In this document: positions 1 to 64,000 of the stretch, piece after piece
Position numbering within the stretch: the first letter of the stretch is position 1
Layout of the letters: every line of letters begins with the position of its first letter
Source of the DNA: Faecousia sp.
GTDB taxonomy: Bacteria > Bacillota > Clostridia > Oscillospirales > Oscillospiraceae
Length of the DNA stretch: 64,000 nucleotides
Reading direction: 5' to 3'
Assembly (NCBI GenBank): GCA_045599455.1
Contig: JAZRVX010000131.1
Coordinates: 12,186 to 76,185, forward strand
Notes under the pieces: generated by a model
Databases searched by the model: none
What the model saw: only the letters and a program-made list of their open reading frames with translations
Told to the model about the DNA's origin: nothing
Program-made: the position numbers and the translations under genes

Positions 1-1537
1 TAAAATCGATTGCCCAGTAGCTGGAAAATACCAGAAGATTTCTGCCCCGATAGTCTTCCAGTAGTTCTGCATCAGAGCCGAGATTCAAATCCGAGAGATC
101 TCCGGGATAGCTGTCAATCAGGCGAATTTCCTCATAGGGCAGATTCTCCATTCTCAGGTCAACACCGTATTCATTCTTCATGCGGTACTGGAACACATCA
201 AACTGCAAAGTGCCGACAACACCGACAATTACTTCTTCCATACCGGAGTTGGGAACCTTAAAAATCTGAATTGCGCCTTCTTGCGCAATCTGCTCAGTTC
301 CTTTTACAAATTGTTTGCGCTTCATAGAATCCTTGGCACTGACACGACAAAAATGTTCAGGTGCAAAGGTAGGAATGCCAGAGTATAAAAACTTTTTCCC
401 AGGGACGGTAATGGTATCACCGATTGCAAAAATGCCCGGATCAAACACACCGATGACATCACCTGCATATGCTTCTTCTACAATTTCGCGCTCCGCAGCC
501 ATCAACTGCTGTGGCTGAGAAAGACGCATTTTCTTACCGCCCTGAACATGATAATACTCTGTATCTCGCTGGAATTTTCCGGAACAAATACGCATGAACG
601 CAAGTCTGTCACGATGCGCTTTATTCATATTCGCTTGAATTTTGAATACAAAGGCAGAAAAATCGGGACTGAATGTGTCAATTTCGCCACAGTCTGCAGT
701 TCGTGCCAGCGGAGGAGGGGTCAGTTTCAGGAAGCTCTCGAGGAAAGGCTCAATACCGAAGTTTGTCAGTGCGGAGCCAAAAAACACAGGGCTCAGACGC
801 CCCTTCTTCACTTCCTCAATCTCCAGTTCTCTGCCGGCAGAAAGGAGTTCCACATCATCGATGAGCTGCTGATGCTTCGCTTCACTGCCAAGGATATCAG
901 CAACCTGAGAATCATATAAGTCGATTTCCTGCTTATCAGCACGATTCTTTCCGGAAACACCGGAGAAGAATAAAAGCTGGCTCTTCTCGCGGTCATAAAC
1001 GCCCTGAAAATCCTTTCCGGAACCAATAGGCCAGTTCACAGCATAGGTTTCAATGCCCAATTCCCGTTCCAGTTCCTCCAGAAGGTCGAACGGATCTTTC
1101 GCCTCTCTGTCCATTTTATTCACAAAAGTGAAAATGGGAATGTGCCGCATGGCACAAACTTTGAAAAGCTTTCTGGTCTGCGGCTCAACGCCCTTTGCAC
1201 CGTCAATCACCATGACCGCAGAGTCCGCAGCCATCAAAGTCCGATAGGTATCCTCTGAGAAATCCTGATGACCGGGAGTGTCCAGAATATTAATACAGAA
1301 TCCCTCATACTGAAACTGCATAACGGAAGAAGTAACGGAAATGCCACGCTGTTTCTCAATCTCCATCCAGTCAGATGTTGCTGCTCTGGAATTCTTCTTT
1401 CCCTTAACGACACCTGCCTGCGCAATAGCGCCACCGTAAAGCAGGAATTTCTCAGTTAATGTTGTTTTACCGGCATCAGGATGTGAAATAATGGCAAATG
1501 TCCTGCGTCGGCTGATTTCTTCAGTAAGTGTAGACAT
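1..1537 (-). CDS. prfC: peptide chain release factor 3 (RF3); 3' end runs off the window
   Basis: Absent from the ORF track because it has no stop in the window. My reverse-strand translation from ATG 1537 gives MSTLTEEISRRRTFAIISHPDAGKTTLTEKFLLYGGAIAQAG...LDTPGHQDF...FVNKMD, which carries GTPase G1/G3/G4 motifs and an RF3-type N-terminus. The frame stays open to position 2. GGAGG RBS at 1544-1548. Confidence 0.9.
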   Translation of the reverse strand, partial: MSTLTEEISRRRTFAIISHPDAGKTTLTEKFLLYGGAIAQAGVVKGKKNSRAATSDWMEIEKQRGISVTSSVMQFQYEGFCINILDTPGHQDFSEDTYRTLMAADSAVMVIDGAKGVEPQTRKLFKVCAMRHIPIFTFVNKMDREAKDPFDLLEELERELGIETYAVNWPIGSGKDFQGVYDREKSQLLFFSGVSGKNRADKQEIDLYDSQVADILGSEAKHQQLIDDVELLSAGRELEIEEVKKGRLSPVFFGSALTNFGIEPFLESFLKLTPPPLARTADCGEIDTFSPDFSAFVFKIQANMNKAHRDRLAFMRICSGKFQRDTEYYHVQGGKKMRLSQPQQLMAAEREIVEEAYAGDVIGVFDPGIFAIGDTITVPGKKFLYSGIPTFAPEHFCRVSAKDSMKRKQFVKGTEQIAQEGAIQIFKVPNSGMEEVIVGVVGTLQFDVFQYRMKNEYGVDLRMENLPYEEIRLIDSYPGDLSDLNLGSDAELLEDYRGRNLLVFSSYWAIDF

Positions 1538-1726
1538 GAATAACCTCCAAATATAGATAAAATAGTATATCGGAGATAATCTATGGAATCAGATATCGAA
1601 AGTCCATGACCAGACTCCTTCAATGATTTTTTATTATTCTATCACACGAAAGCATAAGATACAAGATTTTTGTATTTCGTTTTATTTTCTATCGTACACA
1701 TTCACACAAAAATAACAAAAATCGTA

Positions 1727-1755
1727 TTGCCAATATAATTACATAATGTTATAAT
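1727..1755 (+). promoter_or_regulatory. sigma-A type promoter for the cell-wall-binding protein gene
   Basis: TTGCCA (1727-1732), 17-nt spacer, TATAAT (1750-1755) preceded by TGT (extended -10). Confidence 0.5.
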
Positions 1756-1800
1756 AGCAAGAAATATGTAATGTTTTATGTATTGTTTGGAGGTTTTTCT

Positions 1801-3345
1801 TTGAAAACTTTTTTTAAGATTATTATAACAGTTGTTTTAGCAGCGCTGCTGGTCGGCTCACTATATTGGAATAAGCTCAAGCAGAGACTGCCGGTAGATC
1901 AATCCGGATGGAGCACCTACAGCGGCGAAGCATACCGCTTGGACGAAGACGGTCATGCGCTGACCGGATGGTATGAAGAAGGCAATATGCTCTACTATCT
2001 TGATCCCGCCCGCGGTGGCGCTCGTTCTCATGGTCTGACCATGATTGACGGCGAATGCTATTACTTCAACGAGGATGGCGTTAAACTCTCAGGCTGGCAG
2101 ACTGACCGCGGCCGGAACTACTATTTTACCGAAAACGGTACAGCACTTTCCGGCTGGCAGACCATAAACGGTAAAACATATTACTTTGGAGATAACTATG
2201 CTGCTCTGGAGGGGCACGAGGCTGTAGAGGGAACCTATTATTTCTTTGATAACGATGGTGCTATGCTCACCGGATGGCAGGAAACACCGGACGGTATCTA
2301 TTATCTGAATGAAGATGGCAGCGCATGGATTGGCTGGATGGAAGACTTCAATGACTATCGCTACTTTGACGAAACAGGGTTGATGGCTACCGGATGGTTG
2401 GATATCGACGATTCTTCTTTCTATATGGACGAGGATGGACGCCTGATGACCGGTTGGATTGAACTGGAAGAGCGTTTAGATGAAGATGAAATAGAGCGTC
2501 TCCAGAAAAAAGCAGATTCAGAAGGTAAAAAACTGATTATCGAACCAAGAGACATTTTATATTACTTCCGTGAAGACGGAATCATGGCAACAGGTTGGAT
2601 TACAATAAATGAAAATGATTATTACTTTCAGCCCGCCGGTCAGAAGCTTTCCAACGGTCGAATTCTGAGCGCCGGGCAGGCTGCCCGTGGTCGAGTTCAG
2701 ACAATCGACCAAGGTATCTGTTATTTTTCTTCCTACGGACAATTGATTCCATTATTAAACAAATGGAATACATATAAATCTCTGTATGCGCCCAACCTCT
2801 ATGACAAGGGGTATAAGGGAATCGAGATGACCAAGGAATGTGCTGAAGCACTGGAAAAACTCATGATGGCAGCGGGTAAGGAAGGAAAAACTCCTGTTAT
2901 CAGAAATGCTTACATGAGTGAAAAAACATCTAATTTAATATACACAAATGCAATGAAAACCTCTATTGGTGATGAAAAGGAAGTGCTGAAGACCGCCTCT
3001 CCCTCTTCTTATGATGAGCACAGACTCGGAACCACAGTAGATTTTGTGCCGAATATGTACGCTGCACTTGATGCCGATAAGCTGGCTCAAAATGATGTCA
3101 TAAAATGGCTAATGGATAACGCCTGGAAATACGGTTTTATCCTCCGTTATCCGAAAGGATATGAGGCAATGACCGGTGTTCCCTTCCGGCCTTGGCAATA
3201 CCGATATGTTGGTGTCGATGTTGCAACAGAGATTCACAACAGCAATACCTGTCTGGAAGGTTATATTGATAGTCTAACCGCATTGGATACCAAGCCCGAT
3301 GAACTATTGAAACGCTGCGGCGGCAAAAACACTGTCATGAAATAA
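1801..3345 (+). CDS. membrane-anchored cell-wall-binding repeat protein with C-terminal VanY/M15B-like domain
   Basis: ORF track gives 1771..3345. I prefer TTG 1801 because GGAGG (1789-1793) lies 7 nt upstream, while ATG 1771 has no RBS. TM anchor KIIITVVLAALLVGSLYW. About 11 GW..YYF 20-aa repeats. C-terminal DEHRLGTTVD, YGFILRYPKG and PWQYRYVG resemble D-Ala-D-Ala carboxypeptidase VanY. Confidence 0.8.
   Translation: MKTFFKIIITVVLAALLVGSLYWNKLKQRLPVDQSGWSTYSGEAYRLDEDGHALTGWYEEGNMLYYLDPARGGARSHGLTMIDGECYYFNEDGVKLSGWQTDRGRNYYFTENGTALSGWQTINGKTYYFGDNYAALEGHEAVEGTYYFFDNDGAMLTGWQETPDGIYYLNEDGSAWIGWMEDFNDYRYFDETGLMATGWLDIDDSSFYMDEDGRLMTGWIELEERLDEDEIERLQKKADSEGKKLIIEPRDILYYFREDGIMATGWITINENDYYFQPAGQKLSNGRILSAGQAARGRVQTIDQGICYFSSYGQLIPLLNKWNTYKSLYAPNLYDKGYKGIEMTKECAEALEKLMMAAGKEGKTPVIRNAYMSEKTSNLIYTNAMKTSIGDEKEVLKTASPSSYDEHRLGTTVDFVPNMYAALDADKLAQNDVIKWLMDNAWKYGFILRYPKGYEAMTGVPFRPWQYRYVGVDVATEIHNSNTCLEGYIDSLTALDTKPDELLKRCGGKNTVMK
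1903..2641 (+). repeat. tandem ~60-nt (20-aa) choline/cell-wall-binding type repeats inside the CDS
   Basis: Eleven units of pattern GW.....YYF.E.G.M.T, e.g. GWQTDRGRNYYFTENGTALS and GWQTINGKTYYFGDNYAALE. The tenth unit is interrupted by a charged insert, ELEERLDEDEIERLQKKADSEGKKLIIEPRD. Confidence 0.75.
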
Positions 3346-3346
3346 T

Positions 3347-3383
3347 AAAAAACCTTGCAAGAGAATTCTTGCAAGGTTTTTTA
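3347..3383 (+). terminator. rho-independent terminator
   Basis: 11-bp stem aaccttgcaag/cttgcaaggtt (3351-3361 / 3368-3378) followed by a T-run, immediately after stop 3343-3345. Confidence 0.7.
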
Positions 3384-3390
3384 TTAGCTA

Positions 3391-3419
3391 AACGAAAGCC
3401 CCCACCAAACGGTGGGGGC
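3391..3419 (-). terminator. rho-independent terminator of fba
   Basis: 9-bp GC-rich stem gcccccacc/ggtgggggc (3398-3406 / 3411-3419). On the minus strand it is followed by TTTCGTT and lies 15 nt after the fba stop. Confidence 0.65.
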
Positions 3420-3433
3420 AAATTGCAAAGGAA

Positions 3434-4402
3434 TTAGGCCTTGCCGTCGGAGCCAAGAACATGGACAATCTTATGAGCGACCATATCCTTAACAGCCTGA
3501 CGTGCGGGCTTCAGGTACTGGCGAGGATCGAAGTGATCGGGATGCTCGGCAAAATACTTACGGATATTGCCGGTCATTGCCAGACGGATGTCGGAGTCAA
3601 TGTTAATCTTGCAGACAGCCAGCTTAGCAGCCTCACGCAGCTGCTCCTCGGGGATGCCGATTGCATCGGGCATGTTGCCGCCGTAGGTATTGACCATCTT
3701 CACAAACTCCTGAGGAACGGAGGAAGAACCGTGCAGAACGATGGGGAAACCAGGCAGACGCTCGATAACACCATGCAGAACATCAAAGCGCAGAGGAGGG
3801 GGAACCAGAACACCGTCAGCATTGCGGGTGCACTGCTTGGGGGTGAACTTATATGCGCCATGGCTGGTGCCGATAGCAATTGCCAGAGAATCACAGCCGG
3901 TACGGGAAACAAACTCCTCGACTTCCTCGGGACGAGTGTAGGACTCATGGCCTGCCTCAACGCAAACCTCGTCCTCAACACCAGCCAGAGTACCCAGCTC
4001 AGCCTCAACGACAACACCGTGGTCGTGTGCATACTCAACAACCTGCTTGGTCAGAGCAATGTTCTCCTCGAAAGACTTGGAGGATGCATCAATCATAACG
4101 GAGGTGAAGCCGCCATCAATGCAGCTCTTGCACAGCTCGAAGGAATCACCATGATCCAGATGCAGCGCGATGGGAATATCGGGATTCTCCTCAACTGCAG
4201 CCTTAACCATTGCAACCAGGTACTTGTGGTTTGCATAAGCGCGAGCGCCCTTAGAAACCTGGAGGATGACGGGGGACTTCAGTTCGCCGGCAGCCTCGGT
4301 AATACCCTGAACAATTTCCATGTTGTTCACATTGAAAGCGCCAACAGCGTAGCCGCCATCATATGCCTTCTTGAACATCTCGGTAGTAGTAACCAATGCC
4401 AT
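3434..4402 (-). CDS. fba: class II fructose-1,6-bisphosphate aldolase
   Basis: MALVTTTEMFKKAYDGGYAVGAFNVNNMEIVQGI...HLDHGDSFE...GTSHGAYKF are typical class II FBA motifs. ATG 4402 has AAAGGA about 9 nt upstream. The ORF-track start at 4411 lacks RBS spacing. Confidence 0.93.
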   Translation of the reverse strand: MALVTTTEMFKKAYDGGYAVGAFNVNNMEIVQGITEAAGELKSPVILQVSKGARAYANHKYLVAMVKAAVEENPDIPIALHLDHGDSFELCKSCIDGGFTSVMIDASSKSFEENIALTKQVVEYAHDHGVVVEAELGTLAGVEDEVCVEAGHESYTRPEEVEEFVSRTGCDSLAIAIGTSHGAYKFTPKQCTRNADGVLVPPPLRFDVLHGVIERLPGFPIVLHGSSSVPQEFVKMVNTYGGNMPDAIGIPEEQLREAAKLAVCKINIDSDIRLAMTGNIRKYFAEHPDHFDPRQYLKPARQAVKDMVAHKIVHVLGSDGKA

Positions 4403-4455
4403 AAGAATCATTCCTTTCTTAATTCAAGCGGAAAAATCCGCATGTTTTCCAAAGT

Positions 4456-4483
4456 ATTATAACACATTTTTCCTTTATTTCAA
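4456..4483 (-). promoter_or_regulatory. sigma-A type promoter for fba
   Basis: On the minus strand: TTGAAA (4483-4478), 16-nt spacer, TGT-TATAAT (4461-4456). Confidence 0.5.
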
Positions 4484-4679
4484 TACAAAAATATCGTCTC
4501 GATTATTCTTGTTTATAAATACAGATTTGCCATCTCAAATCGACCGTATCTTTACATAATTCATAAAAGCAACTTTTAATATTTGATTTTCGTCTATTTA
4601 TAGGAAAAATAGAACTAAGCACCCTTTGCAAAATCATAATATAAATAACAGTGAGATACTAAAACGGTTGGAAAAACAG

Positions 4680-4708
4680 TTTACTTTTGAAGGATAATAT
4701 CGTATAAT
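4680..4708 (+). promoter_or_regulatory. possible promoter for pfp
   Basis: TTTACT (4680-4685), 17-nt spacer, TATAAT (4703-4708). AGGAG RBS at 4740-4744 before ATG 4755. The -35 element is weak. Confidence 0.3.
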
Positions 4709-4754
4709 ACTGAAAGCTATATAAGCAAATACAAATGCAAGGAGTTATATTACT

Positions 4755-6413
4755 ATGAATTTGTCTCCGCTTCAGATTGCCAGATATCAGTATACCCCCA
4801 AGCTGCCCGGAATGCTCAGAAACGGCATTTCCGAGATTTGCGTGAAGGACGGCGCACCTACTCAGAGCGTTGCCGACCAGGAAAAGATTAAAGCGCTCTT
4901 TCCCAACACCTATGGCAAGAACGAAATCACTTTCCAGAAAGGTCAGAACACCGCTCCTGCAAAGAAGCAGGTCGTTGGTGTGATCCTCTCCGGTGGTCAG
5001 GCTCCCGGCGGCCATAATGTTGTATGTGGTCTGTACGATGCACTGAAGGCTACCAATCCCGAAAATGAGCTTTATGGCTTCAAGGGTGGCCCCAGTGGTC
5101 TGCTGGAAGATGACTACCGTATCATGGACGATGAGTATATCGCCATGTTCCGCAACACCGGTGGTTTCGACATCATCGGTTCCGGTCGTACTAAGCTGGA
5201 GACCGAGGAACAGTTTGCTGTTGCCGCCGAGGTTTGCAAGAAGCACGGCATTACTGCCATCGTTATCATCGGTGGTGATGACTCCAACACCAATGCTGCT
5301 GTTCTTGCCGAGTACTTCGCCGCACACAACACCGGTGTTCAGGTCATTGGTTGCCCCAAGACCATCGACGGCGACCTTAAGAATGAAGATATTGAATGCT
5401 CCTTCGGCTTCGACACCGCTACCAAAACCTACAGCGAGCTCATCGGAAACATTGAGCGTGATGCCAACTCCGCCAAGAAGTACTGGCACTTTGTGAAGGT
5501 CATGGGTCGTTCTGCTTCCCATGTCGCTCTGGAGTGTGCTCTGGAGACTCAGCCCAATATCTGCCTGATTGGCGAGGAAGTTGCAGCAAAGAAGATGTCC
5601 CTGTCCGCTGTTGCTGATGTTATTGCTGATTCTGTTGCAGCTCGCGCCGCTAAAGGCATGAACTTCGGTGTCGCCATCATTCCCGAGGGCATTGTGGAAT
5701 TCGTACCCGAGTTCTCCATGCTGATTGCAGAAATCAACGAACTGCTTGCCGGCGAGAAAACCGCTGCTTTCAACGCTCTGGCAAGCTGGGATGAGAAATA
5801 TGCATTCATTCAGAATGGTCTTTCCGAGAAAGCTATGGCTGTCTTCGCAATTCTGCCTCAGGGCATTCAGCAGCAGCTGTTCCTGGAACGTGACCCCCAT
5901 GGTAATGTTCAGGTTTCTCTGATTGAGTCTGAGAAGCTGTTCTCTGCTCTGGTCGCCGACAAACTGGCTGCACGCAAGGCCGCGGGTACCTATAAAGGCA
6001 AGTTTAATGCACAGCATCATTTCTTTGGTTATGAAGGCCGCTGCGTATTCCCCTCCAACTTTGATGCCGACTACTGCTACTCCTTGGGTTACAACGCTTT
6101 CATGTTGATTCAGTACGGCTACACCGGCTACCTTTCCAAGGTTTCCAATCTCTCCAAGCCCGCCGAAGAGTGGGTTGCAGGCGGTATGCCCATCACCAAG
6201 ATGATGAACATGGAGCGCAGAAACGGTCAGGACAAGCCCGTTATCCGTAAGGCTCTCGTTGAGCTGGACGGCAAGCCCTTTGCCTATTTTGCTGAGCATC
6301 GTCAGGAGTGGGCTGAAAATACCTGCTTCACTTTCCCCGGAGCTATTCAGTATTATGGTCCTTCCGAAGTATGCGACCTGACTACCCGTACACTGGCTCT
6401 TGAGAAGGCTTGA
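4755..6413 (+). CDS. pfp: diphosphate--fructose-6-phosphate 1-phosphotransferase (PPi-dependent PFK, long form)
   Basis: 552 aa. GGDDSNTNA (Asp rather than the Gly of ATP-PFK GGDGS) and CPKTIDGDL (Lys rather than Gly) are the PPi-specificity signature. Confidence 0.9.
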
Positions 6414-6425
6414 TTCCTCTATTAA

Positions 6426-6459
6426 CAAAAACCTCGGAGTTAACTCCGAGGTTTTTTGT
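6426..6459. terminator. bidirectional terminator shared by pfp and the convergent ATPase gene
   Basis: Stem acctcggag/ctccgaggt (6431-6439 / 6444-6452) flanked by an A-run and a T-run. The stop codon of the minus-strand ORF (6440-6442) sits in the loop. Confidence 0.7.
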
Positions 6460-8557
6460 TAAGCAGAAGCTTTTCTCTTGTCTGACAGGTAAACAGAATC
6501 ATTTGTTTAGATGTACTGATTTCCGCAAGCAAAGAGAGTGTATTTGCAAGTCGTTCGTCGTCGAAGCGGACAAAGGCATCATCAAAAATCATAGGCGCAT
6601 CCGGCGCGAGAATCTTTGCAACTGCCAGACGAACTGCAACATAGATTTGGTCAATAGTACCTTCGCTTCGATAGTTCAATTCGCGAATGACTGTTTCATC
6701 CGAATTCCCGGCAGTAATGGAAAAATCCTGATTTAGCAGAATTTTGTTGTAGCGAAGTTCTGTCATAGTTTGCAGATAATCCTGAGCTTGACGCGTGATT
6801 GCAGGGGTAAATCGACGATGCAGATCCTCAACGGCTTCCCGATGAATTTGAAGACCAAATAAAACCGCTTTTTCAAGGTTCCGGAGTCTCTCAATTTTCT
6901 CACCCAAACTCTGCTTTTGTTCTATTAGTGTTTGTTTCGCGTCCAATAAATTCTTTCGATACTGTAAAAGCTGCAGTTCTCCTTTGATTCTTTCAATCTC
7001 TGAAGATTCATGGCGGATTCTCTTTTCCGTTTCATCCAATCCATAAATCAGTTCATCGTCCTCCGAGGTTAAAACCGGTTCCGCAGCCATTTTTGAAATT
7101 ATATCATAGTTTTCACGAGCTTTTTTCAAATCATGCTTTGCATCCTCAAACTGTTCAAATGAAGAAACTACTTGAAAATAATACTCCACTTCCCTGCCCT
7201 GTAAGAGGCTGCTTCTACGCTGCTCCAGTTCCGCAATGTTTCGTCTGACCTCATCCATGGCTCTATGGTGAGATTTTAGTCCGAGATTATATTCGTTCCA
7301 TAGTGCGTCCAGTTTTAACGCAGCGAGCTCCCACTTTCGTGTATTTTCAGACCCGTAGCGTGTCTGCAGTGTGTCTCTCTTCTTGCGAGAGGAAACAAGT
7401 ATCGAAAGACTTAGTACAGTACCGACAATAAAAATCAACAATGAGCACAATGAAAGCACCGTATTTCCCGTATTAAGATACACCGAAACACCTGCTGCCA
7501 AGTTCAAAGCAGCTAACGAAAGAACCGCAAGCCATGTCGGGCGTTTTGTTTTTCTATAGCTCTCTATATCTTTTTCGACCTGCTGTCTTGCTTCACCGGG
7601 AGTTAAACCCGCGTATGCAGAACTAATTTCAAACTCAGGAACGGGCGTATTCATAAAAACATTTAGCTCTGATAACCGGCTACTCACTTCACGAATGTCA
7701 CGCAGAGTAGTGCGTGCAAAATCAGCATCGGGAAAACCTATGCACTTTTCTTCCAGTGCATACACTCTTGCCTGCTCATCACACACAGCATCCATTGCCC
7801 GCTGTACTTCTTCAGCATCCTTCGTGGCTTTCAGATTTGCCAGATGAATTTTATGATTATGTAGTTCTCTGTATGATGTTTCTGCTGCGCACAATTGATT
7901 GGAAAGATTACGCTCTGAACATTCCAGTTCCTCCATTTCCCGAATCTGCTCAGTTACAGCACGATAATCGTTCTGTGCCTGTTGAATCAAACCGTTGCTG
8001 CGATTGGACAATCGGTTCCTGAGAGCTTTCAGCCCCGCTTCCAGGGCAGCGGCATCTCCGGATTCCTCACCGGTCGTAACCAAATCGTTTAATCGTCTGC
8101 GAAGGGCATCATCCTCGGTAATGGGCATTTCAGACATACGAACAAATCCGGAGCGGCGGAAAACACTCTGCTCCACACCCAGGAGCATTTGTCCGCAGTT
8201 ATCCCCCCTCAACTCAGGGATATCAATTCCCGTATCTGTCTCATAGGCACGAAACGAGCCAAGAGGAATTCTTCCTTTTGAACTTCTCTCAATCGTAATG
8301 TTTTTTCCACAGAATTCCAGATCAATCCTGCCCTCCATCGGCTTACCGTTCCAAGGCAGGTATCGCTCTTTATCCGCAAGAATTTGTTTTGTTGAGCGTG
8401 CTTTGGTATCAAGCCCATAAAACATCGCAAGAATAAAGGCAGACCATGTGCTCTTTCCCCATTCATTGGGTGCCTCAACAATATTCAACCCCGTTTGAAA
8501 TTGAAGACGAGCGTCATCCAGCTTTCCAAAAGTAGCTTGCATGGAACGAATAATCAC
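6440..8557 (-). CDS. SbcC/YhaN-like AAA ATPase with coiled coil and central TM hairpin
   Basis: N-terminal Walker A NIVEAPNEWGKST, a long heptad-rich middle, and C-terminal Walker B PMIFDDAFVRFDD. Two hydrophobic segments: LAVLSLAALNLAAGVSVYL and VLSLCSLLIFIVGTVLSLSILV. GTG 8557 overlaps the upstream stop (GTGA). Confidence 0.75.
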   Translation of the reverse strand: MIIRSMQATFGKLDDARLQFQTGLNIVEAPNEWGKSTWSAFILAMFYGLDTKARSTKQILADKERYLPWNGKPMEGRIDLEFCGKNITIERSSKGRIPLGSFRAYETDTGIDIPELRGDNCGQMLLGVEQSVFRRSGFVRMSEMPITEDDALRRRLNDLVTTGEESGDAAALEAGLKALRNRLSNRSNGLIQQAQNDYRAVTEQIREMEELECSERNLSNQLCAAETSYRELHNHKIHLANLKATKDAEEVQRAMDAVCDEQARVYALEEKCIGFPDADFARTTLRDIREVSSRLSELNVFMNTPVPEFEISSAYAGLTPGEARQQVEKDIESYRKTKRPTWLAVLSLAALNLAAGVSVYLNTGNTVLSLCSLLIFIVGTVLSLSILVSSRKKRDTLQTRYGSENTRKWELAALKLDALWNEYNLGLKSHHRAMDEVRRNIAELEQRRSSLLQGREVEYYFQVVSSFEQFEDAKHDLKKARENYDIISKMAAEPVLTSEDDELIYGLDETEKRIRHESSEIERIKGELQLLQYRKNLLDAKQTLIEQKQSLGEKIERLRNLEKAVLFGLQIHREAVEDLHRRFTPAITRQAQDYLQTMTELRYNKILLNQDFSITAGNSDETVIRELNYRSEGTIDQIYVAVRLAVAKILAPDAPMIFDDAFVRFDDERLANTLSLLAEISTSKQMILFTCQTREKLLLNKKPRS

Positions 8558-9615
8558 GGAATGTCCACCTCTATTCCGCTCAAAATATCAGAAGCGATTT
8601 CAGCCGTCAAATTAACAATTTCTGCTTCATTGTCAGATGCTTCGTTTAAACAATCACGCAGCAAACGAAAAAAGTTTCCTCTAAAGCTATCTTCATCCAG
8701 CATGTCCTGTGGATTAATTACTTCAATTGTTTTGTCAATCAAACAAACATTTGGATATAACGAGACTGCTTCCATTAGCTGCGTAATTTTCTGACTTTTC
8801 TTTCCCGATATTGTCAGGCGATAATAATCATGTTGATGAATAGATGAGATAAAACCTTGAATTTCAACATCACTTTTTAATGATACATCGTGAAATTGAG
8901 GCAAATTCAACGGATAAAATTTTACCGCAGCATCGGAGTCCAATGAAGCTATGAGAACGCCTTTCCTTCCGGTTTCGTCCCATCCTCTTCCCATAGGACA
9001 GCCGGGCCAAGCGCAAAGGGTATTTCCGCTCACAAACGAGCCTTGCGAATGGACATGTCCCAAAGCGATATAATCAAATCCGCTACACTGCACCTGCTGA
9101 CTTGTCACAGCGTTGTAGGTTGACTTTGTGTGAATCGGATCACCATGCATAACCAGAATCTCATGTTCCGCTTTTCCGAGCGCATGAAAATTTTTTAATA
9201 AAGACGGGCTATCCATGCTTTCAAAACCTGCACCGTAAACAATACAGTTAAGCGCCGGGACGGAAACAGCCTCCAATCCGACTCTAAAAATATAGACATT
9301 ATCCGGCCATTCTTCTCTTACCCATGGACTTTCCGATGAATTATAATCATGGTTGCCCGGTGAAATAAATACAGGAACATTGCAGGCCTCAAAAGCTCTG
9401 CGTAAAGCGGCAAGGGACTCCCTTGTGCAGTTCTGTCCATCAAATAAATCACCGGCAATCAGCCACATATTGCAGTTTTCACGCTTGCTGATTTCCAGAA
9501 GCTTATCCGGTATCGTGCGCTGAATTTTTATCAGCTTATTTTGATCATCCGGCGAAAAAGGCGAAAACGACGAATCCAAATGCAAGTCCGCCGTATGAAG
9601 AATTTTTAAATCCAT
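8554..9615 (-). CDS. SbcD/YhaO-like metallophosphoesterase (DNA repair exonuclease family)
   Basis: MDLKILHTADLHLD, IAGDLFD, GNHDY and GHVH are calcineurin-like phosphoesterase motifs in Mre11/SbcD order. Translationally coupled to the ATPase gene. Confidence 0.8.
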   Translation of the reverse strand: MDLKILHTADLHLDSSFSPFSPDDQNKLIKIQRTIPDKLLEISKRENCNMWLIAGDLFDGQNCTRESLAALRRAFEACNVPVFISPGNHDYNSSESPWVREEWPDNVYIFRVGLEAVSVPALNCIVYGAGFESMDSPSLLKNFHALGKAEHEILVMHGDPIHTKSTYNAVTSQQVQCSGFDYIALGHVHSQGSFVSGNTLCAWPGCPMGRGWDETGRKGVLIASLDSDAAVKFYPLNLPQFHDVSLKSDVEIQGFISSIHQHDYYRLTISGKKSQKITQLMEAVSLYPNVCLIDKTIEVINPQDMLDEDSFRGNFFRLLRDCLNEASDNEAEIVNLTAEIASDILSGIEVDIP

Positions 9616-10382
9616 TGATCCACTCTCTTAATGTTCAGGCATCGCCCATTGACGGTATCGATTGTGAACAGAACCGCTTCCATCTTTGTAGCGCCCTCTG
9701 CCCAGCGGTATCTCTCGGTAAGATCGCCTCGAAATTTTGCAATTGACAAATCCGGTCGAATTCCCAAGACCGAATCCTGCGGGCCTGTCATCCCCAAATC
9801 AGTCACATATCCGGTTCCATTGGGAAGAATTCGGGCATCCGATGTCGGAACATGGGTATGCGTTCCCCATACAGCCGAGACTCGTCCATCCAGCATATAT
9901 CCCATCGCAAGCTTCTCAGAGGTTGCTTCTGCATGGATTTCCACCAAAACGACACTGCAATCCAGCTTAGGAAGAAGTTTATCCATCATCAGGAACGGAT
10001 TATCCGGATTGTAGTCCATATTACAGCGACCAATCAGGTTTATTATGCCAATCCAACCTTTTGCACTTTCGTACACGCCATATCCTGCACCGGGCAACTG
10101 CGGTGCCATATTGGCAGGTCGAAGAATTCGATTATTATCATCCAGATAGTTCACAATTTCGCGTTTCGAAAATGCATGATTACCTAAAGTAATCACATCC
10201 GCTCCCGCATCAAAAATATCCTCTGCTTGATTGGGCGTAATTCCCACTACACTCGCGTTCTCGCCGTTCACAATAACAAAATCCGCTTGGTGCTCTCTTT
10301 TTAAAGCTCTCAGATGCTTGCGAATATGCTGCATGCCCGGCTCACCCACTACATCACCAACACACAAAACCTTTAATTCCAT
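9606..10382 (-). CDS. ymdB: YmdB-family metallophosphoesterase (2',3'-cyclic-nucleotide 2'-phosphodiesterase)
   Basis: MELKVLCVGDVVGEPG...VIVNGENA...GNH...THTHVPT matches the YmdB/TIGR00282-type pattern. ATG 10382 has GAGG 6 nt upstream. The ORF-track start at 10394 is TTG. Confidence 0.85.
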   Translation of the reverse strand: MELKVLCVGDVVGEPGMQHIRKHLRALKREHQADFVIVNGENASVVGITPNQAEDIFDAGADVITLGNHAFSKREIVNYLDDNNRILRPANMAPQLPGAGYGVYESAKGWIGIINLIGRCNMDYNPDNPFLMMDKLLPKLDCSVVLVEIHAEATSEKLAMGYMLDGRVSAVWGTHTHVPTSDARILPNGTGYVTDLGMTGPQDSVLGIRPDLSIAKFRGDLTERYRWAEGATKMEAVLFTIDTVNGRCLNIKRVDQWI

Positions 10383-10398
10383 ACTTAACCTCAATCAT

Positions 10399-11550
10399 TC
10401 AGCGAACTGATTTTGCATACTCAGTCGGTGTAATTCCAAACTTCTCCTTAAACTGTCTGGAAAAATGGTGAACAGTCGAATACTGCAACGCAGAAGCAAT
10501 TTCCGTAAAATTCAGATTATTCTCACGAATCATCTGTTTGCTCTCCTGCAGCTTTAAGCGCCGGATATATTCACCGGGTGAAATCTGTAAATTCTTGTGA
10601 AACAAAACCGTCAAATAGCTTGCACTGACATCGGCCACCTGCGCAACACCGGGAACGGTTAGCTTTTCGCGAATATGTTCAGAAATATATTGCTGCGCTT
10701 TACGAATCACTTCATTTTCATTGCGTACAGAGTTAATACCCTGAATTTTTCCTGAACCGGGTGCCGATTCTTCACGCAGCAAATATAAAATCAGGAGTTT
10801 CAGCTCTGCATTGATAACATCACTGGAGAAATCATCTGTTTTCTTTTGTTCACGAAGCATGTTCTGTAATAAGGAAAGTGCAGATTGCGGCATACGAAAT
10901 TTTCGATTATAGAGAGAATCAAGATCTACGCCGGAAATGTCAAACGAAATGGTCACAAAACAAGGCGCAACACCCTGATCCGAATACTGCATATGCCACT
11001 GATCGGGCCCATATACAACAACATCGCCCTGTGTAAGCATCGTGTCCTGCCCTTCAACCACACTATGAAGCTGACCTTTGTCCACATATGTAAGCTCAAT
11101 CATGGGATGGCTCTCACCATTAAATATAAATCCCTGCTCTTTTTCCTGATAGAAGAATGTATAAATTCCATCTATCTTCATACGATTATCGATTCTGAGA
11201 TTATAATTTGCTCGAGTGCCAACACTCTGAGGCATCTCCTTCGCCTTTACTAAAACCGTTGCATCACCCTTAAATGCATTCAGCGCAATATAGACATCCG
11301 GATTGATGGTAACAGTTTTATCCAAATAGTAATGCGAATAGTTCTCTGCATCGGTACTTACCGACAGAACACCGATACCTTTTCCACAGGAGAGCTGCGT
11401 AGCTGACCTCGTCAAGAAAACAGGAATTTCAGACTGCGCAAGTTTTAAGACTGTGGATTCTTCCTTTTTTCCTAAATCTAAAGAAGATGCGCGTTCAGGC
11501 AGAACAAAGCCAAAGCCGCTGAAATTCTCCTGATTCAAATTCTGTATCAT
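10399..11550 (-). CDS. AraC-family transcriptional regulator
   Basis: C-terminal double HTH: LTVPGVAQVADVSASYLTVLFHK...NFTEIASALQYSTVHHFSRQFKEKFGITPTEY. The ~270-aa N-terminal sensor part has no function I can assign. GGGAGGA RBS. Confidence 0.8.
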   Translation of the reverse strand: MIQNLNQENFSGFGFVLPERASSLDLGKKEESTVLKLAQSEIPVFLTRSATQLSCGKGIGVLSVSTDAENYSHYYLDKTVTINPDVYIALNAFKGDATVLVKAKEMPQSVGTRANYNLRIDNRMKIDGIYTFFYQEKEQGFIFNGESHPMIELTYVDKGQLHSVVEGQDTMLTQGDVVVYGPDQWHMQYSDQGVAPCFVTISFDISGVDLDSLYNRKFRMPQSALSLLQNMLREQKKTDDFSSDVINAELKLLILYLLREESAPGSGKIQGINSVRNENEVIRKAQQYISEHIREKLTVPGVAQVADVSASYLTVLFHKNLQISPGEYIRRLKLQESKQMIRENNLNFTEIASALQYSTVHHFSRQFKEKFGITPTEYAKSVR

Positions 11551-11571
11551 GAACTCATCCTCCCAGGAAAC

Positions 11572-11605
11572 AATAATAGGGTCAGCAATCGCTGACCCTA
11601 TTATT
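11572..11605 (-). terminator. terminator downstream of obg
   Basis: 15-bp stem aataatagggtcagc/gctgaccctattatt with a 4-nt loop. On the minus strand it is followed by GTTTCC, so the T-tract is weak. Confidence 0.55.
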
Positions 11606-11633
11606 ATACAACAAAAATCGAAAATGGCAAATA

Positions 11634-12908
11634 TTATCTCAGATAGTCAAACTCAATATCATAAATATCTACAGTGTCGCCATCCTGAATTCCCATTTCC
11701 TCCAGCCGAGAGAAAATACCGTTCTTGCGCAGAAGCATATCAAAATGATTTCTCGCTTCATAGTCATCAAAATTGATGTTTTGCGTCAAGCGTTCGAGCC
11801 ATGTTCCGGTCAAAACCCATGTACTTCCCAGATGCTCAATCAGAACATCCATCGGATCACCGGGCTCGGCGATTTCTTCCACATATTCCGGCTCATAAAT
11901 CGTAACAGGTGGCAGCGTTTTGAGTTTTTCAGCCACAACCTGCATAAGTTTTTTGGTCCCCTGCGTTGTTCCGGCAGATATCTCGTATAATTCGCAGCCG
12001 GCTGCCTCAACAACTGCCCGCAAGCGATTCAGGTTGTCACTTTCAGGATCCATAATATCCGTTTTATTGGCAGCAACAATCATGGGGCGATTGCTTAAAT
12101 CAACAGAATAATTTGCAAGCTCATCGCAAATTGCGTGAAAGTCGTCAACCGGATCTCTGCCCTCACTACCGGATACATCAACCACATGAACAAGCAGTCG
12201 ACAACGGTCAATGTGACGAAGAAAATCATACCCCAAGCCGGCACCTTCAGCAGCACCTTCAATAATGCCGGGGATATCTGCCATAACAAAGGACACGCCT
12301 TCACTGACATAAATTACACCAAGATTGGGAAACAGCGTGGTAAAATGATAATTGGCAATCTTAGGTTTTGCATTAGAAGTAACGGACAGCAAAGTAGATT
12401 TTCCGACATTCGGGAAACCAACAAGGCCAACATCAGCCAGAAGCTTCAATTCCAGAATAATATCTCGTTCCTGCCCCTTCGTACCGGTCTTAGCAAAACG
12501 GGGAACCTGACGGGTTGCAGTGGCATAATGAGAGTTTCCCCAGCCGCCTCGGCCACCTTTTGCAATGACAAAATCCTCGCCTGTGGACATATCCACAATA
12601 ATTGCATTGGACTCAGCGTCACGCACAACCGTTCCTCTGGGCACATCGATAATCAAAGGTTCTCCGCGTTTACCGGACATCATTCTGCCCTGCCCATTCT
12701 GACCGGCAGTGGCAGAATATTTCCGTTTATATCTAAAATCCATCAGCGTAGTCATATTATCATTGACATGCAGAATGACACTGCCGCCATGACCGCCGTC
12801 ACCACCATCCGGGCCGCCGGATGCAACATATTTTTCACGGTGAAATGCCACCGCGCCATCACCGCCTCGGCCTCCGCATACGGTGATTCTAACTTTATCT
12901 ACAAACAT
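11634..12908 (-). CDS. obg: GTPase Obg/CgtA
   Basis: MFVDKVRITVCGGRGGDGAVAFHREKY (Obg fold), GFPNVGKST, DIPGIIEGA, NKTD, and a C-terminal Obg_CT-like tail. AGGAGG RBS. Confidence 0.95.
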   Translation of the reverse strand: MFVDKVRITVCGGRGGDGAVAFHREKYVASGGPDGGDGGHGGSVILHVNDNMTTLMDFRYKRKYSATAGQNGQGRMMSGKRGEPLIIDVPRGTVVRDAESNAIIVDMSTGEDFVIAKGGRGGWGNSHYATATRQVPRFAKTGTKGQERDIILELKLLADVGLVGFPNVGKSTLLSVTSNAKPKIANYHFTTLFPNLGVIYVSEGVSFVMADIPGIIEGAAEGAGLGYDFLRHIDRCRLLVHVVDVSGSEGRDPVDDFHAICDELANYSVDLSNRPMIVAANKTDIMDPESDNLNRLRAVVEAAGCELYEISAGTTQGTKKLMQVVAEKLKTLPPVTIYEPEYVEEIAEPGDPMDVLIEHLGSTWVLTGTWLERLTQNINFDDYEARNHFDMLLRKNGIFSRLEEMGIQDGDTVDIYDIEFDYLR

Positions 12909-12924
12909 AACATCCTCCTGTATA

Positions 12925-12963
12925 CCAAAAAAGGACTGCCGCAGTGAAAATGCAGCAGTCCTT
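12925..12963 (-). terminator. intra-cluster terminator/attenuator between rpmA and obg
   Basis: On the minus strand, stem aaggactgc/gcagtcctt (12963-12955 / 12939-12931) is followed by TTTTGG. Confidence 0.55.
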
Positions 12964-12980
12964 CAGCACAAACAGGTTAA

Positions 12981-13262
12981 TTACTGCTCGTCGTAAACAG
13001 AGCACTTACGACGATCCTTGCCCATACGCTCAAACTTAACAACACCGTTGACCAGAGCGAACAAAGTATCATCCTTGCCGATACCAACATTGGTGCCGGG
13101 ATGGATGTGAGTGCCTCTCTGACGAACGAGGATGTTGCCAGCCAGAACGTGCTGACCGTCTGCACGCTTAACGCCCAGACGCTTGGACTCGGAATCACGG
13201 CCGTTCTTGGTGGAACCGCCGCCCTTATGGTGAGCGAAGAACTGAATACCAATCTTCAGCAT
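12981..13262 (-). CDS. rpmA: 50S ribosomal protein L27 with N-terminal propeptide
   Basis: [37 protein letters not shown]... ATG 13262 is preceded by GGAGGTG. The ORF-track extension to 13367 overlaps prp and is rejected. Confidence 0.95.
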
Positions 13263-13266
13263 GGTG

Positions 13267-13587
13267 TTACACCTCCAAAACTTCAATATAATCAGGATAT
13301 TCATCCCGCAGTTCTGCAAGATAAAGCAGAAGTCCGGCCAGAACCGCCTGAACGGAATCCTCTTCATCGCAAGAAGCGGGAAGTGTCAAAGTGATGCGCG
13401 CATCATCTTTAACACGAACCTTGGCCTTTGCCCCGCAAACATCATTGATGGTTGCTTCGGCCAATCTGACAGCGGATGTAATCGAAGCACAGACAATGTC
13501 TGCTCCCGCTTCAGCATAACCACTGTGACCTGAGATGGAGAATCCAGTGATTCTGTCATCTACAGTAGTAAACTCGCATCTAGTCAT
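13267..13587 (-). CDS. prp: ribosomal-processing cysteine protease Prp
   Basis: 106 aa lying between rplU and rpm[25 protein letters not shown] carries the conserved His/Cys dyad context of the Prp (YsxB) family. Confidence 0.9.
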
Positions 13588-13590
13588 AAA

Positions 13591-13902
13591 TTACAGTGCG
13601 ATCTTGGTGATCTCCACCTTGGTGTAAGGCTGACGATGGCCAATCTTCTTCTTCTCGTTCTTCTTAGCCTTGTACTTCAGAACATCAATCTTCTTGCCCT
13701 TGCCATTCTTAACAACCCTGGCTTCAACGGCTGCACCTGCGACAACGGGAGCGCCAACCTTGGTATTCTCGCCGTCCAGAATGGCCAGAACCTGATCAAA
13801 CTTGACAGTAGTCTCAGCCTCAGCGCCCAGCTTCTCAACGAACAGGACATCACCCTCAGCAACAACATACTGCTTGCCACCGGTCATAATAACTGCTTTC
13901 AT
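13591..13902 (-). CDS. rplU: 50S ribosomal protein L21
   Basis: [25 protein letters not shown]...[11 protein letters not shown]. Confidence 0.95.
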
Positions 13903-13987
13903 TTGTTTTCACCTACTTTATTTTGTGTAGTCTCGCTCTTAGGGCGGGTGCATTTGGGCGCACCAACTTAAGCCCACTCAATGCGGC
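13903..13987 (-). promoter_or_regulatory. structured 5' leader of rplU operon (possible L21-leader type element)
   Basis: An ~85-nt GC-rich leader lies between the predicted TSS and ATG 13902, with complementary segments gggcttaag...gcgcccaaatgcacccgccc. A ribosomal-protein leader upstream of rplU is known in Firmicutes. I could not verify covariation. Confidence 0.3.
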
Positions 13988-13993
13988 TTTAGT

Positions 13994-14022
13994 ATTTTAT
14001 CATTCAAAAGGCATAAAGTCAA
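13994..14022 (-). promoter_or_regulatory. sigma-A promoter of rplU-prp-rpmA
   Basis: On the minus strand: TTGACT (14022-14017), 17-nt spacer, TGA-TAAAAT (13999-13994). Confidence 0.6.
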
Positions 14023-14087
14023 GCAATATTTCATGCCTTTCCTTTCAATTTCAATGGATTTTCCTGTTAAGCCCGGAAATCTTGTGA

Positions 14088-14116
14088 TTGTGATTTCCTT
14101 AACTATCTGCTATAAT
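14088..14116 (+). promoter_or_regulatory. possible promoter of the NusG-domain-II gene
   Basis: TTGTGA (14088-14093), 17-nt spacer, TGC-TATAAT (14111-14116). GAGGTGA RBS before ATG 14137. Confidence 0.4.
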
Positions 14117-14136
14117 ATACATTGAGGTGATTATCC

Positions 14137-14496
14137 ATGAAATCCAAGAACATCCTTGTTCTTATTGGCCTCCTGCTCGTTATATGCATTGGACTGAGCA
14201 TTTTTCTCATGGTACCCCGCGGAGCAACCCCCACCGCAACCATTATCAGCTGTGGCGAAGTTTTAAAGTCGGTTCCGCTAGGCAAGGATGCTTCCTTTGA
14301 TATCGAAACGCCCCGCGGAGGTTACAACAAAGTTGTTGTAACGGATGGTAAAATTTCGGTAACCGAAGCAAATTGCCCCGACCATATTTGCATGAGCTTT
14401 GGTTGGTGCAATGATGGAATCCCAATTGTCTGCCTGCCAAATCAGTTGATTATTGAGTTTTCCGGCAACAATACTGCAGATTCCGTCTCCGGTTAA
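14137..14496 (+). CDS. NusG domain II-containing small membrane protein
   Basis: N-terminal TM ILVLIGLLLVICIGLSIFLM. TEANCPDHICMSFGWCNDGIPIVCLPNQLIIEF matches the CPD.IC...GW...IVCLP signature of this family. Confidence 0.7.
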   Translation: MKSKNILVLIGLLLVICIGLSIFLMVPRGATPTATIISCGEVLKSVPLGKDASFDIETPRGGYNKVVVTDGKISVTEANCPDHICMSFGWCNDGIPIVCLPNQLIIEFSGNNTADSVSG

Positions 14497-14514
14497 AAAA
14501 AGCAAAAATAAGTG

Positions 14515-14543
14515 TTGACAAATTAAGGCGAATAGAGTATAAT
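14515..14543 (+). promoter_or_regulatory. sigma-A promoter of tRNA-Val
   Basis: Consensus TTGACA (14515-14520), 17-nt spacer, consensus TATAAT (14538-14543), about 20 nt before the tRNA 5' end. Confidence 0.65.
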
Positions 14544-14563
14544 TCATCATGTCGCCAAGATAT

Positions 14564-14639
14564 GGACGATTAGCTCAGCTGGTAGAGCATGCGCTTGACG
14601 TGCGCAGGGTCAGCGGTTCGAGTCCGTTATCGTCCACCA
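14564..14639 (+). tRNA. tRNA-Val (anticodon GAC), CCA encoded
   Basis: Cloverleaf folded by hand. Acceptor GGACGAT/ATCGTCC, D arm GCTC-AGCTGGTA-GAGC, anticodon stem TGCGC/GCGCA with loop TTGACGT, T arm AGCGG-TTCGAGT-CCGTT, then ACCA. Confidence 0.95.
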
Positions 14640-14640
14640 A

Positions 14641-14670
14641 GACCTCATTTTATTTGAGGTCTTTTCTTTT
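14641..14670 (+). terminator. rho-independent terminator of tRNA-Val
   Basis: Stem gacctca/tgaggtc followed by cttttctttt. Confidence 0.75.
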
Positions 14671-14680
14671 ATAAATTTTG

Positions 14681-14708
14681 CCGGGGCTTGAATTAATTCA
14701 AGCCCCGG
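14681..14708. terminator. perfect 28-nt palindrome at 3' end of the GT2-PilZ operon
   Basis: ccggggcttgaatt/aattcaagccccgg. It contains the stop codon of the GT2-PilZ gene (14698-14700). The T-rich tract is only on the plus-strand side. Confidence 0.5.
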
Positions 14709-16926
14709 TATTTTGTATCATTTTCTTTTCCAAATTCTTTTGCGGAATAATATCTGAAATTGCAACATAATCGGGCTGTATAATCTCATAAACATTTTTA
14801 CGGATTCTACTTTTTCTACCTGTAATGATTATTCCGTTTTCCAGTACCAACTCAATCTCCTCAGGAAGATATCGGCTCTGAGCTACTCGAAAACAGTTGT
14901 AATTATAATCCTTCAGGGTTACTTTCCCGGATATACTTTGTGGACATTTCAATTCTTGAGATATGCTGACTCTGGGAAGCTTTCTGCGCTGAAATACCGG
15001 TGCACTTCCCCGCCCATTGCCGTTTACCAGCAAATCATCAAAAGCTCCGCTTGCTCCACGCAGTGTCTGCGGCAATCCCGGTGAACGATCATAAACAATT
15101 TGAAAATAATCCTTCTTACATTCACCATAATCATGGATGCGGAAAGCATATATCCATCGATTTTCTTGTTGATTCACATAAACAATGGATACTTTTATTT
15201 CAGCTTTCAATTGATTTTCCTTTATTTTCAGTGTAGTCAATGCATCCGGGAGAATATATACAGGCTCTTCAAAGCTCACTGCGAGTCCTGAATCCGACAA
15301 ATTGATTGCATTCCCGTGATAGCTTCCGTTATCTGTGCTGACAGTGACTTCACATAGCGCCCGCAGTCGGTGCTCCTTTCTTCTGATTTCTCTGCCATCT
15401 ACAAAGAAAAGTGCCATAACCAGATAATACATATTGCCAATTAGCCAAAATAAAACTACGACCGGCTGGATGGAATTGCTTTCAAACATTTTCACAATAC
15501 ATTTCGCAACTGCGTATACCGAAAGGCACAACAGCATCGCAAAGGGCAGCATATATACAGCATCCCGCCGATTTTTTCCTGTTGCAATGTTCTTTTCGGA
15601 AACATGAAACTTTTTCATAGAAATTCCGACGGTCTCCAGTAATACGGGTACAAGCATAAAAGGAAATAACGCCGTCTCATAAACACCTGTCCATCTTGTA
15701 TTCCTTATATTACGGCTTAAAGCACGCAGCGCCAAATTGGAAGAGATAAACATCGGAAGCCAGAAAATAAGCACTTCTTGCAATGTGCACCGGATAACCA
15801 TAATATCAAAGGCGGCATACAGAATCGGGCTCATAATGTACACCAATCTTTTTAAGGGTGCATACCAGTACCAGACAGATGCCCAATAGTTCAGTTTCTG
15901 GCGAAGGGAAAGCTTTCTCGATAACAAAATGTGCAATTTCCTTCCGCTTTGAATCACCCCTCTTGCCCAACGAACTCTCTGGCGAATCAGTGCAGTCATA
16001 TCGGTCACCGACAATCCACTTGCAAGTGGTTCGTCAATTGCAAGACTGACAAATCCTGCCTTCTGAATCAGAATCCCCGTTGCAAAATCTTCTGTAATAG
16101 AGTCCGTGTAAAATCCACCGACAGCATCCAACGCCGCTCGACTTAAAACCGTGTTGGAGCCGCCGTAGATGACTGAGTTACTCTTTGTTCTTGCAATCTG
16201 AATATCCCGATAAAAATAGTCCTGCTCATTGGGAATTCTTTCTTCGGAATACAAATTAAACTGGAACACATCGGGATTATAAAAACTTTGAGGACTCTGC
16301 ACAAAGCCAAGTTCTATACGCTTTTTCTCTCCCCTGCTTAGATTCTTTCGTTCCGCGTCGATGAAATAAGGTATTGTTTTCATTAAAAATGTGCTTCTCG
16401 GTATCATGTCCGCATCAAAAGTCGCAATATACGGTGAAGAAGAGTTCCTGAGTGCATAATTCAGATTCCCGGCTTTTGCCCCGGTTCTGTCCAATCTGGA
16501 TAAATAATGAACGCCAAAACTCAAAGCCAGATTTCGCATTTCTTCTCGATTTCCGTCATCGCAAAGATATATATGCACTTTCTGCTTATCCGGATAATCC
16601 ATATGGCAGCACCCATTGATGGTTTTATACACCAGCTCTGGTGCTTCGTTATATGTCACCACAAATACATCTACATCCGGATATGTTTGTCCGGATATAT
16701 CCGGACAAACATATCCGTTACAGCGGTACATACTGCGATAGTGAATGATTGCCTCAAAAAAGCCCAACGCCTCGATGCAAAGTAACGAAGCACCGACAAT
16801 CACAGAAAGCAGGCCGTATCCAAAAGGGATGGTAAAAAGAATACGCCATAAAATATAGCTGACAGAAAACAGAATATTCAGCATAAATATCAGCTTATCT
16901 ATGTACAATTTTCCGTTTTTTATCAT
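14698..16926 (-). CDS. processive family-2 glycosyltransferase with C-terminal PilZ domain (BcsA-like exopolysaccharide synthase)
   Basis: Multi-TM protein. GT2 motifs DVFVVTYNE, CDDGN, FDADM, SITEDFATG (TED), IRQRVRWARG (QxxRW, ~15961-15995) and FHVSEK (FxVTxK-like). PilZ motifs RKEHR (RxxxR, 15367-15381) and NLSDSG ((D/N)xSxxG, 15286-15303). Confidence 0.85.
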   Translation of the reverse strand: MIKNGKLYIDKLIFMLNILFSVSYILWRILFTIPFGYGLLSVIVGASLLCIEALGFFEAIIHYRSMYRCNGYVCPDISGQTYPDVDVFVVTYNEAPELVYKTINGCCHMDYPDKQKVHIYLCDDGNREEMRNLALSFGVHYLSRLDRTGAKAGNLNYALRNSSSPYIATFDADMIPRSTFLMKTIPYFIDAERKNLSRGEKKRIELGFVQSPQSFYNPDVFQFNLYSEERIPNEQDYFYRDIQIARTKSNSVIYGGSNTVLSRAALDAVGGFYTDSITEDFATGILIQKAGFVSLAIDEPLASGLSVTDMTALIRQRVRWARGVIQSGRKLHILLSRKLSLRQKLNYWASVWYWYAPLKRLVYIMSPILYAAFDIMVIRCTLQEVLIFWLPMFISSNLALRALSRNIRNTRWTGVYETALFPFMLVPVLLETVGISMKKFHVSEKNIATGKNRRDAVYMLPFAMLLCLSVYAVAKCIVKMFESNSIQPVVVLFWLIGNMYYLVMALFFVDGREIRRKEHRLRALCEVTVSTDNGSYHGNAINLSDSGLAVSFEEPVYILPDALTTLKIKENQLKAEIKVSIVYVNQQENRWIYAFRIHDYGECKKDYFQIVYDRSPGLPQTLRGASGAFDDLLVNGNGRGSAPVFQRRKLPRVSISQELKCPQSISGKVTLKDYNYNCFRVAQSRYLPEEIELVLENGIIITGRKSRIRKNVYEIIQPDYVAISDIIPQKNLEKKMIQNTGA

Positions 16927-18098
16927 ATTCCATCCTCCTTATAGAATTGGAAAGAATTCTCATTCAGATTAAACGGATATACTTCAAAGATAATATAGTC
17001 GTAGGTTTTATCCTTTATTACAGTTTCAAGATTTACAGTCTTTCCAACCTCCAGATTGTAAATTGTATCGATTTTCCAAAACATCGGAGCAAGGAAACAA
17101 ATAACGGGACTAAAATATGAGTCATGTATAATCAAAGCTGTCCGATTATTTCTGGCAGTTAGATTGACAATTCTATTCTGCTCCTTAATTCCATCCAGAT
17201 ATACACTGTATGAAGATCGTTTATAAATATCTTTCTCTTCCAAATATTCCAGATTGATAAGTGTTTGCTTTATATCTCCACGCGTTATTTCTTCTTTATC
17301 TCCCGAAAGAACCATTCGTTCATAGGTACCGAAAAACTTGGGACACAAAACCGAAAACTCATCCACACCCGAAAAAGCTCTTCCCGCCTTGCGCCCCATA
17401 GAACCAAGCATATTTTTATCGGCAGATAACTCATCATAATAATTTAGATTTAAATAATAATCTGTCGGATCAAGATTATCTCCAAACTGTTTATGAATCG
17501 TTTCTGCCAACTGTTTTGTAGCTTCAAAAGCCGTTTTGACTGTCCAATGGTGATCCGTTTTGTAAAATTCAGCATTATCCATATCGGACAAGTCCAGTGT
17601 CTTTACCTCGAACCGATTCAGATACATTAACAATTCATCTATCTTATCACCGGGATAATTTAACCATTCCGTATCATTGGTTGTAGATTTCACCAAGTCA
17701 TATTTTCCCGGCGGCATAACAAACAGTAGCTTTGTTTCCTTAGATTCCGCAAACTTCTGAAGCCTTGCTATCCGCTGTGCGAAGGATAAAACCGAAATAT
17801 CGTCATTTCGATAAAAACCACTGTAGTGCAAATATCCATTAGAATCTTTGAAAAAAGCAAAATCAGAGATTTCTTGTTTCCCCAGAAGTGACTGAAATGA
17901 TGAAAACCACTCCAAAAGACTCATACGAAAAGGTAAGCTTTCGTAGTATTCCTCCTGCCGAAATGGACAATTCTGAAAAATTCTCTGTGCAAAATATACG
18001 CAAGAATAGACCCACATTGGGAGCAATGATAAAATCAACATGACTGAAAAAACCATCTGCATCGAAACATATCGAACCTTCGCCGTCACTGTATGCAT
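16923..18098 (-). CDS. DHHW-family protein (AlgJ/AlgX-like SGNH polysaccharide O-acetyltransferase component)
   Basis: N-terminal TM MVFSVMLILSLLPMWVY and a literal DHHW motif in FYKTDHHWTVKTAFEA. ATG 18098 has GAGG 7 nt upstream. ATGA overlap with the downstream synthase gene. Confidence 0.75.
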   Translation of the reverse strand: MHTVTAKVRYVSMQMVFSVMLILSLLPMWVYSCVYFAQRIFQNCPFRQEEYYESLPFRMSLLEWFSSFQSLLGKQEISDFAFFKDSNGYLHYSGFYRNDDISVLSFAQRIARLQKFAESKETKLLFVMPPGKYDLVKSTTNDTEWLNYPGDKIDELLMYLNRFEVKTLDLSDMDNAEFYKTDHHWTVKTAFEATKQLAETIHKQFGDNLDPTDYYLNLNYYDELSADKNMLGSMGRKAGRAFSGVDEFSVLCPKFFGTYERMVLSGDKEEITRGDIKQTLINLEYLEEKDIYKRSSYSVYLDGIKEQNRIVNLTARNNRTALIIHDSYFSPVICFLAPMFWKIDTIYNLEVGKTVNLETVIKDKTYDYIIFEVYPFNLNENSFQFYKEDGI

Positions 18099-18107
18099 CA
18101 ACAAACC

Positions 18108-19505
18108 TCAGAAGTCAAAATAGATAAAGGGATTGTAAGAGCCGTTTACCAGATAACTAATACTAAGCCATGTAATAAGCACCATGCATATTCCTGTCAA
18201 TCCTCGGACTACAATATACTCATTTGCTAACGGGAATCTTTTCCTAATCGGGAAGAGGCATATCAGACCAATTACAAAAAAGAATAAATTCTCTTTCACG
18301 AGCATACAAGCCAGATTGCTGAAAAAACCGTTATAGTTAAGTCCGAACATATTCCGAAAAAAAATTCCTGCCTGATATAAATCTTTGGAACGAAAAAGAA
18401 CCCATCCGAAATTAACTATCAGTAGTGTATATGCTCTCTTCAAACCGGTTGACGAAAGGTTATCCGGGAATCCTGTTAGTCGCTCCAGAAGTTGAAAGCA
18501 GAAATAATAGACGCCCCAAAAAATAAAAGTCCAGTTCGCACCATGCCAAAGACCGGTTAATAGCCATACAATCAAAAGATTGCGAATGGTTCTATCCATA
18601 CTTACATTGCGATTGCCCCCCAGGGGGATATATACATACTCCCGGAACCAATTTGTCAAAGAGATGTGCCACCGCGACCAGAAATCACGAATTGAAAGTG
18701 CATAGTATGGGTACATAAAATTTTCGGGAATTAAAAACCCAAAGCATTTACCCAGTCCGATTGCCATATCCGAGTATCCCGAGAAGTCATAATAAATTTG
18801 AAGTGAATAGGCAATACTTCCAACCCATGCCAAGGTAGCCGGAACCGGATAGTAGTCCGTCCCGATAGAAGACCAGTTAAAAACCTTATCGGCAATCGCA
18901 CCGAAATTATTCGCAAGAAGAATTTTTTTAGAAAAGCCTATGGAAAAGCGAAACAATCCTTTTGTGAATAAGTCAAAGCTTTCTCTACGGGAATCTATCT
19001 GATTTGATACATCCGAGTATTTCAAAATCGGGCCGGCAATCAGCTGTGGAAAAAATGACAGATACAATCCGGTCTTAAATAATCCCGGGGGACTTTCCGG
19101 AGTACGGTACATATCTACGAGCAAACTGATAGCCTGAAAAGTGTAAAACGAAATTCCGATGGGTAGGTGAATCTCGGAAATCTGTGGAAATCCAGCCGTG
19201 GAACTTGCAAAGTTATAATACTTGAAAACAAATAATCCGAATAAATTTACACTGACTGCAAGCCAAAGTATTATACGCTTTCGTTTCAAATCTTGTACTT
19301 TATATAATAAATTTGAAAAACCTGAATTCATGACAATATTTGCAATCAACAGCCAAACATATTGAGGTTCACCATAGGCGTAAAATAAAATGCTTGCAAT
19401 AAGAAGAACGGAATTGGATAACCACCGCACACGAAATGATGCAAAGTACATCATAAAACCCGTTGGTAAAAACAGGAATAAAAACTCTAAACTTGAAAAA
19501 AGCAT
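18108..19505 (-). CDS. MBOAT-family membrane O-acyltransferase (AlgI/DltB/PatA-like)
   Basis: 465-aa polytopic protein. The conserved MBOAT histidine region is FWSRWHISLTNWFREYVYIPLGGNR. AGGTGG RBS. Confidence 0.9.
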   Translation of the reverse strand: MLFSSLEFLFLFLPTGFMMYFASFRVRWLSNSVLLIASILFYAYGEPQYVWLLIANIVMNSGFSNLLYKVQDLKRKRIILWLAVSVNLFGLFVFKYYNFASSTAGFPQISEIHLPIGISFYTFQAISLLVDMYRTPESPPGLFKTGLYLSFFPQLIAGPILKYSDVSNQIDSRRESFDLFTKGLFRFSIGFSKKILLANNFGAIADKVFNWSSIGTDYYPVPATLAWVGSIAYSLQIYYDFSGYSDMAIGLGKCFGFLIPENFMYPYYALSIRDFWSRWHISLTNWFREYVYIPLGGNRNVSMDRTIRNLLIVWLLTGLWHGANWTFIFWGVYYFCFQLLERLTGFPDNLSSTGLKRAYTLLIVNFGWVLFRSKDLYQAGIFFRNMFGLNYNGFFSNLACMLVKENLFFFVIGLICLFPIRKRFPLANEYIVVRGLTGICMVLITWLSISYLVNGSYNPFIYFDF

Positions 19506-19512
19506 ATTCCAC

Positions 19513-21111
19513 CTAGATTCTGCGCATCACGATAATTCCTGTCAAAATTATTATGAAAAACGAAAGATAGAAAAAAGCCTGTCCCTGTGAGAATATCGAC
19601 GAGTCCACATTGGCTTCTCGCAGTAAATTACTGAGTCCCTCCTGTATATAAGCACCATGCCGCGCAAGATAAACCTTTATAATACGCAGCTCTTGCTGAT
19701 AATCGGTATTGAATCGGGTCAATGTTTCACCATCAATCGTATAGGGCTTCAACACATAGTTCCTCCCGTTACGGGTCTGCGGACTTTCGTAATCATCCTT
19801 CCACCGATACCATTCGCGAACTTGAGCCGAGTTCAGATATTGTGTGGCTTCTTCAATCAGCATATTTATATAGTTATCCGACAGGAAGTGTCTTCTAAGC
19901 TCTGCGTAGCGTTTTTTCAAGAATTTTACAAAGGAACGGTCTTTCACAAGCTCCGTGTAAAATGTTCTTGTTTGGAATGCAATGGACTCAGGGTTCATTT
20001 CTTCTGCATAGTAATTATTCATCGCCTGGTCAAAATCCCAAACCGGACCGATATTCAGTTTTCCTCCGGGTGATTTATAATAATAAGTCGAATGCAGCCC
20101 TGCATCATAATTCCCAAAGAATTCGTTCACCAAAAAATAATCAATGAAGCTCTCTCTGTCAATTACTTTAGGGTATGTGAGAAATACATCCTTTTTATCA
20201 GAATAAATTACCTGTTCCACGGAGGAAAAATCTTTTTCAATATAGGAAATAATTTCCTCATTCAGTTTACCGGATGTTGGATATTTGATTCCCATCCATG
20301 TGTCCGTAAATCCATTAACTCGGCCGTATGTTTCAAGCATCGTATCAAAATGCGTATATCGGTCTCTGCGGAGAATATAGCCAGTATAATGATTCTTTTC
20401 GTCGTACTCAGGAATGTCAACTTGTTGCTCTCCTTTGGAAACCGCACTTTGCAGGAGGTAAACTCCCATATATTTTGCCATCCCGCCTGTTTCTTTTAGA
20501 ATTACTTCACAGAATCTGCACTCCGGTGCAAATGCGCTGCCGCCAATCTCCCATGCAATACGATAGGCGAGGTAATTTCGGAGCATGCTTTTATCCGCCA
20601 AGCTCCCGCACAACACCCAGCGCTCTCCTTTTTCCATATCAAGAAGAGAATGAGCCTTCTCCGATTTTAGATAATACTGCGGTTTGTCGAAAGCTATCGA
20701 AGTATGCCCACGCCGTTTGGCACAAATTGAGATACGCATTGCAGGAGTGTTCTTCAAATATGCCCTTCGTCCGCTCGGTTCGATGATTTCAAGGGATCCA
20801 GTTACCCACGGATTAACTGAATCATCCACAGTTTCATTTCCATGTGAAAAGGACTTATATAACGGAGGCTCGTTTTCAAAAGACAGCACCACAAGGGGAA
20901 GATTGCTTGAGAACAAGGCATCCGCATAGTATTCCTCATTCAGGTGCACTAAAGGATCCGTTGCGCTTTCATCTTTTTGTAATGTAGGATAGCGATAAGA
21001 TTGACTTGTTTCTTTTGCAATCGTCTCCCCGAGCTGCGCAGCCAAGAGTAACCACGCCGCCAACACAAAACATTTGCAAACTTTTCCTGCCATTTTATTG
21101 ATTAATTTCAT
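19513..21111 (-). CDS. CotH kinase-family protein, predicted extracytoplasmic with C-terminal membrane anchor
   Basis: Signal/anchor CFVLAAWLLLAAQLG and C-terminal TM FFYLSFFIIILTGIIVM. CotH-type segments LRNYLAYRIAWEIG, HSTYYYKSPGGKLNIGPVWDFDQAMNNYY. The start could instead be ATG 21093. Confidence 0.8.
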   Translation of the reverse strand: MKLINKMAGKVCKCFVLAAWLLLAAQLGETIAKETSQSYRYPTLQKDESATDPLVHLNEEYYADALFSSNLPLVVLSFENEPPLYKSFSHGNETVDDSVNPWVTGSLEIIEPSGRRAYLKNTPAMRISICAKRRGHTSIAFDKPQYYLKSEKAHSLLDMEKGERWVLCGSLADKSMLRNYLAYRIAWEIGGSAFAPECRFCEVILKETGGMAKYMGVYLLQSAVSKGEQQVDIPEYDEKNHYTGYILRRDRYTHFDTMLETYGRVNGFTDTWMGIKYPTSGKLNEEIISYIEKDFSSVEQVIYSDKKDVFLTYPKVIDRESFIDYFLVNEFFGNYDAGLHSTYYYKSPGGKLNIGPVWDFDQAMNNYYAEEMNPESIAFQTRTFYTELVKDRSFVKFLKKRYAELRRHFLSDNYINMLIEEATQYLNSAQVREWYRWKDDYESPQTRNGRNYVLKPYTIDGETLTRFNTDYQQELRIIKVYLARHGAYIQEGLSNLLREANVDSSIFSQGQAFFYLSFFIIILTGIIVMRRI

Positions 21112-21778
21112 CCGGCTGTTTTACAAGACTGACAGAACGCACGCCTTCCATTATCGACAGCCGGTTTAAGCAGGATCCACTCTTCTCTGCATCCGCAAGT
21201 ACACGGTCGCAAAGCTCATAAATCAGCTCACAGGGATTGCCATTTTCTCCGGTAGTTTGGAGGCGGATAACCGCTTTTTGTAAAAACATAGCCTCAACAC
21301 AGTGCATTACATCCTCTGCCATTTCAGGATCTACATGAATAATCAGAATGAGACGGCTATTCTCCTTTACAAAACCAAAGAGCACCAAAAATATGAAAAT
21401 TGCGGTTGTGCCCATGGCCGCAATCAAATAATCCGAAACGCCGCAGCATATACCGATTGCAATCGCCCAGAATATATATGCTGTATCCCGAGTATCTTTC
21501 ACAGCTGTTCGGAATCGGACTATGGACAGCGCACCAACCATGCCGAGTGAGAGGGCAATATTATTCCCGATTACATTCATAACGAGAGTCGTTATCAATG
21601 TAAGCATGACAAGTGTCATATTGAATCGACGACTGTAAACACTGCCGCCGTGGGAAATACGATAAGATATGTACAAGACACATGCCAGTAAAAATGAAAT
21701 CAGAAAGTTTAATAACAGCTGCTTAGGCGAAAGCTCCCCATAGGTATTGTACAGAAGATTATATATCTCACTTTTCAT
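21095..21778 (-). CDS. DUF4956-type polytopic membrane protein
   Basis: About 4 TM segments (LLLNFLISFLLACVLYI, LVMLTLITTLVMNVIG, ALSLGMVGALSIVRFRTAVKDTRD, IFWAIAIGICCG) plus a soluble tail. It occupies the usual position between the VTC and CotH genes. ATG 21778 lies 1 nt after the upstream stop. Confidence 0.7.
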   Translation of the reverse strand: MKSEIYNLLYNTYGELSPKQLLLNFLISFLLACVLYISYRISHGGSVYSRRFNMTLVMLTLITTLVMNVIGNNIALSLGMVGALSIVRFRTAVKDTRDTAYIFWAIAIGICCGVSDYLIAAMGTTAIFIFLVLFGFVKENSRLILIIHVDPEMAEDVMHCVEAMFLQKAVIRLQTTGENGNPCELIYELCDRVLADAEKSGSCLNRLSIMEGVRSVSLVKQPDEINQ

Positions 21779-21779
21779 A

Positions 21780-22475
21780 CTAAGCACTCTCCCCTTTTGT
21801 AATCATGCGCGCTCTCATGTATTTACTGCACGAAACTCTGCACTCATCCGATACCGATACCGCCTGTTTGATATCCGATGTCAGAAACTCATTAAACTTA
21901 ACTTCCATTGTAATTTCCCCGGGAGCAGAAACGGGGTACATAATAATGTCAGAATTAAAAAGCTGGAAATTGCTCTCAGTTGCGTATATCTCTCTGTCAA
22001 ATGTAATTCTGGTATCATTAAGCAGGCCGCAAAACGCCTCTCTTCTATACTCAATAATAACCTTCGGGCGGAGTAGCTGTGCTTTGAACATATAATAAAG
22101 CCACGGACATAACACCTCATGCCGCGATAACAGGAAATCCGCTTTACCTGCTATCAGCTGCATAGCCTCTGTTTTTGAAATAATGATAGAAAACTTTTTC
22201 TGATTGTCACCGCTTTTTTGCTTAATCTCAAGCTTAGCTGTTTTGTCAGATGGACTGTAAATTCTGAGACGAATTTTTCTTCTATCATAAAGACCGTCTT
22301 CTTTGTCGCAAAAATCCTTGTCATAAGGCGTGTCAAAGTAGAGGGAACGAACATGATACCCCCCGATATTCTGATGTACATCCGGTAATGTAAACGGAAG
22401 CAATGCGGCGCGTATTCGGCAATACTGCAGTTCGGTAACAGCGTATTTTTGCTCTTTTCTCGAAACTTCCGACAT
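21780..22475 (-). CDS. VTC-domain protein (triphosphate-tunnel, polyphosphate-polymerase-like)
   Basis: EQKYAV, HVRSLYFDTP, RRKIRLRIY, AKLEIKQKSG, IIEYRREAF and TRITFDREI form alternating basic/acidic beta-strand motifs typical of CYTH/VTC tunnel enzymes. No TM segment. GGGAGGA RBS. Confidence 0.75.
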   Translation of the reverse strand: MSEVSRKEQKYAVTELQYCRIRAALLPFTLPDVHQNIGGYHVRSLYFDTPYDKDFCDKEDGLYDRRKIRLRIYSPSDKTAKLEIKQKSGDNQKKFSIIISKTEAMQLIAGKADFLLSRHEVLCPWLYYMFKAQLLRPKVIIEYRREAFCGLLNDTRITFDREIYATESNFQLFNSDIIMYPVSAPGEITMEVKFNEFLTSDIKQAVSVSDECRVSCSKYMRARMITKGESA

Positions 22476-22985
22476 TTAAGCGTCCTCCCTGTCAGAAAGA
22501 AGCAATAAATCCTCATAGGTATAGAACTGTCTTTTATTCCTGGTACGCAGATGATTGCACACTGTCAGAATCACAATGCACAGTCCCAGAGACACAATAC
22601 TCAACAAATAATTATGATAAAAGCACAAAACAGCAGCTGGAAAACAGCAGCAGGAAAGTACTTTCATCATAGCATGATACTCCTTTTGAATTTTACGGTT
22701 CAATAATCTTTCTATAGTTTCCAGAACCAAAACTCCAAGAAACGCGAATATCGTAAATCCAAGTACGCAAAGCTGAGCGTCTACGCCGATGTTTCTGCAA
22801 ACAAAGACCCCGGAGCTACCTAATAGCAAGATAAAAACGAAATAAAGGAAAGCTCTTATAATTGATGTTCCAAGAAAACACGGAAGCAAAGAAAGTGCAC
22901 AAAGTACACCTGGTAATAATTTCCGGTTCAGCAAAACATTTAACAAGTTGCTCTGATAAGAAATCAGATTATGCAGCAATCTCAT
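22476..22985 (-). CDS. hypothetical 4-TM membrane protein, first gene of operon
   Basis: No motif I recognise. Hydrophobic segments GVLCALSLLPCFLG, LYFVFILLLGSSGVFV, LCVLGFTIFAFLGVLVL and SIVSLGLCIVILTV. ATG 22985 has GGTGA 6 nt upstream. Its stop abuts the VTC start. Confidence 0.5.
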   Translation of the reverse strand: MRLLHNLISYQSNLLNVLLNRKLLPGVLCALSLLPCFLGTSIIRAFLYFVFILLLGSSGVFVCRNIGVDAQLCVLGFTIFAFLGVLVLETIERLLNRKIQKEYHAMMKVLSCCCFPAAVLCFYHNYLLSIVSLGLCIVILTVCNHLRTRNKRQFYTYEDLLLLSDREDA

Positions 22986-23108
22986 ATTCATTCACCTCTT
23001 TCAACAATCGAAACAATACTCCATTTCGGATGCGAAAAAAAGCGAAGCAAGGTTCGTACATTTCACAGCATCGAATATGTTTAATTTCCTATATGCACTA
23101 AGTTTTTC

Positions 23109-23137
23109 TTGACATAAAAACTACAATGTGATAAAAT
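23109..23137 (+). promoter_or_regulatory. sigma-A promoter of the tRNA(CAU)-tRNA-Trp pair
   Basis: Consensus TTGACA (23109-23114), 17-nt spacer, TGA-TAAAAT (23132-23137). Confidence 0.65.
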
Positions 23138-23167
23138 ATTAACTGTGGTCAGAAACCATGTGATGAC

Positions 23168-23244
23168 GGGCCTTTAGCTCAGTTGGTCAGAGCCTCCGGC
23201 TCATAACCGGATAGTCCTGGGTTCGAGTCCCCGAAGGCCCACCA
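23168..23244 (+). tRNA. tRNA with CAU anticodon (Met by anticodon; resembles lysidine-modified tRNA-Ile2), CCA encoded
   Basis: Acceptor GGGCCTT/AAGGCCC, anticodon stem TCCGG/CCGGA, loop CTCATAA. G1-C72 is paired, so it is not an initiator. The GG.CCTTTAGCTCAGTTGGT.AGAGC...GGCTCATAACC pattern is like Bacillus tRNA-Ile(CAU). Confidence 0.9.
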
Positions 23245-23274
23245 GTTTACTTAGGTAATTTACCTTTTAGATAT

Positions 23275-23350
<76 letters not shown>

Positions 23351-23386
23351 AAAAAGTCCAGCACCATTTGGTGTTGGACTTTTTTG
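23351..23386 (+). terminator. rho-independent terminator of the tRNA pair
   Basis: Stem gtccagcacc/ggtgttggac followed by TTTTTT (23380-23385). Confidence 0.75.
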
Positions 23387-23391
23387 ATATG

Positions 23392-23512
23392 CACAGGGAC
23401 TTAAAAATTTAAATGCAACAGTCCGGTGGACTTTTGCTCGCCGTCAGCTTGATGACGGCGATACCTTAATTGTCTTCCCACGAGAAGACAATGTTATGAG
23501 TCCTTGTGCCCT
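23392..23512 (+). other. tRNA-Trp 3'-arm duplicate enclosing a three-hairpin structured insert (att-like scar or small structured RNA)
   Basis: A 13-nt exact copy of the tRNA-Trp T-arm/acceptor sequence agtccttgtgccc (23499-23511 versus 23332-23344). cacagggact (23392-23401) pairs with agtccttgtg (23499-23508), closing hairpins at 23420-23432, 23439-23460 and 23471-23490. Confidence 0.35.
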
Positions 23513-23580
23513 CCCGGCAGTGAATATACACTACTGCGATTAGTGCAGTTCTTACAAGCCACTATATTCTTCAAAACTAC

Positions 23581-23618
23581 AAAAACAAAAATTACCCCTC
23601 CACTGAGCGGAGGGGTAA
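23581..23618 (-). terminator. rho-independent terminator of the efp-acidic protein unit
   Basis: 10-bp stem ttacccctcc/ggaggggtaa (23592-23601 / 23609-23618). On the minus strand it is followed by TTTTTGTTTTT. Confidence 0.8.
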
Positions 23619-23630
23619 ACATTCAACAAA

Positions 23631-24098
23631 CTAGTCCAACTCGTCCTCGTCAAAAGTGAACTCAAGCGTTTCGCCACACTTGGGGCAAGTCATAGAACCG
23701 GCCTCAAGGGTCTCCTCGTCAAAAGTAATCACTTCGCCGCAAGCGCACTGGACTTCATAGATAGTGGTATCCTCATCGCCGAAGTCGAATCCTTCCTCAT
23801 ACTCCTCGTCTTCATCTTCGTCGTAATCATCATCCAGCTCATCATAGTCGTCAAAATCGTCGTAGTCCTCATCGTCCTCATCAAGGATATAATCCTCGAT
23901 GGCATCCAGATCTTCTTCGATTTCGTCCAGCTCGTCAGAAATAGCAATGGTGGTATCTTCAATATCCGTGACCTTCTTGCATACATCGCCAAGCAGGTCA
24001 ACGATTGCAGAAATCATCTTGCCCTCATCGGACTCGGTATTCAGCTTCAGGCCATCCATAAGACCCTTCAAATAGGCGGATCTCTCAGAGATAGTCAT
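23631..24098 (-). CDS. highly acidic protein with C-terminal zinc-ribbon-like Cys cluster
   Basis: The central ~70 aa are almost only D/E/Y (DEDDEDYDDFDDYDELDDDYDEDEDEEYEE). The C-terminus is VQCACGEVITFDEETLEAGSMTCPKCGETLEF. AGGAGG RBS. Lies immediately downstream of efp. Confidence 0.6.
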   Translation of the reverse strand: MTISERSAYLKGLMDGLKLNTESDEGKMISAIVDLLGDVCKKVTDIEDTTIAISDELDEIEEDLDAIEDYILDEDDEDYDDFDDYDELDDDYDEDEDEEYEEGFDFGDEDTTIYEVQCACGEVITFDEETLEAGSMTCPKCGETLEFTFDEDELD

Positions 24099-24137
24099 AA
24101 ATAAATCCTCCTGTAAAATTCAGTAGAATTACCGCGA

Positions 24138-24701
24138 TTAAGCCTTGGAACGACCCAGGTACTCACCGGTACGGGTGTCAATCTGAATCTTATCGCCCTC
24201 GTTGATGAACAGAGGCACCTTGACCTCAGCACCGGTCTCAACAGTGGCAGGCTTAGTAACATTGGTGGCAGTGTTGCCGGCAAAACCGGGCTCGGTCTTG
24301 GTGACAACCAGGTCAGCAAAGTTGGGAGCCTCAACGCCAAAAACATTGCCCTTGTAGCTCATGATAACGCAGGTATCGTTCTCCTTGACGAACTTAAAGG
24401 AATCGTCCAGAACACTGCCGTCAATGGGCTCGAGCTCATAGGTCTCACCATCCATGAAGTAGTACAGGTTGCCATCATTGTAGGAGTACTCCATCTTCTT
24501 GCGCTCAATGTAAGCGGTGGGGTACTTCGCAGTGGGGTTGAAGCTGGTCTCGGTGACACCGCCGGTGATAACATTCTTCATCTTAACACGGACGAATGCA
24601 GCACCCTTGCCGGGCTTAACATGCTGGAACTCGATGACCTGCATGACCTTGCCATCCATTTCAAAGGTAACGCCGTTTCTAAATTCGCTTGCAGAAATCA
24701 T
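24138..24701 (-). CDS. efp: elongation factor P
   Basis: [57 protein letters not shown]. Confidence 0.95.
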
Positions 24702-24762
24702 ATTTATATCCTCCTGTAGATACCCTCGAGCGAGGGCGCTGTTTACAAAATTTAGCTAATTT

Positions 24763-24791
24763 ATTCTATCTTATTTTTCTTTATTTTGCAA
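24763..24791 (-). promoter_or_regulatory. possible internal promoter for efp
   Basis: On the minus strand: TTGCAA (24791-24786), 17-nt spacer, TAGAAT (24768-24763). Confidence 0.4.
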
Positions 24792-24798
24792 GGGTTTT

Positions 24799-25863
24799 TT
24801 AAAGAATAATCAATTCTTTCGGAATATTCGTGATGTCTTCACACCCTGCGGCCGTCACGATGGTCACATCTTCGATTCTGACGCCGAATTTTCCGGGCAG
24901 ATAGATTCCGGGTTCTGCGGAAATCACCGCACCAACAGGCATAGGCTCGGTATTAGACATATTGGCATTAGGTGATTCATGTATCTCAAGGCCAAGACTG
25001 TGACCATAGCTGTGGCCAAAATACTCGCCGTAACCGGCATCTGCAATTACTTTGCGCGCAGCAGCATCGATTGCCTGCCCTGTCACACCGGCTTTTGTTG
25101 CAGCAATTCCCGCAAGTTGGGCATTCAAAACAGTATTATAAACCTGCTTCATTTCCTCCGTTGCATACCCAACGGCAACTGTTCTTGTCGTGTCGGAGCA
25201 ATATCCCATGTAAAGAACGCCAAAATCCATTGTCAAGAAATCACCGGCCTGAATTTTTCGCTCCCCTGCTACACCGTGTGGCATGCTGCTGTTCGGGCCG
25301 GATACAACGATGGGGTCAAAAGAAAGACCATGTGCTCCATTCTTGTACATACAGTAGATTAACTCTGCCTGTACTTCAAGCTCCGTCATTCCCTCGTGGA
25401 TGCGGGGCAGCACCTCGGCAAATGCCCGATCAGCAATCTTCTGAGCAGCAAGCAGACGGTCAATCTCATAGCCTTCTTTGACAGCTCGGAATGCATAAAT
25501 TTTTTCATTATACGGAACCAGCTTCGCGTTCAATCCCGCAGCGAATTTGTTATACTCCTCAACGGTCAAATAAGCTTCCTCAAAGCCGAGGGCTGTAATG
25601 CCGAATTCTTCGATAGCTTCATTGAGCCGTGCCACATAATCCCGCCCACGGCGAACATCCTGGACATCAAAACCTTTCAGATTCTTCTGAGCAGACTCTA
25701 TATAACGGCTGTCCGTAAAATACCTGCATCCATTCTTGGAAACGATTGCAACACCTTCGGCAATGTCGAACTCAGCTCCGTAATGGCGGCTGTATCGGGA
25801 GGTCAGCAGCAGACCGTCAACATCTTCATTCAAAACAGAAAGGTACTTTTCAAGATTTTTCAT
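24799..25863 (-). CDS. pepP: M24-family Xaa-Pro aminopeptidase/dipeptidase
   Basis: Creatinase-like N-domain plus M24 metal ligand context: DFGVLYMGYCSDTTRT, HSYGHSLGLEIHE and EPGIY...GVRIED. Confidence 0.85.
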   Translation of the reverse strand: MKNLEKYLSVLNEDVDGLLLTSRYSRHYGAEFDIAEGVAIVSKNGCRYFTDSRYIESAQKNLKGFDVQDVRRGRDYVARLNEAIEEFGITALGFEEAYLTVEEYNKFAAGLNAKLVPYNEKIYAFRAVKEGYEIDRLLAAQKIADRAFAEVLPRIHEGMTELEVQAELIYCMYKNGAHGLSFDPIVVSGPNSSMPHGVAGERKIQAGDFLTMDFGVLYMGYCSDTTRTVAVGYATEEMKQVYNTVLNAQLAGIAATKAGVTGQAIDAAARKVIADAGYGEYFGHSYGHSLGLEIHESPNANMSNTEPMPVGAVISAEPGIYLPGKFGVRIEDVTIVTAAGCEDITNIPKELIIL

Positions 25864-26363
25864 ACAATAATTCTCCTTTTTCTTGCTGCAAAAATAAAGG
25901 GTATTTCAAGGATATGGCGCAATTTAAACCATATTGTATGGTTGTGAATTGCCTTAACCAAAATAGAGGACACTCCGGCTAAATTACCGGCTATGGTATC
26001 GGTAAAAATCTGATCTCCAACAATTGCCGATTCATCGGGCGCAAAGCCAAATCGTGCCATACAGGCATTGAGTCCCTTGGGGCTGGGCTTATGGGCGCGC
26101 ATGATGTAATCTAAGCGGTATTTATCGCAAAATCCCACAAGGCGCTCACTTTTCGTATTGGAAACAATGGCAATTTTCACCTTGGATGCATTCATTTTTT
26201 CAAGCCAAGCTTTTACTTCCGGTGTCGGATCATCGACAATATACGGGACTATGGTATTATCAAAATCCATCATAAGCAGACGAATCCCATGTGAAAGTAA
26301 AAAATCCTCCGTAAGATCTGTAAGCTTTGGCGCAAGATAACGAGGTAAAAAAGAGAGAGACAT
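25860..26363 (-). CDS. yqeG: YqeG-family HAD-IIIA phosphatase
   Basis: LMMDFDNTIVPY (DxD nucleophile motif), IVSNT and VGDQIFTDTIAGNLAG. I chose ATG 26363 because the longer ORF-track start (26450) would overlap the divergent gene. ATGA overlap with pepP. Confidence 0.8.
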   Translation of the reverse strand: MSLSFLPRYLAPKLTDLTEDFLLSHGIRLLMMDFDNTIVPYIVDDPTPEVKAWLEKMNASKVKIAIVSNTKSERLVGFCDKYRLDYIMRAHKPSPKGLNACMARFGFAPDESAIVGDQIFTDTIAGNLAGVSSILVKAIHNHTIWFKLRHILEIPFIFAARKRRIIV

Positions 26364-26437
26364 AATGCACATCCAATCTGCATATAATCCTGAAATGACT
26401 GATGTGTAAATTATAGCATGAAAGGACGGTTTTGTCC

Positions 26438-27127
26438 ATGGATATACCACTTTATCTTGCTATGACTTCCGATGATATCATGAAAAAATCAACGCTCCCA
26501 CCTAAAATTGCATGGATGAGTGTCCGATTTGACAAAGAGGGAGACGGCCTTATCAACTTCCCTGCTGAGAAATATGATAGCTGCATTTTGATATTGGATG
26601 ACTATAATCCATACACCCGACACGACCACAAAAAAATATGTCAGCAACTTCAAGAACACATAAGCACCCGAAAATACGATGGAATACTTCTTGATTTTCA
26701 GCAGCCAAAAGATTCCGGTCTATGTACGCTTGTCAGGCAGCTTGAGCGAGAGCTACCCATCAAGGTGGGGGTTACACCAAGCTACAGCACGAATGAGTCC
26801 ATCGTTTTTTTGCCGCCTCTTCCCCCTGCTGTTTCAGTCGAAAGTTATCTCAAACCATGGAGTAGTCACGAAATATGGCTGGATTTGACAACACAGGGAT
26901 ATTCTCTGTGTGTTACCTCTGCCGGTGTAGGGGAATGCACGAAAAAGCATGAATCAATCCCCTTTTACAATGAAAAACTATGCACACATTATGTTTCCGA
27001 AGTTAGTTCCGAGAGTATTATTTTTTCGCTTCAGCGCACAGCTGATGATTGTATGACCATACTGCGTAAAGCAAATGCATTCAATGTCCGTGCGGCATTT
27101 TCCTTATATCACGAATTGGGAAAATAA
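26438..27127 (+). CDS. hypothetical protein
   Basis: 229-aa ORF from ATG 26438 (AAAGGA upstream), with no TM segment and no motif I can name confidently. It is one of the few plus-strand genes. Confidence 0.45.
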   Translation: MDIPLYLAMTSDDIMKKSTLPPKIAWMSVRFDKEGDGLINFPAEKYDSCILILDDYNPYTRHDHKKICQQLQEHISTRKYDGILLDFQQPKDSGLCTLVRQLERELPIKVGVTPSYSTNESIVFLPPLPPAVSVESYLKPWSSHEIWLDLTTQGYSLCVTSAGVGECTKKHESIPFYNEKLCTHYVSEVSSESIIFSLQRTADDCMTILRKANAFNVRAAFSLYHELGK

Positions 27128-27154
27128 AAACCGCCCCGATAAATCGAGGCGGTT
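27121..27154 (-). terminator. rho-independent terminator of rpsU
   Basis: Stem aaccgcc/ggcggtt (27129-27135 / 27148-27154). On the minus strand it is followed by TTTTTATTTT. It overlaps the stop of the convergent hypothetical gene. Confidence 0.7.
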
Positions 27155-27178
27155 ACTTGAGCAAAACCAAGAGGGATA

Positions 27179-27361
27179 TTAGTAGAACTTTCTCTTGTTC
27201 TTACGAGCGGCTTCAGACTTCTGCTTACGCTTCAGGCTGGGGCTGACGTAATGCTCGCGCTTCTTAACTTCAGCAATGACGCCCTCCTTAGCACAGCTAC
27301 GCTTGAAACGACGCAGAGCGCTCTCCAGAGACTCATTTTCCTTAACGCGAATTTCAGACAT
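27179..27361 (-). CDS. rpsU: 30S ribosomal protein S21
   Basis: [54 protein letters not shown]. Confidence 0.95.
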
Positions 27362-27426
27362 TGTTTTCCCTCCCTCCGATACATCCGGCTAAATCCAGGA
27401 TGCTTTCAGGACCTTACGGCTTGTAT

Positions 27427-27455
27427 ATTATATAGTTTCTTTCCCTAATTGTCAA
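27427..27455 (-). promoter_or_regulatory. sigma-A promoter of rpsU
   Basis: On the minus strand: consensus TTGACA (27455-27450), 17-nt spacer, consensus TATAAT (27432-27427). Confidence 0.65.
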
Positions 27456-27489
27456 GGAAGAAAGCTATATTTTTTGCTTATCCGCCAAA

Positions 27490-29985
27490 TTATTTTACGA
27501 TCAGATTGACAAGCTTATTCTTTACAACAATTGTTTTCACAATACTGCCGCCCTGCTTCTCCAAGAACTTGGCAATCTTCTCGTCCGCTTTCACAAGGGC
27601 AATGACCTCTTCATCGGGCAAATCGGCGGACATATTGACGGTTCCGCGCATCTTGCCGTTGACCTGAACTGCCAAGGTAATCTCGCTGTCTCTGCACTTG
27701 TCCTCGGAGTAAACAGGCCATGCGCTCACAGAGCAAATACCTTCAAAGCCCTTCATCTCCCACAGCTCATCACAAATATGGGGTGCAAAGGGGGACAGCA
27801 TTGCAAGGAAGGTCTTCAGCTCTGCACGGTTGCAGCCCTTATCTGCAAACTGATTCATAAGAGTCATCAGAGCGGCAATTGCAGTGTTGGGCTTCAAGGT
27901 ATCGATATCCTCGGTTACCTTCTTAATGGTCTTGTGCATGGCAGCCATATTGGCATGGCTGTACTCGGTCTCACTGTCGGTGACACCTTCCGCCATATTC
28001 CACACGCGGTCAAGGAAACGCTTGCAGCCCTTGACGGCCTTGGGAGACCATGTTGCGGCTTTCTCAAAATCACCGATGAACATGACATACATACGCATGG
28101 TATCAGCGCCGTACTCACGAATAACATCATCGGGGTTAACAACATTGCCCAAGCTCTTGGACATCTTAACAGCAGGACGAAGTGCATCAGAGCCATACTT
28201 CTCAATCATGGCCTGCTTGTCCTCTTCCTTGTCGAAGTTACCGACATAGTGAGGATTCTCGCCCAGAATCATGCCATGAGAGGTGCGCTTTGCATAAGGC
28301 TCCTTGGTAGGCACAACGCCGATATCGTACAGGAACTTATGCCAGAAACGAGAATACAGCAGATGCAGAGTCGTGTGCTCCATGCCGCCGTTGTACCAGT
28401 CGATGGGGCTCCAATAATTCAAAGCTTCCTTGGATGCCAAGGCTTCGTCATTATGGGGATCCATATAGCGCAGGAAGTACCAGCTGGAACCTGCCCACTG
28501 GGGCATGGTATCAGTCTCGCGCTTTGCAGCGCCGCCGCAGCAGGGGCATGTGGTATTTACCCAGTCGGTAATGGCAGACAGAGGGCTTTCACCATCGTCG
28601 GTAGGCTCATAGCTGTCTACATCCGGCAGCAGCAGAGGTAATTCACTCTCAGGCAGAGGAACCGTACCGCATTTCTCACAATGGACGATAGGAATCGGCT
28701 CACCCCAGTAGCGCTGGCGGGAGAACACCCAGTCACGAAGCTTGAAATTGGTCTTTGCTTCGCCGATTCCTTTCTCGGACAGCCACTTGATAATTGCCGG
28801 AATGGCCTCCTTGACAGTCAGGCCGTTCAAAAACGCGGAATTAACCAGAACTCCCGTGTCATCCTTCAGAGTAAATGCAGCCTCCTGAACATTTCCGCCG
28901 GCCACTACCTCGATAATTTCACAGCCAAATGCTTTGGCAAAATCCCAGTCGCGATCATCATGGGCAGGCACTGCCATGATTGCACCGGTACCATAGGTAG
29001 ACAGGACATAATCGGAAATAAAAATGGGAATCTGCTTGCCGTTTACAGGGTTGATGCCCATGACACCGTCCAGCTTCACACCGGTCTTTTCCTTGTTAAG
29101 CTCCGTGCGCTCCAAGTCGGATTTTGCAGCGGCAAGTGCCTGATAGGCCTTGACCTCATCGGCATTACCCAGCTTATCCATCCACTTGGAAATCAGCGCA
29201 TGCTCGGGAGACAGCACCATGTAGGTCACGCCGAAGAGGGTATCGGGACGAGTGGTATACACCACAATTTCATCATCCAGTGTGGACTTAAACTTAACCT
29301 CTGCACCATGGCTGCGGCCAATCCAGTTGGTCTGCTGAGCCTTGACGCGGTCAATATAATCCAAATCTTCCAGATCATCAATCAGACGATCTGCATACTT
29401 CGTGATGCGCAGCATCCACTGGCTCTTCTCCTTGCGGATAACTGGACTGCCGCAGCGCTCACAAACGCCCTCCACAACTTCCTCATTTGCCAGAACACAC
29501 TTGCAGCTGGTGCACCAGTTCACAGGCATCTTAGCCTTATAGGCAAGGCCGTTCTTATAAAGCTGCAGAAAAATCCACTGCGTCCACTTGAAATACTTGG
29601 GATCCGTGGTGTTAATCTCTCTGTCCCAGTCGAAGCTATAGCCCAGCGCTTTCAGCTGACGGCGGAAGTTCTTGATATTGTTCTCGGTGACAATGCGGGG
29701 GTGAATATGATTCTTGATAGCATAGTTCTCCGTAGGCAGGCCAAAAGCATCATAGCCCATGGGGAATAGTACATTCATACCGCTCATGCGCTTCTTACGC
29801 GCGATGATGTCCATTGCAGTGTAAGGACGAGGATGGCCTACATGCAATCCTGCGCCGCTGGGATAAGGAAATTCAACAAGGGCAAAGAATTTTTCCTTAT
29901 CGCTGCCGTTGCTGGCAGCGTAAAGCTTCTTCTCTTCCCAGATATCCTGCCATTTCTGCTCAATGCGTGCATATTCGTAATTCAT
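27490..29985 (-). CDS. leuS: leucine--tRNA ligase
   Basis: [28 protein letters not shown] (HIGH) and KMSKSLGN (KMSKS). ATG 29985 has AGAGGTG 6 nt upstream. The ORF-track start at 29994 is GTG. Confidence 0.95.
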
Positions 29986-30000
29986 TGAAGACACCTCTAT

Positions 30001-30369
30001 TTACATGGACTGTTCCATGATGATATTACTCAGATCAATTTTCTCGGCATCCGCCCAGAGTCTTTCAAGACTATAGAATTCACGCGCCTCCGGAGTGAAC
30101 ACATGGACAACCAAGGAGCCAAAGTCCAGAAGCTCCCAGCTGTTGCCGCGATGTCCTTCACGCCCCAGCATGGGCTCTCCAAGCTGTTCCAGTGTGTATT
30201 CCGCGTAATCGCACAGAGTCTTGACATGGGTATTGGAGGTGCCGGTGCAAATCAGGAAATAGTCAGCAATGGAACTGACTTTATCCAGCTTTAAAAGCTG
30301 AATATCCAAACCCTTCTTCTGGTCGAGAGCTTTCGTAACTTCATAAGCAACTTCTTTTGGTGTAAGCAT
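30001..30369 (-). CDS. rsfS: ribosome silencing factor RsfS (Iojap family)
   Basis: 122 aa. DYFLICTGTSNTHVKTL...GNSWELLDFGSLVVHVFTPEAREFYSLERLW. Confidence 0.9.
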   Translation of the reverse strand: MLTPKEVAYEVTKALDQKKGLDIQLLKLDKVSSIADYFLICTGTSNTHVKTLCDYAEYTLEQLGEPMLGREGHRGNSWELLDFGSLVVHVFTPEAREFYSLERLWADAEKIDLSNIIMEQSM

Positions 30370-30391
30370 ATTTCTATCCTTTCAAGAGAAA

Positions 30392-31567
30392 TCAACGATT
30401 CAAGTATTCAAGTGCTTCGCGGGATTCCGGACTCACTTCACTTCCCTGATTATGAAGATGCTCCAATGTCATCTCAAGTCCAAGTCGAAGTGCAGCAGTC
30501 AAATCTGTGAAAGCTAGTTCACGGAGCTTCTCAACACCGGGGAAATCTCGATTTGGCTCCATATAATCCGCTATATAAATGATTTTCTCCAATTCATTCA
30601 TATCAGCCTTTCCGGTCGTATGGCAGCAGATTGCATCTACAATCGCTTTGTTCTCTCCAAAAATGCGTTCGGCCACAAGGCTGCCCGTCAAGGCATGGAG
30701 TGTTTTCGGATATCTACGGGAAAAATCGGATAAAATTTTACCATAGGCATCGCACAAAGTCAATTGCAGCGGACCATCCAATGCCTTTGTAATGTCGTGC
30801 AAAAGGCCTGCCCTTGCTGCATCTGTGGGGTTAACACCCCAGTGAATAGCCATTTTCTCAGCCGTATCGCGTACACCGAGAACATGCTTCACTCTGTTCG
30901 GATTCAGCAGCCGCACAACAATCGGCTCCAACTCTTCCATAGGAAGATTTTTCCAATCTTTCACGGAATCATACAGATTTTGTCCGACAATATATGCATC
31001 TACCTCCCCTGTCAGGAATTCTTCTGCGGCACCAAAAGCAACCAAACGCCGAACCTGAGTGGAGGAAATCAGATTGACGGGATTTTCCAGAACGCTCACT
31101 TTTGCATCAAAATCTTGAAGCTTCTGAATCTGCGATGCAATGCTTTCCTTTTCCTTTGCAAGTCCTCGATGAAAAACAACAAATGTGACCATATTACAAA
31201 TATAGTCAATATTTCGCCATTTTTCCGTTGTGCAAAAAATGTCGGAGCCGGTCAAAAGAAATATCTCACTATCCGGATAATGGGACTTCACCGACAAAAC
31301 CGTGTCATCAGTATAGGTTGCACCGCCGCGTACTATATCCCAATCCTGGACCTCCATATCCGGCTGTCCACTGACGGCAAGGCGGGTCATTTCAAGGCGA
31401 TACACCGGAGCTGAAGCGGAAAGAACATCCGTCTTTCCGGGGCTGCGATTGCAGGGAAGCCAAATGATCTTATCCAAATGCAGCGAGCGCATTGCATACT
31501 TGGCAGCTTCAACATGTCCAACATGAGGCGGGTCGAATGTCCCGCCAAAAACACCGATTCTTTCCAT
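30392..31567 (-). CDS. nadD: fused nicotinate-nucleotide adenylyltransferase (NadD) / HD-domain phosphohydrolase (YqeK)
   Basis: N-terminal half: GVFGGTFDPPHVGHV and ISSTQVRRL (NadD). C-terminal half: RVKHVLGVRDTAEKMA, GLLHDITK and IYIADYMEPNR (YqeK HD domain). One uninterrupted 391-codon frame. Confidence 0.85.
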   Translation of the reverse strand: MERIGVFGGTFDPPHVGHVEAAKYAMRSLHLDKIIWLPCNRSPGKTDVLSASAPVYRLEMTRLAVSGQPDMEVQDWDIVRGGATYTDDTVLSVKSHYPDSEIFLLTGSDIFCTTEKWRNIDYICNMVTFVVFHRGLAKEKESIASQIQKLQDFDAKVSVLENPVNLISSTQVRRLVAFGAAEEFLTGEVDAYIVGQNLYDSVKDWKNLPMEELEPIVVRLLNPNRVKHVLGVRDTAEKMAIHWGVNPTDAARAGLLHDITKALDGPLQLTLCDAYGKILSDFSRRYPKTLHALTGSLVAERIFGENKAIVDAICCHTTGKADMNELEKIIYIADYMEPNRDFPGVEKLRELAFTDLTAALRLGLEMTLEHLHNQGSEVSPESREALEYLNR

Positions 31568-31605
31568 CTATTCCATCTCCCAAAGTAAAAATTAGGAAGA
31601 GGGCA

Positions 31606-32100
31606 TTAGTCCTTTTCTCTTAACTGTCTTTCACGATCCCGCTCAATGGAGCGGTTGATTGCCTGTTCACGGAAATACTGATTTCTCTGTTCCCGTACAG
31701 CTTTTGCAGCCTGACGGCGAGCACGGATTCCCTTGCGAACCGGGTCGGACTTACTGACCGGAGTGGCTTTGCGGTGTGCTCGGCCGGTGGCATTACGCTG
31801 CTCCTGACATTTCTCACTGAAACGGTAAATCACGAATTTGGAGCCCAAGCAGGCAATGCCGTCCGCACCCGTAGCCTCGCAAATTGCGTCACTTACCTCG
31901 CGGGGAGACATCAAAGCTCCCTCCAGGACCTTGCCTTTTACAAGCTCACGCGCAGTCAGCAGATTTTCGGCCTCCGCAACAACCGCTTCCGTCACACCGC
32001 TCTTACCGACCATCAAGGTAGTTTCCAGAGCGTTGGATTTTGCACGCAGCTCACTGCGTTCCTTACTGCTCAGCATAACCTGCCTCCTTGAGTTTTTCAT
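31606..32100 (-). CDS. yhbY: YhbY/CRM-domain RNA-binding ribosome assembly protein with basic C-terminal extension
   Basis: LSSKERSELRAKSNALETTLMVGKSGVTEAVVAEAENLLTARELVKGKVL is the CRM domain. It is followed by a ~70-aa Arg/Lys/Gln-rich tail. The start may be ATG 32076. Confidence 0.8.
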   Translation of the reverse strand: MKNSRRQVMLSSKERSELRAKSNALETTLMVGKSGVTEAVVAEAENLLTARELVKGKVLEGALMSPREVSDAICEATGADGIACLGSKFVIYRFSEKCQEQRNATGRAHRKATPVSKSDPVRKGIRARRQAAKAVREQRNQYFREQAINRSIERDRERQLREKD

Positions 32101-32668
32101 AGAGTACTCTCAGTGCTCTTGCACGGTGCGAGATACTGTTCTTCTCCTCCGGAGTAGCCTGTCCCAAACTCTTGCCAAGTTCTGGAGAAAAGAAGACAGG
32201 GTCATAGCCAAATCCGCCCTCACCGTCTACCGAACGCAGGAGTTCTCCGTGTACCTCTCCCCTGGCCTGAATACAGGAGCCATCCGGATTGACAAGGGTA
32301 ATCACACACACAAACTTTGCCTGACGCTGGCCATCGGGAATGCTTTCCGCATTTTTCAGCAGAAGATTTACCCTGCCACGGTCATCCAGTGTATCATCAA
32401 ATCCATAACGAGCGGAATAGATTCCGGGTTCCCCATTCAGGGCATCTACCGCAATTCCGGAATCGTCTGCAAGTGCGGGCAATCCTGTTGCCTGCATGAC
32501 GGCATTGGCTTTCAGAAAAGAATTTTCCTCAAATGTCGTACCGGTCTCTTCCACATCAATATCCACACCAAGCTCAGACTGGAGAACAAGCTCCATGTCA
32601 AACTTCTTTGTAATCTGGCTGATTTCCACCAGCTTATGCTTGTTTTTGCTTGCTAATACTACTTTCAT
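32063..32668 (-). CDS. rdgB: XTP/dITP diphosphatase (RdgB/HAM1 family)
   Basis: MKVVLASKNKHKLVEI..., EETGTTFEENS and FGYDPVF...GKSLGQATPEEKNSISHRARA. ATGA overlap with ftsY. Confidence 0.9.
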   Translation of the reverse strand: MKVVLASKNKHKLVEISQITKKFDMELVLQSELGVDIDVEETGTTFEENSFLKANAVMQATGLPALADDSGIAVDALNGEPGIYSARYGFDDTLDDRGRVNLLLKNAESIPDGQRQAKFVCVITLVNPDGSCIQARGEVHGELLRSVDGEGGFGYDPVFFSPELGKSLGQATPEEKNSISHRARALRVLYEKLKEAGYAEQ

Positions 32669-33582
32669 TTCTTCTCCTCAAACAGAGCTTCCACGAAGCT
32701 CTTGGGTTCAAATGCCATCAGGTCTTCCGCTTTCTCTCCAACGCCCACAAACTTTACGGGAATCTGCAAAGCATCGGCAACCGCAATCACAATACCACCC
32801 TTGGCCGTGCCATCCAGCTTCGTAATTGCCACAGAGGTCACTCCGGCAATTTCCTTAAACGCCTTTGCCTGAATCAAACCGTTCTGCCCTGTAGTTCCAT
32901 CCAAGACAAGCAGAACTTCTTTGGCTGCATCCGGCAGCTCACGGTCAACAATGCGGGTTATCTTATTAAGCTCATTCATAAGATTGGTCTTATTGTGAAG
33001 GCGTCCCGCGGTGTCGATGATGACAACGTCCACATTACGGGCTTTTGCAGCCTGCAGGCCGTCAAAAGCAACACTGGCAGGGTCAGCACCCTCATGCTGG
33101 CGAACAATGTCGGCACCGCTTCTGCCCGCCCAGATTTCAAGCTGATCGGCAGCAGCCGCACGGAAGGTATCAGCAGCGACCAAAAGCACCTTTTTCCCGG
33201 AATCGCTGAGCTGCTTGGAAATCTTGCCGATGGTGGTGGTTTTTCCGACACCGTTAACACCGATGACAAGAATCACACTGGGCTTTGTGGAAAGATTCAA
33301 AGCAGGATCCCCGATGTCAACCATGTCGGCCAGGATATCACACAGAGCCGCTCTGGCATCCTTTGCCAGGCAGATATGCCTGGATGCAATCACCTTTCTT
33401 AAACGCGCAGTTGCTTTGACCGCCGTTTCCACGCCCAAATCCGCGAGAATCAGACTTTCTTCCACATCATCATAGAAGCTGTCATCAATCTCATAATTTT
33501 CGGTAAAAATCTCATTAAATGTGCCGCCAATCGCATCTCTGGTCTTGGTAAGACCCTCTTTAATTTTTTCAAAAAAGCCCAT
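32665..33582 (-). CDS. ftsY: signal recognition particle receptor FtsY (short NG-only form)
   Basis: ILVIGVNGVGKTTTIGK, DTAGR, TKLDGTAKGG. AGGAG RBS. Confidence 0.95.
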   Translation of the reverse strand: MGFFEKIKEGLTKTRDAIGGTFNEIFTENYEIDDSFYDDVEESLILADLGVETAVKATARLRKVIASRHICLAKDARAALCDILADMVDIGDPALNLSTKPSVILVIGVNGVGKTTTIGKISKQLSDSGKKVLLVAADTFRAAAADQLEIWAGRSGADIVRQHEGADPASVAFDGLQAAKARNVDVVIIDTAGRLHNKTNLMNELNKITRIVDRELPDAAKEVLLVLDGTTGQNGLIQAKAFKEIAGVTSVAITKLDGTAKGGIVIAVADALQIPVKFVGVGEKAEDLMAFEPKSFVEALFEEKK

Positions 33583-33600
33583 TGTATACTCCTTTTTCGG

Positions 33601-36600
33601 TTACTGCGCAATGCCAAGCGCCTGCTCCATCTGGTTTAAATCCAGCCGCAGCAGCTTACTGACCCCCTGCTCTTGCATGGTGACACCGTAAAGAACATCG
33701 GAAGCCTCCATTGTTCCTCGGCGGTGGGTGATGACAATAAACTGGGTATCTTTCAGGTTGTGCAAATATCCGGCAAATCGGTCAACATTTCTGTCATCCA
33801 AAGCTGCGTCAATCTCGTCAAGCAAGCAGAACGGCGTGGGACGAACCTTCAGGATTGCGAAGTACAACGCTGTTGCCACAAATGCTTTCTCACCGCCGGA
33901 GAGGAGCGTTATCGTTTTTACCTGCTTTCCGGGGGGCTGCACACGAATTTCAATTCCGCAGGTCAAGGGATTCTCAGGGTCTTCCAGAACAAGCTGTCCC
34001 TTACCACCGCCGAACATCTCCTCAAATACTTTTCCGAAATAATGGTCAATCTTTGCAAACTCAGTCACAAAAATTGTCGTCATTTCTTTCGTGATTTCTT
34101 TGATAATATTCTCAAGCTCCTGCTTGGAATTCAGCACATCATCACGCTGGCCGACCAAATAGCTATAACGTTCATTCACACGAGCATACTCTTCAATGGC
34201 ACCTAGATTCGGCGTGCCGAGCGCAGAAATCTTGCGCTTCAACTCACCTATCTGGCGATTACCTGCGCTGATGGATTCAATTTCACCGCGCAGAGGCTCT
34301 GCCGTGCCGGGTGTCAGGCCGTAGGAGTCCCAAAGCTTGTCGATAATCTGTTTTTCCTCCATGGAGGTTGCAAGCTTTTTCTGCTCCAGAAGTGCACAGG
34401 AACGCTCCATGGTAAGAATATCCTTGTTCTTTTCCTGTGCATCCCGCTCCGCTTTGGTCTTGGCGGCCTCTGCCTCCGCACGAAGCGCAAGAACATCTCG
34501 AACCTGCTGCTCCATGCCCGCAGTCATGTCCGCATTTTCACTCTGTCGCTGCTTGAGGTCTTCAATTTCTTTCTCAATCCGAACAGAATCTGCCTGAATG
34601 GATTCAATCAAAGCCTCTTTCTTGGAGCGGTCACCCGCCATATCCGACTGTAGCGACTTCAAATCTGCTACATGGGTCAAAACAGTGCCCCGTTCAGCTT
34701 CCAGCGCCGCTTCTTCAGTTCTGCAATCGGCAATCTTTTGCGTAATGTCCGTTGAGGCGGCAGTGGCATCGCTCTGACTTCCTTCGAGAGTAGTCAGTTC
34801 AGAACGAATTTGAATCAAGTCGCGGGTATATAGAGAAACTTTCGCTTTCTGTGCGGCAAGACGCTCGCGGTCTGAGGCCACACGCAGCTTTAGTGCATCC
34901 CGCTCTGTAACTGCTGCACTTTGTGCTTCGGAAATTGCCTGAAGAATAATCTCATGCTGCTTGACCTGCCCTTCCAAGCGAAGGACCTGATCTTCGGCTT
35001 CACGGAGCTGGTCCTGAGCCGCTGTAATCTGGAATGCAACCTGATCGTAAAGTCGGCGTGCTTCCTGAACGGCAGCCTGTGCAGCAAAGACATCAGTCTC
35101 CAAGCGACTCGCTTGATTTTCCAGCTTTTCAAGCTCATTTGTGCGGGAGAGAATACCCGCCTCCCTGTTCACGGAGCCGCCGGTCATGGAACCTCCGGGA
35201 TTCATAACCTGACCGTCCAGTGTGACAATCTTGAATCGCCGACTGTACTTCTGGCTCATGGAAATGGCAGCATCCAAATCCGTAACAATCACGGTTCTTC
35301 CAAGGAAGTTTTCCACGACTTCACGGTAAGCATTGTCGCACTTCACAAGTTTGGAAGCAATGCCGACAAATCCGCGGCAGGATTCGAGTCCCGATTCCTG
35401 CAAATCCCGTCCTCTTGTTGTATTTAGAGGAATAAATGTTGCGCGGCCTTTGTCCGTTCTTTTCAGGAAAGAAATAGCCGCCTTACCATCGGCTTCTGTG
35501 CTGACAACAACCTGCTGCATAGCAGCACCGAGGGCAATCTCTATGGCAAGGGTATAGTTGTCTTCCGTACGAATCAGGCGAGAAACAGGGCCGTGAATAT
35601 TGCGCAGTGCGCCACGCTCTGCCTCCTGCATGACTGCTTTGACAGACTTCTGATAACTGTCATAATCCCGCTCCATTGCACGGAATGCGCGGAGCTTGGC
35701 ATTAACAGAATCAAACTTTGATGTAAGTTCACGCAGCCCACTTTCAGCCGTTTCTTTATTCTTTTGCCTGCTCTTCTGACGCAGAGTATAACCGCCAATG
35801 GTATTGTTCGCGGCAACAACCTGCTCCTGCGCTTCTTTCAAAAGGCTGCGGCTATTTGCAAGGGCGTTCTCCGCCTCTTCTTTTCTCGCATCCCCGGAGG
35901 TAATGTCCAAATTAAGCTGTTCAAACCGGGATGCATACAACTCAACGCTTTCTTCCAAAGCGCGGATATCTGCCTGAGAACCTGCAAGCTCCGCAGACAA
36001 GATGCTCTCCTTACCGCGAAGTTCCAAATATTGACGGGTCAGGCCCTGCGCATTGGCAGTCATTGCAGATAACTCCAGCTGCAAATCGGAAATCTCGGTT
36101 TTCTTCTCAGAAAGTGCCGAGTCAATTTCCGACACACGCTCCATCGTCTGCTCAATTTGCACTGCAATGCCGCCGGAGCGGTTGTCCTGACTTTGCAGTT
36201 CCTCCTCAATGCGGGCAATATTCTCCTCATTGTTCGTCAGGTTGCCGCGCAGGACTGCCATCTGTCCTTCCAACTGCTGGTGGGTACTCTGATACATAGA
36301 AGCCTTCAGGCGCACGGACTCAAGCTGCGCATCCTTCTCATGCAATGCTTCACCCAGAGATTCTGCAAGTCGGTATAGACTGTCCAAATCATCATGCGCC
36401 TGCTGAAGCACAAAGGAAGCCGAGGCATAGTCCTCCTCTGCCTTCTGCGTGCGCTCACTCAGAGATGCAAGGGTATCCAGCCAGACGGCAACCTCCACAC
36501 CCTGCAAAGTTTCTTTCAATGATAAATACTTCTTGGCCTTCTCAGACTGCTCTTTCAGCGGCTCAATCTGAAGCTCCAATTCGGAAACCTTGTCACCGAT

Positions 36601-37170
36601 ACGCATCAGATTATCTTCCGTCTGCGCAAGCTTACGCTCGGTTTCCTCCTTGCGGTGGCGATACTTGGAAATACCGGCGGCTTCCTCGAATATTTCACGG
36701 CGATCTCCGCTTTTAAGCGCCAGGATTTCATCAATTCTGCCCTGACCGATATTCGAGTATCCCTCTTTACCAAGGCCGGTATCCATGAAAAGCTCATTGA
36801 TATCGCGCAGTCGTGCCGACTGGCGATTGATATAGTATTCACCGTCGCCGCTTCGGTAGTAACGGCGGGTGACACTTATTTCATCTGCATCATAGTTCAG
36901 GGCACGATCTGTATTATCCAATGTCAGGGTTGCTTCAGCAAAACCAACTGCCGCACGCTTCTGGGTACCACCGAAGATAACATCCTCCATCTTGGCACCA
37001 CGCAATGTTTTGCTGGACTGCTCGCCAAGCACCCACAGAATAGCATCGGAAATATTTGATTTTCCGGAGCCATTCGGACCGACAATTGCGGTAATATCAT
37101 CGCCGAATCGAATGAGTGTCTTATCCGGGAAGGACTTGAAGCCCTGTAATTCCAATGATTTTAAATACAC
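33601..37170 (-). CDS. smc: chromosome segregation protein SMC
   Basis: YLKSLELQGFKSF...IVGPNGSGKSN, long coiled coils, a hinge, and C-terminal LSGGEKAFVATAL...LLDEIDAALD. I prefer GTG 37170 (GAGG 7 nt upstream) over the ORF-track TTG 37176. Confidence 0.95.
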   Translation of the reverse strand: MYLKSLELQGFKSFPDKTLIRFGDDITAIVGPNGSGKSNISDAILWVLGEQSSKTLRGAKMEDVIFGGTQKRAAVGFAEATLTLDNTDRALNYDADEISVTRRYYRSGDGEYYINRQSARLRDINELFMDTGLGKEGYSNIGQGRIDEILALKSGDRREIFEEAAGISKYRHRKEETERKLAQTEDNLMRIGDKVSELELQIEPLKEQSEKAKKYLSLKETLQGVEVAVWLDTLASLSERTQKAEEDYASASFVLQQAHDDLDSLYRLAESLGEALHEKDAQLESVRLKASMYQSTHQQLEGQMAVLRGNLTNNEENIARIEEELQSQDNRSGGIAVQIEQTMERVSEIDSALSEKKTEISDLQLELSAMTANAQGLTRQYLELRGKESILSAELAGSQADIRALEESVELYASRFEQLNLDITSGDARKEEAENALANSRSLLKEAQEQVVAANNTIGGYTLRQKSRQKNKETAESGLRELTSKFDSVNAKLRAFRAMERDYDSYQKSVKAVMQEAERGALRNIHGPVSRLIRTEDNYTLAIEIALGAAMQQVVVSTEADGKAAISFLKRTDKGRATFIPLNTTRGRDLQESGLESCRGFVGIASKLVKCDNAYREVVENFLGRTVIVTDLDAAISMSQKYSRRFKIVTLDGQVMNPGGSMTGGSVNREAGILSRTNELEKLENQASRLETDVFAAQAAVQEARRLYDQVAFQITAAQDQLREAEDQVLRLEGQVKQHEIILQAISEAQSAAVTERDALKLRVASDRERLAAQKAKVSLYTRDLIQIRSELTTLEGSQSDATAASTDITQKIADCRTEEAALEAERGTVLTHVADLKSLQSDMAGDRSKKEALIESIQADSVRIEKEIEDLKQRQSENADMTAGMEQQVRDVLALRAEAEAAKTKAERDAQEKNKDILTMERSCALLEQKKLATSMEEKQIIDKLWDSYGLTPGTAEPLRGEIESISAGNRQIGELKRKISALGTPNLGAIEEYARVNERYSYLVGQRDDVLNSKQELENIIKEITKEMTTIFVTEFAKIDHYFGKVFEEMFGGGKGQLVLEDPENPLTCGIEIRVQPPGKQVKTITLLSGGEKAFVATALYFAILKVRPTPFCLLDEIDAALDDRNVDRFAGYLHNLKDTQFIVITHRRGTMEASDVLYGVTMQEQGVSKLLRLDLNQMEQALGIAQ

Positions 37171-37204
37171 AGCCAAACCTCATAATCAAAAAATGAATCA
37201 GTTT

Positions 37205-37233
37205 ATTATACCGAAATATCGCCTAAAATGCAA
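37205..37233 (-). promoter_or_regulatory. sigma-A promoter of smc-ftsY...
   Basis: On the minus strand: TTGCAT (37233-37228), 17-nt spacer, TATAAT (37210-37205). Confidence 0.55.
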
Positions 37234-37255
37234 GAATTTCTTTCTATCACATAGT

Positions 37256-37285
37256 AAAAAGCGATGCCGGAAAGCATCGCTTTTT
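37256..37285 (-). terminator. rho-independent terminator ending the polysaccharide locus
   Basis: Stem agcgatgc/gcatcgct (37260-37267 / 37274-37281) flanked by an A5 run and a T5 run, so it could act bidirectionally. Confidence 0.75.
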
Positions 37286-37356
37286 ACATATAGAAAAATA
37301 TGTCATGTAACCAATCATAAGCAGTGTTTCAGATACTAAGGATTCCCAGTTAATCA

Positions 37357-37995
37357 CTAAAAGAATTTACAAATAATTTTTGCAAAAATATTCCGCACCG
37401 AGTAATAGTTACAGAACAAATCAACCGTGTCATACCGACTTGTACGGCTGTAGGTATGAGTTCCTCTTATTTCATATTTTCCTACCGGCAAATCAAATTC
37501 CATCTCATACGCTTCTACTGTCTGAATCAGCTCATCCTGATAGCCACCGTCATCAGCAAGATTCTTCGAATCATACATGGGAATGCGTCGAATTGAAGTC
37601 CAATCATAGGCAGACGCTCCCATTTTATAAATCAGCAGAGAATTATCCTTATTGCTTTCCGGAATTAAATAGTATTCTCCATCGAAGGGAAACACCAAAG
37701 GAAAGGACAGATGAAATGCCTCTGAAATCACCCTTTTCGGTCGAAAACAACAGATTTCCCCCGCTCTTTGTCTGCACTTCAAACGCTGCAAGAAAACCGT
37801 TTTTCAAAAAACAATCATATTGTTCTGCAAACAGGTAAGCTCTGCCATTGAGTTCATACACACTGGGATTTGCATACCAGTATCGAACAGACGGAGGAAC
37901 ACATACGGTATACCGAACATCATTGGAGTCTGCACTGCGCAGGGCAATTGCATAGACATTATCCGTAAGATTCTGACAAAAAAAAAATGAAGCAT
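37357..37995 (-). pseudogene. last gene of polysaccharide locus, broken by two homopolymer-associated frameshifts
   Basis: ATG 37995 is followed by a T10 run (37978-37987). The body continues in another frame (CQNLTDNVYAIALRSADSNDVRYTV...WYANPSVYELNGRAYLFAEQYD...), then returns to the first frame at a G5 run (37758-37762): ...RPKRVISEAFHLSFPLVFPFDGEYYLIPES... The ORF track shows three fragments. Confidence 0.6.
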
Positions 37996-38032
37996 AAATG
38001 CAGTACGCCTAACCTAGATTACAGTTTTTCTG

Positions 38033-39007
38033 TTAGCGAAAATCCTTATCGCATATACTCCGTGCCAGTTCTCGCATATTAACGGACTTCATACCATAAC
38101 GATCATTCAGTTCGCAATAATACGACATGATATCCTCCAGCTGCGCAAGCAACTTTTCCGTACGGTCACCCAGATTATGGGGGTGCCACCACAGGTGGTA
38201 GGATAGTCCATGCTTCGCTGCATACAGCATCTGTTTTTTTATCCGTCTTACTTTCAGCCATTCCAGGAAGAATAGGGGTCTAAAATAATACCGAAACTGA
38301 CGATTTCCAACTGTTCTCACAATTCCGTCCACAACACCCGGCTGCGGTCCGGAATAGCCGGTTAGCGGGAAATAAACATCCAAAAGGATTAATGCCCTTC
38401 GCAAAGGACGAAAATGGATTAAATTATGAATCCAGTCATCTGCCTCATCCCGAAAGACTTTGTAACCAAGTTTTTTTAAAACCTGAACATGCCCATCCGT
38501 AGACATATCCCGCGGGAAAACTACAGATTGGATATTGTAACCGTGAAATTTGGCAATTTCCATAGCGGCTGTCATATCTGCCTCAAACTGTTCCGTAGTC
38601 TGCCCGGGTTCACGGCAGTAATAATGCGAGAAAGTATGGCTTGCAATTTCCTGATTGGGGTGCTTGGAAATCTGTTTAATTACAGACGAAGAATAATAGC
38701 ATGGCGCATTCTCCTCGCTCTCGCCGGCATTTCCAAGGAAACGATAGGTATCACAGGTTCTGTCAAAATATGTCGGGCGAAGAATTTCCGGTGGGAGAAA
38801 TCTTTCAAGCTCCGACCGATTTTCAGCAAACTGGAAACCGACTGTCGCCCATGTGGCGTGGATTCCATATCTGTCAAAAAGCTCCAAAAGCTTCGGTATA
38901 GCCGCTCTGCCATTCAGAACATTTTGACAGTAGGACTCAAAACTTGCTGTGCCGGCCATTCCCCAAAAAAGTTCAAAATCCAGAGATACTACAAATGTGG
39001 GGGTCAT
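38033..39007 (-). CDS. polysaccharide deacetylase family protein (NodB-fold-like)
   Basis: MTPTFVVSLDFELFWGM...ATWATVG...EIASHTFSHY is typical of the deacetylase-like proteins of EPS loci. ATGA overlap with the upstream GT. Confidence 0.7.
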   Translation of the reverse strand: MTPTFVVSLDFELFWGMAGTASFESYCQNVLNGRAAIPKLLELFDRYGIHATWATVGFQFAENRSELERFLPPEILRPTYFDRTCDTYRFLGNAGESEENAPCYYSSSVIKQISKHPNQEIASHTFSHYYCREPGQTTEQFEADMTAAMEIAKFHGYNIQSVVFPRDMSTDGHVQVLKKLGYKVFRDEADDWIHNLIHFRPLRRALILLDVYFPLTGYSGPQPGVVDGIVRTVGNRQFRYYFRPLFFLEWLKVRRIKKQMLYAAKHGLSYHLWWHPHNLGDRTEKLLAQLEDIMSYYCELNDRYGMKSVNMRELARSICDKDFR

Positions 39008-40143
39008 CTTCCAGCCTCAACTTCTTCCATATAAATCTTTTCAACGCTCTCCAAAACAGGCTCCAATCCAAACATCCGTACTTTCTTCTGCGCAGCTTTT
39101 CCCAGTTCCGTGCGCATATCGGGTGCATCATATAAACATAAAATACTGTCAGCCAATCCACGCGGTGTAAGCAGAGAATAGATCCCTTCGACGCCATCCG
39201 AAATTAGGTCTATGTTGCCGCGAATCGCTCCGACGATTGCAGGCAAGCCACTGGTCATAGCTTCCATAAGCGCAAGAGAAAGGCCTTCCCGGAAAGAAGG
39301 GAAAATAAACGCATCTGCAGCCCCGTACAGTTCATTGACATCCGTACGATATCCCAGGAAAGACACCCTATTCTCCAGACCGAGGCGCTTCACCTTATCC
39401 TGCAGTTCCATCATACACTCTCCTCTGCCGGCAGATACGAACCGGATATGAGGGTTTTGCAGGAGTGCCAGCGCATCCAGAATCATGGAATGGTTTTTAT
39501 TGCGTGTCAGTTCCGCCACAGAAAGGAGCATAAAATCGTCTTTGCTGAAGCCAAGTTCTTTACGAATCTGCATTCGCCGCTCTTCACTGATTCCAAAGCG
39601 TTTAAAATCAACACCGACTCCGGGAATATAAAGTACACGCTTGGCGTGCATGTGCTTTCTGGCGAATTCATAGTCTTCTTTGTTAATTGTAATAAGTACA
39701 TCTGTCATAAATGCACACACCCATTCGGCCGGGAAATACATCAGCCAGTTTATCAGTGGTGCACCCTTGAAAAAATGAAAACCATGTGCCGTATAGATAA
39801 TTTTAGTTCCGCTTTTGCGAGCTTTCACAGATGCTAAGCGGGTCAGAACTGCTCCTACCGGAGTGTGGCAATGCACAATATCATAATGTCCCTGTGCAAT
39901 AAGCTTCTTAAGTGTTTTATAAGCCTGAAGATTATCTTTCTTCAGAGGATTGCGATTAAATGGAATGTTAAAATACTCATCACAATCCGGGATCAACAAA
40001 TCAGCAGGATTTTCGTAATCGTTCTTCCCCGCAACAGCAGTATGCCATCCCTTTTCATGCATCATCTTGATATACGGAAGGTGAAACTGCATTATGTGTG
40101 TCTTAACAACAGTTGCGACATAAAGGATTTTTTTCTCAGCCAT
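39004..40143 (-). CDS. GT4-family glycosyltransferase
   Basis: KILYVATVVKTHIMQFHLPY and the C-terminal GT-B signature FPSFREGLSLALMEAMTSGLPAIV. ATG 40143 overlaps the flippase stop (ATGA). Confidence 0.85.
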   Translation of the reverse strand: MAEKKILYVATVVKTHIMQFHLPYIKMMHEKGWHTAVAGKNDYENPADLLIPDCDEYFNIPFNRNPLKKDNLQAYKTLKKLIAQGHYDIVHCHTPVGAVLTRLASVKARKSGTKIIYTAHGFHFFKGAPLINWLMYFPAEWVCAFMTDVLITINKEDYEFARKHMHAKRVLYIPGVGVDFKRFGISEERRMQIRKELGFSKDDFMLLSVAELTRNKNHSMILDALALLQNPHIRFVSAGRGECMMELQDKVKRLGLENRVSFLGYRTDVNELYGAADAFIFPSFREGLSLALMEAMTSGLPAIVGAIRGNIDLISDGVEGIYSLLTPRGLADSILCLYDAPDMRTELGKAAQKKVRMFGLEPVLESVEKIYMEEVEAGR

Positions 40144-41531
40144 CAAATCAAAACCTTTCTTTTACGGATTCGCAACAGCTCCCAAATGCCTATGAATGCC
40201 CCGATTGACCATCGTGCAAACCAAACTCTGTCCAGCAAAAAAGACACACCAATCATCAAAAAAAATACAAACGCATATTGAAGAATCTTTCCTGTTGTAA
40301 ACGGATACCATCCGCATCGCATAACAAAAGATGCATAGAACTGGTGAACAACAAATTGAAGCATATGCGAAAGCATAGTCGCAATAACAGCGCCTAGCAA
40401 TCCCATGGAACGGATAAAAATATAATTCAGCCCGATATTAACCACTGCAGAAACTACTGTTACTACAGAAACCATGCGAACCTTCATATGATAGTGCTCG
40501 AAACTAACCGAGAATGTGCATAAAAAATTCAGATAATAGCTTGCAACAAATACCGGAATCAACTTAGTTCCAAGCCAATAATCTTCAGAAGCAAAAATGT
40601 GAAATACCTCTTTCGTTAGAAGAACAAAGCCAATCGACAGTACTGTGAAAAGCTCCAGAAAGTTTTTTGCCTTTGCATTCACTGCTTCCGTATTTCCGGA
40701 CTTCATATCATCGAAAAAAAACGGAACCCAGCTTTTATTAAATGCACCGAAAATAGTAAATATAATTCCGCTGAATGTATACGCAAGTCCATAGATACCA
40801 CTTGCGGAATCACCAAGATAATCCCTTACCATAACCAGGTCACTATGCCCCAGTACAAGGTAGGAAAGATTCATAAACATTAGCGGGAATACCAACCCAA
40901 GAGCAAACCGCCAGTAGGCAAAACTGAAAAAAGTTCTTCCTTTGTAAAGGATGTATCCACAAGCTCCGAGACCTAATACACCATAGGTAATCGCGTTTCC
41001 GAGAATCCGCCCGAAATACCGCTGTTCTGCGGGCATGGACAATACAAGCACAAGAGACAATCCGAGGGAAGTCAAAACAATTATCAGTGACGAAAGCATG
41101 TTCCGACCGGCCTTCAATTCGTATTGAAGCTTTGTATTCAAAAAGTTCATGCAGAAGGAGCCGAACGACTGTACCATGACCAAAAGAATCAAACCGTAGC
41201 TAAGCTTTACAAGCGCTGCAATAGGCTTGATAAATACAAAAATAATAGTAGAAATTAATGCACAGGTAACCAGCGAAAGCATCATCACCGCAGATTGATA
41301 CCTCTGCTGTTCCTCGTCAGAATATTTCACCTTTGCATAAATAAGCGTTGCATCCGTCTGGAGTGTTGCGATAATTGTCATGGCATTCATCCAGACCGTG
41401 TAGGTCGACATGATACCATAGCCGCTTGTGCCAAGCAGACGCGAAAACAAGGGAGATGTAAAGATGGAAATACCCGTTAAAATAAGGGTACTGGCTATAT
41501 TCAGAATTGTCACTCGGTTTTGTTTGTTCAT
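40143..41531 (-). CDS. wzx: Wzx-type oligosaccharide flippase (MOP superfamily)
   Basis: 462 aa with about 12-14 TM segments. The N-terminus NIASTLILTGISIFTSPLFSRLLGTSGYG is typical of polysaccharide biosynthesis/export proteins. Confidence 0.8.
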   Translation of the reverse strand: MNKQNRVTILNIASTLILTGISIFTSPLFSRLLGTSGYGIMSTYTVWMNAMTIIATLQTDATLIYAKVKYSDEEQQRYQSAVMMLSLVTCALISTIIFVFIKPIAALVKLSYGLILLVMVQSFGSFCMNFLNTKLQYELKAGRNMLSSLIIVLTSLGLSLVLVLSMPAEQRYFGRILGNAITYGVLGLGACGYILYKGRTFFSFAYWRFALGLVFPLMFMNLSYLVLGHSDLVMVRDYLGDSASGIYGLAYTFSGIIFTIFGAFNKSWVPFFFDDMKSGNTEAVNAKAKNFLELFTVLSIGFVLLTKEVFHIFASEDYWLGTKLIPVFVASYYLNFLCTFSVSFEHYHMKVRMVSVVTVVSAVVNIGLNYIFIRSMGLLGAVIATMLSHMLQFVVHQFYASFVMRCGWYPFTTGKILQYAFVFFLMIGVSFLLDRVWFARWSIGAFIGIWELLRIRKRKVLI

Positions 41532-41535
41532 GAAA

Positions 41536-42534
41536 TCAGGCTCTTTTTAAAAAATGGAAAATAGTTCTCGGAAAACGGTATAAATTGAAAGAAAGCAAGA
41601 AATAATCTCTCTTTTGTGAAAATGTAAAATAAGGATACCGCAGGAAAAAGCCAATCTGACTACGAAGTATTGATCGATATTTCCGACATTGCTCTATATA
41701 CTTTCGACGAACATCTGACGAAGAAATATCAATCATCTGAACCGTCCAGCCTAACGCGCGCACGCGCAAATATTTAGCTGCATTTAAAATTTCGGGATGC
41801 ACCCTTGCAATAATGGGAACAATCTTCAATGCAGTTTCGGGGAAAAAAAAAGCTTTTTCAGAAAACGCAGTCGTTGTTATACTTCCGGGTCGATGATAAT
41901 AGTGATAGAACGGGAAACTTCCAAGCGCGCATTGTCCGGCGCGCAGTGCAAGACGATAGGTAACCGGCAAATCCTCGACAATTACATTTTCCGGATAACG
42001 AATATCGTCAAACAGTGACCGCGCATACAGTTTATCCCACGCTGCGCTGTCGAGATTATGCCAGTGAAAGATTCGAGAAACCATCTCTTCACCGGAAATC
42101 ACTTCTTCTACTTCCGGGCAAAGACCAATCGTTTCTAAACCGGTTGCACCATCCACATCATAGCGACCCGCGCAAACAAAGGCAACCCGATATTTATGAG
42201 CCAGTGCAAGGAGCTTCTCATAACAATCGGTATCCACCCAGTCATCACTATCCACAAATGTGATGAATTCCCCGATGGCGATATCAATTCCGGCATTTCG
42301 GGCGGAGCTGAGCCCACCGTTAGATTTATGAATTACTCTGATTCGGGAATCCTCACGCGCGTATTTTTCACAAATTTCACCACACCTGTCAGGACTTCCG
42401 TCATCTACCAGAATGATTTCAAGATTTGTATAGGTCTGATGAAGCAAAGAGTCTACACAACGGGGCAGAAATTGCTCGACCTTATAGACCGGCACAATTA
42501 CACTGATTAAAGGTTTTTCTTCCATGATTTTCAT
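41536..42534 (-). CDS. GT2-family glycosyltransferase
   Basis: ISVIVPVYKVEQFLPRCVDSLLHQTY, ILVDDGSPD and FVDSDDW. Confidence 0.85.
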   Translation of the reverse strand: MKIMEEKPLISVIVPVYKVEQFLPRCVDSLLHQTYTNLEIILVDDGSPDRCGEICEKYAREDSRIRVIHKSNGGLSSARNAGIDIAIGEFITFVDSDDWVDTDCYEKLLALAHKYRVAFVCAGRYDVDGATGLETIGLCPEVEEVISGEEMVSRIFHWHNLDSAAWDKLYARSLFDDIRYPENVIVEDLPVTYRLALRAGQCALGSFPFYHYYHRPGSITTTAFSEKAFFFPETALKIVPIIARVHPEILNAAKYLRVRALGWTVQMIDISSSDVRRKYIEQCRKYRSILRSQIGFFLRYPYFTFSQKRDYFLLSFNLYRFPRTIFHFLKRA

Positions 42535-43788
42535 TCAGCATGCTGATGCAATCTGTGCGTAGACTGCAAGCAAATCTTTCAAATTTTTTTCCGGGTTATG
42601 GGTAATGCGTGCATGTTTCGTAGCCAATGCCCCGAGCTGCTCAGCTTCATCCTGCATGGCAAATATCTTCATGATTGACTTTGCAAGCTCCGAAGAATCA
42701 CGGATAATGATTCCCTCCTCAGGAGTAATCATCGTAGATACTCCACCCACATCGGAGGCCACACAGGGTACACCCAATAGCATGGCTTCCCCCAATGAGT
42801 TGGGGGAATTTTCGATAACCGATGGAAGTACAAAAACATTTGCACAGAGCATTTGCTTTTTCATTCCCTCTTCGGTGAGATGTCCGGTAAAAAACACTTT
42901 ATTTTTCAGTCGCAGCCTATTCGTAAGTCTTATCATGTACCATTGATAGGCTTGTATACGAAGTAAATCCTTCAGATTCTTAGGATAATATCCACCACCG
43001 GGTACTGTAACAGTCGCATCCGGGTACTGTTTAACAATCTCCGCAAGTGCTTCAATCAGGAAATGAAATCCTTTAATAGGATAGGCGCAGCTGGAGGAGA
43101 AAATGGAATGCTTCTGACATGAAGCATACTCCCACGAGTCAGAATAAAATGAATTGCGAAGTGTTTCATTACAGAAATGATAAATTCTATCCGGGTTAAT
43201 CTTTTCAGTCCAATCATAATCCCAGTGAGTTCTGCCGATTACATGACGAACCTTTGAGAGCGCTTTTAATTCAAGCTCCCCCCGCAATGAAAAAACCTTT
43301 TTCTGTTCTGAAATACCATCATGCCGAAGCAAATCTCGAACTGTCTGAAAACGAACAACCCTCTGCGGAAGCCCTGCTTCATAGGAAGATGCACACACAC
43401 TGATTAACCCCTGTATGCTCACTACTACACGCCCCAGCAAGCCCATATTCTCAGCAGCATTCACCATCGCAAGGGTATGACCGTATTCCGTACCCCAGAT
43501 ATGAATTACATCCGGACAAAATGATGCCAAAACATCCGCAAACTGTGCTTGAAGCTCAGGATAATACTGTTGCGGTTTTTCCTCCTCAAAAACAGAATAC
43601 GCAAGGCAATCTGACACTTTTCCTGATCTATTTGTATTCCCGCGACAAAGAACGACAATATCCATCTCCGGCACATTCATCAAATCCGAGAGTACATGAT
43701 TAAGCCACAAACCGGAACCGGAATCATTCTGTCCCATTGCAACACGGACACACCCCGGAACCATATTGCACAGAATCAAAAGTTTCAT
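42535..43788 (-). CDS. GT4-family glycosyltransferase
   Basis: C-terminal LPSVIENSPNSLGEAMLLGVPCVASDVGG. GAGG RBS. Confidence 0.8.
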   Translation of the reverse strand: MKLLILCNMVPGCVRVAMGQNDSGSGLWLNHVLSDLMNVPEMDIVVLCRGNTNRSGKVSDCLAYSVFEEEKPQQYYPELQAQFADVLASFCPDVIHIWGTEYGHTLAMVNAAENMGLLGRVVVSIQGLISVCASSYEAGLPQRVVRFQTVRDLLRHDGISEQKKVFSLRGELELKALSKVRHVIGRTHWDYDWTEKINPDRIYHFCNETLRNSFYSDSWEYASCQKHSIFSSSCAYPIKGFHFLIEALAEIVKQYPDATVTVPGGGYYPKNLKDLLRIQAYQWYMIRLTNRLRLKNKVFFTGHLTEEGMKKQMLCANVFVLPSVIENSPNSLGEAMLLGVPCVASDVGGVSTMITPEEGIIIRDSSELAKSIMKIFAMQDEAEQLGALATKHARITHNPEKNLKDLLAVYAQIASAC

Positions 43789-43831
43789 TTTATAACCTCA
43801 TATTTTACCGTATTGCTCATACAAAAGGCAT

Positions 43832-44992
43832 CTAACAAATCTCATTTAATAAATCAATTATTTTTTTTGCCTGAACATAATTATTCTTATTCTTCAAAAC
43901 AAAAGCTCTTGCCACTTCACCCATAGAAAAAAGCTTTTCATCGCTGTGACAAAGAACTGAACGCAAAGCATTTGCAAGTCCTTCAGGTGTCTCAACCTCG
44001 ATAATATTCAGATACGAATGGTATTCACCGGGCATTCCGGGAAGGTCAGTCGTGAGAACAGGCGTCCCGGAAGCCATATACTCCATCGTCTTAGACGGGA
44101 AAGAATATTTCACAAATTCTTCGTGAGTGGGTCGAGGGTTAATCAAAAGCGTGGCTTCCATCTCCTTCTGTACAACCTCACTGCTGAAAAGCATGCCGCC
44201 ATAATGAACCGAAGGATCAATCCGGGATATTCTTTCTATCTCCGAGACATAATCGCCGGGGCCATAAATATCCAAACGGCAATTCTCGAGAGCGGCAAGA
44301 CGGAATCCTTCAACAAGGTAATCAAGGCCATACTGCTTGCTGACACCGCCGGCATAAAGGCAAATTCTGGGTTTTGTCTTCTTTTGTAAATCCGGAACAA
44401 AACTGCCCATGGACTTATCACAGTGACCTTCCAAAACTACATATGGTTTCCCGCCGGGATTCAGCCGTCCATTCATGGCCTCTGTAAGGAAAACATAATC
44501 TGTACACCCGGATATTACCATATTGGCAAGAGCTTTCGATGTTTTTCCGCCGCCGAGCATATCCGGTAAATCCGTGACAATTCCCACACAGCGCACTCTG
44601 CGGAGCTTAGAAGCTAACAATGCAGACAATCCTGTCGTGCGATTCAGGCAGTCAATGATAACCGCATCACCTTTACGCAAACGGAAAAGGGTTCTAAAAA
44701 AAACACCCACTGCATTGCTTATCTGACGAAGGAGCGGATTACGCCAAGCCGAAATGTAGGTGTAATGTGCACCCCCCTCTTCTTCACTGTGGGGAGATAT
44801 CACATGCGATGACATCAACGAAGCATTCAGCGGCAATGTTGCAATAACATCAACATCCGCACTTTGGCTAAGTCCCTCAATCAAGAGGCGATGATATTTC
44901 TGCGACTGAAAAGCAGGCTTATTTTTGACATTGGAAAACAATTCCCTATACAGCCTGTCAGAGCAGGTTGTCACCGCATAAACAATATGCAT
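43832..44992 (-). CDS. GT4-family glycosyltransferase
   Basis: GT-B C-terminal motif KYSFPSKTMEYMASGTPVLTTDLPG. AGGAG RBS. Confidence 0.75.
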   Translation of the reverse strand: MHIVYAVTTCSDRLYRELFSNVKNKPAFQSQKYHRLLIEGLSQSADVDVIATLPLNASLMSSHVISPHSEEEGGAHYTYISAWRNPLLRQISNAVGVFFRTLFRLRKGDAVIIDCLNRTTGLSALLASKLRRVRCVGIVTDLPDMLGGGKTSKALANMVISGCTDYVFLTEAMNGRLNPGGKPYVVLEGHCDKSMGSFVPDLQKKTKPRICLYAGGVSKQYGLDYLVEGFRLAALENCRLDIYGPGDYVSEIERISRIDPSVHYGGMLFSSEVVQKEMEATLLINPRPTHEEFVKYSFPSKTMEYMASGTPVLTTDLPGMPGEYHSYLNIIEVETPEGLANALRSVLCHSDEKLFSMGEVARAFVLKNKNNYVQAKKIIDLLNEIC

Positions 44993-45005
44993 AGCACTCT
45001 CCTAA

Positions 45006-46091
45006 TTACAGAATTTCCGCGTGCACTTTTGCCATATTTTCGATGGTATATCCGGAAATGGCTTCAAAGGAAGCCTGTCCCATGGCAGACAAATCGTCGG
45101 TTAGCATTTTTTCTATGGCATCATGCAAAGCTTTCGCATCATTAACAGGGACAATATAGCCATTCACACCCTCTCGGACAAGCTCAAGCCCTGCAACACA
45201 GCGATTGGTCGTAACTATCGGCAAACCGAAAGCCATGGCTTCATTGATGACAAGCCCCCATATATCCTCGCGTGTAGGCAACACAAACAAATCAGAAGCC
45301 GTGTAGTATTTTGAAAGTGCTTCTTTCGTTTGAAAGCCTACGAAGTGTACATTTTCAAGACCTAATTGTTCACGAAGGGCAATATACTCTTCACTTGGTT
45401 CGCTGCCGATGATGTAAATACCCACACGATTCGGCAGCCCCAAAGCTGCATTCAGTAAAACATCAAAGCCTTTTCTGGGAATGAACTGCCCAATCGACAA
45501 AACTACTTTTTCCTCGGACATACCGAGTTCTGTCCGACAATTCTGTTTTTGCAAAGGAGATGGAACAGACTCCGGAAGCTCCGAAGCAAACCAAGATGCA
45601 AACGGGTAACACCGAATACGGTCTTCATTTGCTCCATAATGGATTAAGTACTCCGTTGTGGGCTTTCCGCTGCTTAAATAAAGAGAAGCACCACGGATTG
45701 CCCATGTCTTCACCATCTTCTGAAGCTTGCCGTCCGCCCGAATCAGGCCGCCGTCTACCTCCATCACATAGGGAATATGCCTGATTTTCAGGTAGGCTAA
45801 TGCCATAAGCTCTGTTGGATGGGCATATCCGCAAATCACAATTCTGTCATAATCTTTTTTTAGCCATGAAATGATACTTGGACATACAATTCTACTTCCG
45901 ATTTTTTTCTGCTCAAGCTCCACAAATTTTGCTTTTCCGGAACCTTCCACAAACCATGAGGCATCCCGATGCTTCATCTGCTCTTTTTTCTCTGACAGCA
46001 GTACTGTTACATCGGCATACTGCGCAAGACAGTCGAAAAAGGAAACCTTATAGGGTGATGCATATCCGGTCAGGAAAAGATACTTTTTCAT
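45006..46091 (-). CDS. GT4-family glycosyltransferase
   Basis: LPTREDIWGLVINEAMAFGLPIVTT. ATG 46091 has GGAGG upstream and an ATGA overlap with the polymerase gene. The ORF-track start (46151) is rejected. Confidence 0.8.
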   Translation of the reverse strand: MKKYLFLTGYASPYKVSFFDCLAQYADVTVLLSEKKEQMKHRDASWFVEGSGKAKFVELEQKKIGSRIVCPSIISWLKKDYDRIVICGYAHPTELMALAYLKIRHIPYVMEVDGGLIRADGKLQKMVKTWAIRGASLYLSSGKPTTEYLIHYGANEDRIRCYPFASWFASELPESVPSPLQKQNCRTELGMSEEKVVLSIGQFIPRKGFDVLLNAALGLPNRVGIYIIGSEPSEEYIALREQLGLENVHFVGFQTKEALSKYYTASDLFVLPTREDIWGLVINEAMAFGLPIVTTNRCVAGLELVREGVNGYIVPVNDAKALHDAIEKMLTDDLSAMGQASFEAISGYTIENMAKVHAEIL

Positions 46092-47332
46092 ATCTCTCCT
46101 CCGCGGCACCCAAGGATTTTTTCGCATACGGCCATAATGGGAAAAAGCCATAGGAAAATGTCTGCAATCAAATTTTCCGTATTAAATGCCATTGCCAAAA
46201 TCAAAGCAAACAGCAAATTGTAAACCACGCACCTATTTCGCTTCCATGTAAGGGTAATCCAAGAACCAATATGCAGCAATGCACCGAATACACCAAACAT
46301 CGCCATTACGATTGTGGTGGAGCTGGTGTTATTCAAAATGTCCGGATGGTACAGAATTGTGGAAACCTTTTGACCGACAAGCGGAGACTGTAAAAATAAT
46401 TTTGAATTTACGATAATAGAGCCGAATCGGTCGGTCACCGAATCTCCTCCCATGGAAAACTTGTGCTTCAGCATCCAAATTTCACCCCAAATCGGGCCGT
46501 CAATCCAGTGAATAATGTTATAAGCAGCCACCAACACAAGTATGGAGCCGATAGCAATAAATTGACCGTGGCGGGTTTTATACCATCCTTTTTCAAAAAA
46601 CAGCACGACAACCAATAGAGCCATTTCGACAATGCCGCCATAAGCCAAGGTAGTAAGCATAGTAAGTCCAAGGAGAATATTGATTAGCCAGTAAAAGCCA
46701 CATTTCTCCCATTCACAGATATCGTTGTGTAAATACAGTGCCAGAATCAGGAAAAACTGGTAGGCACCGGGTTCACGAAAAATTCCAAGGTTGCGCCATT
46801 TTAAACTCCCAATATATACAGCAGATACCATATAGTTATAATACGCAGTATTTTGGGCATTCACAATTACCGGCGGCACTGCAATCCCCGCATCCGCAAT
46901 AAAGCGAAAACAGTAGGTACACAGCAGCGACGCGCACGCGAGCAGACCCATGACAATTACATAAAGTCTGGATAATGTGCGAATATCTACCCAGAAGGTA
47001 ACCGTCACAGAATACACCAAGGCAAACAACACGCTGAAATACATCATCTGCCAGTCACGCTTTGCAAGCATTGGGAAAAGAAAGATTACCGCAAGAGCTA
47101 TGACAAACAAAGTGCGTTTATTCGATGCAAGTGATACAAGCCGGCTCCTGTTGCGCCATATTAAAATGGAAAATCCAACGATAAAAAGAAAAATTTGCAA
47201 AAGATACGAGGGTAGGAATCCAATCACAATATTGCTGAGCAGGCTGTCTCTGCACAGATACAGCATCGCAAGCAACCATAGCGCCCACACGCAGTTATAT
47301 GCTTTATTCCCCGTAAGTGTCAAATTGTGCAT
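46088..47332 (-). CDS. wzy: O-antigen ligase/Wzy-like polysaccharide polymerase
   Basis: 414-aa protein with 10 or more TM segments, visibly A+T-rich. It sits in the Wzy position between GT genes. No sequence motif was verified. Confidence 0.65.
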   Translation of the reverse strand: MHNLTLTGNKAYNCVWALWLLAMLYLCRDSLLSNIVIGFLPSYLLQIFLFIVGFSILIWRNRSRLVSLASNKRTLFVIALAVIFLFPMLAKRDWQMMYFSVLFALVYSVTVTFWVDIRTLSRLYVIVMGLLACASLLCTYCFRFIADAGIAVPPVIVNAQNTAYYNYMVSAVYIGSLKWRNLGIFREPGAYQFFLILALYLHNDICEWEKCGFYWLINILLGLTMLTTLAYGGIVEMALLVVVLFFEKGWYKTRHGQFIAIGSILVLVAAYNIIHWIDGPIWGEIWMLKHKFSMGGDSVTDRFGSIIVNSKLFLQSPLVGQKVSTILYHPDILNNTSSTTIVMAMFGVFGALLHIGSWITLTWKRNRCVVYNLLFALILAMAFNTENLIADIFLWLFPIMAVCEKILGCRGGEI

Positions 47333-47337
47333 ATATT

Positions 47338-48435
47338 TTACTCCAAAAAGCTCTTAATTGCTTCTGCAATGTTCTCGGCGCCAACTTCTACGGCAACTCC
47401 GCCGAACGATTGTGCAACTTCTTCGCATGCAGTACCACGATATACAATTACCGGCGTACCGCAGCAAGCAGCCTCCAGAACCGTCATACCAAAGGTTTCC
47501 TCCACGCTGGGACAGACATATATATCGGATGCTGTATACGCTTGAGCAAGCTCAATTGCAGATGCCGTGCGCGGCAGTCCGAGGATTTTTTCAGGCAGGG
47601 ATTTGATTTGCTTATCGGTCAGCCCAATCAAGACAATCTGAAATGTCTCGTCCAGAAGCTCCGATAATTCCGCAAAAGTGTGAAGTCCTTTTCTTGGCTC
47701 CCAGACATTGGCAACACCCAGAATTACTTTCTTCTCTTCCAGATGATAGTTTTCCCGGAAAGTACCTGAGGTGGGCTTAAAAACCGTGCGGTCAACTTCA
47801 TTCGGCACAACTTCCACGGGATATCCCCCAAGGAAACTTTCCTGTACACGCTGTTTCAGCCATTCAGACGGAACATGAATAGTTAAATTGGGAATGCCCG
47901 TAAACACCTGTTTTTTCTTTCGGAAGTTATCTTTGCTGTTATCCAGAAAAAAGCTGGACGGATAACTGCTCTTCTGCGGGCAATGAAAACACTCTGTCTT
48001 CCATTTGTCGCATTTTACATAGTCAAAATACGCGCAGTGACCGGTAAACGCCCAGCAGTCATGCAATGTCCAATGAACTTCTTTACCGCATGTTCTCAGA
48101 TAGGAAAAAAGCAATTCCACATTCAGGTAATAGCCATGCAAATTGTGCAGCCATATTACATCCGGGGCATATTCTGTAATTGTATGAATCAGTGCGGCGG
48201 TTGCGCGCTTAGAATGAAAGCCAGAAGTGTCCGTTATTCTGGCATTCAAGGCATGAAGTCGGATATCCAAGTCAGTGCCGATATGGTAAAGAGAAATGCC
48301 ATCACAATTTCTTGCCTCGCGGCTATAGGCAATCATGCACTCATGCCCCTCGGACATGAGTTTTCTACATTGCCGGACTACAATTCGGCCTGTACTGCCA
48401 AAGCCCGCAACCGAATTGATAAACAAATAGCGCAT
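47338..48435 (-). CDS. glycosyltransferase (GT4-like)
   Basis: MRYLFINSVAGFGSTGRI, HDCWAFTGHCAY and C-terminal CPSVEETFGMTVLEAACCGTPVIV. ATG 48435 has GGAGG upstream. Confidence 0.75.
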   Translation of the reverse strand: MRYLFINSVAGFGSTGRIVVRQCRKLMSEGHECMIAYSREARNCDGISLYHIGTDLDIRLHALNARITDTSGFHSKRATAALIHTITEYAPDVIWLHNLHGYYLNVELLFSYLRTCGKEVHWTLHDCWAFTGHCAYFDYVKCDKWKTECFHCPQKSSYPSSFFLDNSKDNFRKKKQVFTGIPNLTIHVPSEWLKQRVQESFLGGYPVEVVPNEVDRTVFKPTSGTFRENYHLEEKKVILGVANVWEPRKGLHTFAELSELLDETFQIVLIGLTDKQIKSLPEKILGLPRTASAIELAQAYTASDIYVCPSVEETFGMTVLEAACCGTPVIVYRGTACEEVAQSFGGVAVEVGAENIAEAIKSFLE

Positions 48436-48451
48436 GGCCGAACCTCCGGAT

Positions 48452-49636
48452 TTAGTATTTACGCCAGACCATTTTGTCCACAACGCCGGTGTAGGACTGA
48501 ATAATCTTAACCACCTTTGTGGAAACTAACTCCTCTGTATAATCGGGAACAGGAATGCCGATATCGCCGTTTGCATTCATGGATACCGCTGTATCCACTG
48601 CCTGCAAAAGATGCTGTTCATCAATACCGGCCAGGATAAAGCAGGCTTTATCCAATGCTTCCGGGCGTTCGGTAGAAGTGCGGATGCAAACTGCCGGAAA
48701 GGGATGCCCCACAGAAGTAAAGAAACTGGATTCCTCCGGGAGTGTGCCGGAGTCGGACACCACACAAAAAGCATTCATCTGTAAGCAGTTATAATCATGG
48801 AATCCCAAAGGCTCATTGCGAAGCACGCGCTTATCAAGCCGAAATCCGGATTGCTCCAGCCGCTTTTTAGAACGCGGATGGCAGGAATACAAAATCGGCA
48901 TATCGTACTTCTCGGCCATTTTATTGATTGCGCCGAAAAGGGACAGGAAGTTTTTCTCCGTGTCAATATTCTCTTCACGATGGGCAGAAAGCAGGATATA
49001 CTTCCCCTTTTCAAGGCCAAGACGCTTATGAACATCAGATGCCTCAATGTCCGACAGATTTTTGTGAAGCACCTCCGCCATGGGGGAGCCGGTAACATAC
49101 ACGCGTTCCTTGGGAAGGCCGCACTCATGCAGGTACTTTCTGGCATGCTCGGAGTATGCCAGATTCACATCGGAAATAATGTCCACGATGCGGCGGTTGG
49201 TTTCCTCCGGCAGGCACTCGTCCTTACAGCGATTTCCCGCTTCCATGTGAAAAATGGGAATATGCAGCCGCTTTGCAGGGATGGCCGACAGGCAGGAATT
49301 GGTATCGCCCAAAACCAGCATAGCATCTGGCTTTACTGCTTCCATCAGTTTATAGGAACAGTTGATAATATTACCAACCGTTGCACCCAAATCATCTCCT
49401 ACCGCATTCATGTAAACATCCGGATTCTTCAGACCCAAATCGTGGAAAAAGATGCCATTCAAATTATAATCGTAATTCTGTCCCGTATGGGCAAGCAGAC
49501 AGTCAAAATACTGACGGCACTTGTCAATCACTGCCGCAAGACGGATAATCTCCGGGCGAGTGCCCACAATAATCAATAGTTTCAATTTACCGTTATTCTG
49601 AAAAGAAATATCGGAATAATCCAGTTTCATATCCAT
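48452..49636 (-). CDS. fnlC: non-hydrolysing UDP-N-acetylhexosamine 2-epimerase (FnlC/CapG/WbjD-like)
   Basis: LLIIVGTRPEIIRLA, LVLGDTNS and VVSDSGTLPEES. Third gene of the capE-capF-capG-type triad. The start is ATG 49636 or 49630. Confidence 0.8.
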   Translation of the reverse strand: MDMKLDYSDISFQNNGKLKLLIIVGTRPEIIRLAAVIDKCRQYFDCLLAHTGQNYDYNLNGIFFHDLGLKNPDVYMNAVGDDLGATVGNIINCSYKLMEAVKPDAMLVLGDTNSCLSAIPAKRLHIPIFHMEAGNRCKDECLPEETNRRIVDIISDVNLAYSEHARKYLHECGLPKERVYVTGSPMAEVLHKNLSDIEASDVHKRLGLEKGKYILLSAHREENIDTEKNFLSLFGAINKMAEKYDMPILYSCHPRSKKRLEQSGFRLDKRVLRNEPLGFHDYNCLQMNAFCVVSDSGTLPEESSFFTSVGHPFPAVCIRTSTERPEALDKACFILAGIDEQHLLQAVDTAVSMNANGDIGIPVPDYTEELVSTKVVKIIQSYTGVVDKMVWRKY

Positions 49637-49637
49637 C

Positions 49638-50837
49638 TCAAACAACCTCATAGAAAGTATCGGGATGATTGGGGTCAAACGCTTCATTAGCCCACATCAA
49701 AGTCACCAAGGGTTCTGTTTCAGACCTGTTAATAATGTTATGCGTGTATCCCGGCAGCATATGGACAGCCTGAATTTTTTCACCGGACACTTCGTATTCG
49801 ATAACATCATCCGAATCAATCTTACGCTCCTGAATCAGGCCATAGCCGGACACAACGATGAAAAACTCCCATTTGGAATGATGCCAATGCTGTCCTTTGG
49901 CAATACCGGGCTTACTGATATTTACACTGAACTGTCCGCAGTCCACTGTCTTCAAAAGCTCTGTAAAGCTTCCGCGTGCATCCGTATTCATCTTCAAATC
50001 AAAGATTGCTTTGTCCTTCGGGAGATAGCTTAAATAGGTAGAATACAGCTTCTTGGCAAAGCTGTTATCCGGGATGGAAGGCATAAGGAGTGTCTGCGGC
50101 TGTGCCTTAAATGCATCCAGAAGTGAAACAATCCGCCCTAATGTTTCCCTGTGTGTTACGGGAACTGCACAGTAGCGCCCACTTGATGTTAAAACAGCAT
50201 TTACGCCCTCAAATTCGCAATGATGCTCCGCACCTATAAGCGCTGAAATCATCTCGGAAACCAAATCGTCAATGTACAGAAGCTCCAACTCTACGGACGG
50301 ATCATTTACCACAATGGGCAAATCATGGGCGTAGTTGTGGCAGAAAGTCGCAACCGCAGAATTATAATTCGGTCTGCACCATTTACCAAACAGATTGGGA
50401 AAACGGTAAACAAGGACTTTGGCACCGGTCTCCGCGGCGTACCGGAAGAACAGTTCCTCCCCTGCCCGCTTGCTCTCGCCATAGGGGCTTTCGGCGTAGC
50501 GTCCAATCATCGTTGCCTGAATGGACGAGGAAAGCATAACAGGGCAGGTATTGCGATACTTTTTCAGTAAATCAAGAAGCTTCGATGCAAAACCGAAGTT
50601 ACCCTGCATGAATTCCTGCGGATTCTGCGGACGATTCACACCGGCAAGATTAAAAACAAAATCAGCATTCTTGCAGCCTTCCATCAAAACGGATTCATCG
50701 GTATCTCTGTCAAAAAGGTAAAGCGAATCAATTTTCAGTTCCGGATGGGTTCTGTCCTTGCCATCTCGAATGCATGCAAGCGCATGATGAAGATTACGGC
50801 CTACGAAGCCTTCTGCTCCCGTAATCAAAATATTCAC
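49638..50837 (-). CDS. fnlB: CapF/FnlB/WbjC-like bifunctional reductase/epimerase (SDR + cupin)
   Basis: NILITGAEGFVGRNL Rossmann N-domain plus a C-terminal cupin (GIAKGQHWHHSKWEFFIVVSG). GTG start 50837 with an AGGAG RBS. Confidence 0.8.
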   Translation of the reverse strand: MNILITGAEGFVGRNLHHALACIRDGKDRTHPELKIDSLYLFDRDTDESVLMEGCKNADFVFNLAGVNRPQNPQEFMQGNFGFASKLLDLLKKYRNTCPVMLSSSIQATMIGRYAESPYGESKRAGEELFFRYAAETGAKVLVYRFPNLFGKWCRPNYNSAVATFCHNYAHDLPIVVNDPSVELELLYIDDLVSEMISALIGAEHHCEFEGVNAVLTSSGRYCAVPVTHRETLGRIVSLLDAFKAQPQTLLMPSIPDNSFAKKLYSTYLSYLPKDKAIFDLKMNTDARGSFTELLKTVDCGQFSVNISKPGIAKGQHWHHSKWEFFIVVSGYGLIQERKIDSDDVIEYEVSGEKIQAVHMLPGYTHNIINRSETEPLVTLMWANEAFDPNHPDTFYEVV

Positions 50838-50861
50838 AGGAAAAACTCCTTTAAACGAAAA

Positions 50862-51908
50862 TTACTTATTCCAAAGTGCTAACTCTTCCTGAATGAATTT
50901 CAGCTGCAGCAGTTTCTCCTGAACCTGCTCTACATTCAAAAGTGCTGTGTTGTTGCTATTAAACTCTGTGAGTACATTACGCTCGGTATCACCGATTTTG
51001 AAATACTTATCATAGTTCAAATCACGCTTATCACAGGGAACACGATAGAAATTCCCCAAATCAACCGCGTGTGCACACTCCTCATTGGTAAGAAGAGTCT
51101 CATACATCTTCTCACCATGGCGAATACCGATAATCTTGATTTCATGTCCGGGGGCAAATAGGCCGGTCACCGCCTTAGCAAGCACTTCAATGGTGCATGC
51201 AGGCGCTTTCTGAACCAAAATATCACCACTCACACCCTTCTCAAAAGCAAACAGCACCAAATCAACCGCCTCTTCCAGAGACATGATGAACCGGGTCATG
51301 TTGGGTTCCGTGATGGTAATGGGCTTACCGGCACGAATCTGATCAATCCAAAGGGGAATGACACTGCCTCGGCTGCACATAACATTGCCATATCGTGTGC
51401 AGCAGATTTTCGTTTTCTCAGGGCTGACTGTACGGCTCTTGGCAACAATCACTTTCTCCATCATGGCCTTGGAGGTACCCATGGCATTAACAGGGTAAGC
51501 AGCTTTATCCGTAGACAGGCAAATCACAGATTTGACCCCTGCATCAATTGCCGCATTGAGCACATTCTCTGTACCCAAAACATTGGTCTTCACAGCCTCA
51601 ATGGGGAAAAACTCGCAAGAAGGCACCTGTTTCAGCGCAGCAGCATGGAATATGTAATCCACGCCGTGCATGGCATTGCGGACGGAAGCGGCATCACGGA
51701 CATCACCGATGAAAAATTTGATTTTATCCGCGACCTCGGGCATACGAACCTGAAAATCATGGCGCATATCGTCCTGTTTTTTCTCATCACGGGAGAAAAC
51801 ACGAATCTCTCCAATGTCTGTTTCCAGAAAGCGATTCAAAACAGTGTTGCCAAAGGAGCCGGTACCACCGGTAATCATTAAGGTCTTACCTGTAAAAAGT
51901 CCACTCAT
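50862..51908 (-). CDS. fnlA: UDP-GlcNAc 4,6-dehydratase/5-epimerase (CapE/FnlA/WbjB-like)
   Basis: KTLMITGGTGSFGNTVLNRFL, TDKAAYPVNAMGTSKAMMEK and YGNVMCSRGSVIPLW. ATG 51908 has AGGAG upstream. Confidence 0.88.
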   Translation of the reverse strand: MSGLFTGKTLMITGGTGSFGNTVLNRFLETDIGEIRVFSRDEKKQDDMRHDFQVRMPEVADKIKFFIGDVRDAASVRNAMHGVDYIFHAAALKQVPSCEFFPIEAVKTNVLGTENVLNAAIDAGVKSVICLSTDKAAYPVNAMGTSKAMMEKVIVAKSRTVSPEKTKICCTRYGNVMCSRGSVIPLWIDQIRAGKPITITEPNMTRFIMSLEEAVDLVLFAFEKGVSGDILVQKAPACTIEVLAKAVTGLFAPGHEIKIIGIRHGEKMYETLLTNEECAHAVDLGNFYRVPCDKRDLNYDKYFKIGDTERNVLTEFNSNNTALLNVEQVQEKLLQLKFIQEELALWNK

Positions 51909-51944
51909 TTTCTCACTTCTCCTACTTTTGGAATAAAACACGAA

Positions 51945-53153
51945 TTATAAAAGCGTTTTGAACAGTTGTACATACTTTTCCGTACAAATCTGACGGGTGT
52001 ATTTTTCAAGAAAAATATTTCTGCTTTTTGCTCCCATGGCTTTTGTCTTCTCCAGGTCCTGCGCCAGCAAAACAATCGCATTGGCAAGTTTTGGGGACTC
52101 ATTCTTGCGAACACATATGCCTGCGCCATCATTCAAATCCGAAACAATGTCACTCTCATCCATTACAGCCAGAATCGGCAGGCCATACATCATATAAGTG
52201 TAGGTTTTGCTGGGGACACAGATTCCTCTCAGGCTTTCTTCAAGGGAAACCAGCGCGGCATCGGAAACCGCCAAGGCATCTGCAAAGTCATCCCCCTGCA
52301 GAAAATCAAAGACGGAAACATTCTCAATTTTTTCTTCAGAAAAAATCTTTTGAATCTCATCCTTTTTATTGCCATGACCGGCAAAAAGGAAATAAATATC
52401 GGGATGGTTTTTAAGTAAGCGGACTGCATCTATGATGGTTTTCATATCCTGCGCAGTACCCATATTCCCGAAGTAAGAAACCACGAATTTTTCACGCAGC
52501 TTGCTGAAAGAAGGATTGGAAATCTCCTTCTTTTTACCATATAGGTCATCTGCCCAGTTCGGAATCACACGAATCTTTTCAGATGCAATCAGACGATTTT
52601 GGGCAAGAAAGTCCTTCATCTCCGAAGACAGTGCTACAGCTGCATCCGCGCGGGAAAAAACCACATTGTTTATATGGTTCATCAGGCGATAAATCAGAGA
52701 ATGCTCTCGAAGCGCCCCCATCTGCACAGCCACTTCAGGGTACGCATCATAGCAAACGAAGACCAGTTTGGAACCAAAAAGACGGCATGCGATTGCAGCA
52801 ATCCACGGGGCAATCGGCGGATTGGAATATACTGCAACGGCACGATATCCGCTGATTTCAAATATATGAAGGAGCACAGAGACGATAAAGGAAAAATAAT
52901 TTATCAGCCTGCCAAGGTAGCCCTTTCGTCCGGTTTGAATATAGCGGAGCCGATGAACGGAAAAGCCCTCACAGTCGTCATAATACGGAACCTTTTCCCC
53001 ACGGTAATACTCATGGGGATATCCGCACATAACGCCAACAGAAAAACCGCTGTCACGCAAATCCTGCACGGTCTCATAGGGAAGCTGTGCAGAAGAAATA
53101 TATTCAGGATGGAAAAACTGACACAAAAAAAGAATGTCTTTCTTCTGCTTCAA
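51945..53153 (-). CDS. GT4-family glycosyltransferase (WbuB-like, candidate L-FucNAc transferase)
   Basis: ILFLCQFFHPEYISSAQ and NWAD resemble WbuB-type GTs. It is adjacent to the fnlABC-like genes. TTG start 53153 with an AGGAGAG RBS. Confidence 0.75.
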   Translation of the reverse strand: MKQKKDILFLCQFFHPEYISSAQLPYETVQDLRDSGFSVGVMCGYPHEYYRGEKVPYYDDCEGFSVHRLRYIQTGRKGYLGRLINYFSFIVSVLLHIFEISGYRAVAVYSNPPIAPWIAAIACRLFGSKLVFVCYDAYPEVAVQMGALREHSLIYRLMNHINNVVFSRADAAVALSSEMKDFLAQNRLIASEKIRVIPNWADDLYGKKKEISNPSFSKLREKFVVSYFGNMGTAQDMKTIIDAVRLLKNHPDIYFLFAGHGNKKDEIQKIFSEEKIENVSVFDFLQGDDFADALAVSDAALVSLEESLRGICVPSKTYTYMMYGLPILAVMDESDIVSDLNDGAGICVRKNESPKLANAIVLLAQDLEKTKAMGAKSRNIFLEKYTRQICTEKYVQLFKTLL

Positions 53154-53177
53154 TCTGCGTTCTCTCCTTCCGCCGGT

Positions 53178-54050
53178 TTAGTTGCTGCAAGAGCGGGCAA
53201 TAGATTCTTCCAAAGAAACCATACAGTACTCTGACTCATAGCTTGAAAGCTGCGGGTCATAAGACAGACTCCCGAATGCTTTTCGGGCTTTCGGACTCAC
53301 AGAGCCCAAAAGCTTCAGCGCCCACAAAAAACCGGGAATTATCATAATCCTTTTCCCATACTGCAATGCAATAAGACGAACAATTTCATCCGTTGAAACA
53401 ATGCAATCATTCTGAGGACAGAAAACTCCGGTTTCTTCCTTTTCAATCATAAGCCGAACAAATTCGCACAGGTTGTCAGTGTAAATCATGAAATGGGTAT
53501 TATAGGTCTTCGGGAAAATAGGAAGCTTGCGGGCAAAGGAGGCCAGTGCATTGAAATTTCCCTTGCAGTGCGCTCCATAAATCATGGGAGGACGAATAAT
53601 AACAACCTTAAAAGATTCATCCGATAAGGTTTGGAGTAAGTTTTCCGCTTCCAGCTTACTCTGACCGTACAAATCCACGGGAATAGCAGGTGTGTTTTTT
53701 CCTATCACACAGGGCTTACCGATGCTGCCCTCGACACCATACACGGATGCACTGCTCAGAAAAACAAACTGCCTGACTCCCTCTGTCTTGGCCTTCTTTG
53801 CCAGCTCATAGGGTAAAATCGTGTTCACCTGATGATATCGCTCGGCCTGACCGGGAGCATTCTTGGTATTCGGCTCATGCACAATTGCCGCACAGTGATA
53901 GATTACATCCACATTTGCAAAGCTGTGATTCATCCATGCATTATCGCGAACGCTTAAGGCTGAAACACTGTAGTCGGGATTCCCCTCCAAATACGCGCGT
54001 AAAGAATTCCCGACAAAACTTCCGGCGCCCGTAATCAAAATATTCTTCAT
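53178..54050 (-). CDS. NAD-dependent epimerase/dehydratase family protein (Cap5N-like)
   Basis: MKNILITGAGSFVGNSL Rossmann motif and SSASVYG...YGQSKLEAE (YxxxK). ATGA overlap with the sugar transferase gene. Confidence 0.8.
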   Translation of the reverse strand: MKNILITGAGSFVGNSLRAYLEGNPDYSVSALSVRDNAWMNHSFANVDVIYHCAAIVHEPNTKNAPGQAERYHQVNTILPYELAKKAKTEGVRQFVFLSSASVYGVEGSIGKPCVIGKNTPAIPVDLYGQSKLEAENLLQTLSDESFKVVIIRPPMIYGAHCKGNFNALASFARKLPIFPKTYNTHFMIYTDNLCEFVRLMIEKEETGVFCPQNDCIVSTDEIVRLIALQYGKRIMIIPGFLWALKLLGSVSPKARKAFGSLSYDPQLSSYESEYCMVSLEESIARSCSN

Positions 54051-54664
54051 TCCAAATCCTTCCGCTCGTGCATCGCGCCGGTTCCGCCCTCCACGACTCC
54101 ATCATGGCGAAGCACGGCAAAAATTGTACCGAAAAAGCACTTGCAGTCAAACAGGAAGCTCAGATTGCGCACATATTCGCCGTCCAATCGCGCTTTAACA
54201 TCAATCTCAAGCTCGTCACGCCCGTTAATCTGTGCCCAGCCGGTAAGTCCCGGACGGACATCATTGGCGCCGTATTTATCCCGCTCTTCAATCAAATCAT
54301 ACTGATTCCACAGAGCCGGTCTGGGTCCGATAACGGACATTTTTCCCGTAAAAATCTGAAATATCTGCGGCAGCTCATCCAAAGAGGTTTTTCGGAGGAA
54401 TCTCCCCATGCGGGTAATATACTGCTCGGGATTTTGCAGCAAATGCGTCGGAACATCCTTAGGCGTAGAAACCTTCATGCTGCGGAATTTCGCAATCATA
54501 AAGTGGCTCTTATGAATGCCCACACGCTTCTGACAAAAAAGCAGTGGCCCCGGATCATCAATCACAATAGCAAGGGAAATCAGCGCATAAACAGGAAGTA
54601 AAACAACAATGCCAAGTCCGGAAAGCAGAATGTCCAGCACTCTCTTACCAAATTTCTGATACAT
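54047..54664 (-). CDS. small initiating phosphoglycosyl transferase (bacterial sugar transferase, PglC/Cap5M/EpsL-like)
   Basis: Re-entrant helix ILLSGLGIVVLLPVYALISLAIVI, then PGPLLFCQKRVG, FRSM and DELPQIFQIFTGKMSVIGPRP. Confidence 0.9.
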   Translation of the reverse strand: MYQKFGKRVLDILLSGLGIVVLLPVYALISLAIVIDDPGPLLFCQKRVGIHKSHFMIAKFRSMKVSTPKDVPTHLLQNPEQYITRMGRFLRKTSLDELPQIFQIFTGKMSVIGPRPALWNQYDLIEERDKYGANDVRPGLTGWAQINGRDELEIDVKARLDGEYVRNLSFLFDCKCFFGTIFAVLRHDGVVEGGTGAMHERKDLE

Positions 54665-54728
54665 CCATTCTCTCTCCTTTGGTTGGGTTTATGCCTAAAG
54701 GGCATAGTACCCCTATGCTATAACTGCT

Positions 54729-54757
54729 ATTATATCACAAGCAACTGTATTCATCAA
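54729..54757 (-). promoter_or_regulatory. sigma-A promoter of the polysaccharide operon
   Basis: On the minus strand: TTGATG (54757-54752), 17-nt spacer, TGA-TATAAT (54734-54729). A ~65-nt leader with two short hairpins precedes the AGGAG RBS. Confidence 0.55.
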
Positions 54758-54793
54758 GAAAAACTTTGCTTTCGTGCTGTAATATAAAGAATT

Positions 54794-54833
54794 ATGCCGC
54801 CATTGCCTGAAAAAATTCAAGCAATGGCGGCAT
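54794..54833 (-). terminator. terminator of the NahK-like kinase gene
   Basis: 13-bp stem atgccgccattgc/gcaatggcggcat, 4 nt after stop 54838-54840. It is followed on the minus strand by AATTCTTTATATT. Confidence 0.65.
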
Positions 54834-54837
54834 GGAG

Positions 54838-55926
54838 TTACAATTCCAAAAACGCATTCACAATCGACTGCATCTCGTCCATTTTGTTCAGCATATCTTT
54901 TGCCAACGCAATCTGGCAGCGGGTGCGCACCAGATTGTGCTCGGGGTAATTGATTTTGAAGTATTTATCACCACGAATATAGTCATCCAGAAATCTCACA
55001 CAAAGCTCGGCTGTCAGTGCAAAGCAGCTCAGCGCCAAGGTCTGCGCCTCCATAGGCGTTATTGTATCCGCCGTCATAGACAGAAATCCCTCCGTAAAAC
55101 TACGGAATACCTCCAAATCGACCCCGGCTTTTTCCCAATCGGGGCAATCTTCTTCAACAAAATTTGCCGCAAAGCGAATGGCATCACCAAAATCGTGTCC
55201 CATAAGACCGGGCATAACCGTGTCCAAATCAATAACAACGATGGGGCTATTGTCCTTCTGTGAAAACAGCACATTATTGATTTTGGTGTCGTTATGCGTC
55301 ACACGAAGTGGGAGCTTTCCTTCCTTCTGTAAATCCGTAAGGCGGCATGCGATATCCTGAACTCCCAGCAGCCATTCAATCTCCTCCCGAACACTCAGAA
55401 CGCGCCCCGCAGCATCCTCTTCAATCGCTTCAATCAGCTTGGCATAACGGTCACGAGTATTATGGAAATTTGGAATTGTCTCATGGAGAAGATGAATGTC
55501 AAAATCGGATAGCTGATTCTGAAATTCACCAAAGGCGACACCTGCATTGCGGAGAATCTGAGGATCTTTAACCAAATTGTAAGTAATCGAGGTAATATAA
55601 TTCGTCATGCGCCAGAAATTATCCCCATCTATCACATAGGTTTTCCTCTCTGCCGTGTGGTGAAAGTGAAGGCAAGTTCTGTCGGGGTACTTCTTGCGGA
55701 TATGTTCTGTAACACGGTCAATGTTCTCCATCAGCTCAACCGGCTGGCGGAATGCATAGGTATTCACATTCTGCAACAGATACGATTTTTTGCTTCCGTC
55801 TTTTTGCTGAAAGTCAACACGGTATGTCTTATTCACATTGCCGTTGCGAATGATTTCAAAGCCAAGGAATTCATCGCGAATGCAGAATTTGCGGCAAACT
55901 TCCTCTATTTTATCATAAAGCTCCAT
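54838..55926 (-). CDS. APH-fold sugar kinase, N-acetylhexosamine 1-kinase (NahK/LnpB)-like
   Basis: 362 aa from ATG 55926 (GGAGGA RBS). Catalytic loop RVTHNDTKINNVLF and VIDLDTVMPG. The ORF-track N-terminal extension to 56160 crosses hairpins and a promoter and is rejected. Confidence 0.65.
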   Translation of the reverse strand: MELYDKIEEVCRKFCIRDEFLGFEIIRNGNVNKTYRVDFQQKDGSKKSYLLQNVNTYAFRQPVELMENIDRVTEHIRKKYPDRTCLHFHHTAERKTYVIDGDNFWRMTNYITSITYNLVKDPQILRNAGVAFGEFQNQLSDFDIHLLHETIPNFHNTRDRYAKLIEAIEEDAAGRVLSVREEIEWLLGVQDIACRLTDLQKEGKLPLRVTHNDTKINNVLFSQKDNSPIVVIDLDTVMPGLMGHDFGDAIRFAANFVEEDCPDWEKAGVDLEVFRSFTEGFLSMTADTITPMEAQTLALSCFALTAELCVRFLDDYIRGDKYFKINYPEHNLVRTRCQIALAKDMLNKMDEMQSIVNAFLEL

Positions 55927-55957
55927 GGTGTTTCCTCCGTCCTTATTTCCTGATTTG

Positions 55958-55986
55958 ATGATAATCCAAAACATTGTTTTTGTCAA
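55958..55986 (-). promoter_or_regulatory. sigma-A promoter of the NahK-like gene
   Basis: On the minus strand: consensus TTGACA (55986-55981), 17-nt spacer, TATCAT (55963-55958). Confidence 0.5.
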
Positions 55987-56055
55987 TAAAAGCAGAAAAG
56001 AGCGAACCACAATGGTTCGCTCCAGTGTGTCAAAAAACCTGTTTTTGACACACTG
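55985..56055 (-). terminator. tandem-hairpin terminator closing the rnc-proximal transcript
   Basis: Reading the minus strand: a 14-bp hairpin (56023-56055), then a 10-bp hairpin GAGCGAACCA/TGGTTCGCTC (56000-22), then TTTTCTGCTTTTATT. Confidence 0.5.
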
Positions 56056-56299
56056 CCAGACTGCCAAGGAAGTCGAAATACAAGAAAACTTTGTCCGTAG
56101 GCGTACATGGGTACGGTAGGACAAAGTTTTCGCAGTAAGTAAAAAATCCTTGCGCAGCAAGAACCTTTACACTATATGGTTTGCTTAAATCCCGATTTCT
56201 CGACATTTTGTTATAAGCGCAAATGACTTTTTGTGCTTATTTGATTTTTGACGGTTTCGGCTTTTTTGACAGTCTGGAGCGAACCACAATGGTTCGCTC
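56000..56299. repeat. ~300-nt hairpin-dense unit bounded by imperfect ~38-nt inverted repeats (MITE-like or structured RNA)
   Basis: The exact 23-nt palindromic sequence gagcgaaccacaatggttcgctc occurs at 56000-56022 and 56277-56299. The adjoining cagtgtgtcaaaaaa matches the reverse complement of 56262-56276 at 13/15. An internal 13-bp-stem hairpin lies at 56084-56131. Confidence 0.5.
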
Positions 56300-56303
56300 T
56301 CTC

Positions 56304-56993
56304 TCAGTTCAGTTCATCAGGAAACAGACTCACGATTGCACTTCTGGCCGCATCCTGCTCCGCCCGCTTCTTGCTGCTGCCGGAGCCCTTGCCGACTACC
56401 GTATTATTCAGGACGGTTTCCACCACGAATACCTTCTCATGGTCGGGTCCGGACTGTCCTGCCAATCGATAGCTGAGCGCCTGATCGCGCTTACGCTGAA
56501 CAAGCTCCTGCAGCTTTGTTTTATAATCCACATGGTGAATATGGTCAGCAGGAACCTGAACAAGAATGAATTTCCGAACAAAAGCCTCAGCTGCTTCCAT
56601 TCCGCCATCCAGATAGCAGGCGGCAAGCACTGCCTCAACCGTATCAGCCAGAATGGACTCACGAGTTCTGCCGCCGCCCTGCTCCTCTCCCTTGCCCAGA
56701 AGCAGATGCTTTCCGAAGTTCAGGGAATTGGCAACGCAGGCTAATGTCTTTTCGCAGACCATGTCTGCACGCATGCGCGTGAGTTCTCCCTCGGGTCGAT
56801 TCGGAAACTCTGTATACAAAAAGCGTGCTACCAGCATTCCCAAAACGCTGTCCCCCAAAAACTCTAAACGCTCATAGCTCAGAAGGCTGTTATGCCACTG
56901 CTCGTTGGCATAGGATGAATGCGTCAGTGCAGTCTGAAGAAGCCGAATGTCCCGAAAGTGATAGCCAATGGCATCTTCCAATTCCTTAATCAT
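56304..56993 (-). CDS. rnc: ribonuclease III
   Basis: LQTALTHSSYANE, ERLEFLGDSVL (RNase III signature) and a C-terminal dsRBD (GSGSSKKRAEQDAA). ATG 56993 (MIKELEDAIGY) is preferred. The ORF-track start 57023 overlaps plsX by 38 nt. Confidence 0.93.
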   Translation of the reverse strand: MIKELEDAIGYHFRDIRLLQTALTHSSYANEQWHNSLLSYERLEFLGDSVLGMLVARFLYTEFPNRPEGELTRMRADMVCEKTLACVANSLNFGKHLLLGKGEEQGGGRTRESILADTVEAVLAACYLDGGMEAAEAFVRKFILVQVPADHIHHVDYKTKLQELVQRKRDQALSYRLAGQSGPDHEKVFVVETVLNNTVVGKGSGSSKKRAEQDAARSAIVSLFPDELN

Positions 56994-58020
56994 CGGATTT
57001 TTCTCCCTCGGCAAACTTGGCAAGACAGCTTTCCAGCTCAGCGTTTACATCCTTAGAGGCTGCCTCAGCCGCCTGGCGAATCGCGCTGCGGAAGGCGAGA
57101 ACATCGGAGGAACCGTGAGCCTTAATTACGGGCTTCTTGATACCGACAAACTGGGTGCCGCCAATCTCATGGTAGTCAAGCAGCTTCATCATGTCCTTTA
57201 CGCCGGACTTGCACAGAAGGTAGCCCAGTTTGCTGGCAAGATTCTTCTTAAACATTCTTTTCATCAGGCTGCCCATGAACATAGCCGTGCCCTCAATGGA
57301 TTTCAGCAGGACATTTCCGGAGAAACCGTCACAGACAACCACATCGACTTCACCGAGGGGCACATCTCGGGCTTCCACATTGCCGACAAAGTTGATAAGC
57401 CCGCGCTCAGCAGCGCGCGTTAACAGCACATAGGCATCCTTTTGAAGCTGAGTTCCCTTGATGTCCTCGGTGCCGATGTTCAAAAGGCCAACCTTGGGAT
57501 TGTCCAAGCCAAGTGTCTGCTTGGCATAGGCTGAACCAACCAGGCCAAACTGTAAAAGGAATTCGGCAGAGCAATCGGCATTGGCACCACAGTCACAGAT
57601 AATGGTCTTGCCACCCTTCTTATTGGGAATCGCAGGTGCCATAGCTGCACGGCGGATTCCCTTCACACGCTTGACAAGCAGGGTTGCACCGGTGAGAAGT
57701 GCACCGGTAGAACCGGCAGAGACAAAAGCATCTCCCTGACCGTCTGCAAGCATTTTAAGACCTAACACCATTGAAGAATTCTTACGCTTGTGAATTACAG
57801 TAGCAGGGTCATCGTGCATATCCACAACATCCTCGGCATTGGCAACATCCACGCCCTCAGGCAAATCAGACATGCCATGCGCAACCATGATATTCAAAAT
57901 CTGCTCTGTCTTGCCGACCAGCGTAACTTCAACGCCAAGTTCCTTCGCTGCCTCGAATGCACCGACAACTGCGGCCTCGGGAGCATTGTCACCGCCCATT
58001 GCATCTACAATGATTTTCAT
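56986..58020 (-). CDS. plsX: phosphate acyltransferase PlsX
   Basis: MKIIVDAMGGDNAPEAAV... and VVCDGFSGNVLLKS. ATG 58020 has AGAGGTGG upstream. Confidence 0.93.
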   Translation of the reverse strand: MKIIVDAMGGDNAPEAAVVGAFEAAKELGVEVTLVGKTEQILNIMVAHGMSDLPEGVDVANAEDVVDMHDDPATVIHKRKNSSMVLGLKMLADGQGDAFVSAGSTGALLTGATLLVKRVKGIRRAAMAPAIPNKKGGKTIICDCGANADCSAEFLLQFGLVGSAYAKQTLGLDNPKVGLLNIGTEDIKGTQLQKDAYVLLTRAAERGLINFVGNVEARDVPLGEVDVVVCDGFSGNVLLKSIEGTAMFMGSLMKRMFKKNLASKLGYLLCKSGVKDMMKLLDYHEIGGTQFVGIKKPVIKAHGSSDVLAFRSAIRQAAEAASKDVNAELESCLAKFAEGEKSDD

Positions 58021-58037
58021 AGTGCCACCTCTTTCTG

Positions 58038-59339
58038 TCAAATCCCTGCATCCAGCAGTGACTGAATAACATCCAGTGCACGGTTGGCAATTGCAAGATT
58101 CTTTTCGGCTTTCTTACGAATCCGCTTTTCCAGCGGAGAAATAATACTGAAATTCACATTCATGGGCTGGAAATTCTCAATGCTGCTGTCACTGATGTAA
58201 AGCCCAAGTGCGCCGATTGCCGTCTCACGAGTGAAATCGGGTACCGCATTCCCGGAGAGCCTTGCCGCCATGGCAACCGCCGCAAGGAAACCGGAAGCCG
58301 TGGACTCAACATAGCCCTCAACACCCGTCATCTGACCGGCAAAAGCTACCATGGGATTTCTCCTGTCGGCGTAGAATCTATCCAATAGCTTGGGGCTTTG
58401 CAGAAATGTATTCTGATGCATCACGCCATAGCGTACAAACTCCGCATTGCGAAGGGCGGGAATCATGGAGAAAACACGCTTCTGCTCTCCGAATTTCAGG
58501 TGGGTCTGGAAACCCACCAAATTATATACACTCTTGGCCGCGTTGTCCTGACGCAGCTGCACCACCGCGTAAGGTTCTCTGCCGGTTGCAGGGTCGGTAA
58601 GCCCCACAGGCTTCAGAGGGCCATAGCGCAGAGTATCCAAGCCACGGCGCGCCATGACCTCAACGGGCATACAGCCTTCAAAGACACGCTTATCCTCAAA
58701 CCCATGTACCTCTGCCTCCTCGGCAGAAATCAGCTCTTTTACAAATGCTTCATACTGCGCCTTGTCCATTGCGCAGTTCACATAGTCCGGCGTACCCCGG
58801 TCATAGCGGGACTGCCACCACGCCAAGTCCATGTCTACGGATTCCGCTGTGACAAGGGGTGCCGCAGCATCAAAGAAATGCAGATAATCAGAGCCGAAAT
58901 ACTCCCCGATTGCCTTGGAAAAATCATCGGAGGTCAGAGGGCCGGTTGCAATGATAACAGGTCCCTCAGGGACTTCGGTGACTTCCTGTGCAATGACATG
59001 AATATGAGGGTGATTACGAATCTTCTGTGTAACCGCCGCGGAAAAGCCCTGACGGTCAACTGCTAAGCATCCGCCCGCTTCCACACGAGTTGCTTCGGCG
59101 CAGGACAGAATCAGGCTGCCGCATCTGCGAAGCTCCTCTTTCAACAAGCCCACGGCGTTTTCCAGTCTGTCTCCGCGCAGAGAATTGGAGCAGACAAGCT
59201 CCGCAAAATCCGTGCTGTGATGGGCGGGAGTCATTTTGTTCGGCTTCATCTCGTACAAATCTACATCAAAGCCGCGCTGCGCAAGCTGCCACGCCGCTTC
59301 ACAGCCGGCAAGACCTGCGCCAATCACTTTCACAGTCAT
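58038..59339 (-). CDS. trmFO: methylenetetrahydrofolate--tRNA-(uracil54-C5)-methyltransferase TrmFO
   Basis: MTVKVIGAGLAGCEAAWQLAQRG...CSNSLR...FAGQMTGVEGYVES. ATGA overlap with topA. Confidence 0.93.
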   Translation of the reverse strand: MTVKVIGAGLAGCEAAWQLAQRGFDVDLYEMKPNKMTPAHHSTDFAELVCSNSLRGDRLENAVGLLKEELRRCGSLILSCAEATRVEAGGCLAVDRQGFSAAVTQKIRNHPHIHVIAQEVTEVPEGPVIIATGPLTSDDFSKAIGEYFGSDYLHFFDAAAPLVTAESVDMDLAWWQSRYDRGTPDYVNCAMDKAQYEAFVKELISAEEAEVHGFEDKRVFEGCMPVEVMARRGLDTLRYGPLKPVGLTDPATGREPYAVVQLRQDNAAKSVYNLVGFQTHLKFGEQKRVFSMIPALRNAEFVRYGVMHQNTFLQSPKLLDRFYADRRNPMVAFAGQMTGVEGYVESTASGFLAAVAMAARLSGNAVPDFTRETAIGALGLYISDSSIENFQPMNVNFSIISPLEKRIRKKAEKNLAIANRALDVIQSLLDAGI

Positions 59340-61624
59340 TTCTTTGTCTCCGATTTCTTTTTTTCAGAAGCAGTTTTCTTAGCCGCAGACTTCTTGGTGG
59401 CTGTCTTTTTCGCTGCGGTCTTTTTCACTGTGGTCTTCTTTGCGGTAGTCTTCTTTTCCGCCGGCTTTTCCTCGGGAGTTTCGGAAGAAGGTTCCCCTGC
59501 CGTGCCGTCGGTCTTCTTTTTATAATAGCCGCGCTGCTCCTCAGGCAGGAATCTTGCGCAGGCTTCATTCACGCAGAAAGGCTTCATGCGTCCCTTACCG
59601 GAGCGCTTAAAGAGGGTCTGTCCGCACTCGGGGCAGTCCTCAGCAGTGGGAACATCCCAGGTCATGAAACCACACTGTGTGCCGGTTTCACAGGCATAGA
59701 ATGCGTAGCCGCGTTTGGACTTCCGCTTGAGCATCCCGGCACCGCACTTCGGGCACCGTCCCGGCATACGCTCCACCAAGGGCTTCGTATTGCGGCACTC
59801 CGGAAAGCCCGGGCAGGCAAGGAATTTTCCGAATCTGCCGACCTTTACAACCATTTTGCGGCCGCAGAGCTCACAAACCTCGTCAGTTTCCTCCTCGGGA
59901 ACCTTCAGGTGTACGCCCTCCAATGCCTCCTCCGCCTGTTTGAGCTCCTGTTCAAAATCCGTGTAGAACTCTTTCAGCAGCTCTTTCCAATTCTGGCGCC
60001 CAGCTTCCACATCATCCAAGCGATTTTCCATATTGGCGGTAAATTCCACATCGATGATATCCCGAAAGCGCTCCATCATAAGGCCGGTCACGACCTCCCC
60101 CAGTCCCGTGGGCACAAGGTGTTTATCCTCCTTGAGGACATACTCCCGGTCTTCGATTGTGGAAATCGTGGCAGCATAGGTAGAAGGACGGCCAACACCC
60201 TTTTCTTCCATGGCTTTGACAAGGGATGCTTCGGTATAGCGCGCAGGAGGCTGTGTAAAGTGCTGAGCCTTATCAATGCCGCCAATGGTGGCCTGCTCCC
60301 CTGTACGAAGCTCCGGCAGTGCAGAGCCTACACTCTCTGCTTCATCATCCCTGCCCTCCTCGTATACGACGGTAAAGCCCGCAAAACGGAGGCTCTGGTG
60401 GGAAGATCGGAAGCAGTGGCCTGCGCACTCGGTGTCAATGGAAACCGTGTCATAGACGGCATTTGCCATCTGGCTGGCAAGAAAGCGGCTCCAGATAAGC
60501 TTATACAGGCGGTACTGGTCGCTTGTTAAGCTGGCCTTAATCCGCTCAGGGTCAAATTCTGCATGAGATGGCCGAATTGCCTCGTGGGCATCCTGCGCAT
60601 TTGCCTTGGTCTTATACACACGGAAGCTGCCGTAGTAATAGTCTTTACCATAGCGGGAAGTAATGAGCTTAGCAGCGTCCGCCATTGCCTCATCGGAAAG
60701 GCGCAGAGAGTCGGTACGCATATAAGTAATCAAGCCCGTGGTGCCCTCTCCTGCAATGTCCACGCCCTCATAAAGCTGCTGCGCAATCATCATAGTACGC
60801 TTGGGGGTCATGTTCAGCTTGCGGGAAGCCTCCTGCTGCAATGTGGAAGTGGTAAAAGGAGGTGCAGGAGAACGCTTTTTATCCGCTTTCTTCACATTGG
60901 TGACGGTAAAGTTCTTGCCCGTAATATCGGCAATCACTGCATTTACCTCTGCCTCGGAAGTAAGCTCGCGCTTCTTCTCCTCACCATAGTAGTGGGCAAG
61001 GAAGCTGCCCGCTCCTGCAAGTCTGTTGAGCTTAACATCCAAAGACCAATACTCCTTGGGGACAAATGCGCGGATTTCATTCTCTCTGTCCACAACCATA
61101 CGGGTAGCAACAGACTGCACACGACCCGCGGACAAGCCACGGCGTACCTTCTTCCAAAGCAAGGGAGAAAGCTGATAGCCCACAATTCGGTCAAGGATTC
61201 TTCTTGCCTGCTGTGCATCCACCAAATCATAGTCAATGCTGCGGGGCTTCCGTATTGATTCCCGAACCACTCGCTGGGTGATTTCATTGAAGGTAACACG
61301 ATAGGCTTTATCGGAAGGAAGATTCAGAAGTTCCTTCAAATGCCAAGAAATGGCCTCGCCCTCTCGGTCAGGGTCCGTTGCCAGATACACGGCATCGGCG
61401 TTTTTAGCCGCTGTCTTCAATTCTTTAATCAGGTCTTCTTTTCCCCGAACATTTTGATAATCCGGTGTAAAATCATTCTCCAAATCTACACCCATTTTGC
61501 TCTTGGGCAAATCGCGAAGATGGCCCATACTGGCTTTCACCAGATAGTCCGGTCCAAGGTACTTGCCAATGGTTTTCGCCTTAGACGGAGACTCCACTAT
61601 CACAAGATTACTTGCTTTGCTCAT
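59336..61624 (-). CDS. topA: DNA topoisomerase I with C-terminal zinc ribbons and Lys-rich tail
   Basis: LVIVESPSKAKTIGKYLG (Toprim), ITYMRTDS (active-site Tyr), three Cys4 ribbons (CELCGRKM..CPGFPEC, CPKCG..C, CPECG..C), and the tail KKTTAKKTTVKKTAAKKTATKKSAAKKTASEKKK. Confidence 0.95.
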   Translation of the reverse strand: MSKASNLVIVESPSKAKTIGKYLGPDYLVKASMGHLRDLPKSKMGVDLENDFTPDYQNVRGKEDLIKELKTAAKNADAVYLATDPDREGEAISWHLKELLNLPSDKAYRVTFNEITQRVVRESIRKPRSIDYDLVDAQQARRILDRIVGYQLSPLLWKKVRRGLSAGRVQSVATRMVVDRENEIRAFVPKEYWSLDVKLNRLAGAGSFLAHYYGEEKKRELTSEAEVNAVIADITGKNFTVTNVKKADKKRSPAPPFTTSTLQQEASRKLNMTPKRTMMIAQQLYEGVDIAGEGTTGLITYMRTDSLRLSDEAMADAAKLITSRYGKDYYYGSFRVYKTKANAQDAHEAIRPSHAEFDPERIKASLTSDQYRLYKLIWSRFLASQMANAVYDTVSIDTECAGHCFRSSHQSLRFAGFTVVYEEGRDDEAESVGSALPELRTGEQATIGGIDKAQHFTQPPARYTEASLVKAMEEKGVGRPSTYAATISTIEDREYVLKEDKHLVPTGLGEVVTGLMMERFRDIIDVEFTANMENRLDDVEAGRQNWKELLKEFYTDFEQELKQAEEALEGVHLKVPEEETDEVCELCGRKMVVKVGRFGKFLACPGFPECRNTKPLVERMPGRCPKCGAGMLKRKSKRGYAFYACETGTQCGFMTWDVPTAEDCPECGQTLFKRSGKGRMKPFCVNEACARFLPEEQRGYYKKKTDGTAGEPSSETPEEKPAEKKTTAKKTTVKKTAAKKTATKKSAAKKTASEKKKSETKK

Positions 61625-61644
61625 GAAATACTCCTAATTTTCGT

Positions 61645-62862
61645 TTATTCTTTACGCTTCAAGCTAATCTGTCTGCCGGGCAGGCGGGTGATAACACCCT
61701 TAATCTCCAGCATGGTAAGCAGGGCGAGCATTTTCGCCGTACTTATCCCGGTAGACTCGATGATTTCATCCACAGTAAGCGGACCTGTTTGCAGGGACTC
61801 GGCAATCTTCTGTTCATCCAGAGAAAGCTTTTTCCCTAAGTCCGCAGGGTCAATATAAGCTGTAGGACTTGGCTTGTCAATGATTTTTTTGACCGGCGCT
61901 TTCTCGGGTGCCGCCTTTACGGTCTTCCCACAATCCGATTTTGGGACTTCCGGTTCGGATGCCGGGTTACTGTGAGAAAGAGCCTGAGACAGTTTATCCG
62001 CATACAAATATTCATATTCACTCAGAATGTCCCAACCGCAGCCCACAGGGATGGCACCGTCGCGCAGGAGACGGTTGCTGCCTACAAACCCAGGCATATC
62101 CACATTCCCTGGAACAACAAAAACATCCCTGCCCTGCTCTTGTGCATACTTTGCGGTAATGAGGGAGCCACTGCGCTCCGGCCCTTCAATCACCACCGTG
62201 CCGCAGGAAAGGCCGCTGATAATGCGGTTTCTTCTTGGGAAGTTCTGCTTCTCTACGCCGCTATGGGGTGGGTATTCACTGAGGATACAGCCCTGACGAA
62301 TGGTCTGCTCATAAATCTTGTAGCTGCTTCTGGGATAGCACACATCCGCCCCGGTTCCCAGGACGCCAATAACACTTTTTCCGGCCAGCAACGCACCATC
62401 CATCGCAGCGGAGTCAACGCCCAGCGCCATGCCGGACACCACAATACCGCCACCGCTTGCCACCTGATAACCCAGCTTCTTAGCAATCGTCAGTCCATAG
62501 GCAGATGGCTTCCGTGTGCCCACAAGGGCAACCGTGACTTCCTCGTCAACTTTAGGAAATTGACCGATGCAATACAGGACATAGGGCGGATTGGGAATGT
62601 TTCTGAGCTTATTGGGATACTCTTTATCCTCATAGGTCAGGACGGCAATATGAGAATGGTCACACTCTTCCTGAATTGCCTGGGCTGACGCAAGGGACTT
62701 TTCCGATAAAATACGCAGTGCCTTGGCATCCATGGAAGGAGTGTGCAGAGCAAAAACAGACTCTTTATAGACAGCCTCAGCCGTTTTATAGGCTTCAATC
62801 AGCTCGTTCTTCAGTTTATCGCTGATTTTCAGTTCCGCAAACCATATCCAATGGACTTCCAT
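61645..62862 (-). CDS. dprA: DNA-processing protein DprA (Smf)
   Basis: VALVGTRKPSAYG, VVSGMALGVDSAAM, NFPRRNRIISGLS, and a C-terminal winged-helix (LLTMLEIKGVITRLPG). ATG 62862 has AGAGGA upstream. Confidence 0.88.
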   Translation of the reverse strand: MEVHWIWFAELKISDKLKNELIEAYKTAEAVYKESVFALHTPSMDAKALRILSEKSLASAQAIQEECDHSHIAVLTYEDKEYPNKLRNIPNPPYVLYCIGQFPKVDEEVTVALVGTRKPSAYGLTIAKKLGYQVASGGGIVVSGMALGVDSAAMDGALLAGKSVIGVLGTGADVCYPRSSYKIYEQTIRQGCILSEYPPHSGVEKQNFPRRNRIISGLSCGTVVIEGPERSGSLITAKYAQEQGRDVFVVPGNVDMPGFVGSNRLLRDGAIPVGCGWDILSEYEYLYADKLSQALSHSNPASEPEVPKSDCGKTVKAAPEKAPVKKIIDKPSPTAYIDPADLGKKLSLDEQKIAESLQTGPLTVDEIIESTGISTAKMLALLTMLEIKGVITRLPGRQISLKRKE

Positions 62863-62878
62863 GGTACATCCTCTTTCT

Positions 62879-63628
62879 TTATACCTTTCCCATCTGCCAC
62901 ATAACAATGGATGCAGCCACCGCCGCATTCAGGGACTCACAATGGGGATTCATAGGGATAATCAAGGTCTTATCCGCATTTTCTAAAATCTCACTGCGAA
63001 CGCCCTGTCCTTCACTTCCGATAACAACCGCCATATCCGAAACCTGTGCCGTGCGAATGTCTACAGCATCGGAACGCAGTGCCGTCACTGCAACCGGGAT
63101 TTTGGCAGACTGAAACTCGATGCGGATGCTTGCCCAGTCGGAAGTATACACCGGTATGCGCAGCACTGCCCCCATAGAGGCTCTGACGACCTTGTGACTA
63201 TAAGGGTCGGCACACCCCTCCAACAGGCACACCGGCACATTCATTGCATCCGCCGTGCGAAGAATGGTACCCACATTCCCCGGATCCTGAATGCCGTCCA
63301 GCAGCAAGCATCCGGGCTGGGGAGAAAATGTTTGCATCTGAGGCAGTTTACAAATAAAGACCGCCCCCTGCGGCGCTGCCATGGGAGAAATGTACTCCAT
63401 CACATCCGCGGGAACACGCACAAGGTGAACCGAATCCGGGATATCCATTTGAACGCCATCGCTTAAAATCACCGTGTCCAGTCCGGGATAAAATCGAATA
63501 GCCTCAGCCAGCAATTTGGTGCCGTCGGCCGCAAACAGCCCCGTTTCCACCCGATAGGAGCGGGATGCAAAAAGCTTTTTAACATGCTGAATCAGCGGAT
63601 TTTTACGGGAAGTAATTCTCTGCTCCAT
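62879..63628 (-). CDS. TrmH/SpoU-family RNA 2'-O-methyltransferase
   Basis: GIQDPGNVGTILRTADA, VVIGSEGQGV and IPMNPHCESLNAAVAASI are SPOUT motifs 1-3. Confidence 0.85.
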   Translation of the reverse strand: MEQRITSRKNPLIQHVKKLFASRSYRVETGLFAADGTKLLAEAIRFYPGLDTVILSDGVQMDIPDSVHLVRVPADVMEYISPMAAPQGAVFICKLPQMQTFSPQPGCLLLDGIQDPGNVGTILRTADAMNVPVCLLEGCADPYSHKVVRASMGAVLRIPVYTSDWASIRIEFQSAKIPVAVTALRSDAVDIRTAQVSDMAVVIGSEGQGVRSEILENADKTLIIPMNPHCESLNAAVAASIVMWQMGKV

Positions 63629-64000
63629 TACAGCTTCTGCACCGCCTTCAAATCCTTCTTATTACCGAGGACGATGAGAACATCGCCTTTTTTCATAACA
63701 AAGTCCCCATCGGGAGCAACAATCATCTTATCCTGCGAGTCAACAGCAATAACATTCAGGCCGTGCTGACTGCGAAGGTGCAGCTCCTTAAAGCTGGTAT
63801 TCTGCCACAGAGCGGGCACAGGAACCTCTACAATGCTGTATTCATCGGAAAGCTCGATGAACTCAAGGACATTATGGGAGCTCAAACCTCTGGCAAGACG
63901 CACAGCCTGCTCCTGCTCGGGGATAATCACCCGGTTTACACCCAGTTTATCCAGAACACGGCGGTGCATTTCATCGTGCGCCTTGGCCACAACATAGGGC
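63628..64000 (-). CDS. TrkA/KtrA-type potassium uptake regulator, C-terminal part (5' end off window)
   Basis: The frame is open to the window edge. VLDKLGVNRVIIPEQEQAVRLA, then the RCK_C segment EVPVPALWQNTSFKELHLRSQHGLNVIAV...GDVLIVLG. TAATG overlap with the methyltransferase start. Confidence 0.8.
   Translation of the reverse strand, partial: PYVVAKAHDEMHRRVLDKLGVNRVIIPEQEQAVRLARGLSSHNVLEFIELSDEYSIVEVPVPALWQNTSFKELHLRSQHGLNVIAVDSQDKMIVAPDGDFVMKKGDVLIVLGNKKDLKAVQKL

Follow-up and report, generated by a model that had tools for sequence, protein, structure and literature searches.

The window, that is, the whole 64,000-nt stretch of DNA analysed here, carries seven closely packed ORFs on the minus strand at positions 14698–22991 (Table 1). 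Both their coordinates and their junctions agree with the sequence-only reading, which had described seven minus-strand genes with overlaps or tiny gaps. The first gene and the VTC gene abut (0 nt), VTC and DUF4956 are separated by 1 nt (or overlap by 8 nt with a GTG start), DUF4956 and CotH overlap by 17 nt (a 1-nt gap if CotH starts at the conserved Met7), CotH and MBOAT are 7 nt apart, MBOAT and AlgX 3–9 nt, and AlgX and the synthase share a 4-nt ATGA overlap. A Shine-Dalgarno-like AAGAGGTG is located upstream of the first gene, and no riboswitch was found in the 176-nt intergenic region between tRNA-Met/Trp and this gene. Terminator-like matches were not enriched in the region (14 found versus 8.7 ± 3.3 expected). 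With its genes packed so closely and no internal signals between them, the block fits, judged from sequence, the single transcription unit proposed earlier.

Table 1. Features of the operon and its flanks in the window
Feature	Position	Strand	Remarks
tRNA-Val(GAC)	14564–14639	+	tRNA scan; convergent with operon
G+C-rich perfect palindromic hairpin	14679–14710		14 pairs, 8 G-C; overlaps synthase stop codon
GT2-PilZ synthase	16926–14698	-	ORF; 742 aa
AlgX/SGNH protein	18104 or 18098–16923	-	ORF; 393 aa
MBOAT	19505–18108	-	ORF; 465 aa
CotH kinase	21111–19513	-	ORF; 532 aa
DUF4956 protein	21787 or 21778–21095	-	ORF; 230 or 227 aa
VTC-domain protein	22475–21780	-	ORF; 231 aa
First gene, polytopic membrane protein	22991–22476	-	ORF; 171 aa
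tRNA-Met(CAU) and tRNA-Trp(CCA)	23168–23350	+	tRNA scan; divergent from operon

The three tRNA genes said to bracket the block were all found, each on the plus strand. The hairpin between tRNA-Val and the operon was scored on the plus strand only, where its T-run is situated, and the scan therefore assigns the terminator to the convergent tRNA-Val and not to the operon. Thus, of the strong terminator previously placed at the operon 3' end (14681–14708), the hairpin is real, but its T-run is on the strand of tRNA-Val; a bidirectional terminator is possible. tRNA-Val also marks a synteny break relative to two close relatives (L167 and L169, with Obg 86–88% identical), in which it adjoins rplU, the genes beyond it differ and the operon is absent there. 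It is conceivable, although we lean the other way, that the operon arrived recently as a genomic island and inserted at a tRNA gene: its G+C content (0.37–0.45) is lower than that of the flanks (0.45–0.52), just four CotH relatives exceed 54% identity versus more than 100 Obg clusters at ≥85%, and relatives have other genes beyond tRNA-Val (as compared at the tRNA-Val side). However, the ORF list and a repeat search revealed no integrase, no tRNA-derived direct repeat and no mobile-element gene around the operon, and the label of 'accessory DNA' is modestly supported, by the absence of the operon beyond tRNA-Val in close relatives.

The protein family assignments were backed by Pfam for six of the seven products. 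The synthase matched GT2 (4.7e-16), a C-terminal PilZ (3.3e-9) and Cellulose_synt (4e-7); invariant in our alignment were the GT2 residues D123 D124, D171xD173, T278 E279 D280 and Q316xxR319 W320, and the PilZ residues R516xxxR520 and S544xxG547 (RxxxR / [DN]xSxxG). By its sequence it is a processive synthase of the CcsA/BcsA type, predicted to make and export a polymer under c-di-GMP gating. The MBOAT protein (PF03062, 4.5e-29; DltB model, 1.4e-42, under the equivalog cut-off), with a conserved histidine within RWHIS, would be the equivalent of CcsH/WssH/PatA, transferring the acetyl group through the membrane. Its neighbour, possessing an N-terminal TM helix, had been called a DHHW protein; the literal motif is present (KTDHHWTV), but the Pfam family matched is ALGX (PF16822, 9e-9), with the DHHW family below threshold in the window protein and only faintly matched by the orthologue in locus L004. 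Its sequence marks this AlgX/SGNH-like protein as the putative O-acetyltransferase partner, equivalent to CcsI/WssI/PatB.

On profile evidence, the soluble VTC protein (PF09359, 3.7e-33) has the triphosphate-tunnel fold and is a homologue of the catalytic domain of Vtc4, the polyphosphate polymerase of yeast (profile against structure 3G3Q, E 1.5e-8). Vtc4 residues K200, R264, R266, K281, Y359 and R361, with roles taken from bioRxiv 10.1101/2023.01.27.525886, correspond to K10, R69, R71, K85, Y143 and R145, invariant across 13 sequences; E426, S457 and K458 were matched by motif alone, without significant alignment. The DUF4956 protein (PF16316, 1.7e-14; MgtC PF02308, 5e-6, under cut-off; PRK09977 MgtC/SapB, 2e-4) has, in the 227-aa form read from ATG, five predicted helices and a C-terminal ACT-like domain, with an invariant cytoplasmic-face motif, SIVRFRTAxKDxRDT. 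The best Foldseek matches of its AF2 model (pLDDT 71) were the MgtC C-terminal domains 2LQJ and 7QA5 (E 4e-3, TM 0.6), and the model points to an MgtC-like architecture. CotH covers the entire PF08757 model (2.3e-42). A signal/TM helix marks its N-terminus and a TM anchor, with RRI after it, its C-terminus, both termini being conserved; its kinase domain is predicted to face the outside of the cell. The AF2 model (pLDDT 69, pTM 0.70) best matched the Bacillus cereus CotH kinase 5JD9/5JDA (E 6e-11, TM 0.72), the latter structure containing Mg2+/AMP. From spacing and conservation in paralogues, we infer D336 and D361 to be the catalytic and metal-binding Asp. The first gene product, with 4–5 predicted TM helices, had no Pfam or NCBIfam match and had been described as an orphan. 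It is not one: an iterative HMM placed it (E 5.7e-28) in one family with the ORFs found ahead of the VTC gene in 60 related loci, and this conserved family shares the C-terminal motif F-x-T-Y-[DE]-[DE]-L (FYTYEDLL in the window).

The operon type was found in more than 100 loci of gut and rumen Clostridia. Sufficient flanking sequence was available for 70 loci from species-level genomes; all of these possessed the six core genes VTC, DUF4956, CotH, MBOAT, AlgX and synthase (V, D, C, H, I and A), and 67 kept the order V-D-C-H-I-A, at CotH identities of 36–51% across Lachnospiraceae, Clostridium, Anaerovoracaceae and Oscillospiraceae. In an independent, synthase-anchored scan of 80 metagenome loci, the trio of VTC, DUF4956 and CotH was present in 33 and absent in 15, with 32 not scorable; those with at least 7 kb on either side (n = 28) comprised 13 of the window type, 10 of the ccsZABHI type (CcsB present, trio absent) and 5 with the synthase alone. 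A GH5 hydrolase follows the synthase in 46/80 related loci, whereas the window has neither GH5 nor CcsB. Eleven loci contain a second VTC-DUF4956-CotH set, the trio duplicating as a unit. In Clostridium vincentii (L083) the trio is situated directly upstream of MBOAT-DHHW-synthase-GH5. Each half also occurs alone, in ccsZABHI loci without the trio and in Pel loci with it, as would be expected of functionally unrelated neighbours brought together by chance or in a single strain; however, this explanation is effectively refuted by the conservation of gene content and order at such divergence in several families, and the junctions overlap or nearly abut. The physical linkage of the two halves claimed earlier therefore stands, and we are highly confident that the block is a conserved Ccs-type operon carrying a Pel-type trio.

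'Cellulose' is only a candidate for the polymer, because the synthase scored under the CelA cut-off (TIGR03030 of NCBIfam; 8e-111, 371 versus 699 bits) and a related clostridial GT2-PilZ protein, that of R. ilealis, makes a mixed-linkage glucan, the clostridial homologues forming three clades (PMC10374906). A mixed-linkage beta-1,3;1,4-glucan or another GT2 product nevertheless seems to us rather improbable: the orthologous loci include C. vincentii, assigned to the putative CcsA group, and the neighbouring hydrolase in relatives is a GH5, a CAZy family to which CcsZ, specific for cellulose, also belongs. The window synthase reads IYGGS where BcsA has FFCGS, which again favours a product other than cellulose.

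Taken as a whole, the block is probably best explained as a Ccs-type surface-polysaccharide operon with a membrane-spanning phosphate-handling trio, which may provide the cell surface with phosphate or transfer it there, or else modulate polymer output. Upon binding of c-di-GMP to PilZ, the synthase would polymerise and extrude cellulose or a closely related beta-glucan, and the MBOAT and AlgX/DHHW proteins would O-acetylate the emerging chain, as in ccsA/H/I and wssH/I. CcsB would be replaced by the four upstream genes, encoding the small polytopic protein, a Vtc4-like polymerase, an MgtC-like DUF4956 protein with its ACT domain in the cytoplasm, and an ecto-CotH with its catalytic domain anchored outside the membrane. 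The cytoplasmic VTC protein would convert ATP to polyphosphate, DUF4956 would dock it and either pass phosphate or polyphosphate outward or signal its presence, and CotH would phosphorylate either the growing polymer or a protein (at the surface or associated with the synthase), altering the amount of polymer or its retention on the cell. That the putative product bears phosphate groups or polyphosphate is a plausible idea.

This specific VTC-DUF4956-CotH relay is tentative. In Streptococcus intermedius, deletion of the DUF4956 or the CotH homologue reduced aggregation by more than 50% in each case, whereas aggregation persisted after VTC deletion, and the authors favour cytoplasmic polyphosphate (PMC12345266); the latter mutant argues against a strictly linear VTC-DUF4956-CotH pathway for aggregation. 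Also counting against the relay, MgtC, the nearest DUF4956 relative, regulates ATP synthase and PhoR (cited in PMC12345266) rather than being a channel, and the characterised CotH, that of Bacillus, is described as a protein kinase that phosphorylates spore-coat proteins on Ser/Thr (PMC7821199), with Mg2+/AMP in its structure; in the CotH literature neither a polyphosphate donor nor a sugar substrate is reported. Both proteins would also suit a purely regulatory trio, in which CotH would phosphorylate proteins (synthase-complex parts or surface proteins) and the MgtC-like and VTC proteins would adjust intracellular ATP, phosphate or polyphosphate, setting the amount of a polymer that is itself unmodified. 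Protein phosphorylation regulating Pel was suggested by Whitfield et al. (PMC7112168), and the opposite effects in S. intermedius, with Pel increased by DUF4956 deletion and decreased by CotH deletion (PMC12345266), look regulatory. We nonetheless consider this doubtful: the CotH kinase domain is predicted outside the membrane, away from the cytoplasmic GT2 and PilZ domains, the trio is used by polymer systems that differ in chemistry and come with regulators of their own (PilZ in the present case), and the close coupling of V, D and C, which also duplicate together, suggests one physical machine. A non-cellulose product would be compatible with either reading of the trio.

Among known systems, ccsZABHI (Scott et al. 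2020, PMC7710045) has in common with the window the GT2-PilZ synthase, the MBOAT (CcsH) and the DHHW/AlgX-type acetyltransferase (CcsI); its CcsZ is a GH5 hydrolase like that of many window relatives, and C. vincentii, whose genome was among those used to exemplify that locus, has the window-type layout. In contrast to classical loci, the window lacks CcsB (a bitopic protein of 354–397 aa between A and H) and GH5, is ordered H-I-A instead of Z-A-B-H-I, and adds the four upstream genes; 'CotH' is absent from the text of the bioRxiv version (10.1101/837344). The window likewise resembles Pseudomonas fluorescens wss and alginate AlgI/AlgJ/AlgX in its c-di-GMP-gated synthase and in an MBOAT and SGNH-like acetyltransferase that act on the chain as it emerges, but belongs to a Gram-positive organism, is devoid of BcsB, BcsC and AlgF, and adds the phosphate-related trio. 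With the yeast VTC complex (Vtc4/Vtc3/Vtc1) it shares the catalytic tunnel domain and its basic residues, and the genetic coupling of VTC to a membrane protein recalls coupled synthesis and translocation; however, the window protein has no SPX or Vtc1-type transmembrane domain, its membrane partner is from the unrelated MgtC-like family, and polymerase activity and translocation are putative. C. perfringens NELoc-2 (Lepp et al. 2010, PMC2879425) clusters VTC-domain genes, a CotH gene and a GT2 'chitin synthase', with membrane 'tubulin/FtsZ' genes (222–226 aa) likened to DUF4956 by position and a preceding sigma factor as in locus L001, but its GT2 (466 aa) is of another type and it has other accompanying genes, among them one for a HEAT-repeat protein.

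The trio itself was regarded by the sequence-only reading as an uncharacterised neighbourhood, which proved incorrect: Whitfield et al. (2020, PMC7112168) had already reported these accessory genes adjoining pelDEADAFG in streptococci, clostridia and bifidobacteria, and they have been dissected genetically in S. intermedius (SIR_1594-1592; PMC12345266), so that an association of the trio with a synthase-dependent polysaccharide system is not new. The families and predicted locations are the same as in the window (secreted CotH, cytoplasmic VTC-like enzyme, multi-TM MgtC-like protein with ACT), as is the contiguity with a synthase-dependent exopolysaccharide operon. By contrast, the window trio accompanies a BcsA/CcsA-type GT2-PilZ synthase and an O-acetylation pair instead of pelDEADAFG, lies upstream as V-D-C and not downstream as C-V-D, and has a CotH with a C-terminal TM anchor in place of an FN3 domain and no DUF4832 hydrolase. 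A 2025 mBio paper did not find the trio synteny outside the Pel locus. Hence, of the claim that no linked system had been described, the part concerning the Ccs/BcsA-type partner survives; what is new here is the trio joined to a GT2-PilZ synthase of this type, where the literature places it beside Pel alone.

All seven minus-strand ORFs of the operon were found where the sequence-only reading had put them, and the junctions between the ORF calls were gaps of 0–9 nt or short overlaps, with genes six and seven joined by an ATGA stop/start overlap. Pfam and NCBIfam backed the proposed families for six of the seven proteins, including MBOAT (4.5e-29, Pfam); the Pfam DHHW model gave no match, and the protein concerned was assigned to ALGX (9e-9, Pfam) and possesses a literal DHHW motif. 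The hairpin previously taken for the terminator of the operon is indeed a perfect palindrome across the stop codon of the synthase gene, but its T-run is on the plus strand and not on that of the operon, so the scan gives it to the convergent tRNA-Val. Terminator-like matches in the operon region are not enriched over shuffled sequence. The presence of the three flanking tRNAs was confirmed, all on the strand opposite to the operon. An Rfam search of the 176-nt leader upstream of the operon detected no element and no c-di-GMP riboswitch, and no GG[DE]EF motif was found in the window ORFs of 200 aa or more.

The CotH of the window has hundreds of full-length relatives with 44–54% identity. Two of these, one in a Lachnospiraceae MAG and one in the complete Sinanaerobacter sp. 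ZZT-01 genome, have neighbourhoods that keep the order of the window at only 46–47% CotH identity, the genes being arranged as membrane protein, VTC, DUF4956, CotH, small ORF, MBOAT, ALGX, GT2-PilZ and GH5. A scan with one genome per GTDB species yielded 142 CotH relatives, of which the best 80 (36–51% identity) were fetched with 10-kb flanks and their ORFs searched with the window proteins; 70 loci had enough flank to score. The genes for VTC, DUF4956, CotH, MBOAT, ALGX and GT2-PilZ were all present in 70/70 of these species loci, with exactly the gene order of the window in 67; DUF4956 was split in one of the exceptions and the synthase gene moved upstream in the other two. The linkage between the trio (VTC, DUF4956 and CotH) and the synthase with its acetylation pair is thus strongly conserved, and a chance juxtaposition of the two halves, which the sequence-only reading had allowed for, is excluded. 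Carriers include Butyrivibrio hungatei NK4A153, Oribacterium sp. WCC10, Clostridium lacusfryxellense, C. pascui, Anaerophilus nitritogenes and C. vincentii DSM 10228, together with Anaerovoracaceae and Oscillospiraceae MAGs. Two MAGs labelled ‘uncultured Bacteroides sp.’ (L042 and L048) hold a complete clostridial-type operon with a CotH identity of 42–43%; for these, mis-binning or a wrong label is a likelier explanation than a true Bacteroides origin.

Four genes were optional among the best 80 of the 142 loci, namely GH5 in 46 loci, a small ORF behind CotH and a metallo-beta-lactamase-fold gene in 17 each, and a second VTC-DUF4956 pair in 11; none of the four is present in the window. The second pair is diverged and, in the loci listed in the table, situated downstream of the synthase; behind it, in the three loci inspected (L036, L041 and L052), is a larger CotH of 640 aa with Fn3_assoc, CHB_HEX_C_1 and InlB B-repeat domains. 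The trio therefore behaves and duplicates as a unit, with a differently decorated kinase. In two Butyrivibrio loci an extra VTC-DUF4956 pair precedes the operon; a Pfam run on one of them (L027) placed a GH3 glycoside hydrolase before this pair and no CotH after it, so the pair can also occur without the kinase. The metallo-beta-lactamase-fold gene, found in Clostridium-type operons, encodes approx. 280 aa with an N-terminal TM helix (PF00753, 7.6e-17) and is located between the acetyltransferase pair and the synthase; most Lachnospiraceae loci also lack it. Its mutual exclusion with the family of the first gene was considered and dropped, as four loci match both.

Coordinates of features in the window and in the loci of relatives (L-numbers)
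Locus	Position	Strand	Feature
Window	14679–14710		hairpin at the synthase stop codon
Window	19513–21111	minus	CotH gene; database copy of 510 aa
Window	21095–21787	minus	DUF4956 gene; database copy of 227 aa, from ATG at 21778
Window	23631–24098	minus	155-aa acidic protein
L053 (MAG)	9401–9962		DUF4956 in two ORFs, operon otherwise intact; frameshift/pseudogene or assembly error
L041	16878–20248		second VTC-DUF4956 pair, downstream of synthase
L036, L039, L047, L052, L061, L062, L078, L085			second VTC-DUF4956 pair, downstream of synthase
L027 (Butyrivibrio)	2449–5226		extra VTC-DUF4956 pair, upstream of operon
L059 (Butyrivibrio)	4240–5648		extra VTC-DUF4956 pair, upstream of operon
L083 (C. 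vincentii)	6335–7177		metallo-beta-lactamase-fold gene
L078	14206–15099		metallo-beta-lactamase-fold gene
L085	8684–9547		metallo-beta-lactamase-fold gene
L064, L067, L070, L072, L073, L076, L077, L081, L082, L084			metallo-beta-lactamase-fold gene between ALGX and synthase
L001 (Lachnospiraceae MAG)	7184–7816		ECF-like sigma factor, just upstream of operon
L001 (Lachnospiraceae MAG)	18313–21620		polysaccharide deacetylase and GT2, directly downstream of operon
L167 (close relative)	8108–8286		two tandem tRNA-Val(GAC)

In the Lachnospiraceae MAG, the operon is preceded by a sigma factor gene (Sigma70_r2/r4_2), where the window has tRNAs only; a sigma factor (CP4_0458) is also located at the head of the VTC/CotH cluster of C. 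perfringens NELoc-2, a locus in which VTC, a membrane ‘tubulin’, CotH and a GT2 ‘chitin synthase’ are listed together (PMC2879425). Behind the operon, the same MAG encodes a polysaccharide deacetylase of 814 aa and a GT2 resembling chitin synthases, apparently a second polymer system of the synthase-dependent kind.

The association was also approached from the side of the synthase. A metagenome scan seeded with the synthase alignment produced 80 loci (42–63% identity); the trio was present in 33 of them and missing within 7 kb on both sides in 15, the remainder being too short to score. Of the 28 metagenome loci that extend 7 kb or more to either side, 13 had the layout of the window, 10 had the order Z-A-[bitopic protein of 354–397 aa]-H-I and five had the synthase alone. 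The second of these is the published order of the clostridial cellulose synthase (Ccs) locus, ccsZABHI, with CcsB present and the trio absent. This split indicates that the synthase family has three layouts or more and that the trio-type locus is the one without CcsB; CcsB-like genes in the metagenome loci were confined to those without the trio. A Pfam search of the CcsB-like proteins gave no match. That CotH or the first gene might be a diverged CcsB was ruled out by hhalign (probability at most about 2%). C. vincentii is among the genomes that defined the ccs locus (PMC7710045), and there the trio is directly upstream of MBOAT-DHHW-[metallo-beta-lactamase-fold gene]-synthase-GH5; the word CotH is absent from the bioRxiv version of the Ccs paper (10.1101/837344).

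The best NCBIfam model for the synthase was cellulose synthase CelA (TIGR03030, 8e-111), at 371 bits under the equivalog cut-off of 699 bits. The protein keeps the DD, DxD, TED and QxxRW motifs, as well as the PilZ motifs RxxxR and [DN]xSxxG (R516-R520 and N542-S544-G547), in which R516, R520, S544 and G547 are invariant in eight sequences. According to the established logic of such systems, a processive GT2 would be gated by c-di-GMP, and the MBOAT and SGNH-like pair would acetylate the emerging chain. The polymer is probably cellulose-like, but the product of a related GT2-PilZ from clostridia is mixed-linkage glucan (PMC10374906), and such a glucan, in place of an O-acetylated beta-1,4-glucan, is a realistic alternative.

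Concerning the proteins of the trio, the 231-aa VTC protein consists of the VTC domain alone (3.7e-33, Pfam). The single sequence had no match in PDB; a profile of 13 sequences matched the catalytic domain of Vtc4 (3G3Q, 1.5e-8). Vtc4 R196, K200, R264, R266, E279, K281, Y359, R361 and R373 align to residues invariant in the bacterial VTC set. Polyphosphate synthesis requires six of them, K200, R264, R266, K281, Y359 and R361, which coordinate the triphosphate (bioRxiv 10.1101/2023.01.27.525886); these six correspond to the invariant K10, R69, R71, K85, Y143 and R145 of the window protein. E426 of Vtc4 is a metal residue, and K458 distinguishes active Vtc4 from Vtc2/3. The conserved motifs LEVK (E191, K193) and SKY (S217, K218) are plausible counterparts of E426/S457/K458, with the C-terminal profile alignment to Vtc4 being not significant. 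Unlike Vtc4, the window protein has neither an SPX domain nor a Vtc1-type membrane domain.

DUF4956 was assigned by Pfam (1.7e-14), and its MgtC matches were below threshold (27.3 vs 31.4 bits for the Pfam gathering score; 21 vs 214 bits for PRK09977). An AF2 model (pLDDT 71) has five helices followed by a beta-alpha-beta-beta-alpha-beta domain, for which the best PDB matches by Foldseek, at E 4e-3 only, were the ACT-like domains at the C-termini of M. tuberculosis and P. aeruginosa MgtC. The model thus shares with the MgtC/SapB family both the multi-TM N-terminal domain and the C-terminal ACT-like domain. The basic motif SIVRFRTAxKDxRDT, without variation in 26 homologues, is predicted by the positive-inside rule to be at the cytoplasmic face.

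CotH (PF08757, 2.3e-42) had no match in PDB sequence searches with the single sequence and the profile up to E = 10. The top Foldseek match of its AF2 model (pLDDT 69, pTM 0.70) was the CotH kinase of B. cereus (5JD9/5JDA, E 6e-11, probability 1.0), and an atypical kinase fold is predicted accordingly by the model. Both termini are conserved, with a basic N-terminus and hydrophobic helix at one end and a helix followed by RRI at the other, so that the kinase domain is predicted to be outside the cell. The database copy of CotH cuts off most of the predicted signal/TM helix; Met7 is nevertheless invariant in relatives. D336 and D361 are conserved (the latter also in paralogues) and are 25 residues apart, vs 23 for the catalytic and metal-binding D228 and D251 of B. 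subtilis CotH (PMC7821199); by conservation and spacing, they are the putative equivalents. The first gene had been considered an orphan, and this did not hold, as iterative HMM searches grouped it into one family with the ORFs that precede VTC in 60 loci. Members of this family have 4–5 TM helices, and their cytoplasmic tail contains a conserved motif, F-x-T-Y-[DE]-[DE]-L; Pfam gave nothing meaningful beyond a weak TM7S3_TM198 match in 3/17 members.

The operon is flanked by housekeeping genes, rplU-prp-rpmA-obg on one side and efp with an M24 peptidase gene on the other. Between efp and the tRNA pair is a gene for a protein that is extremely acidic, has a zinc-ribbon-like CxC...CPKC motif at its C-terminus and gave no match in Pfam. 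The synteny on the obg side, with tRNA-Val beside rplU, was kept in two relatives, one of which has two tandem tRNA-Val where the window has one; gene content beyond tRNA-Val differs in all three genomes compared. Obg is 85–88% identical to more than 100 protein clusters, one named Oscillospiraceae; CotH has only four relatives above 54% identity, and the G+C content of the operon is below that of its flanks. Taken together, the differing genes, the sparse close CotH relatives and the lower G+C place the operon in a variable region and make it probably accessory. The earlier suggestion of accessory DNA is upheld to that extent, but integrase genes, flanking repeats and tRNA-derived direct repeats, sought as hallmarks of an island mechanism, were not found.

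What the trio may do has so far been asked for Pel. Regulation via protein phosphorylation was proposed by Whitfield et al. (PMC7112168). In S. intermedius, where a secreted CotH, a cytoplasmic VTC-like enzyme and an MgtC-like protein with 4 TM helices and ACT domain are predicted, deletion of the MgtC-like gene increased Pel and deletion of cotH decreased it, both with reduced aggregation; the VTC mutant still aggregated (mBio 2025, PMC12345266). We favour a phosphate-handling unit spanning the membrane, in which a polyphosphate polymerase in the cytoplasm would be combined with a partner in the membrane and an ecto-kinase; by acting on the polymer or on surface proteins it would alter polymer yield or retention. 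A specific relay through these three proteins is possible without being probable, and the same applies, to an equal degree, to the main rival, that the trio is purely regulatory. Rather unlikely, in our opinion, is a bacterial counterpart of the eukaryotic VTC machine combined with an ecto-kinase: cytoplasmic polyphosphate would be handed to the cell surface through the MgtC-like protein, and the anchored CotH would use it, replacing scarce extracellular ATP, to phosphorylate the nascent polysaccharide; alternatively, polyphosphate would be joined directly to the polymer. If true, the trio would be a portable module for a new class of phosphorylated exopolysaccharides, added to two or more synthase systems that are unrelated to each other (Pel and Ccs-type).

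Until now the trio has been regarded as an accessory specific to Pel, and streptococcal virulence has been the focus of speculation. Well over a hundred clostridial loci, one of them in a genome that served to define the Ccs locus, connect it to an acetylating glucan synthase of different chemistry under c-di-GMP gating, and this moves the question from its use for Pel to a generic service for any synthase-dependent polymer. Pel and Ccs-type loci provide two independent systems in which the trio can be compared, the latter with culturable carriers (Butyrivibrio hungatei, Oribacterium, C. vincentii, C. pascui and Sinanaerobacter). The finding bears on the roles of bacterial VTC-domain proteins and secreted CotH kinases, as well as on the fuelling of extracytoplasmic phosphorylation in Gram-positive bacteria, and the existence of at least three ‘Ccs’ layouts matters when the matrix chemistry of biofilms is to be predicted for Clostridia of gut and rumen.

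Compared with the Ccs locus, the window has the same type of synthase, a CcsA-like GT2 in which D,D,D,QxxRW is followed by a PilZ domain at the C-terminus, and the same neighbouring pair, CcsH (MBOAT) and CcsI (DHHW-type); it differs in having no gene for CcsB, the bitopic extracellular protein beside ccsA, nor for the GH5 endoglucanase CcsZ anywhere in its 64 kb. As to Pel, the pelDEADAFG loci of streptococci, clostridia and bifidobacteria are directly adjoined by genes for CotH, polyphosphate polymerase and DUF4956, described as accessory (PMC7112168). The interpretation in the sequence-only reading, which knew of no system linking the two halves, is thus upheld in part: a connection of the trio with a synthase had been described for Pel, but the trio beside a Ccs/BcsA-type acetylating synthase is undescribed, and its presence there contradicts the statement that this synteny is not found outside pel (PMC12345266). 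No pel families were detected in the two annotated loci of relatives (L001 and L004). The operon of the window likewise holds no pel gene, unlike the Pel-associated module, but shares with it the contiguous CotH, VTC-type polymerase and DUF4956.

Follow-up and report, generated by a model that had tools for sequence, protein, structure and literature searches.

Genes for CotH, a polyphosphate polymerase and a DUF4956 protein have been described beside Gram-positive pel operons (Whitfield et al. 2020), and in S. intermedius the trio of the pel locus (SIR_1594-1592) has been partly tested by deletion (mBio 2025). In that work, deletion of the VTC homologue led to no aggregation phenotype, deletion of the DUF4956 gene increased Pel levels and deletion of the CotH gene decreased them, and the authors stated that the synteny of the trio is not found outside pel loci. 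The same paper cites MgtC relatives as being known as regulators, not transporters, and Salmonella MgtC as acting on the F1Fo ATPase and on PhoR. Protein Ser/Thr phosphorylation is the only activity demonstrated for CotH, the B. subtilis protein being inactivated by mutation of either D228 or D251, and Fam20-type kinases are distant relatives of this family. In yeast, K458 tells the active Vtc4 apart from the inactive Vtc2/3.

Here we analysed a window of 64,000 nucleotides from Faecousia sp. (contig JAZRVX010000131.1), the minus strand of which encodes from 22475 to 19513 a VTC protein (PF09359), a DUF4956 protein (PF16316) and a CotH protein (PF08757), in this order; ORFs and Pfam searches agreed here with the initial annotation. 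The trio forms genes 2-4 of a seven-gene minus-strand operon (22991-14698), together with a small polytopic membrane protein, an MBOAT protein, a DHHW/AlgX-like acetyltransferase and a BcsA-like GT2-PilZ synthase, and this operon is a c-di-GMP-type synthase-dependent exopolysaccharide operon of the Clostridial ccs-type, making up a cellulose-like, acetyl-cellulose locus. The initial annotation covered the trio; the upstream 171-aa gene and the three downstream polysaccharide genes lie outside it. The first of these three (18108-19505), starting 7 nt past the CotH stop, encodes an MBOAT O-acyltransferase resembling CcsH, WssH and DltB (Pfam MBOAT, E 4.5e-29; NCBIfam DltB-like 146 bits, below the cut-off), and the second (16923-18104) an AlgX/DHHW-type, SGNH-like and CcsI-like O-acetyltransferase (Pfam ALGX, E 9e-9) with the DHHW motif at residue 184 and an N-terminal hydrophobic segment in the hydropathy scan that makes up its N-terminal anchor. 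The last gene (14698-16926) encodes a processive, BcsA/CcsA-like GT2 synthase whose C-terminal domain is PilZ (Pfam GT2 families and PilZ; TIGR03030 CelA 371 bits, below the cut-off), carrying the motifs DxD (171), TED (278) and QRVRW (316) and the PilZ motifs RxxxR (512) and NxSxxG (542). At the 3' end of the synthase gene, a palindromic GC-rich hairpin (14679-14710; 14-pair stem with 8 GC pairs) is likely the operon terminator, common to the convergent tRNA-Val at 14564-14639. The other boundary is a leader/promoter region (22992-23167, minus strand) between operon gene 1, whose ATG at 22991 is preceded by the Shine-Dalgarno sequence AGAGGTG, and a divergent tRNA-Met gene; no Rfam family, c-di-GMP riboswitches included, was found in this leader.

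The VTC-domain protein (21780-22475, minus strand, 231 aa) matched Pfam VTC with an E-value of 3.7e-33 and 115.5 bits (cut-off 23). The six motifs on which the initial annotation drew are all present in the translation (EQKY 8-11, RSLYFD 43-48, KIRLRIY 67-73, LEIKQK 82-87, IEYRREA 141-147 and RITFDRE 156-162), and the hydropathy scan showed no hydrophobic segment, in agreement with the soluble, cytoplasmic protein proposed there. The AF2 model (pLDDT 91.9) contained a confident tunnel, and its best Foldseek matches were those of yeast Vtc4 (3g3r/3g3q, E 2e-13, TM 0.72-0.74), which outranked Vtc2/3, ygiF and CYTH enzymes among the PDB matches. Six of the nine Vtc4 residues needed for polyP synthesis according to mutagenesis are identical in the alignment (K10=K200, R69=R264, R71=R266, K85=K281, Y143=Y359 and R145=R361), so that the predicted fold and basic residues are both in place; E191 aligns weakly with Vtc4 E426, and S217-K218-Y219 near the C-terminus, near-invariant to invariant, fits Vtc4 S457-K458, an equivalence drawn from weak alignment and motif spacing. 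Sequence and modelled structure place the protein among the triphosphate-tunnel enzymes of the type of Vtc4, the polyphosphate polymerase. An invariant, tunnel-facing Glu8 takes the position of Vtc4 Thr198. The resulting RxExK motif is more like the ExExK found in hydrolytic CYTH enzymes, because of which the protein may hydrolyse rather than polymerise.

The ORF of the DUF4956 protein (21095-21787, minus strand) reaches a GTG at 21787, and the database copy (P0121) starts at the ATG at 21778 and comprises 227 aa (21095-21778). This DUF4956/MgtC-like membrane protein scored 54.4 bits with Pfam DUF4956 (cut-off 30.6) and stayed below threshold with MgtC (27.3 bits vs 31.4), and showed 4-5 hydrophobic segments in the hydropathy scan, close to the roughly four TM helices expected. 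Its AF2 model (pLDDT 73) consists of helices (residues 18-134) followed by a beta-alpha-beta-beta-alpha-beta domain (142-221), and the best PDB matches of this C-terminal ACT-like domain were the C-terminal domains of MgtC (7qa5/2lqj). The stretch V69-I86 is wholly invariant in the alignment, and RFRTAxKDxRD is kept except for two variable positions and one near-invariant residue. The protein thus has the hydrophobic N-terminal domain and C-terminal ACT-like domain of the MgtC/SapB family, but Pfam files DUF4956 as a separate family and in the trio clade a VTC enzyme always accompanies it. Neither sequence-family nor structure comparison yielded a match to the TM helices of Vtc1/Vtc4. DUF4956 is not a counterpart of the VTC membrane channel, its structural relatives being MgtC C-terminal/ACT-like domains only; the "VTC-like membrane machine" of the initial annotation is therefore to be read as analogy, not homology.

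A further membrane protein is encoded by operon gene 1 (22476-22991, minus strand, 171 aa), for which no Pfam or NCBIfam family was matched and the hydropathy scan gave 4-5 hydrophobic segments. In related cellulose-type loci, members of its family immediately precede VTC, as indicated by its comparison with an alignment of positional equivalents from 8 loci (hhalign Prob 91.8, E 7.6e-7), with which it has the C-terminal motif RxFxTY(D/E)DL in common. The ATG of VTC comes directly after the stop codon of this gene, and some metagenome proteins (P0335 and P0388) have a polytopic membrane domain fused in front of their VTC domain.

The CotH-family kinase-like protein (19513-21111, minus strand; Pfam CotH, E 2.3e-42) has an ORF of 532 aa, the true start of which is probably Met7 at 21093 (526 aa), because this residue is near-invariant in the alignment. 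The hydropathy scan showed a signal/anchor at the N-terminus (7-32), present in 66 of 67 clade members, and a TM segment at the C-terminus (509-532); the body of the protein is extracytoplasmic and membrane-anchored, facing outward as had been anticipated. The clade profile matched B. cereus CotH (5jd9, E 9e-8), and comparison with B. subtilis CotH (hhalign Prob 95.6) paired D336 with D228 and D359 with D251, so both catalytic aspartates are kept; they are invariant in 40 diverse clade sequences. In common with the Bacillus spore-coat kinase (5jd9/5jda) the protein thus has the Pfam family, the two aspartates and the N-lobe motifs, the latter belonging to an ATP-using enzyme in B. subtilis and being conserved. 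The Bacillus protein is, however, added to the spore coat inside the mother cell, whereas the operon CotH is exported and anchored, has about 100 extra N-terminal residues, belongs to a clade with an invariant Ser in place of Asn233 five residues past the catalytic Asp, and lies in an EPS operon with no CotB/CotG-like substrates nearby.

Of the 80 VTC-anchored genomes, 73 had the order VTC-DUF4956-CotH (median gaps 18 and 12 nt), and VTC-DUF4956 lay directly upstream of CotH, in the same order, in 62 of the 63 CotH-anchored metagenome loci that had enough upstream sequence. This synteny is near-obligate in both directions and not due to chance, and the co-conservation on which the initial annotation had staked its reading is borne out. 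The named hosts of the 80 genome loci are mostly Gram-positive lineages, a few records being labelled otherwise. A very common gut Lachnospiraceae and one further locus (L012) have duplicated the entire trio as one unit, each CotH having its own VTC and DUF4956, which argues for a specific partnership and not a shared pool. Trios are joined to cellulose-like and PNAG-like operons and, according to the literature, to Pel operons, which points to a polymer-independent surface function. These operons are rich in regulatory parts (PilZ, Cache-GGDEF, GGDEF-EAL), and some contain inserted secreted or anchored phosphoesterases (MBL-fold and Metallophos proteins).

The explanation that we prefer, tentatively and with somewhat less than even confidence, is that a phosphoanhydride donor (polyphosphate or another) is synthesised at the membrane and supplied to CotH on the outside for phosphorylation of polysaccharide or matrix. 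The trio and the upstream 171-aa protein would be a portable accessory to the synthase-dependent EPS operons of single-membrane bacteria, through which phosphoryl chemistry reaches the membrane's outer face. In its favour are the Vtc4-type fold and residues of the VTC protein, the invariant aspartates and outward topology of CotH, the reciprocal synteny, the duplication of entire trios, the VTC fusions, the attachment to operons for different polymers, the phosphoesterases inserted in some of these and the mostly Gram-positive hosts. The soluble Vtc4-like enzyme would dock on DUF4956, on the 171-aa protein or on both, and turn cytoplasmic ATP into a phosphoanhydride product, most likely polyphosphate; this polyanion might then be passed outward, driven by the membrane potential (outside positive), much as yeast VTC delivers polyP to the vacuole lumen, although only by pure inference can a flow through DUF4956 be proposed. 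Having no ATP pool of its own, the extracytoplasmic CotH may take the VTC-made supply and (poly)phosphorylate the nascent polysaccharide or a matrix or wall partner, perhaps standing beside the synthase at the place of a BcsB/CcsB-type partner. Because the trio lies inside an exopolysaccharide operon, the likely CotH substrate shifts from the cell-surface fractions first suggested to polysaccharide or matrix, and the interpretation of the initial annotation is, overall, partly supported. Several points speak against our preferred explanation: DUF4956 has no detectable relation to VTC channel subunits and its MgtC relatives are regulators; at the level of sequence, the RxExK motif with Glu8, the lack of an SPX domain and the weak equivalences of E426 and S457/K458 may sit poorly with a polymerase, and the conserved N-lobe motifs could indicate that CotH uses ATP. 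We know of no kinase of protein-kinase-like fold that takes polyP as donor. If correct, the trio may be a bacterial route carrying phosphate chemistry to the cell surface.

A linear supply chain would predict the same phenotype for VTC, DUF4956 and CotH deletions. The S. intermedius phenotypes differ (none, more Pel and less Pel, respectively), not as a simple make-pass-use pipeline predicts, and because of this misfit a regulatory role is a serious rival, which we nevertheless consider rather unlikely. According to it, the tunnel enzyme and the MgtC-like DUF4956, whose ACT-like domain is cytoplasmic, would sense or adjust phosphate/ATP status and tune the adjacent synthase, CotH would be an outside protein kinase acting on matrix, wall or synthase-partner proteins, and nothing would be exported via DUF4956. 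The likeness of DUF4956 to MgtC in sequence (below the Pfam cut-off) and in the fold of its C-terminal domain, the action of Salmonella MgtC on the F1Fo ATPase and PhoR (as cited in mBio 2025), the abundance of PilZ and GGDEF-type domains in these operons and the protein Ser/Thr kinase activity of CotH would all fit. This account leaves, however, the phosphoryl donor of an extracytoplasmic kinase unexplained, and does not account for the full Vtc4 catalytic set being kept, including the Lys absent from the inactive Vtc2/3, for the own VTC and DUF4956 of every duplicated CotH, or for the fusion of VTC to membrane domains.

More improbable is that polyphosphate is itself the product, a matrix polyanion that VTC and the membrane proteins make and export and that would cross-link the polysaccharide or form a coat on it, like eDNA in the case of Pel; CotH would then be just an anchor or adhesin that binds polysaccharide or polyP. 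The Vtc4-like fold and residues would suit this proposal, as would the association of trios with Pel operons and with PNAG-like operons having a PgaB-like deacetylase, since these polymers turn cationic upon partial deacetylation; acetylated cellulose is neutral, and cross-linking is hence less obvious for this operon. Modules that bind carbohydrate or wall (Fn3_assoc, CHB_HEX_C, SH3) occur in CotH homologues elsewhere, but the invariance of both aspartates across 40 diverse members argues for catalysis. PPK-independent extracellular polyP of unexplained origin has been newly reported in the B. cereus group, although according to its authors VTC4 has no homologue there.

Least probable of all, and quite doubtful, is that the tunnel enzyme is a triphosphatase, a nucleotide cyclase-like or other CYTH-type enzyme whose small product or depleted substrate is read by the DUF4956 ACT-like domain: Glu8 brings back one half of the ExExK motif of hydrolytic enzymes, the ygiF triphosphatase and class IV adenylate cyclases are among the structural neighbours of VTC, and the C-terminal domain of DUF4956 has structural matches that include proteins with ACT domains, which bind small ligands, but Vtc4 is closest in sequence (E 1e-5, with no match to CYTH enzymes) and in structure (E 2e-13 vs 2e-9 or worse), Pfam assigns the protein to VTC and not to CYTH, and the Vtc4-specific Lys458 position appears kept.

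Returning to the phosphoryl-transfer module that we favour, its resemblance to the yeast VTC complex lies in the tunnel fold with its six residues, in a cytoplasmic catalytic domain encoded beside membrane proteins and, in some relatives, joined to a polytopic membrane domain, and in topology, the vacuole lumen being equivalent to the bacterial cell exterior. It differs in lacking the SPX domain and DUF202-type TM helices, in having DUF4956, unrelated to Vtc1, and Glu8 instead of Thr198, in its sequence identity of about 18%, and in its extracytoplasmic kinase-like partner and polysaccharide operon context. BcsG (phosphoethanolamine cellulose), Fam20B and POMK put a phosphate-containing group on a polysaccharide or glycan at the far side of a membrane, but this likeness is analogy only: the donor is a membrane lipid for BcsG and imported ATP for the Golgi kinases Fam20B and POMK, and no tunnel enzyme is involved.

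With ccsZABHI (Scott et al. 2020) the operon has in common the CcsA-like GT2 and PilZ synthase, the CcsH-like MBOAT and the CcsI-like DHHW protein, and many related trio loci have a GH5 CcsZ-like gene after the synthase, whereas the GH5 gene and a recognisable CcsB are absent from the window and the ccsZABHI description mentions no VTC, DUF4956 or CotH. CotH here fills the place directly before MBOAT and, like CcsB as described, has two terminal TM segments and an extracellular body. The Gram-positive pel operons have the three identical families, contiguous and joined to a synthase-dependent exopolysaccharide operon. Here, however, the trio belongs to a BcsA/MBOAT/DHHW (ccs-type) cellulose-like operon with no DUF4832 gene, its CotH carries a TM anchor at the C-terminus in place of FN3, and many of its relatives sit in a PgaC/PgaB-like operon, not pel. 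The occurrence of the trio in cellulose-like and PNAG-like operons contradicts the published statement of its absence outside pel loci.

The genes encoding the VTC, DUF4956 and CotH proteins were located on the minus strand exactly where the initial annotation had placed them, and they are genes 2-4 of a tightly packed operon of seven genes that runs from 22991 to 14698 on that strand. The operon opens with a gene for a 171-aa polytopic membrane protein (22476-22991, minus strand), which matched no family and lies directly upstream of the VTC gene, its stop codon abutting the VTC start. There follow the genes for the 231-aa VTC protein (21780-22475, minus strand), for the DUF4956 protein (21095-21787, minus strand; the database copy begins at an ATG at 21778 and has 227 aa) and for the 532-aa CotH protein (19513-21111, minus strand), whose translation probably starts at 21093, given that Met7 is nearly invariant in the alignment. 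An MBOAT acyltransferase gene begins 7 nt past CotH and is followed by one for an AlgX-like protein with a DHHW motif, and the final gene encodes a 742-aa BcsA-like GT2 synthase with DxD, TED and QRVRW motifs and an intact PilZ domain (RxxxR, NxSxxG). No c-di-GMP or other riboswitch was detected in the operon leader. At the operon end a hairpin (a 14-pair palindrome, 14679-14710) adjoins a tRNA-Val gene (14564-14639, plus strand) converging on this likely terminator, and genes for tRNA-Met and tRNA-Trp (23168-23350, plus strand) lie divergently just upstream, the operon being in this way bracketed by tRNA genes. The GC content is 0.39-0.43 at 14-24 kb and 0.44-0.54 over most of the remaining window, and this low GC together with the tRNA bracketing could reflect acquisition of the operon.

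Other genes of the window were also recorded. A run of about 14 genes (38033-54664, minus strand) resembles a Wzx/Wzy-type capsule or EPS locus, with several GT4 and GT2 enzymes, a Polysacc_synt flippase, a UDP-GlcNAc 2-epimerase, an NAD-dependent epimerase and a polysaccharide deacetylase, so that, with the trio operon, a span of 40 kb holds no fewer than two polysaccharide systems. A 440-aa APH-family phosphotransferase (54838-56160, minus strand) adjoins that locus. The largest ORF of the window has 1191 aa (33601-37176, minus strand), and just upstream of efp lies the gene for a 155-aa protein (23631-24098, minus strand) whose middle is extremely acidic and rich in D/E and whose C-terminal CxxC pair is zinc-ribbon-like.

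The trio is conserved as a unit well outside this contig. In a scan anchored on the VTC protein, with one genome per species and at least 597 relatives, the best 80 loci were examined and the order VTC-DUF4956-CotH was present in 73 of them, contig ends explaining three of the seven exceptions; the median intergenic gaps within the trio were 18 and 12 nt. The conservation is reciprocal, as the VTC-DUF4956 pair was found directly upstream in 62 of the 63 CotH-anchored metagenome loci with enough upstream sequence (the script counted 60 of 63, because loci L115 and L122 have the pair and missed the overlap threshold only). The named hosts among the best 80 VTC loci are Clostridia, Erysipelotrichia, Enterococcus and Coriobacteriia, with a few differently labelled MAGs. 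Moreover, the trio has been duplicated as a whole: in a very common gut Lachnospiraceae (3182 blocks of the assembly collection contain its DUF4956 sequence) two complete trios flank the cellulose genes, an arrangement also seen in locus L012. In the second complete trio, which comes after the cellulose genes (17657-20687 in loci L081-L084; 10767-13708 in L012), Fn3_assoc, CHB_HEX_C and Flg_new_2 modules replace the C-terminal TM helix of CotH.

The neighbours of the trio fall into distinct types. In loci of the window type (type A, cellulose-like with acetylation), MBOAT, AlgX/DHHW and BcsA-PilZ genes come after the trio, often along with a GH5 gene and sometimes with one for an exported hydrolase of the MBL fold; 22 loci of the VTC-anchored set have both MBOAT and BcsA, and 24 have a BcsA-like match. 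Cellulose-like loci without acetylation, in which CotH abuts BcsA directly, were found 13 times among the metagenome loci. Type B loci are PNAG-like (about 45 genomes and 39 metagenome loci) and typically encode a PgaC/IcaA-like GT2, a PgaB/IcaB-like deacetylase, a HEAT-repeat protein, Cache-GGDEF and GGDEF-EAL proteins and an exported protein of about 725 aa that has no family assignment. As examples, in L029 (4108-8787) and L053 (7512-20669) the HEAT-repeat protein is N-terminally anchored and the PgaB-like deacetylase carries SLH. We considered whether type B loci might be pel loci in disguise and discarded this idea, the synthase being a PgaC/IcaA-like GT2 accompanied by the PgaB/IcaB-like deacetylase; our literature search found no published description of a type B trio operon. 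Some trio operons encode exported phosphoesterase-type proteins (L076 7086-7934; L073 17843-19708; L041 7773-9590), including a ComEC-like MBL-fold hydrolase between AlgX and BcsA in about 10 trio loci and an exported Metallophos/purple-acid-phosphatase-like protein in two.

A fourth membrane partner accompanies the trio, since in type A loci a polytopic protein of 180-430 aa always precedes VTC. The 171-aa protein of the window joins this upstream family (hhalign Prob 91.8, E 7.6e-7), with which it has in common a C-terminal RxFxTY(D/E)DL motif. Lengths above 400 aa occur in six of the best 150 VTC representatives, and none of these six is a VTC-DUF4956 or VTC-CotH fusion: four have low-complexity, non-membrane N-terminal extensions and two, the metagenomic proteins P0335 and P0388, have a polytopic membrane domain, a low-complexity linker and a C-terminal VTC domain. 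The membrane domain of these two resembles the upstream small-membrane-protein family at one short motif only. If they are not gene-calling artefacts, such fusions provide a physical link between the tunnel enzyme and the membrane.

The VTC protein is assigned to Pfam VTC (PF09359, E 3.7e-33) over residues 6-222 of its 231, with 115.5 bits against a cut-off of 23, and all six motifs that the initial annotation had quoted for it are present in the translation. The VTC domain was the sole match, with neither an SPX domain nor DUF202 helices, and the hydropathy scan gave zero hydrophobic segments, in agreement with the proposed lack of TM helices. A word-indexed search returned 1654 homologues, named 'polyphosphate polymerase domain-containing protein' by their sources, and an exhaustive profile search returned 10,870 clusters at 50% identity with E<=1e-3 and 1,155 with E<=1e-30. 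The AlphaFold2 model, built from an input alignment of 40 sequences (pLDDT 91.9, pTM 0.88), consists of long antiparallel strands and helices, and its nearest structures in a Foldseek search of the PDB were those of yeast Vtc4 (3g3r/3g3q, E 2.3e-13, TM 0.72-0.74). Every one of ranks 1-12 was a VTC subunit, the non-catalytic Vtc2/Vtc3 tunnel domains coming after Vtc4, whereas E. coli ygiF and CYTH-type enzymes ranked lower (E 2e-9 or worse). The profile search of PDB sequences likewise gave Vtc4/Vtc2 chains (best E 1.1e-5), the sole other chain listed being a YEATS-domain protein with a non-significant E of 0.17.

HMMER and hhalign placed K10, R69, R71, K85, Y143 and R145 of the VTC protein on Vtc4 K200, R264, R266, K281, Y359 and R361, and in 40 homologues these residues are invariant or near-invariant, so that the tunnel fold and the conserved basic residues expected earlier are both borne out by the predicted structure and the aligned triphosphate residues. 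A long insertion precedes the C-terminal third of Vtc4, and the C-terminal third of the VTC protein aligns poorly, with no alignment to Vtc4 in hmmsearch and a weak one in hhalign. In this weak match of 21 columns E191 (MEVK) is paired with Vtc4 E426 (LEVK), and S217-K218-Y219, invariant or near-invariant in the 40 homologues, corresponds to S457-K458-F459 by motif and spacing, without alignment by any tool. Residues 197-392 of the Vtc4 query agree with the PDB alignment; past residue 392 we take our Vtc4 sequence to be correct, the one check being that its numbering matches that of the published residues. According to the cryo-EM paper on the VTC complex, triphosphate binding and polyphosphate (polyP) synthesis require K200, R264, R266, K281, Y359, R361, S457 and K458, E426 is a Mn2+ ligand, and K458 is the single residue that differs in the inactive Vtc2/Vtc3. 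One peculiarity was found in Glu8, which is invariant, faces the tunnel by strand register and occupies the position of Vtc4 Thr198, yielding RxExK and with it one half of ExExK, the motif seen in hydrolytic tunnel enzymes. The VTC protein is apparently an active, Vtc4-like candidate enzyme in the cytoplasm.

The DUF4956 protein passes the cut-off of its own family (Pfam PF16316, 54.4 bits against 30.6) and falls below those of Pfam MgtC (PF02308, 27.3 bits against 31.4) and NCBIfam MgtC/SapB (21 bits against 214), and hence it is a DUF4956 member that is only distantly related to MgtC. It has more than 8000 close homologues and four to five hydrophobic segments in the hydropathy scan. No position varies in the 18-residue stretch V69-I86 (VIGNNIALSLGMVGALSI in the family consensus), and the basic motif RFRTAxKDxRD is conserved save for two variable positions and one near-invariant residue. 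The sequence search of the PDB gave no relative. The AlphaFold2 model, of moderate quality (pLDDT 73), shows five helices within residues 18-134 and then a beta-alpha-beta-beta-alpha-beta domain, and Foldseek matched this C-terminal domain only, weakly and best to the C-domains of P. aeruginosa and M. tuberculosis MgtC (7qa5/2lqj, E about 5e-3), followed by ACT and NikR-type domains. The protein is thus MgtC-like, and the PDB sequence and fold searches revealed no similarity to VTC TM subunits or Vtc1-type channel helices. The initial annotation had proposed that the product of the VTC protein passes through DUF4956, and this channel role is conjecture.

Residues 133-488 of the CotH protein match Pfam CotH (PF08757, E 2.3e-42; 146.1 bits against a cut-off of 23.8), as do all 40 of 40 clade members. 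The hydropathy scan recovered the N-terminal signal/anchor and the C-terminal TM helix proposed for it; a hydrophobic N-terminal segment is present in 66 of 67 clade members, 23 of which also have a C-terminal TM helix of the window type, and the positive residues at both ends place the body of the protein outside the cytoplasm. The full-length profile of the 40-member clade reached B. cereus CotH (5jd9, E 9e-8) in the N-lobe only. Searches of solved structures with the whole single sequence and with a C-lobe profile returned nothing, and a TPR match of a C-lobe fragment was spurious. The clade profile was aligned by hhalign (Prob 95.6, E 1.2e-8) with the B. subtilis CotH sequence, which we take to be 362 aa long; in it D228 falls within NYD and D251 within WDYD, in agreement with the literature numbering. 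In this alignment NYD336 corresponds to NYD228 and WD359 to WD251, and both D336 and D359 are invariant in 40 sequences; the catalytic and metal-binding aspartates, whose loss would have spoken against a kinase, are kept. Published work has shown that mutating either D228 or D251 inactivates the B. subtilis kinase. A second peculiarity lies five residues after the catalytic aspartate, where Ser341 (codon at about 20089-20091, minus strand) is invariant in the EPS-associated clade and the B. subtilis equivalent is Asn233. CotH is apparently an active candidate kinase-fold enzyme outside the cell.

Taking all these results together, the trio is real and most of the family-level reasoning of the initial annotation holds. 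The gene set itself had been published: in streptococci, clostridia and bifidobacteria, Whitfield et al. (2020) described Gram-positive pel operons as contiguous with the accessory genes cotH, 'poly-phosphate polymerase', DUF4956 and DUF4832, and a 2025 mBio study of S. intermedius presented models of the trio proteins and deletions of their genes. In that work the VTC mutant aggregated normally, Pel was up in the DUF4956 mutant and down in the CotH mutant, and in sputum medium aggregation was reduced in both the DUF4956 and the CotH mutant. The authors could not find synteny of the trio outside pel loci, a statement that the loci presented here contradict. In our literature search no enzymatic activity was reported for any trio member, and what we provide is new context for a biochemically uncharacterised module: its generality across polysaccharide systems, the reciprocity of its synteny, its co-duplication, the fourth membrane partner and a catalytic-residue map with the peculiarities of Glu8 and Ser341. 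The trio is hence a portable module of at least three polysaccharide systems rather than a pel peculiarity, and one that is present in a very common gut Lachnospiraceae.

Any model of function has to cover the presence of an apparently active Vtc4-like enzyme in the cytoplasm and of an apparently active kinase-fold enzyme outside, the reciprocal and near-obligate synteny, the duplication of the trio as a unit, the constant position of the MgtC-like protein between the other two, and the association of the trio with three polysaccharide systems of different chemistry. In the simplest model, a donor-supply chain, a phosphoanhydride would be made at the membrane and used outside by CotH; we consider this model quite possible and put it forward tentatively. 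The Vtc4-like tunnel enzyme would dock on the MgtC-like and the small polytopic membrane proteins, the module would act as a bacterial polyP synthase-exporter independent of the usual polyP kinases (PPK), its product might serve as the phosphoryl donor for the extracytoplasmic kinase, and CotH might phosphorylate or polyphosphorylate cellulose-like, PNAG-like and Pel biofilm polysaccharides. Taken in full, as a PPK-independent synthase-exporter feeding a kinase that modifies biofilm polysaccharides, this reading is rather doubtful. In Zetaproteobacteria that form stalks, a CotH-domain protein is encoded within or close to a polysaccharide cluster, and the adjacent conserved cassette of this cluster has an ATP/ADP antiporter, a neighbour that hints at a general need of extracytoplasmic CotH proteins for a dedicated donor supply. 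Several points speak against the donor chain, however: the streptococcal mutant phenotypes misfit a linear chain, DUF4956 resembles MgtC, a family known for regulation, and Glu8 may mean hydrolysis instead of polymerisation. Besides, we know of no polyP-using kinase of the CotH fold. These same points keep alive two narrower alternatives and a regulatory model for the trio, the latter being unlikely in our judgement.

If the reading in full were true, it would be the first described route powering a kinase outside the bacterial membrane and would imply a new class of phosphate-modified exopolysaccharide. The module touches on the problem of how a kinase-fold enzyme works outside the cell without extracellular ATP. 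CotH domains occur widely in bacterial proteins that are secreted or displayed on the cell surface, and to our knowledge a substrate has been established for none of these proteins. A further problem concerned is that of a VTC-type polyP polymerase independent of PPK1/PPK2 in bacteria and of a route for polyP to the outside, and another the role of the 'extra' genes in Gram-positive biofilm-polysaccharide operons. For the B. cereus group, a 2026 preprint describes extracellular polyP that does not depend on PPK1/PPK2, names the finding of its source a major goal, and states that this group has no VTC4 homologue, so that the source there is something else; the module could answer the same question in other Gram-positives.

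The operon of the window combines features of several known systems. The CotH of Bacillus belongs to the spore coat, whereas the window CotH is membrane-anchored and encoded in a polysaccharide operon, with no spore-coat or sporulation setting. No GT4 (PelF-type) or PelG-type protein was found among the annotated conserved neighbour clusters. With the Gram-positive pel accessory set the window shares the three contiguous families joined to a synthase-dependent EPS operon, the neighbours here being MBOAT, AlgX/DHHW and a BcsA-like GT2-PilZ protein and not pelDEA(DA)FG. In turn, these last three genes correspond to members of the Clostridial O-acetyl-cellulose locus ccsZABHI (Scott et al. 2020), namely CcsH (MBOAT), CcsI (DHHW) and CcsA (GT2 plus PilZ), from which the window differs in having no homologue of the GH5 protein CcsZ and no separate gene recognisable as CcsB-like, CotH standing in that place.
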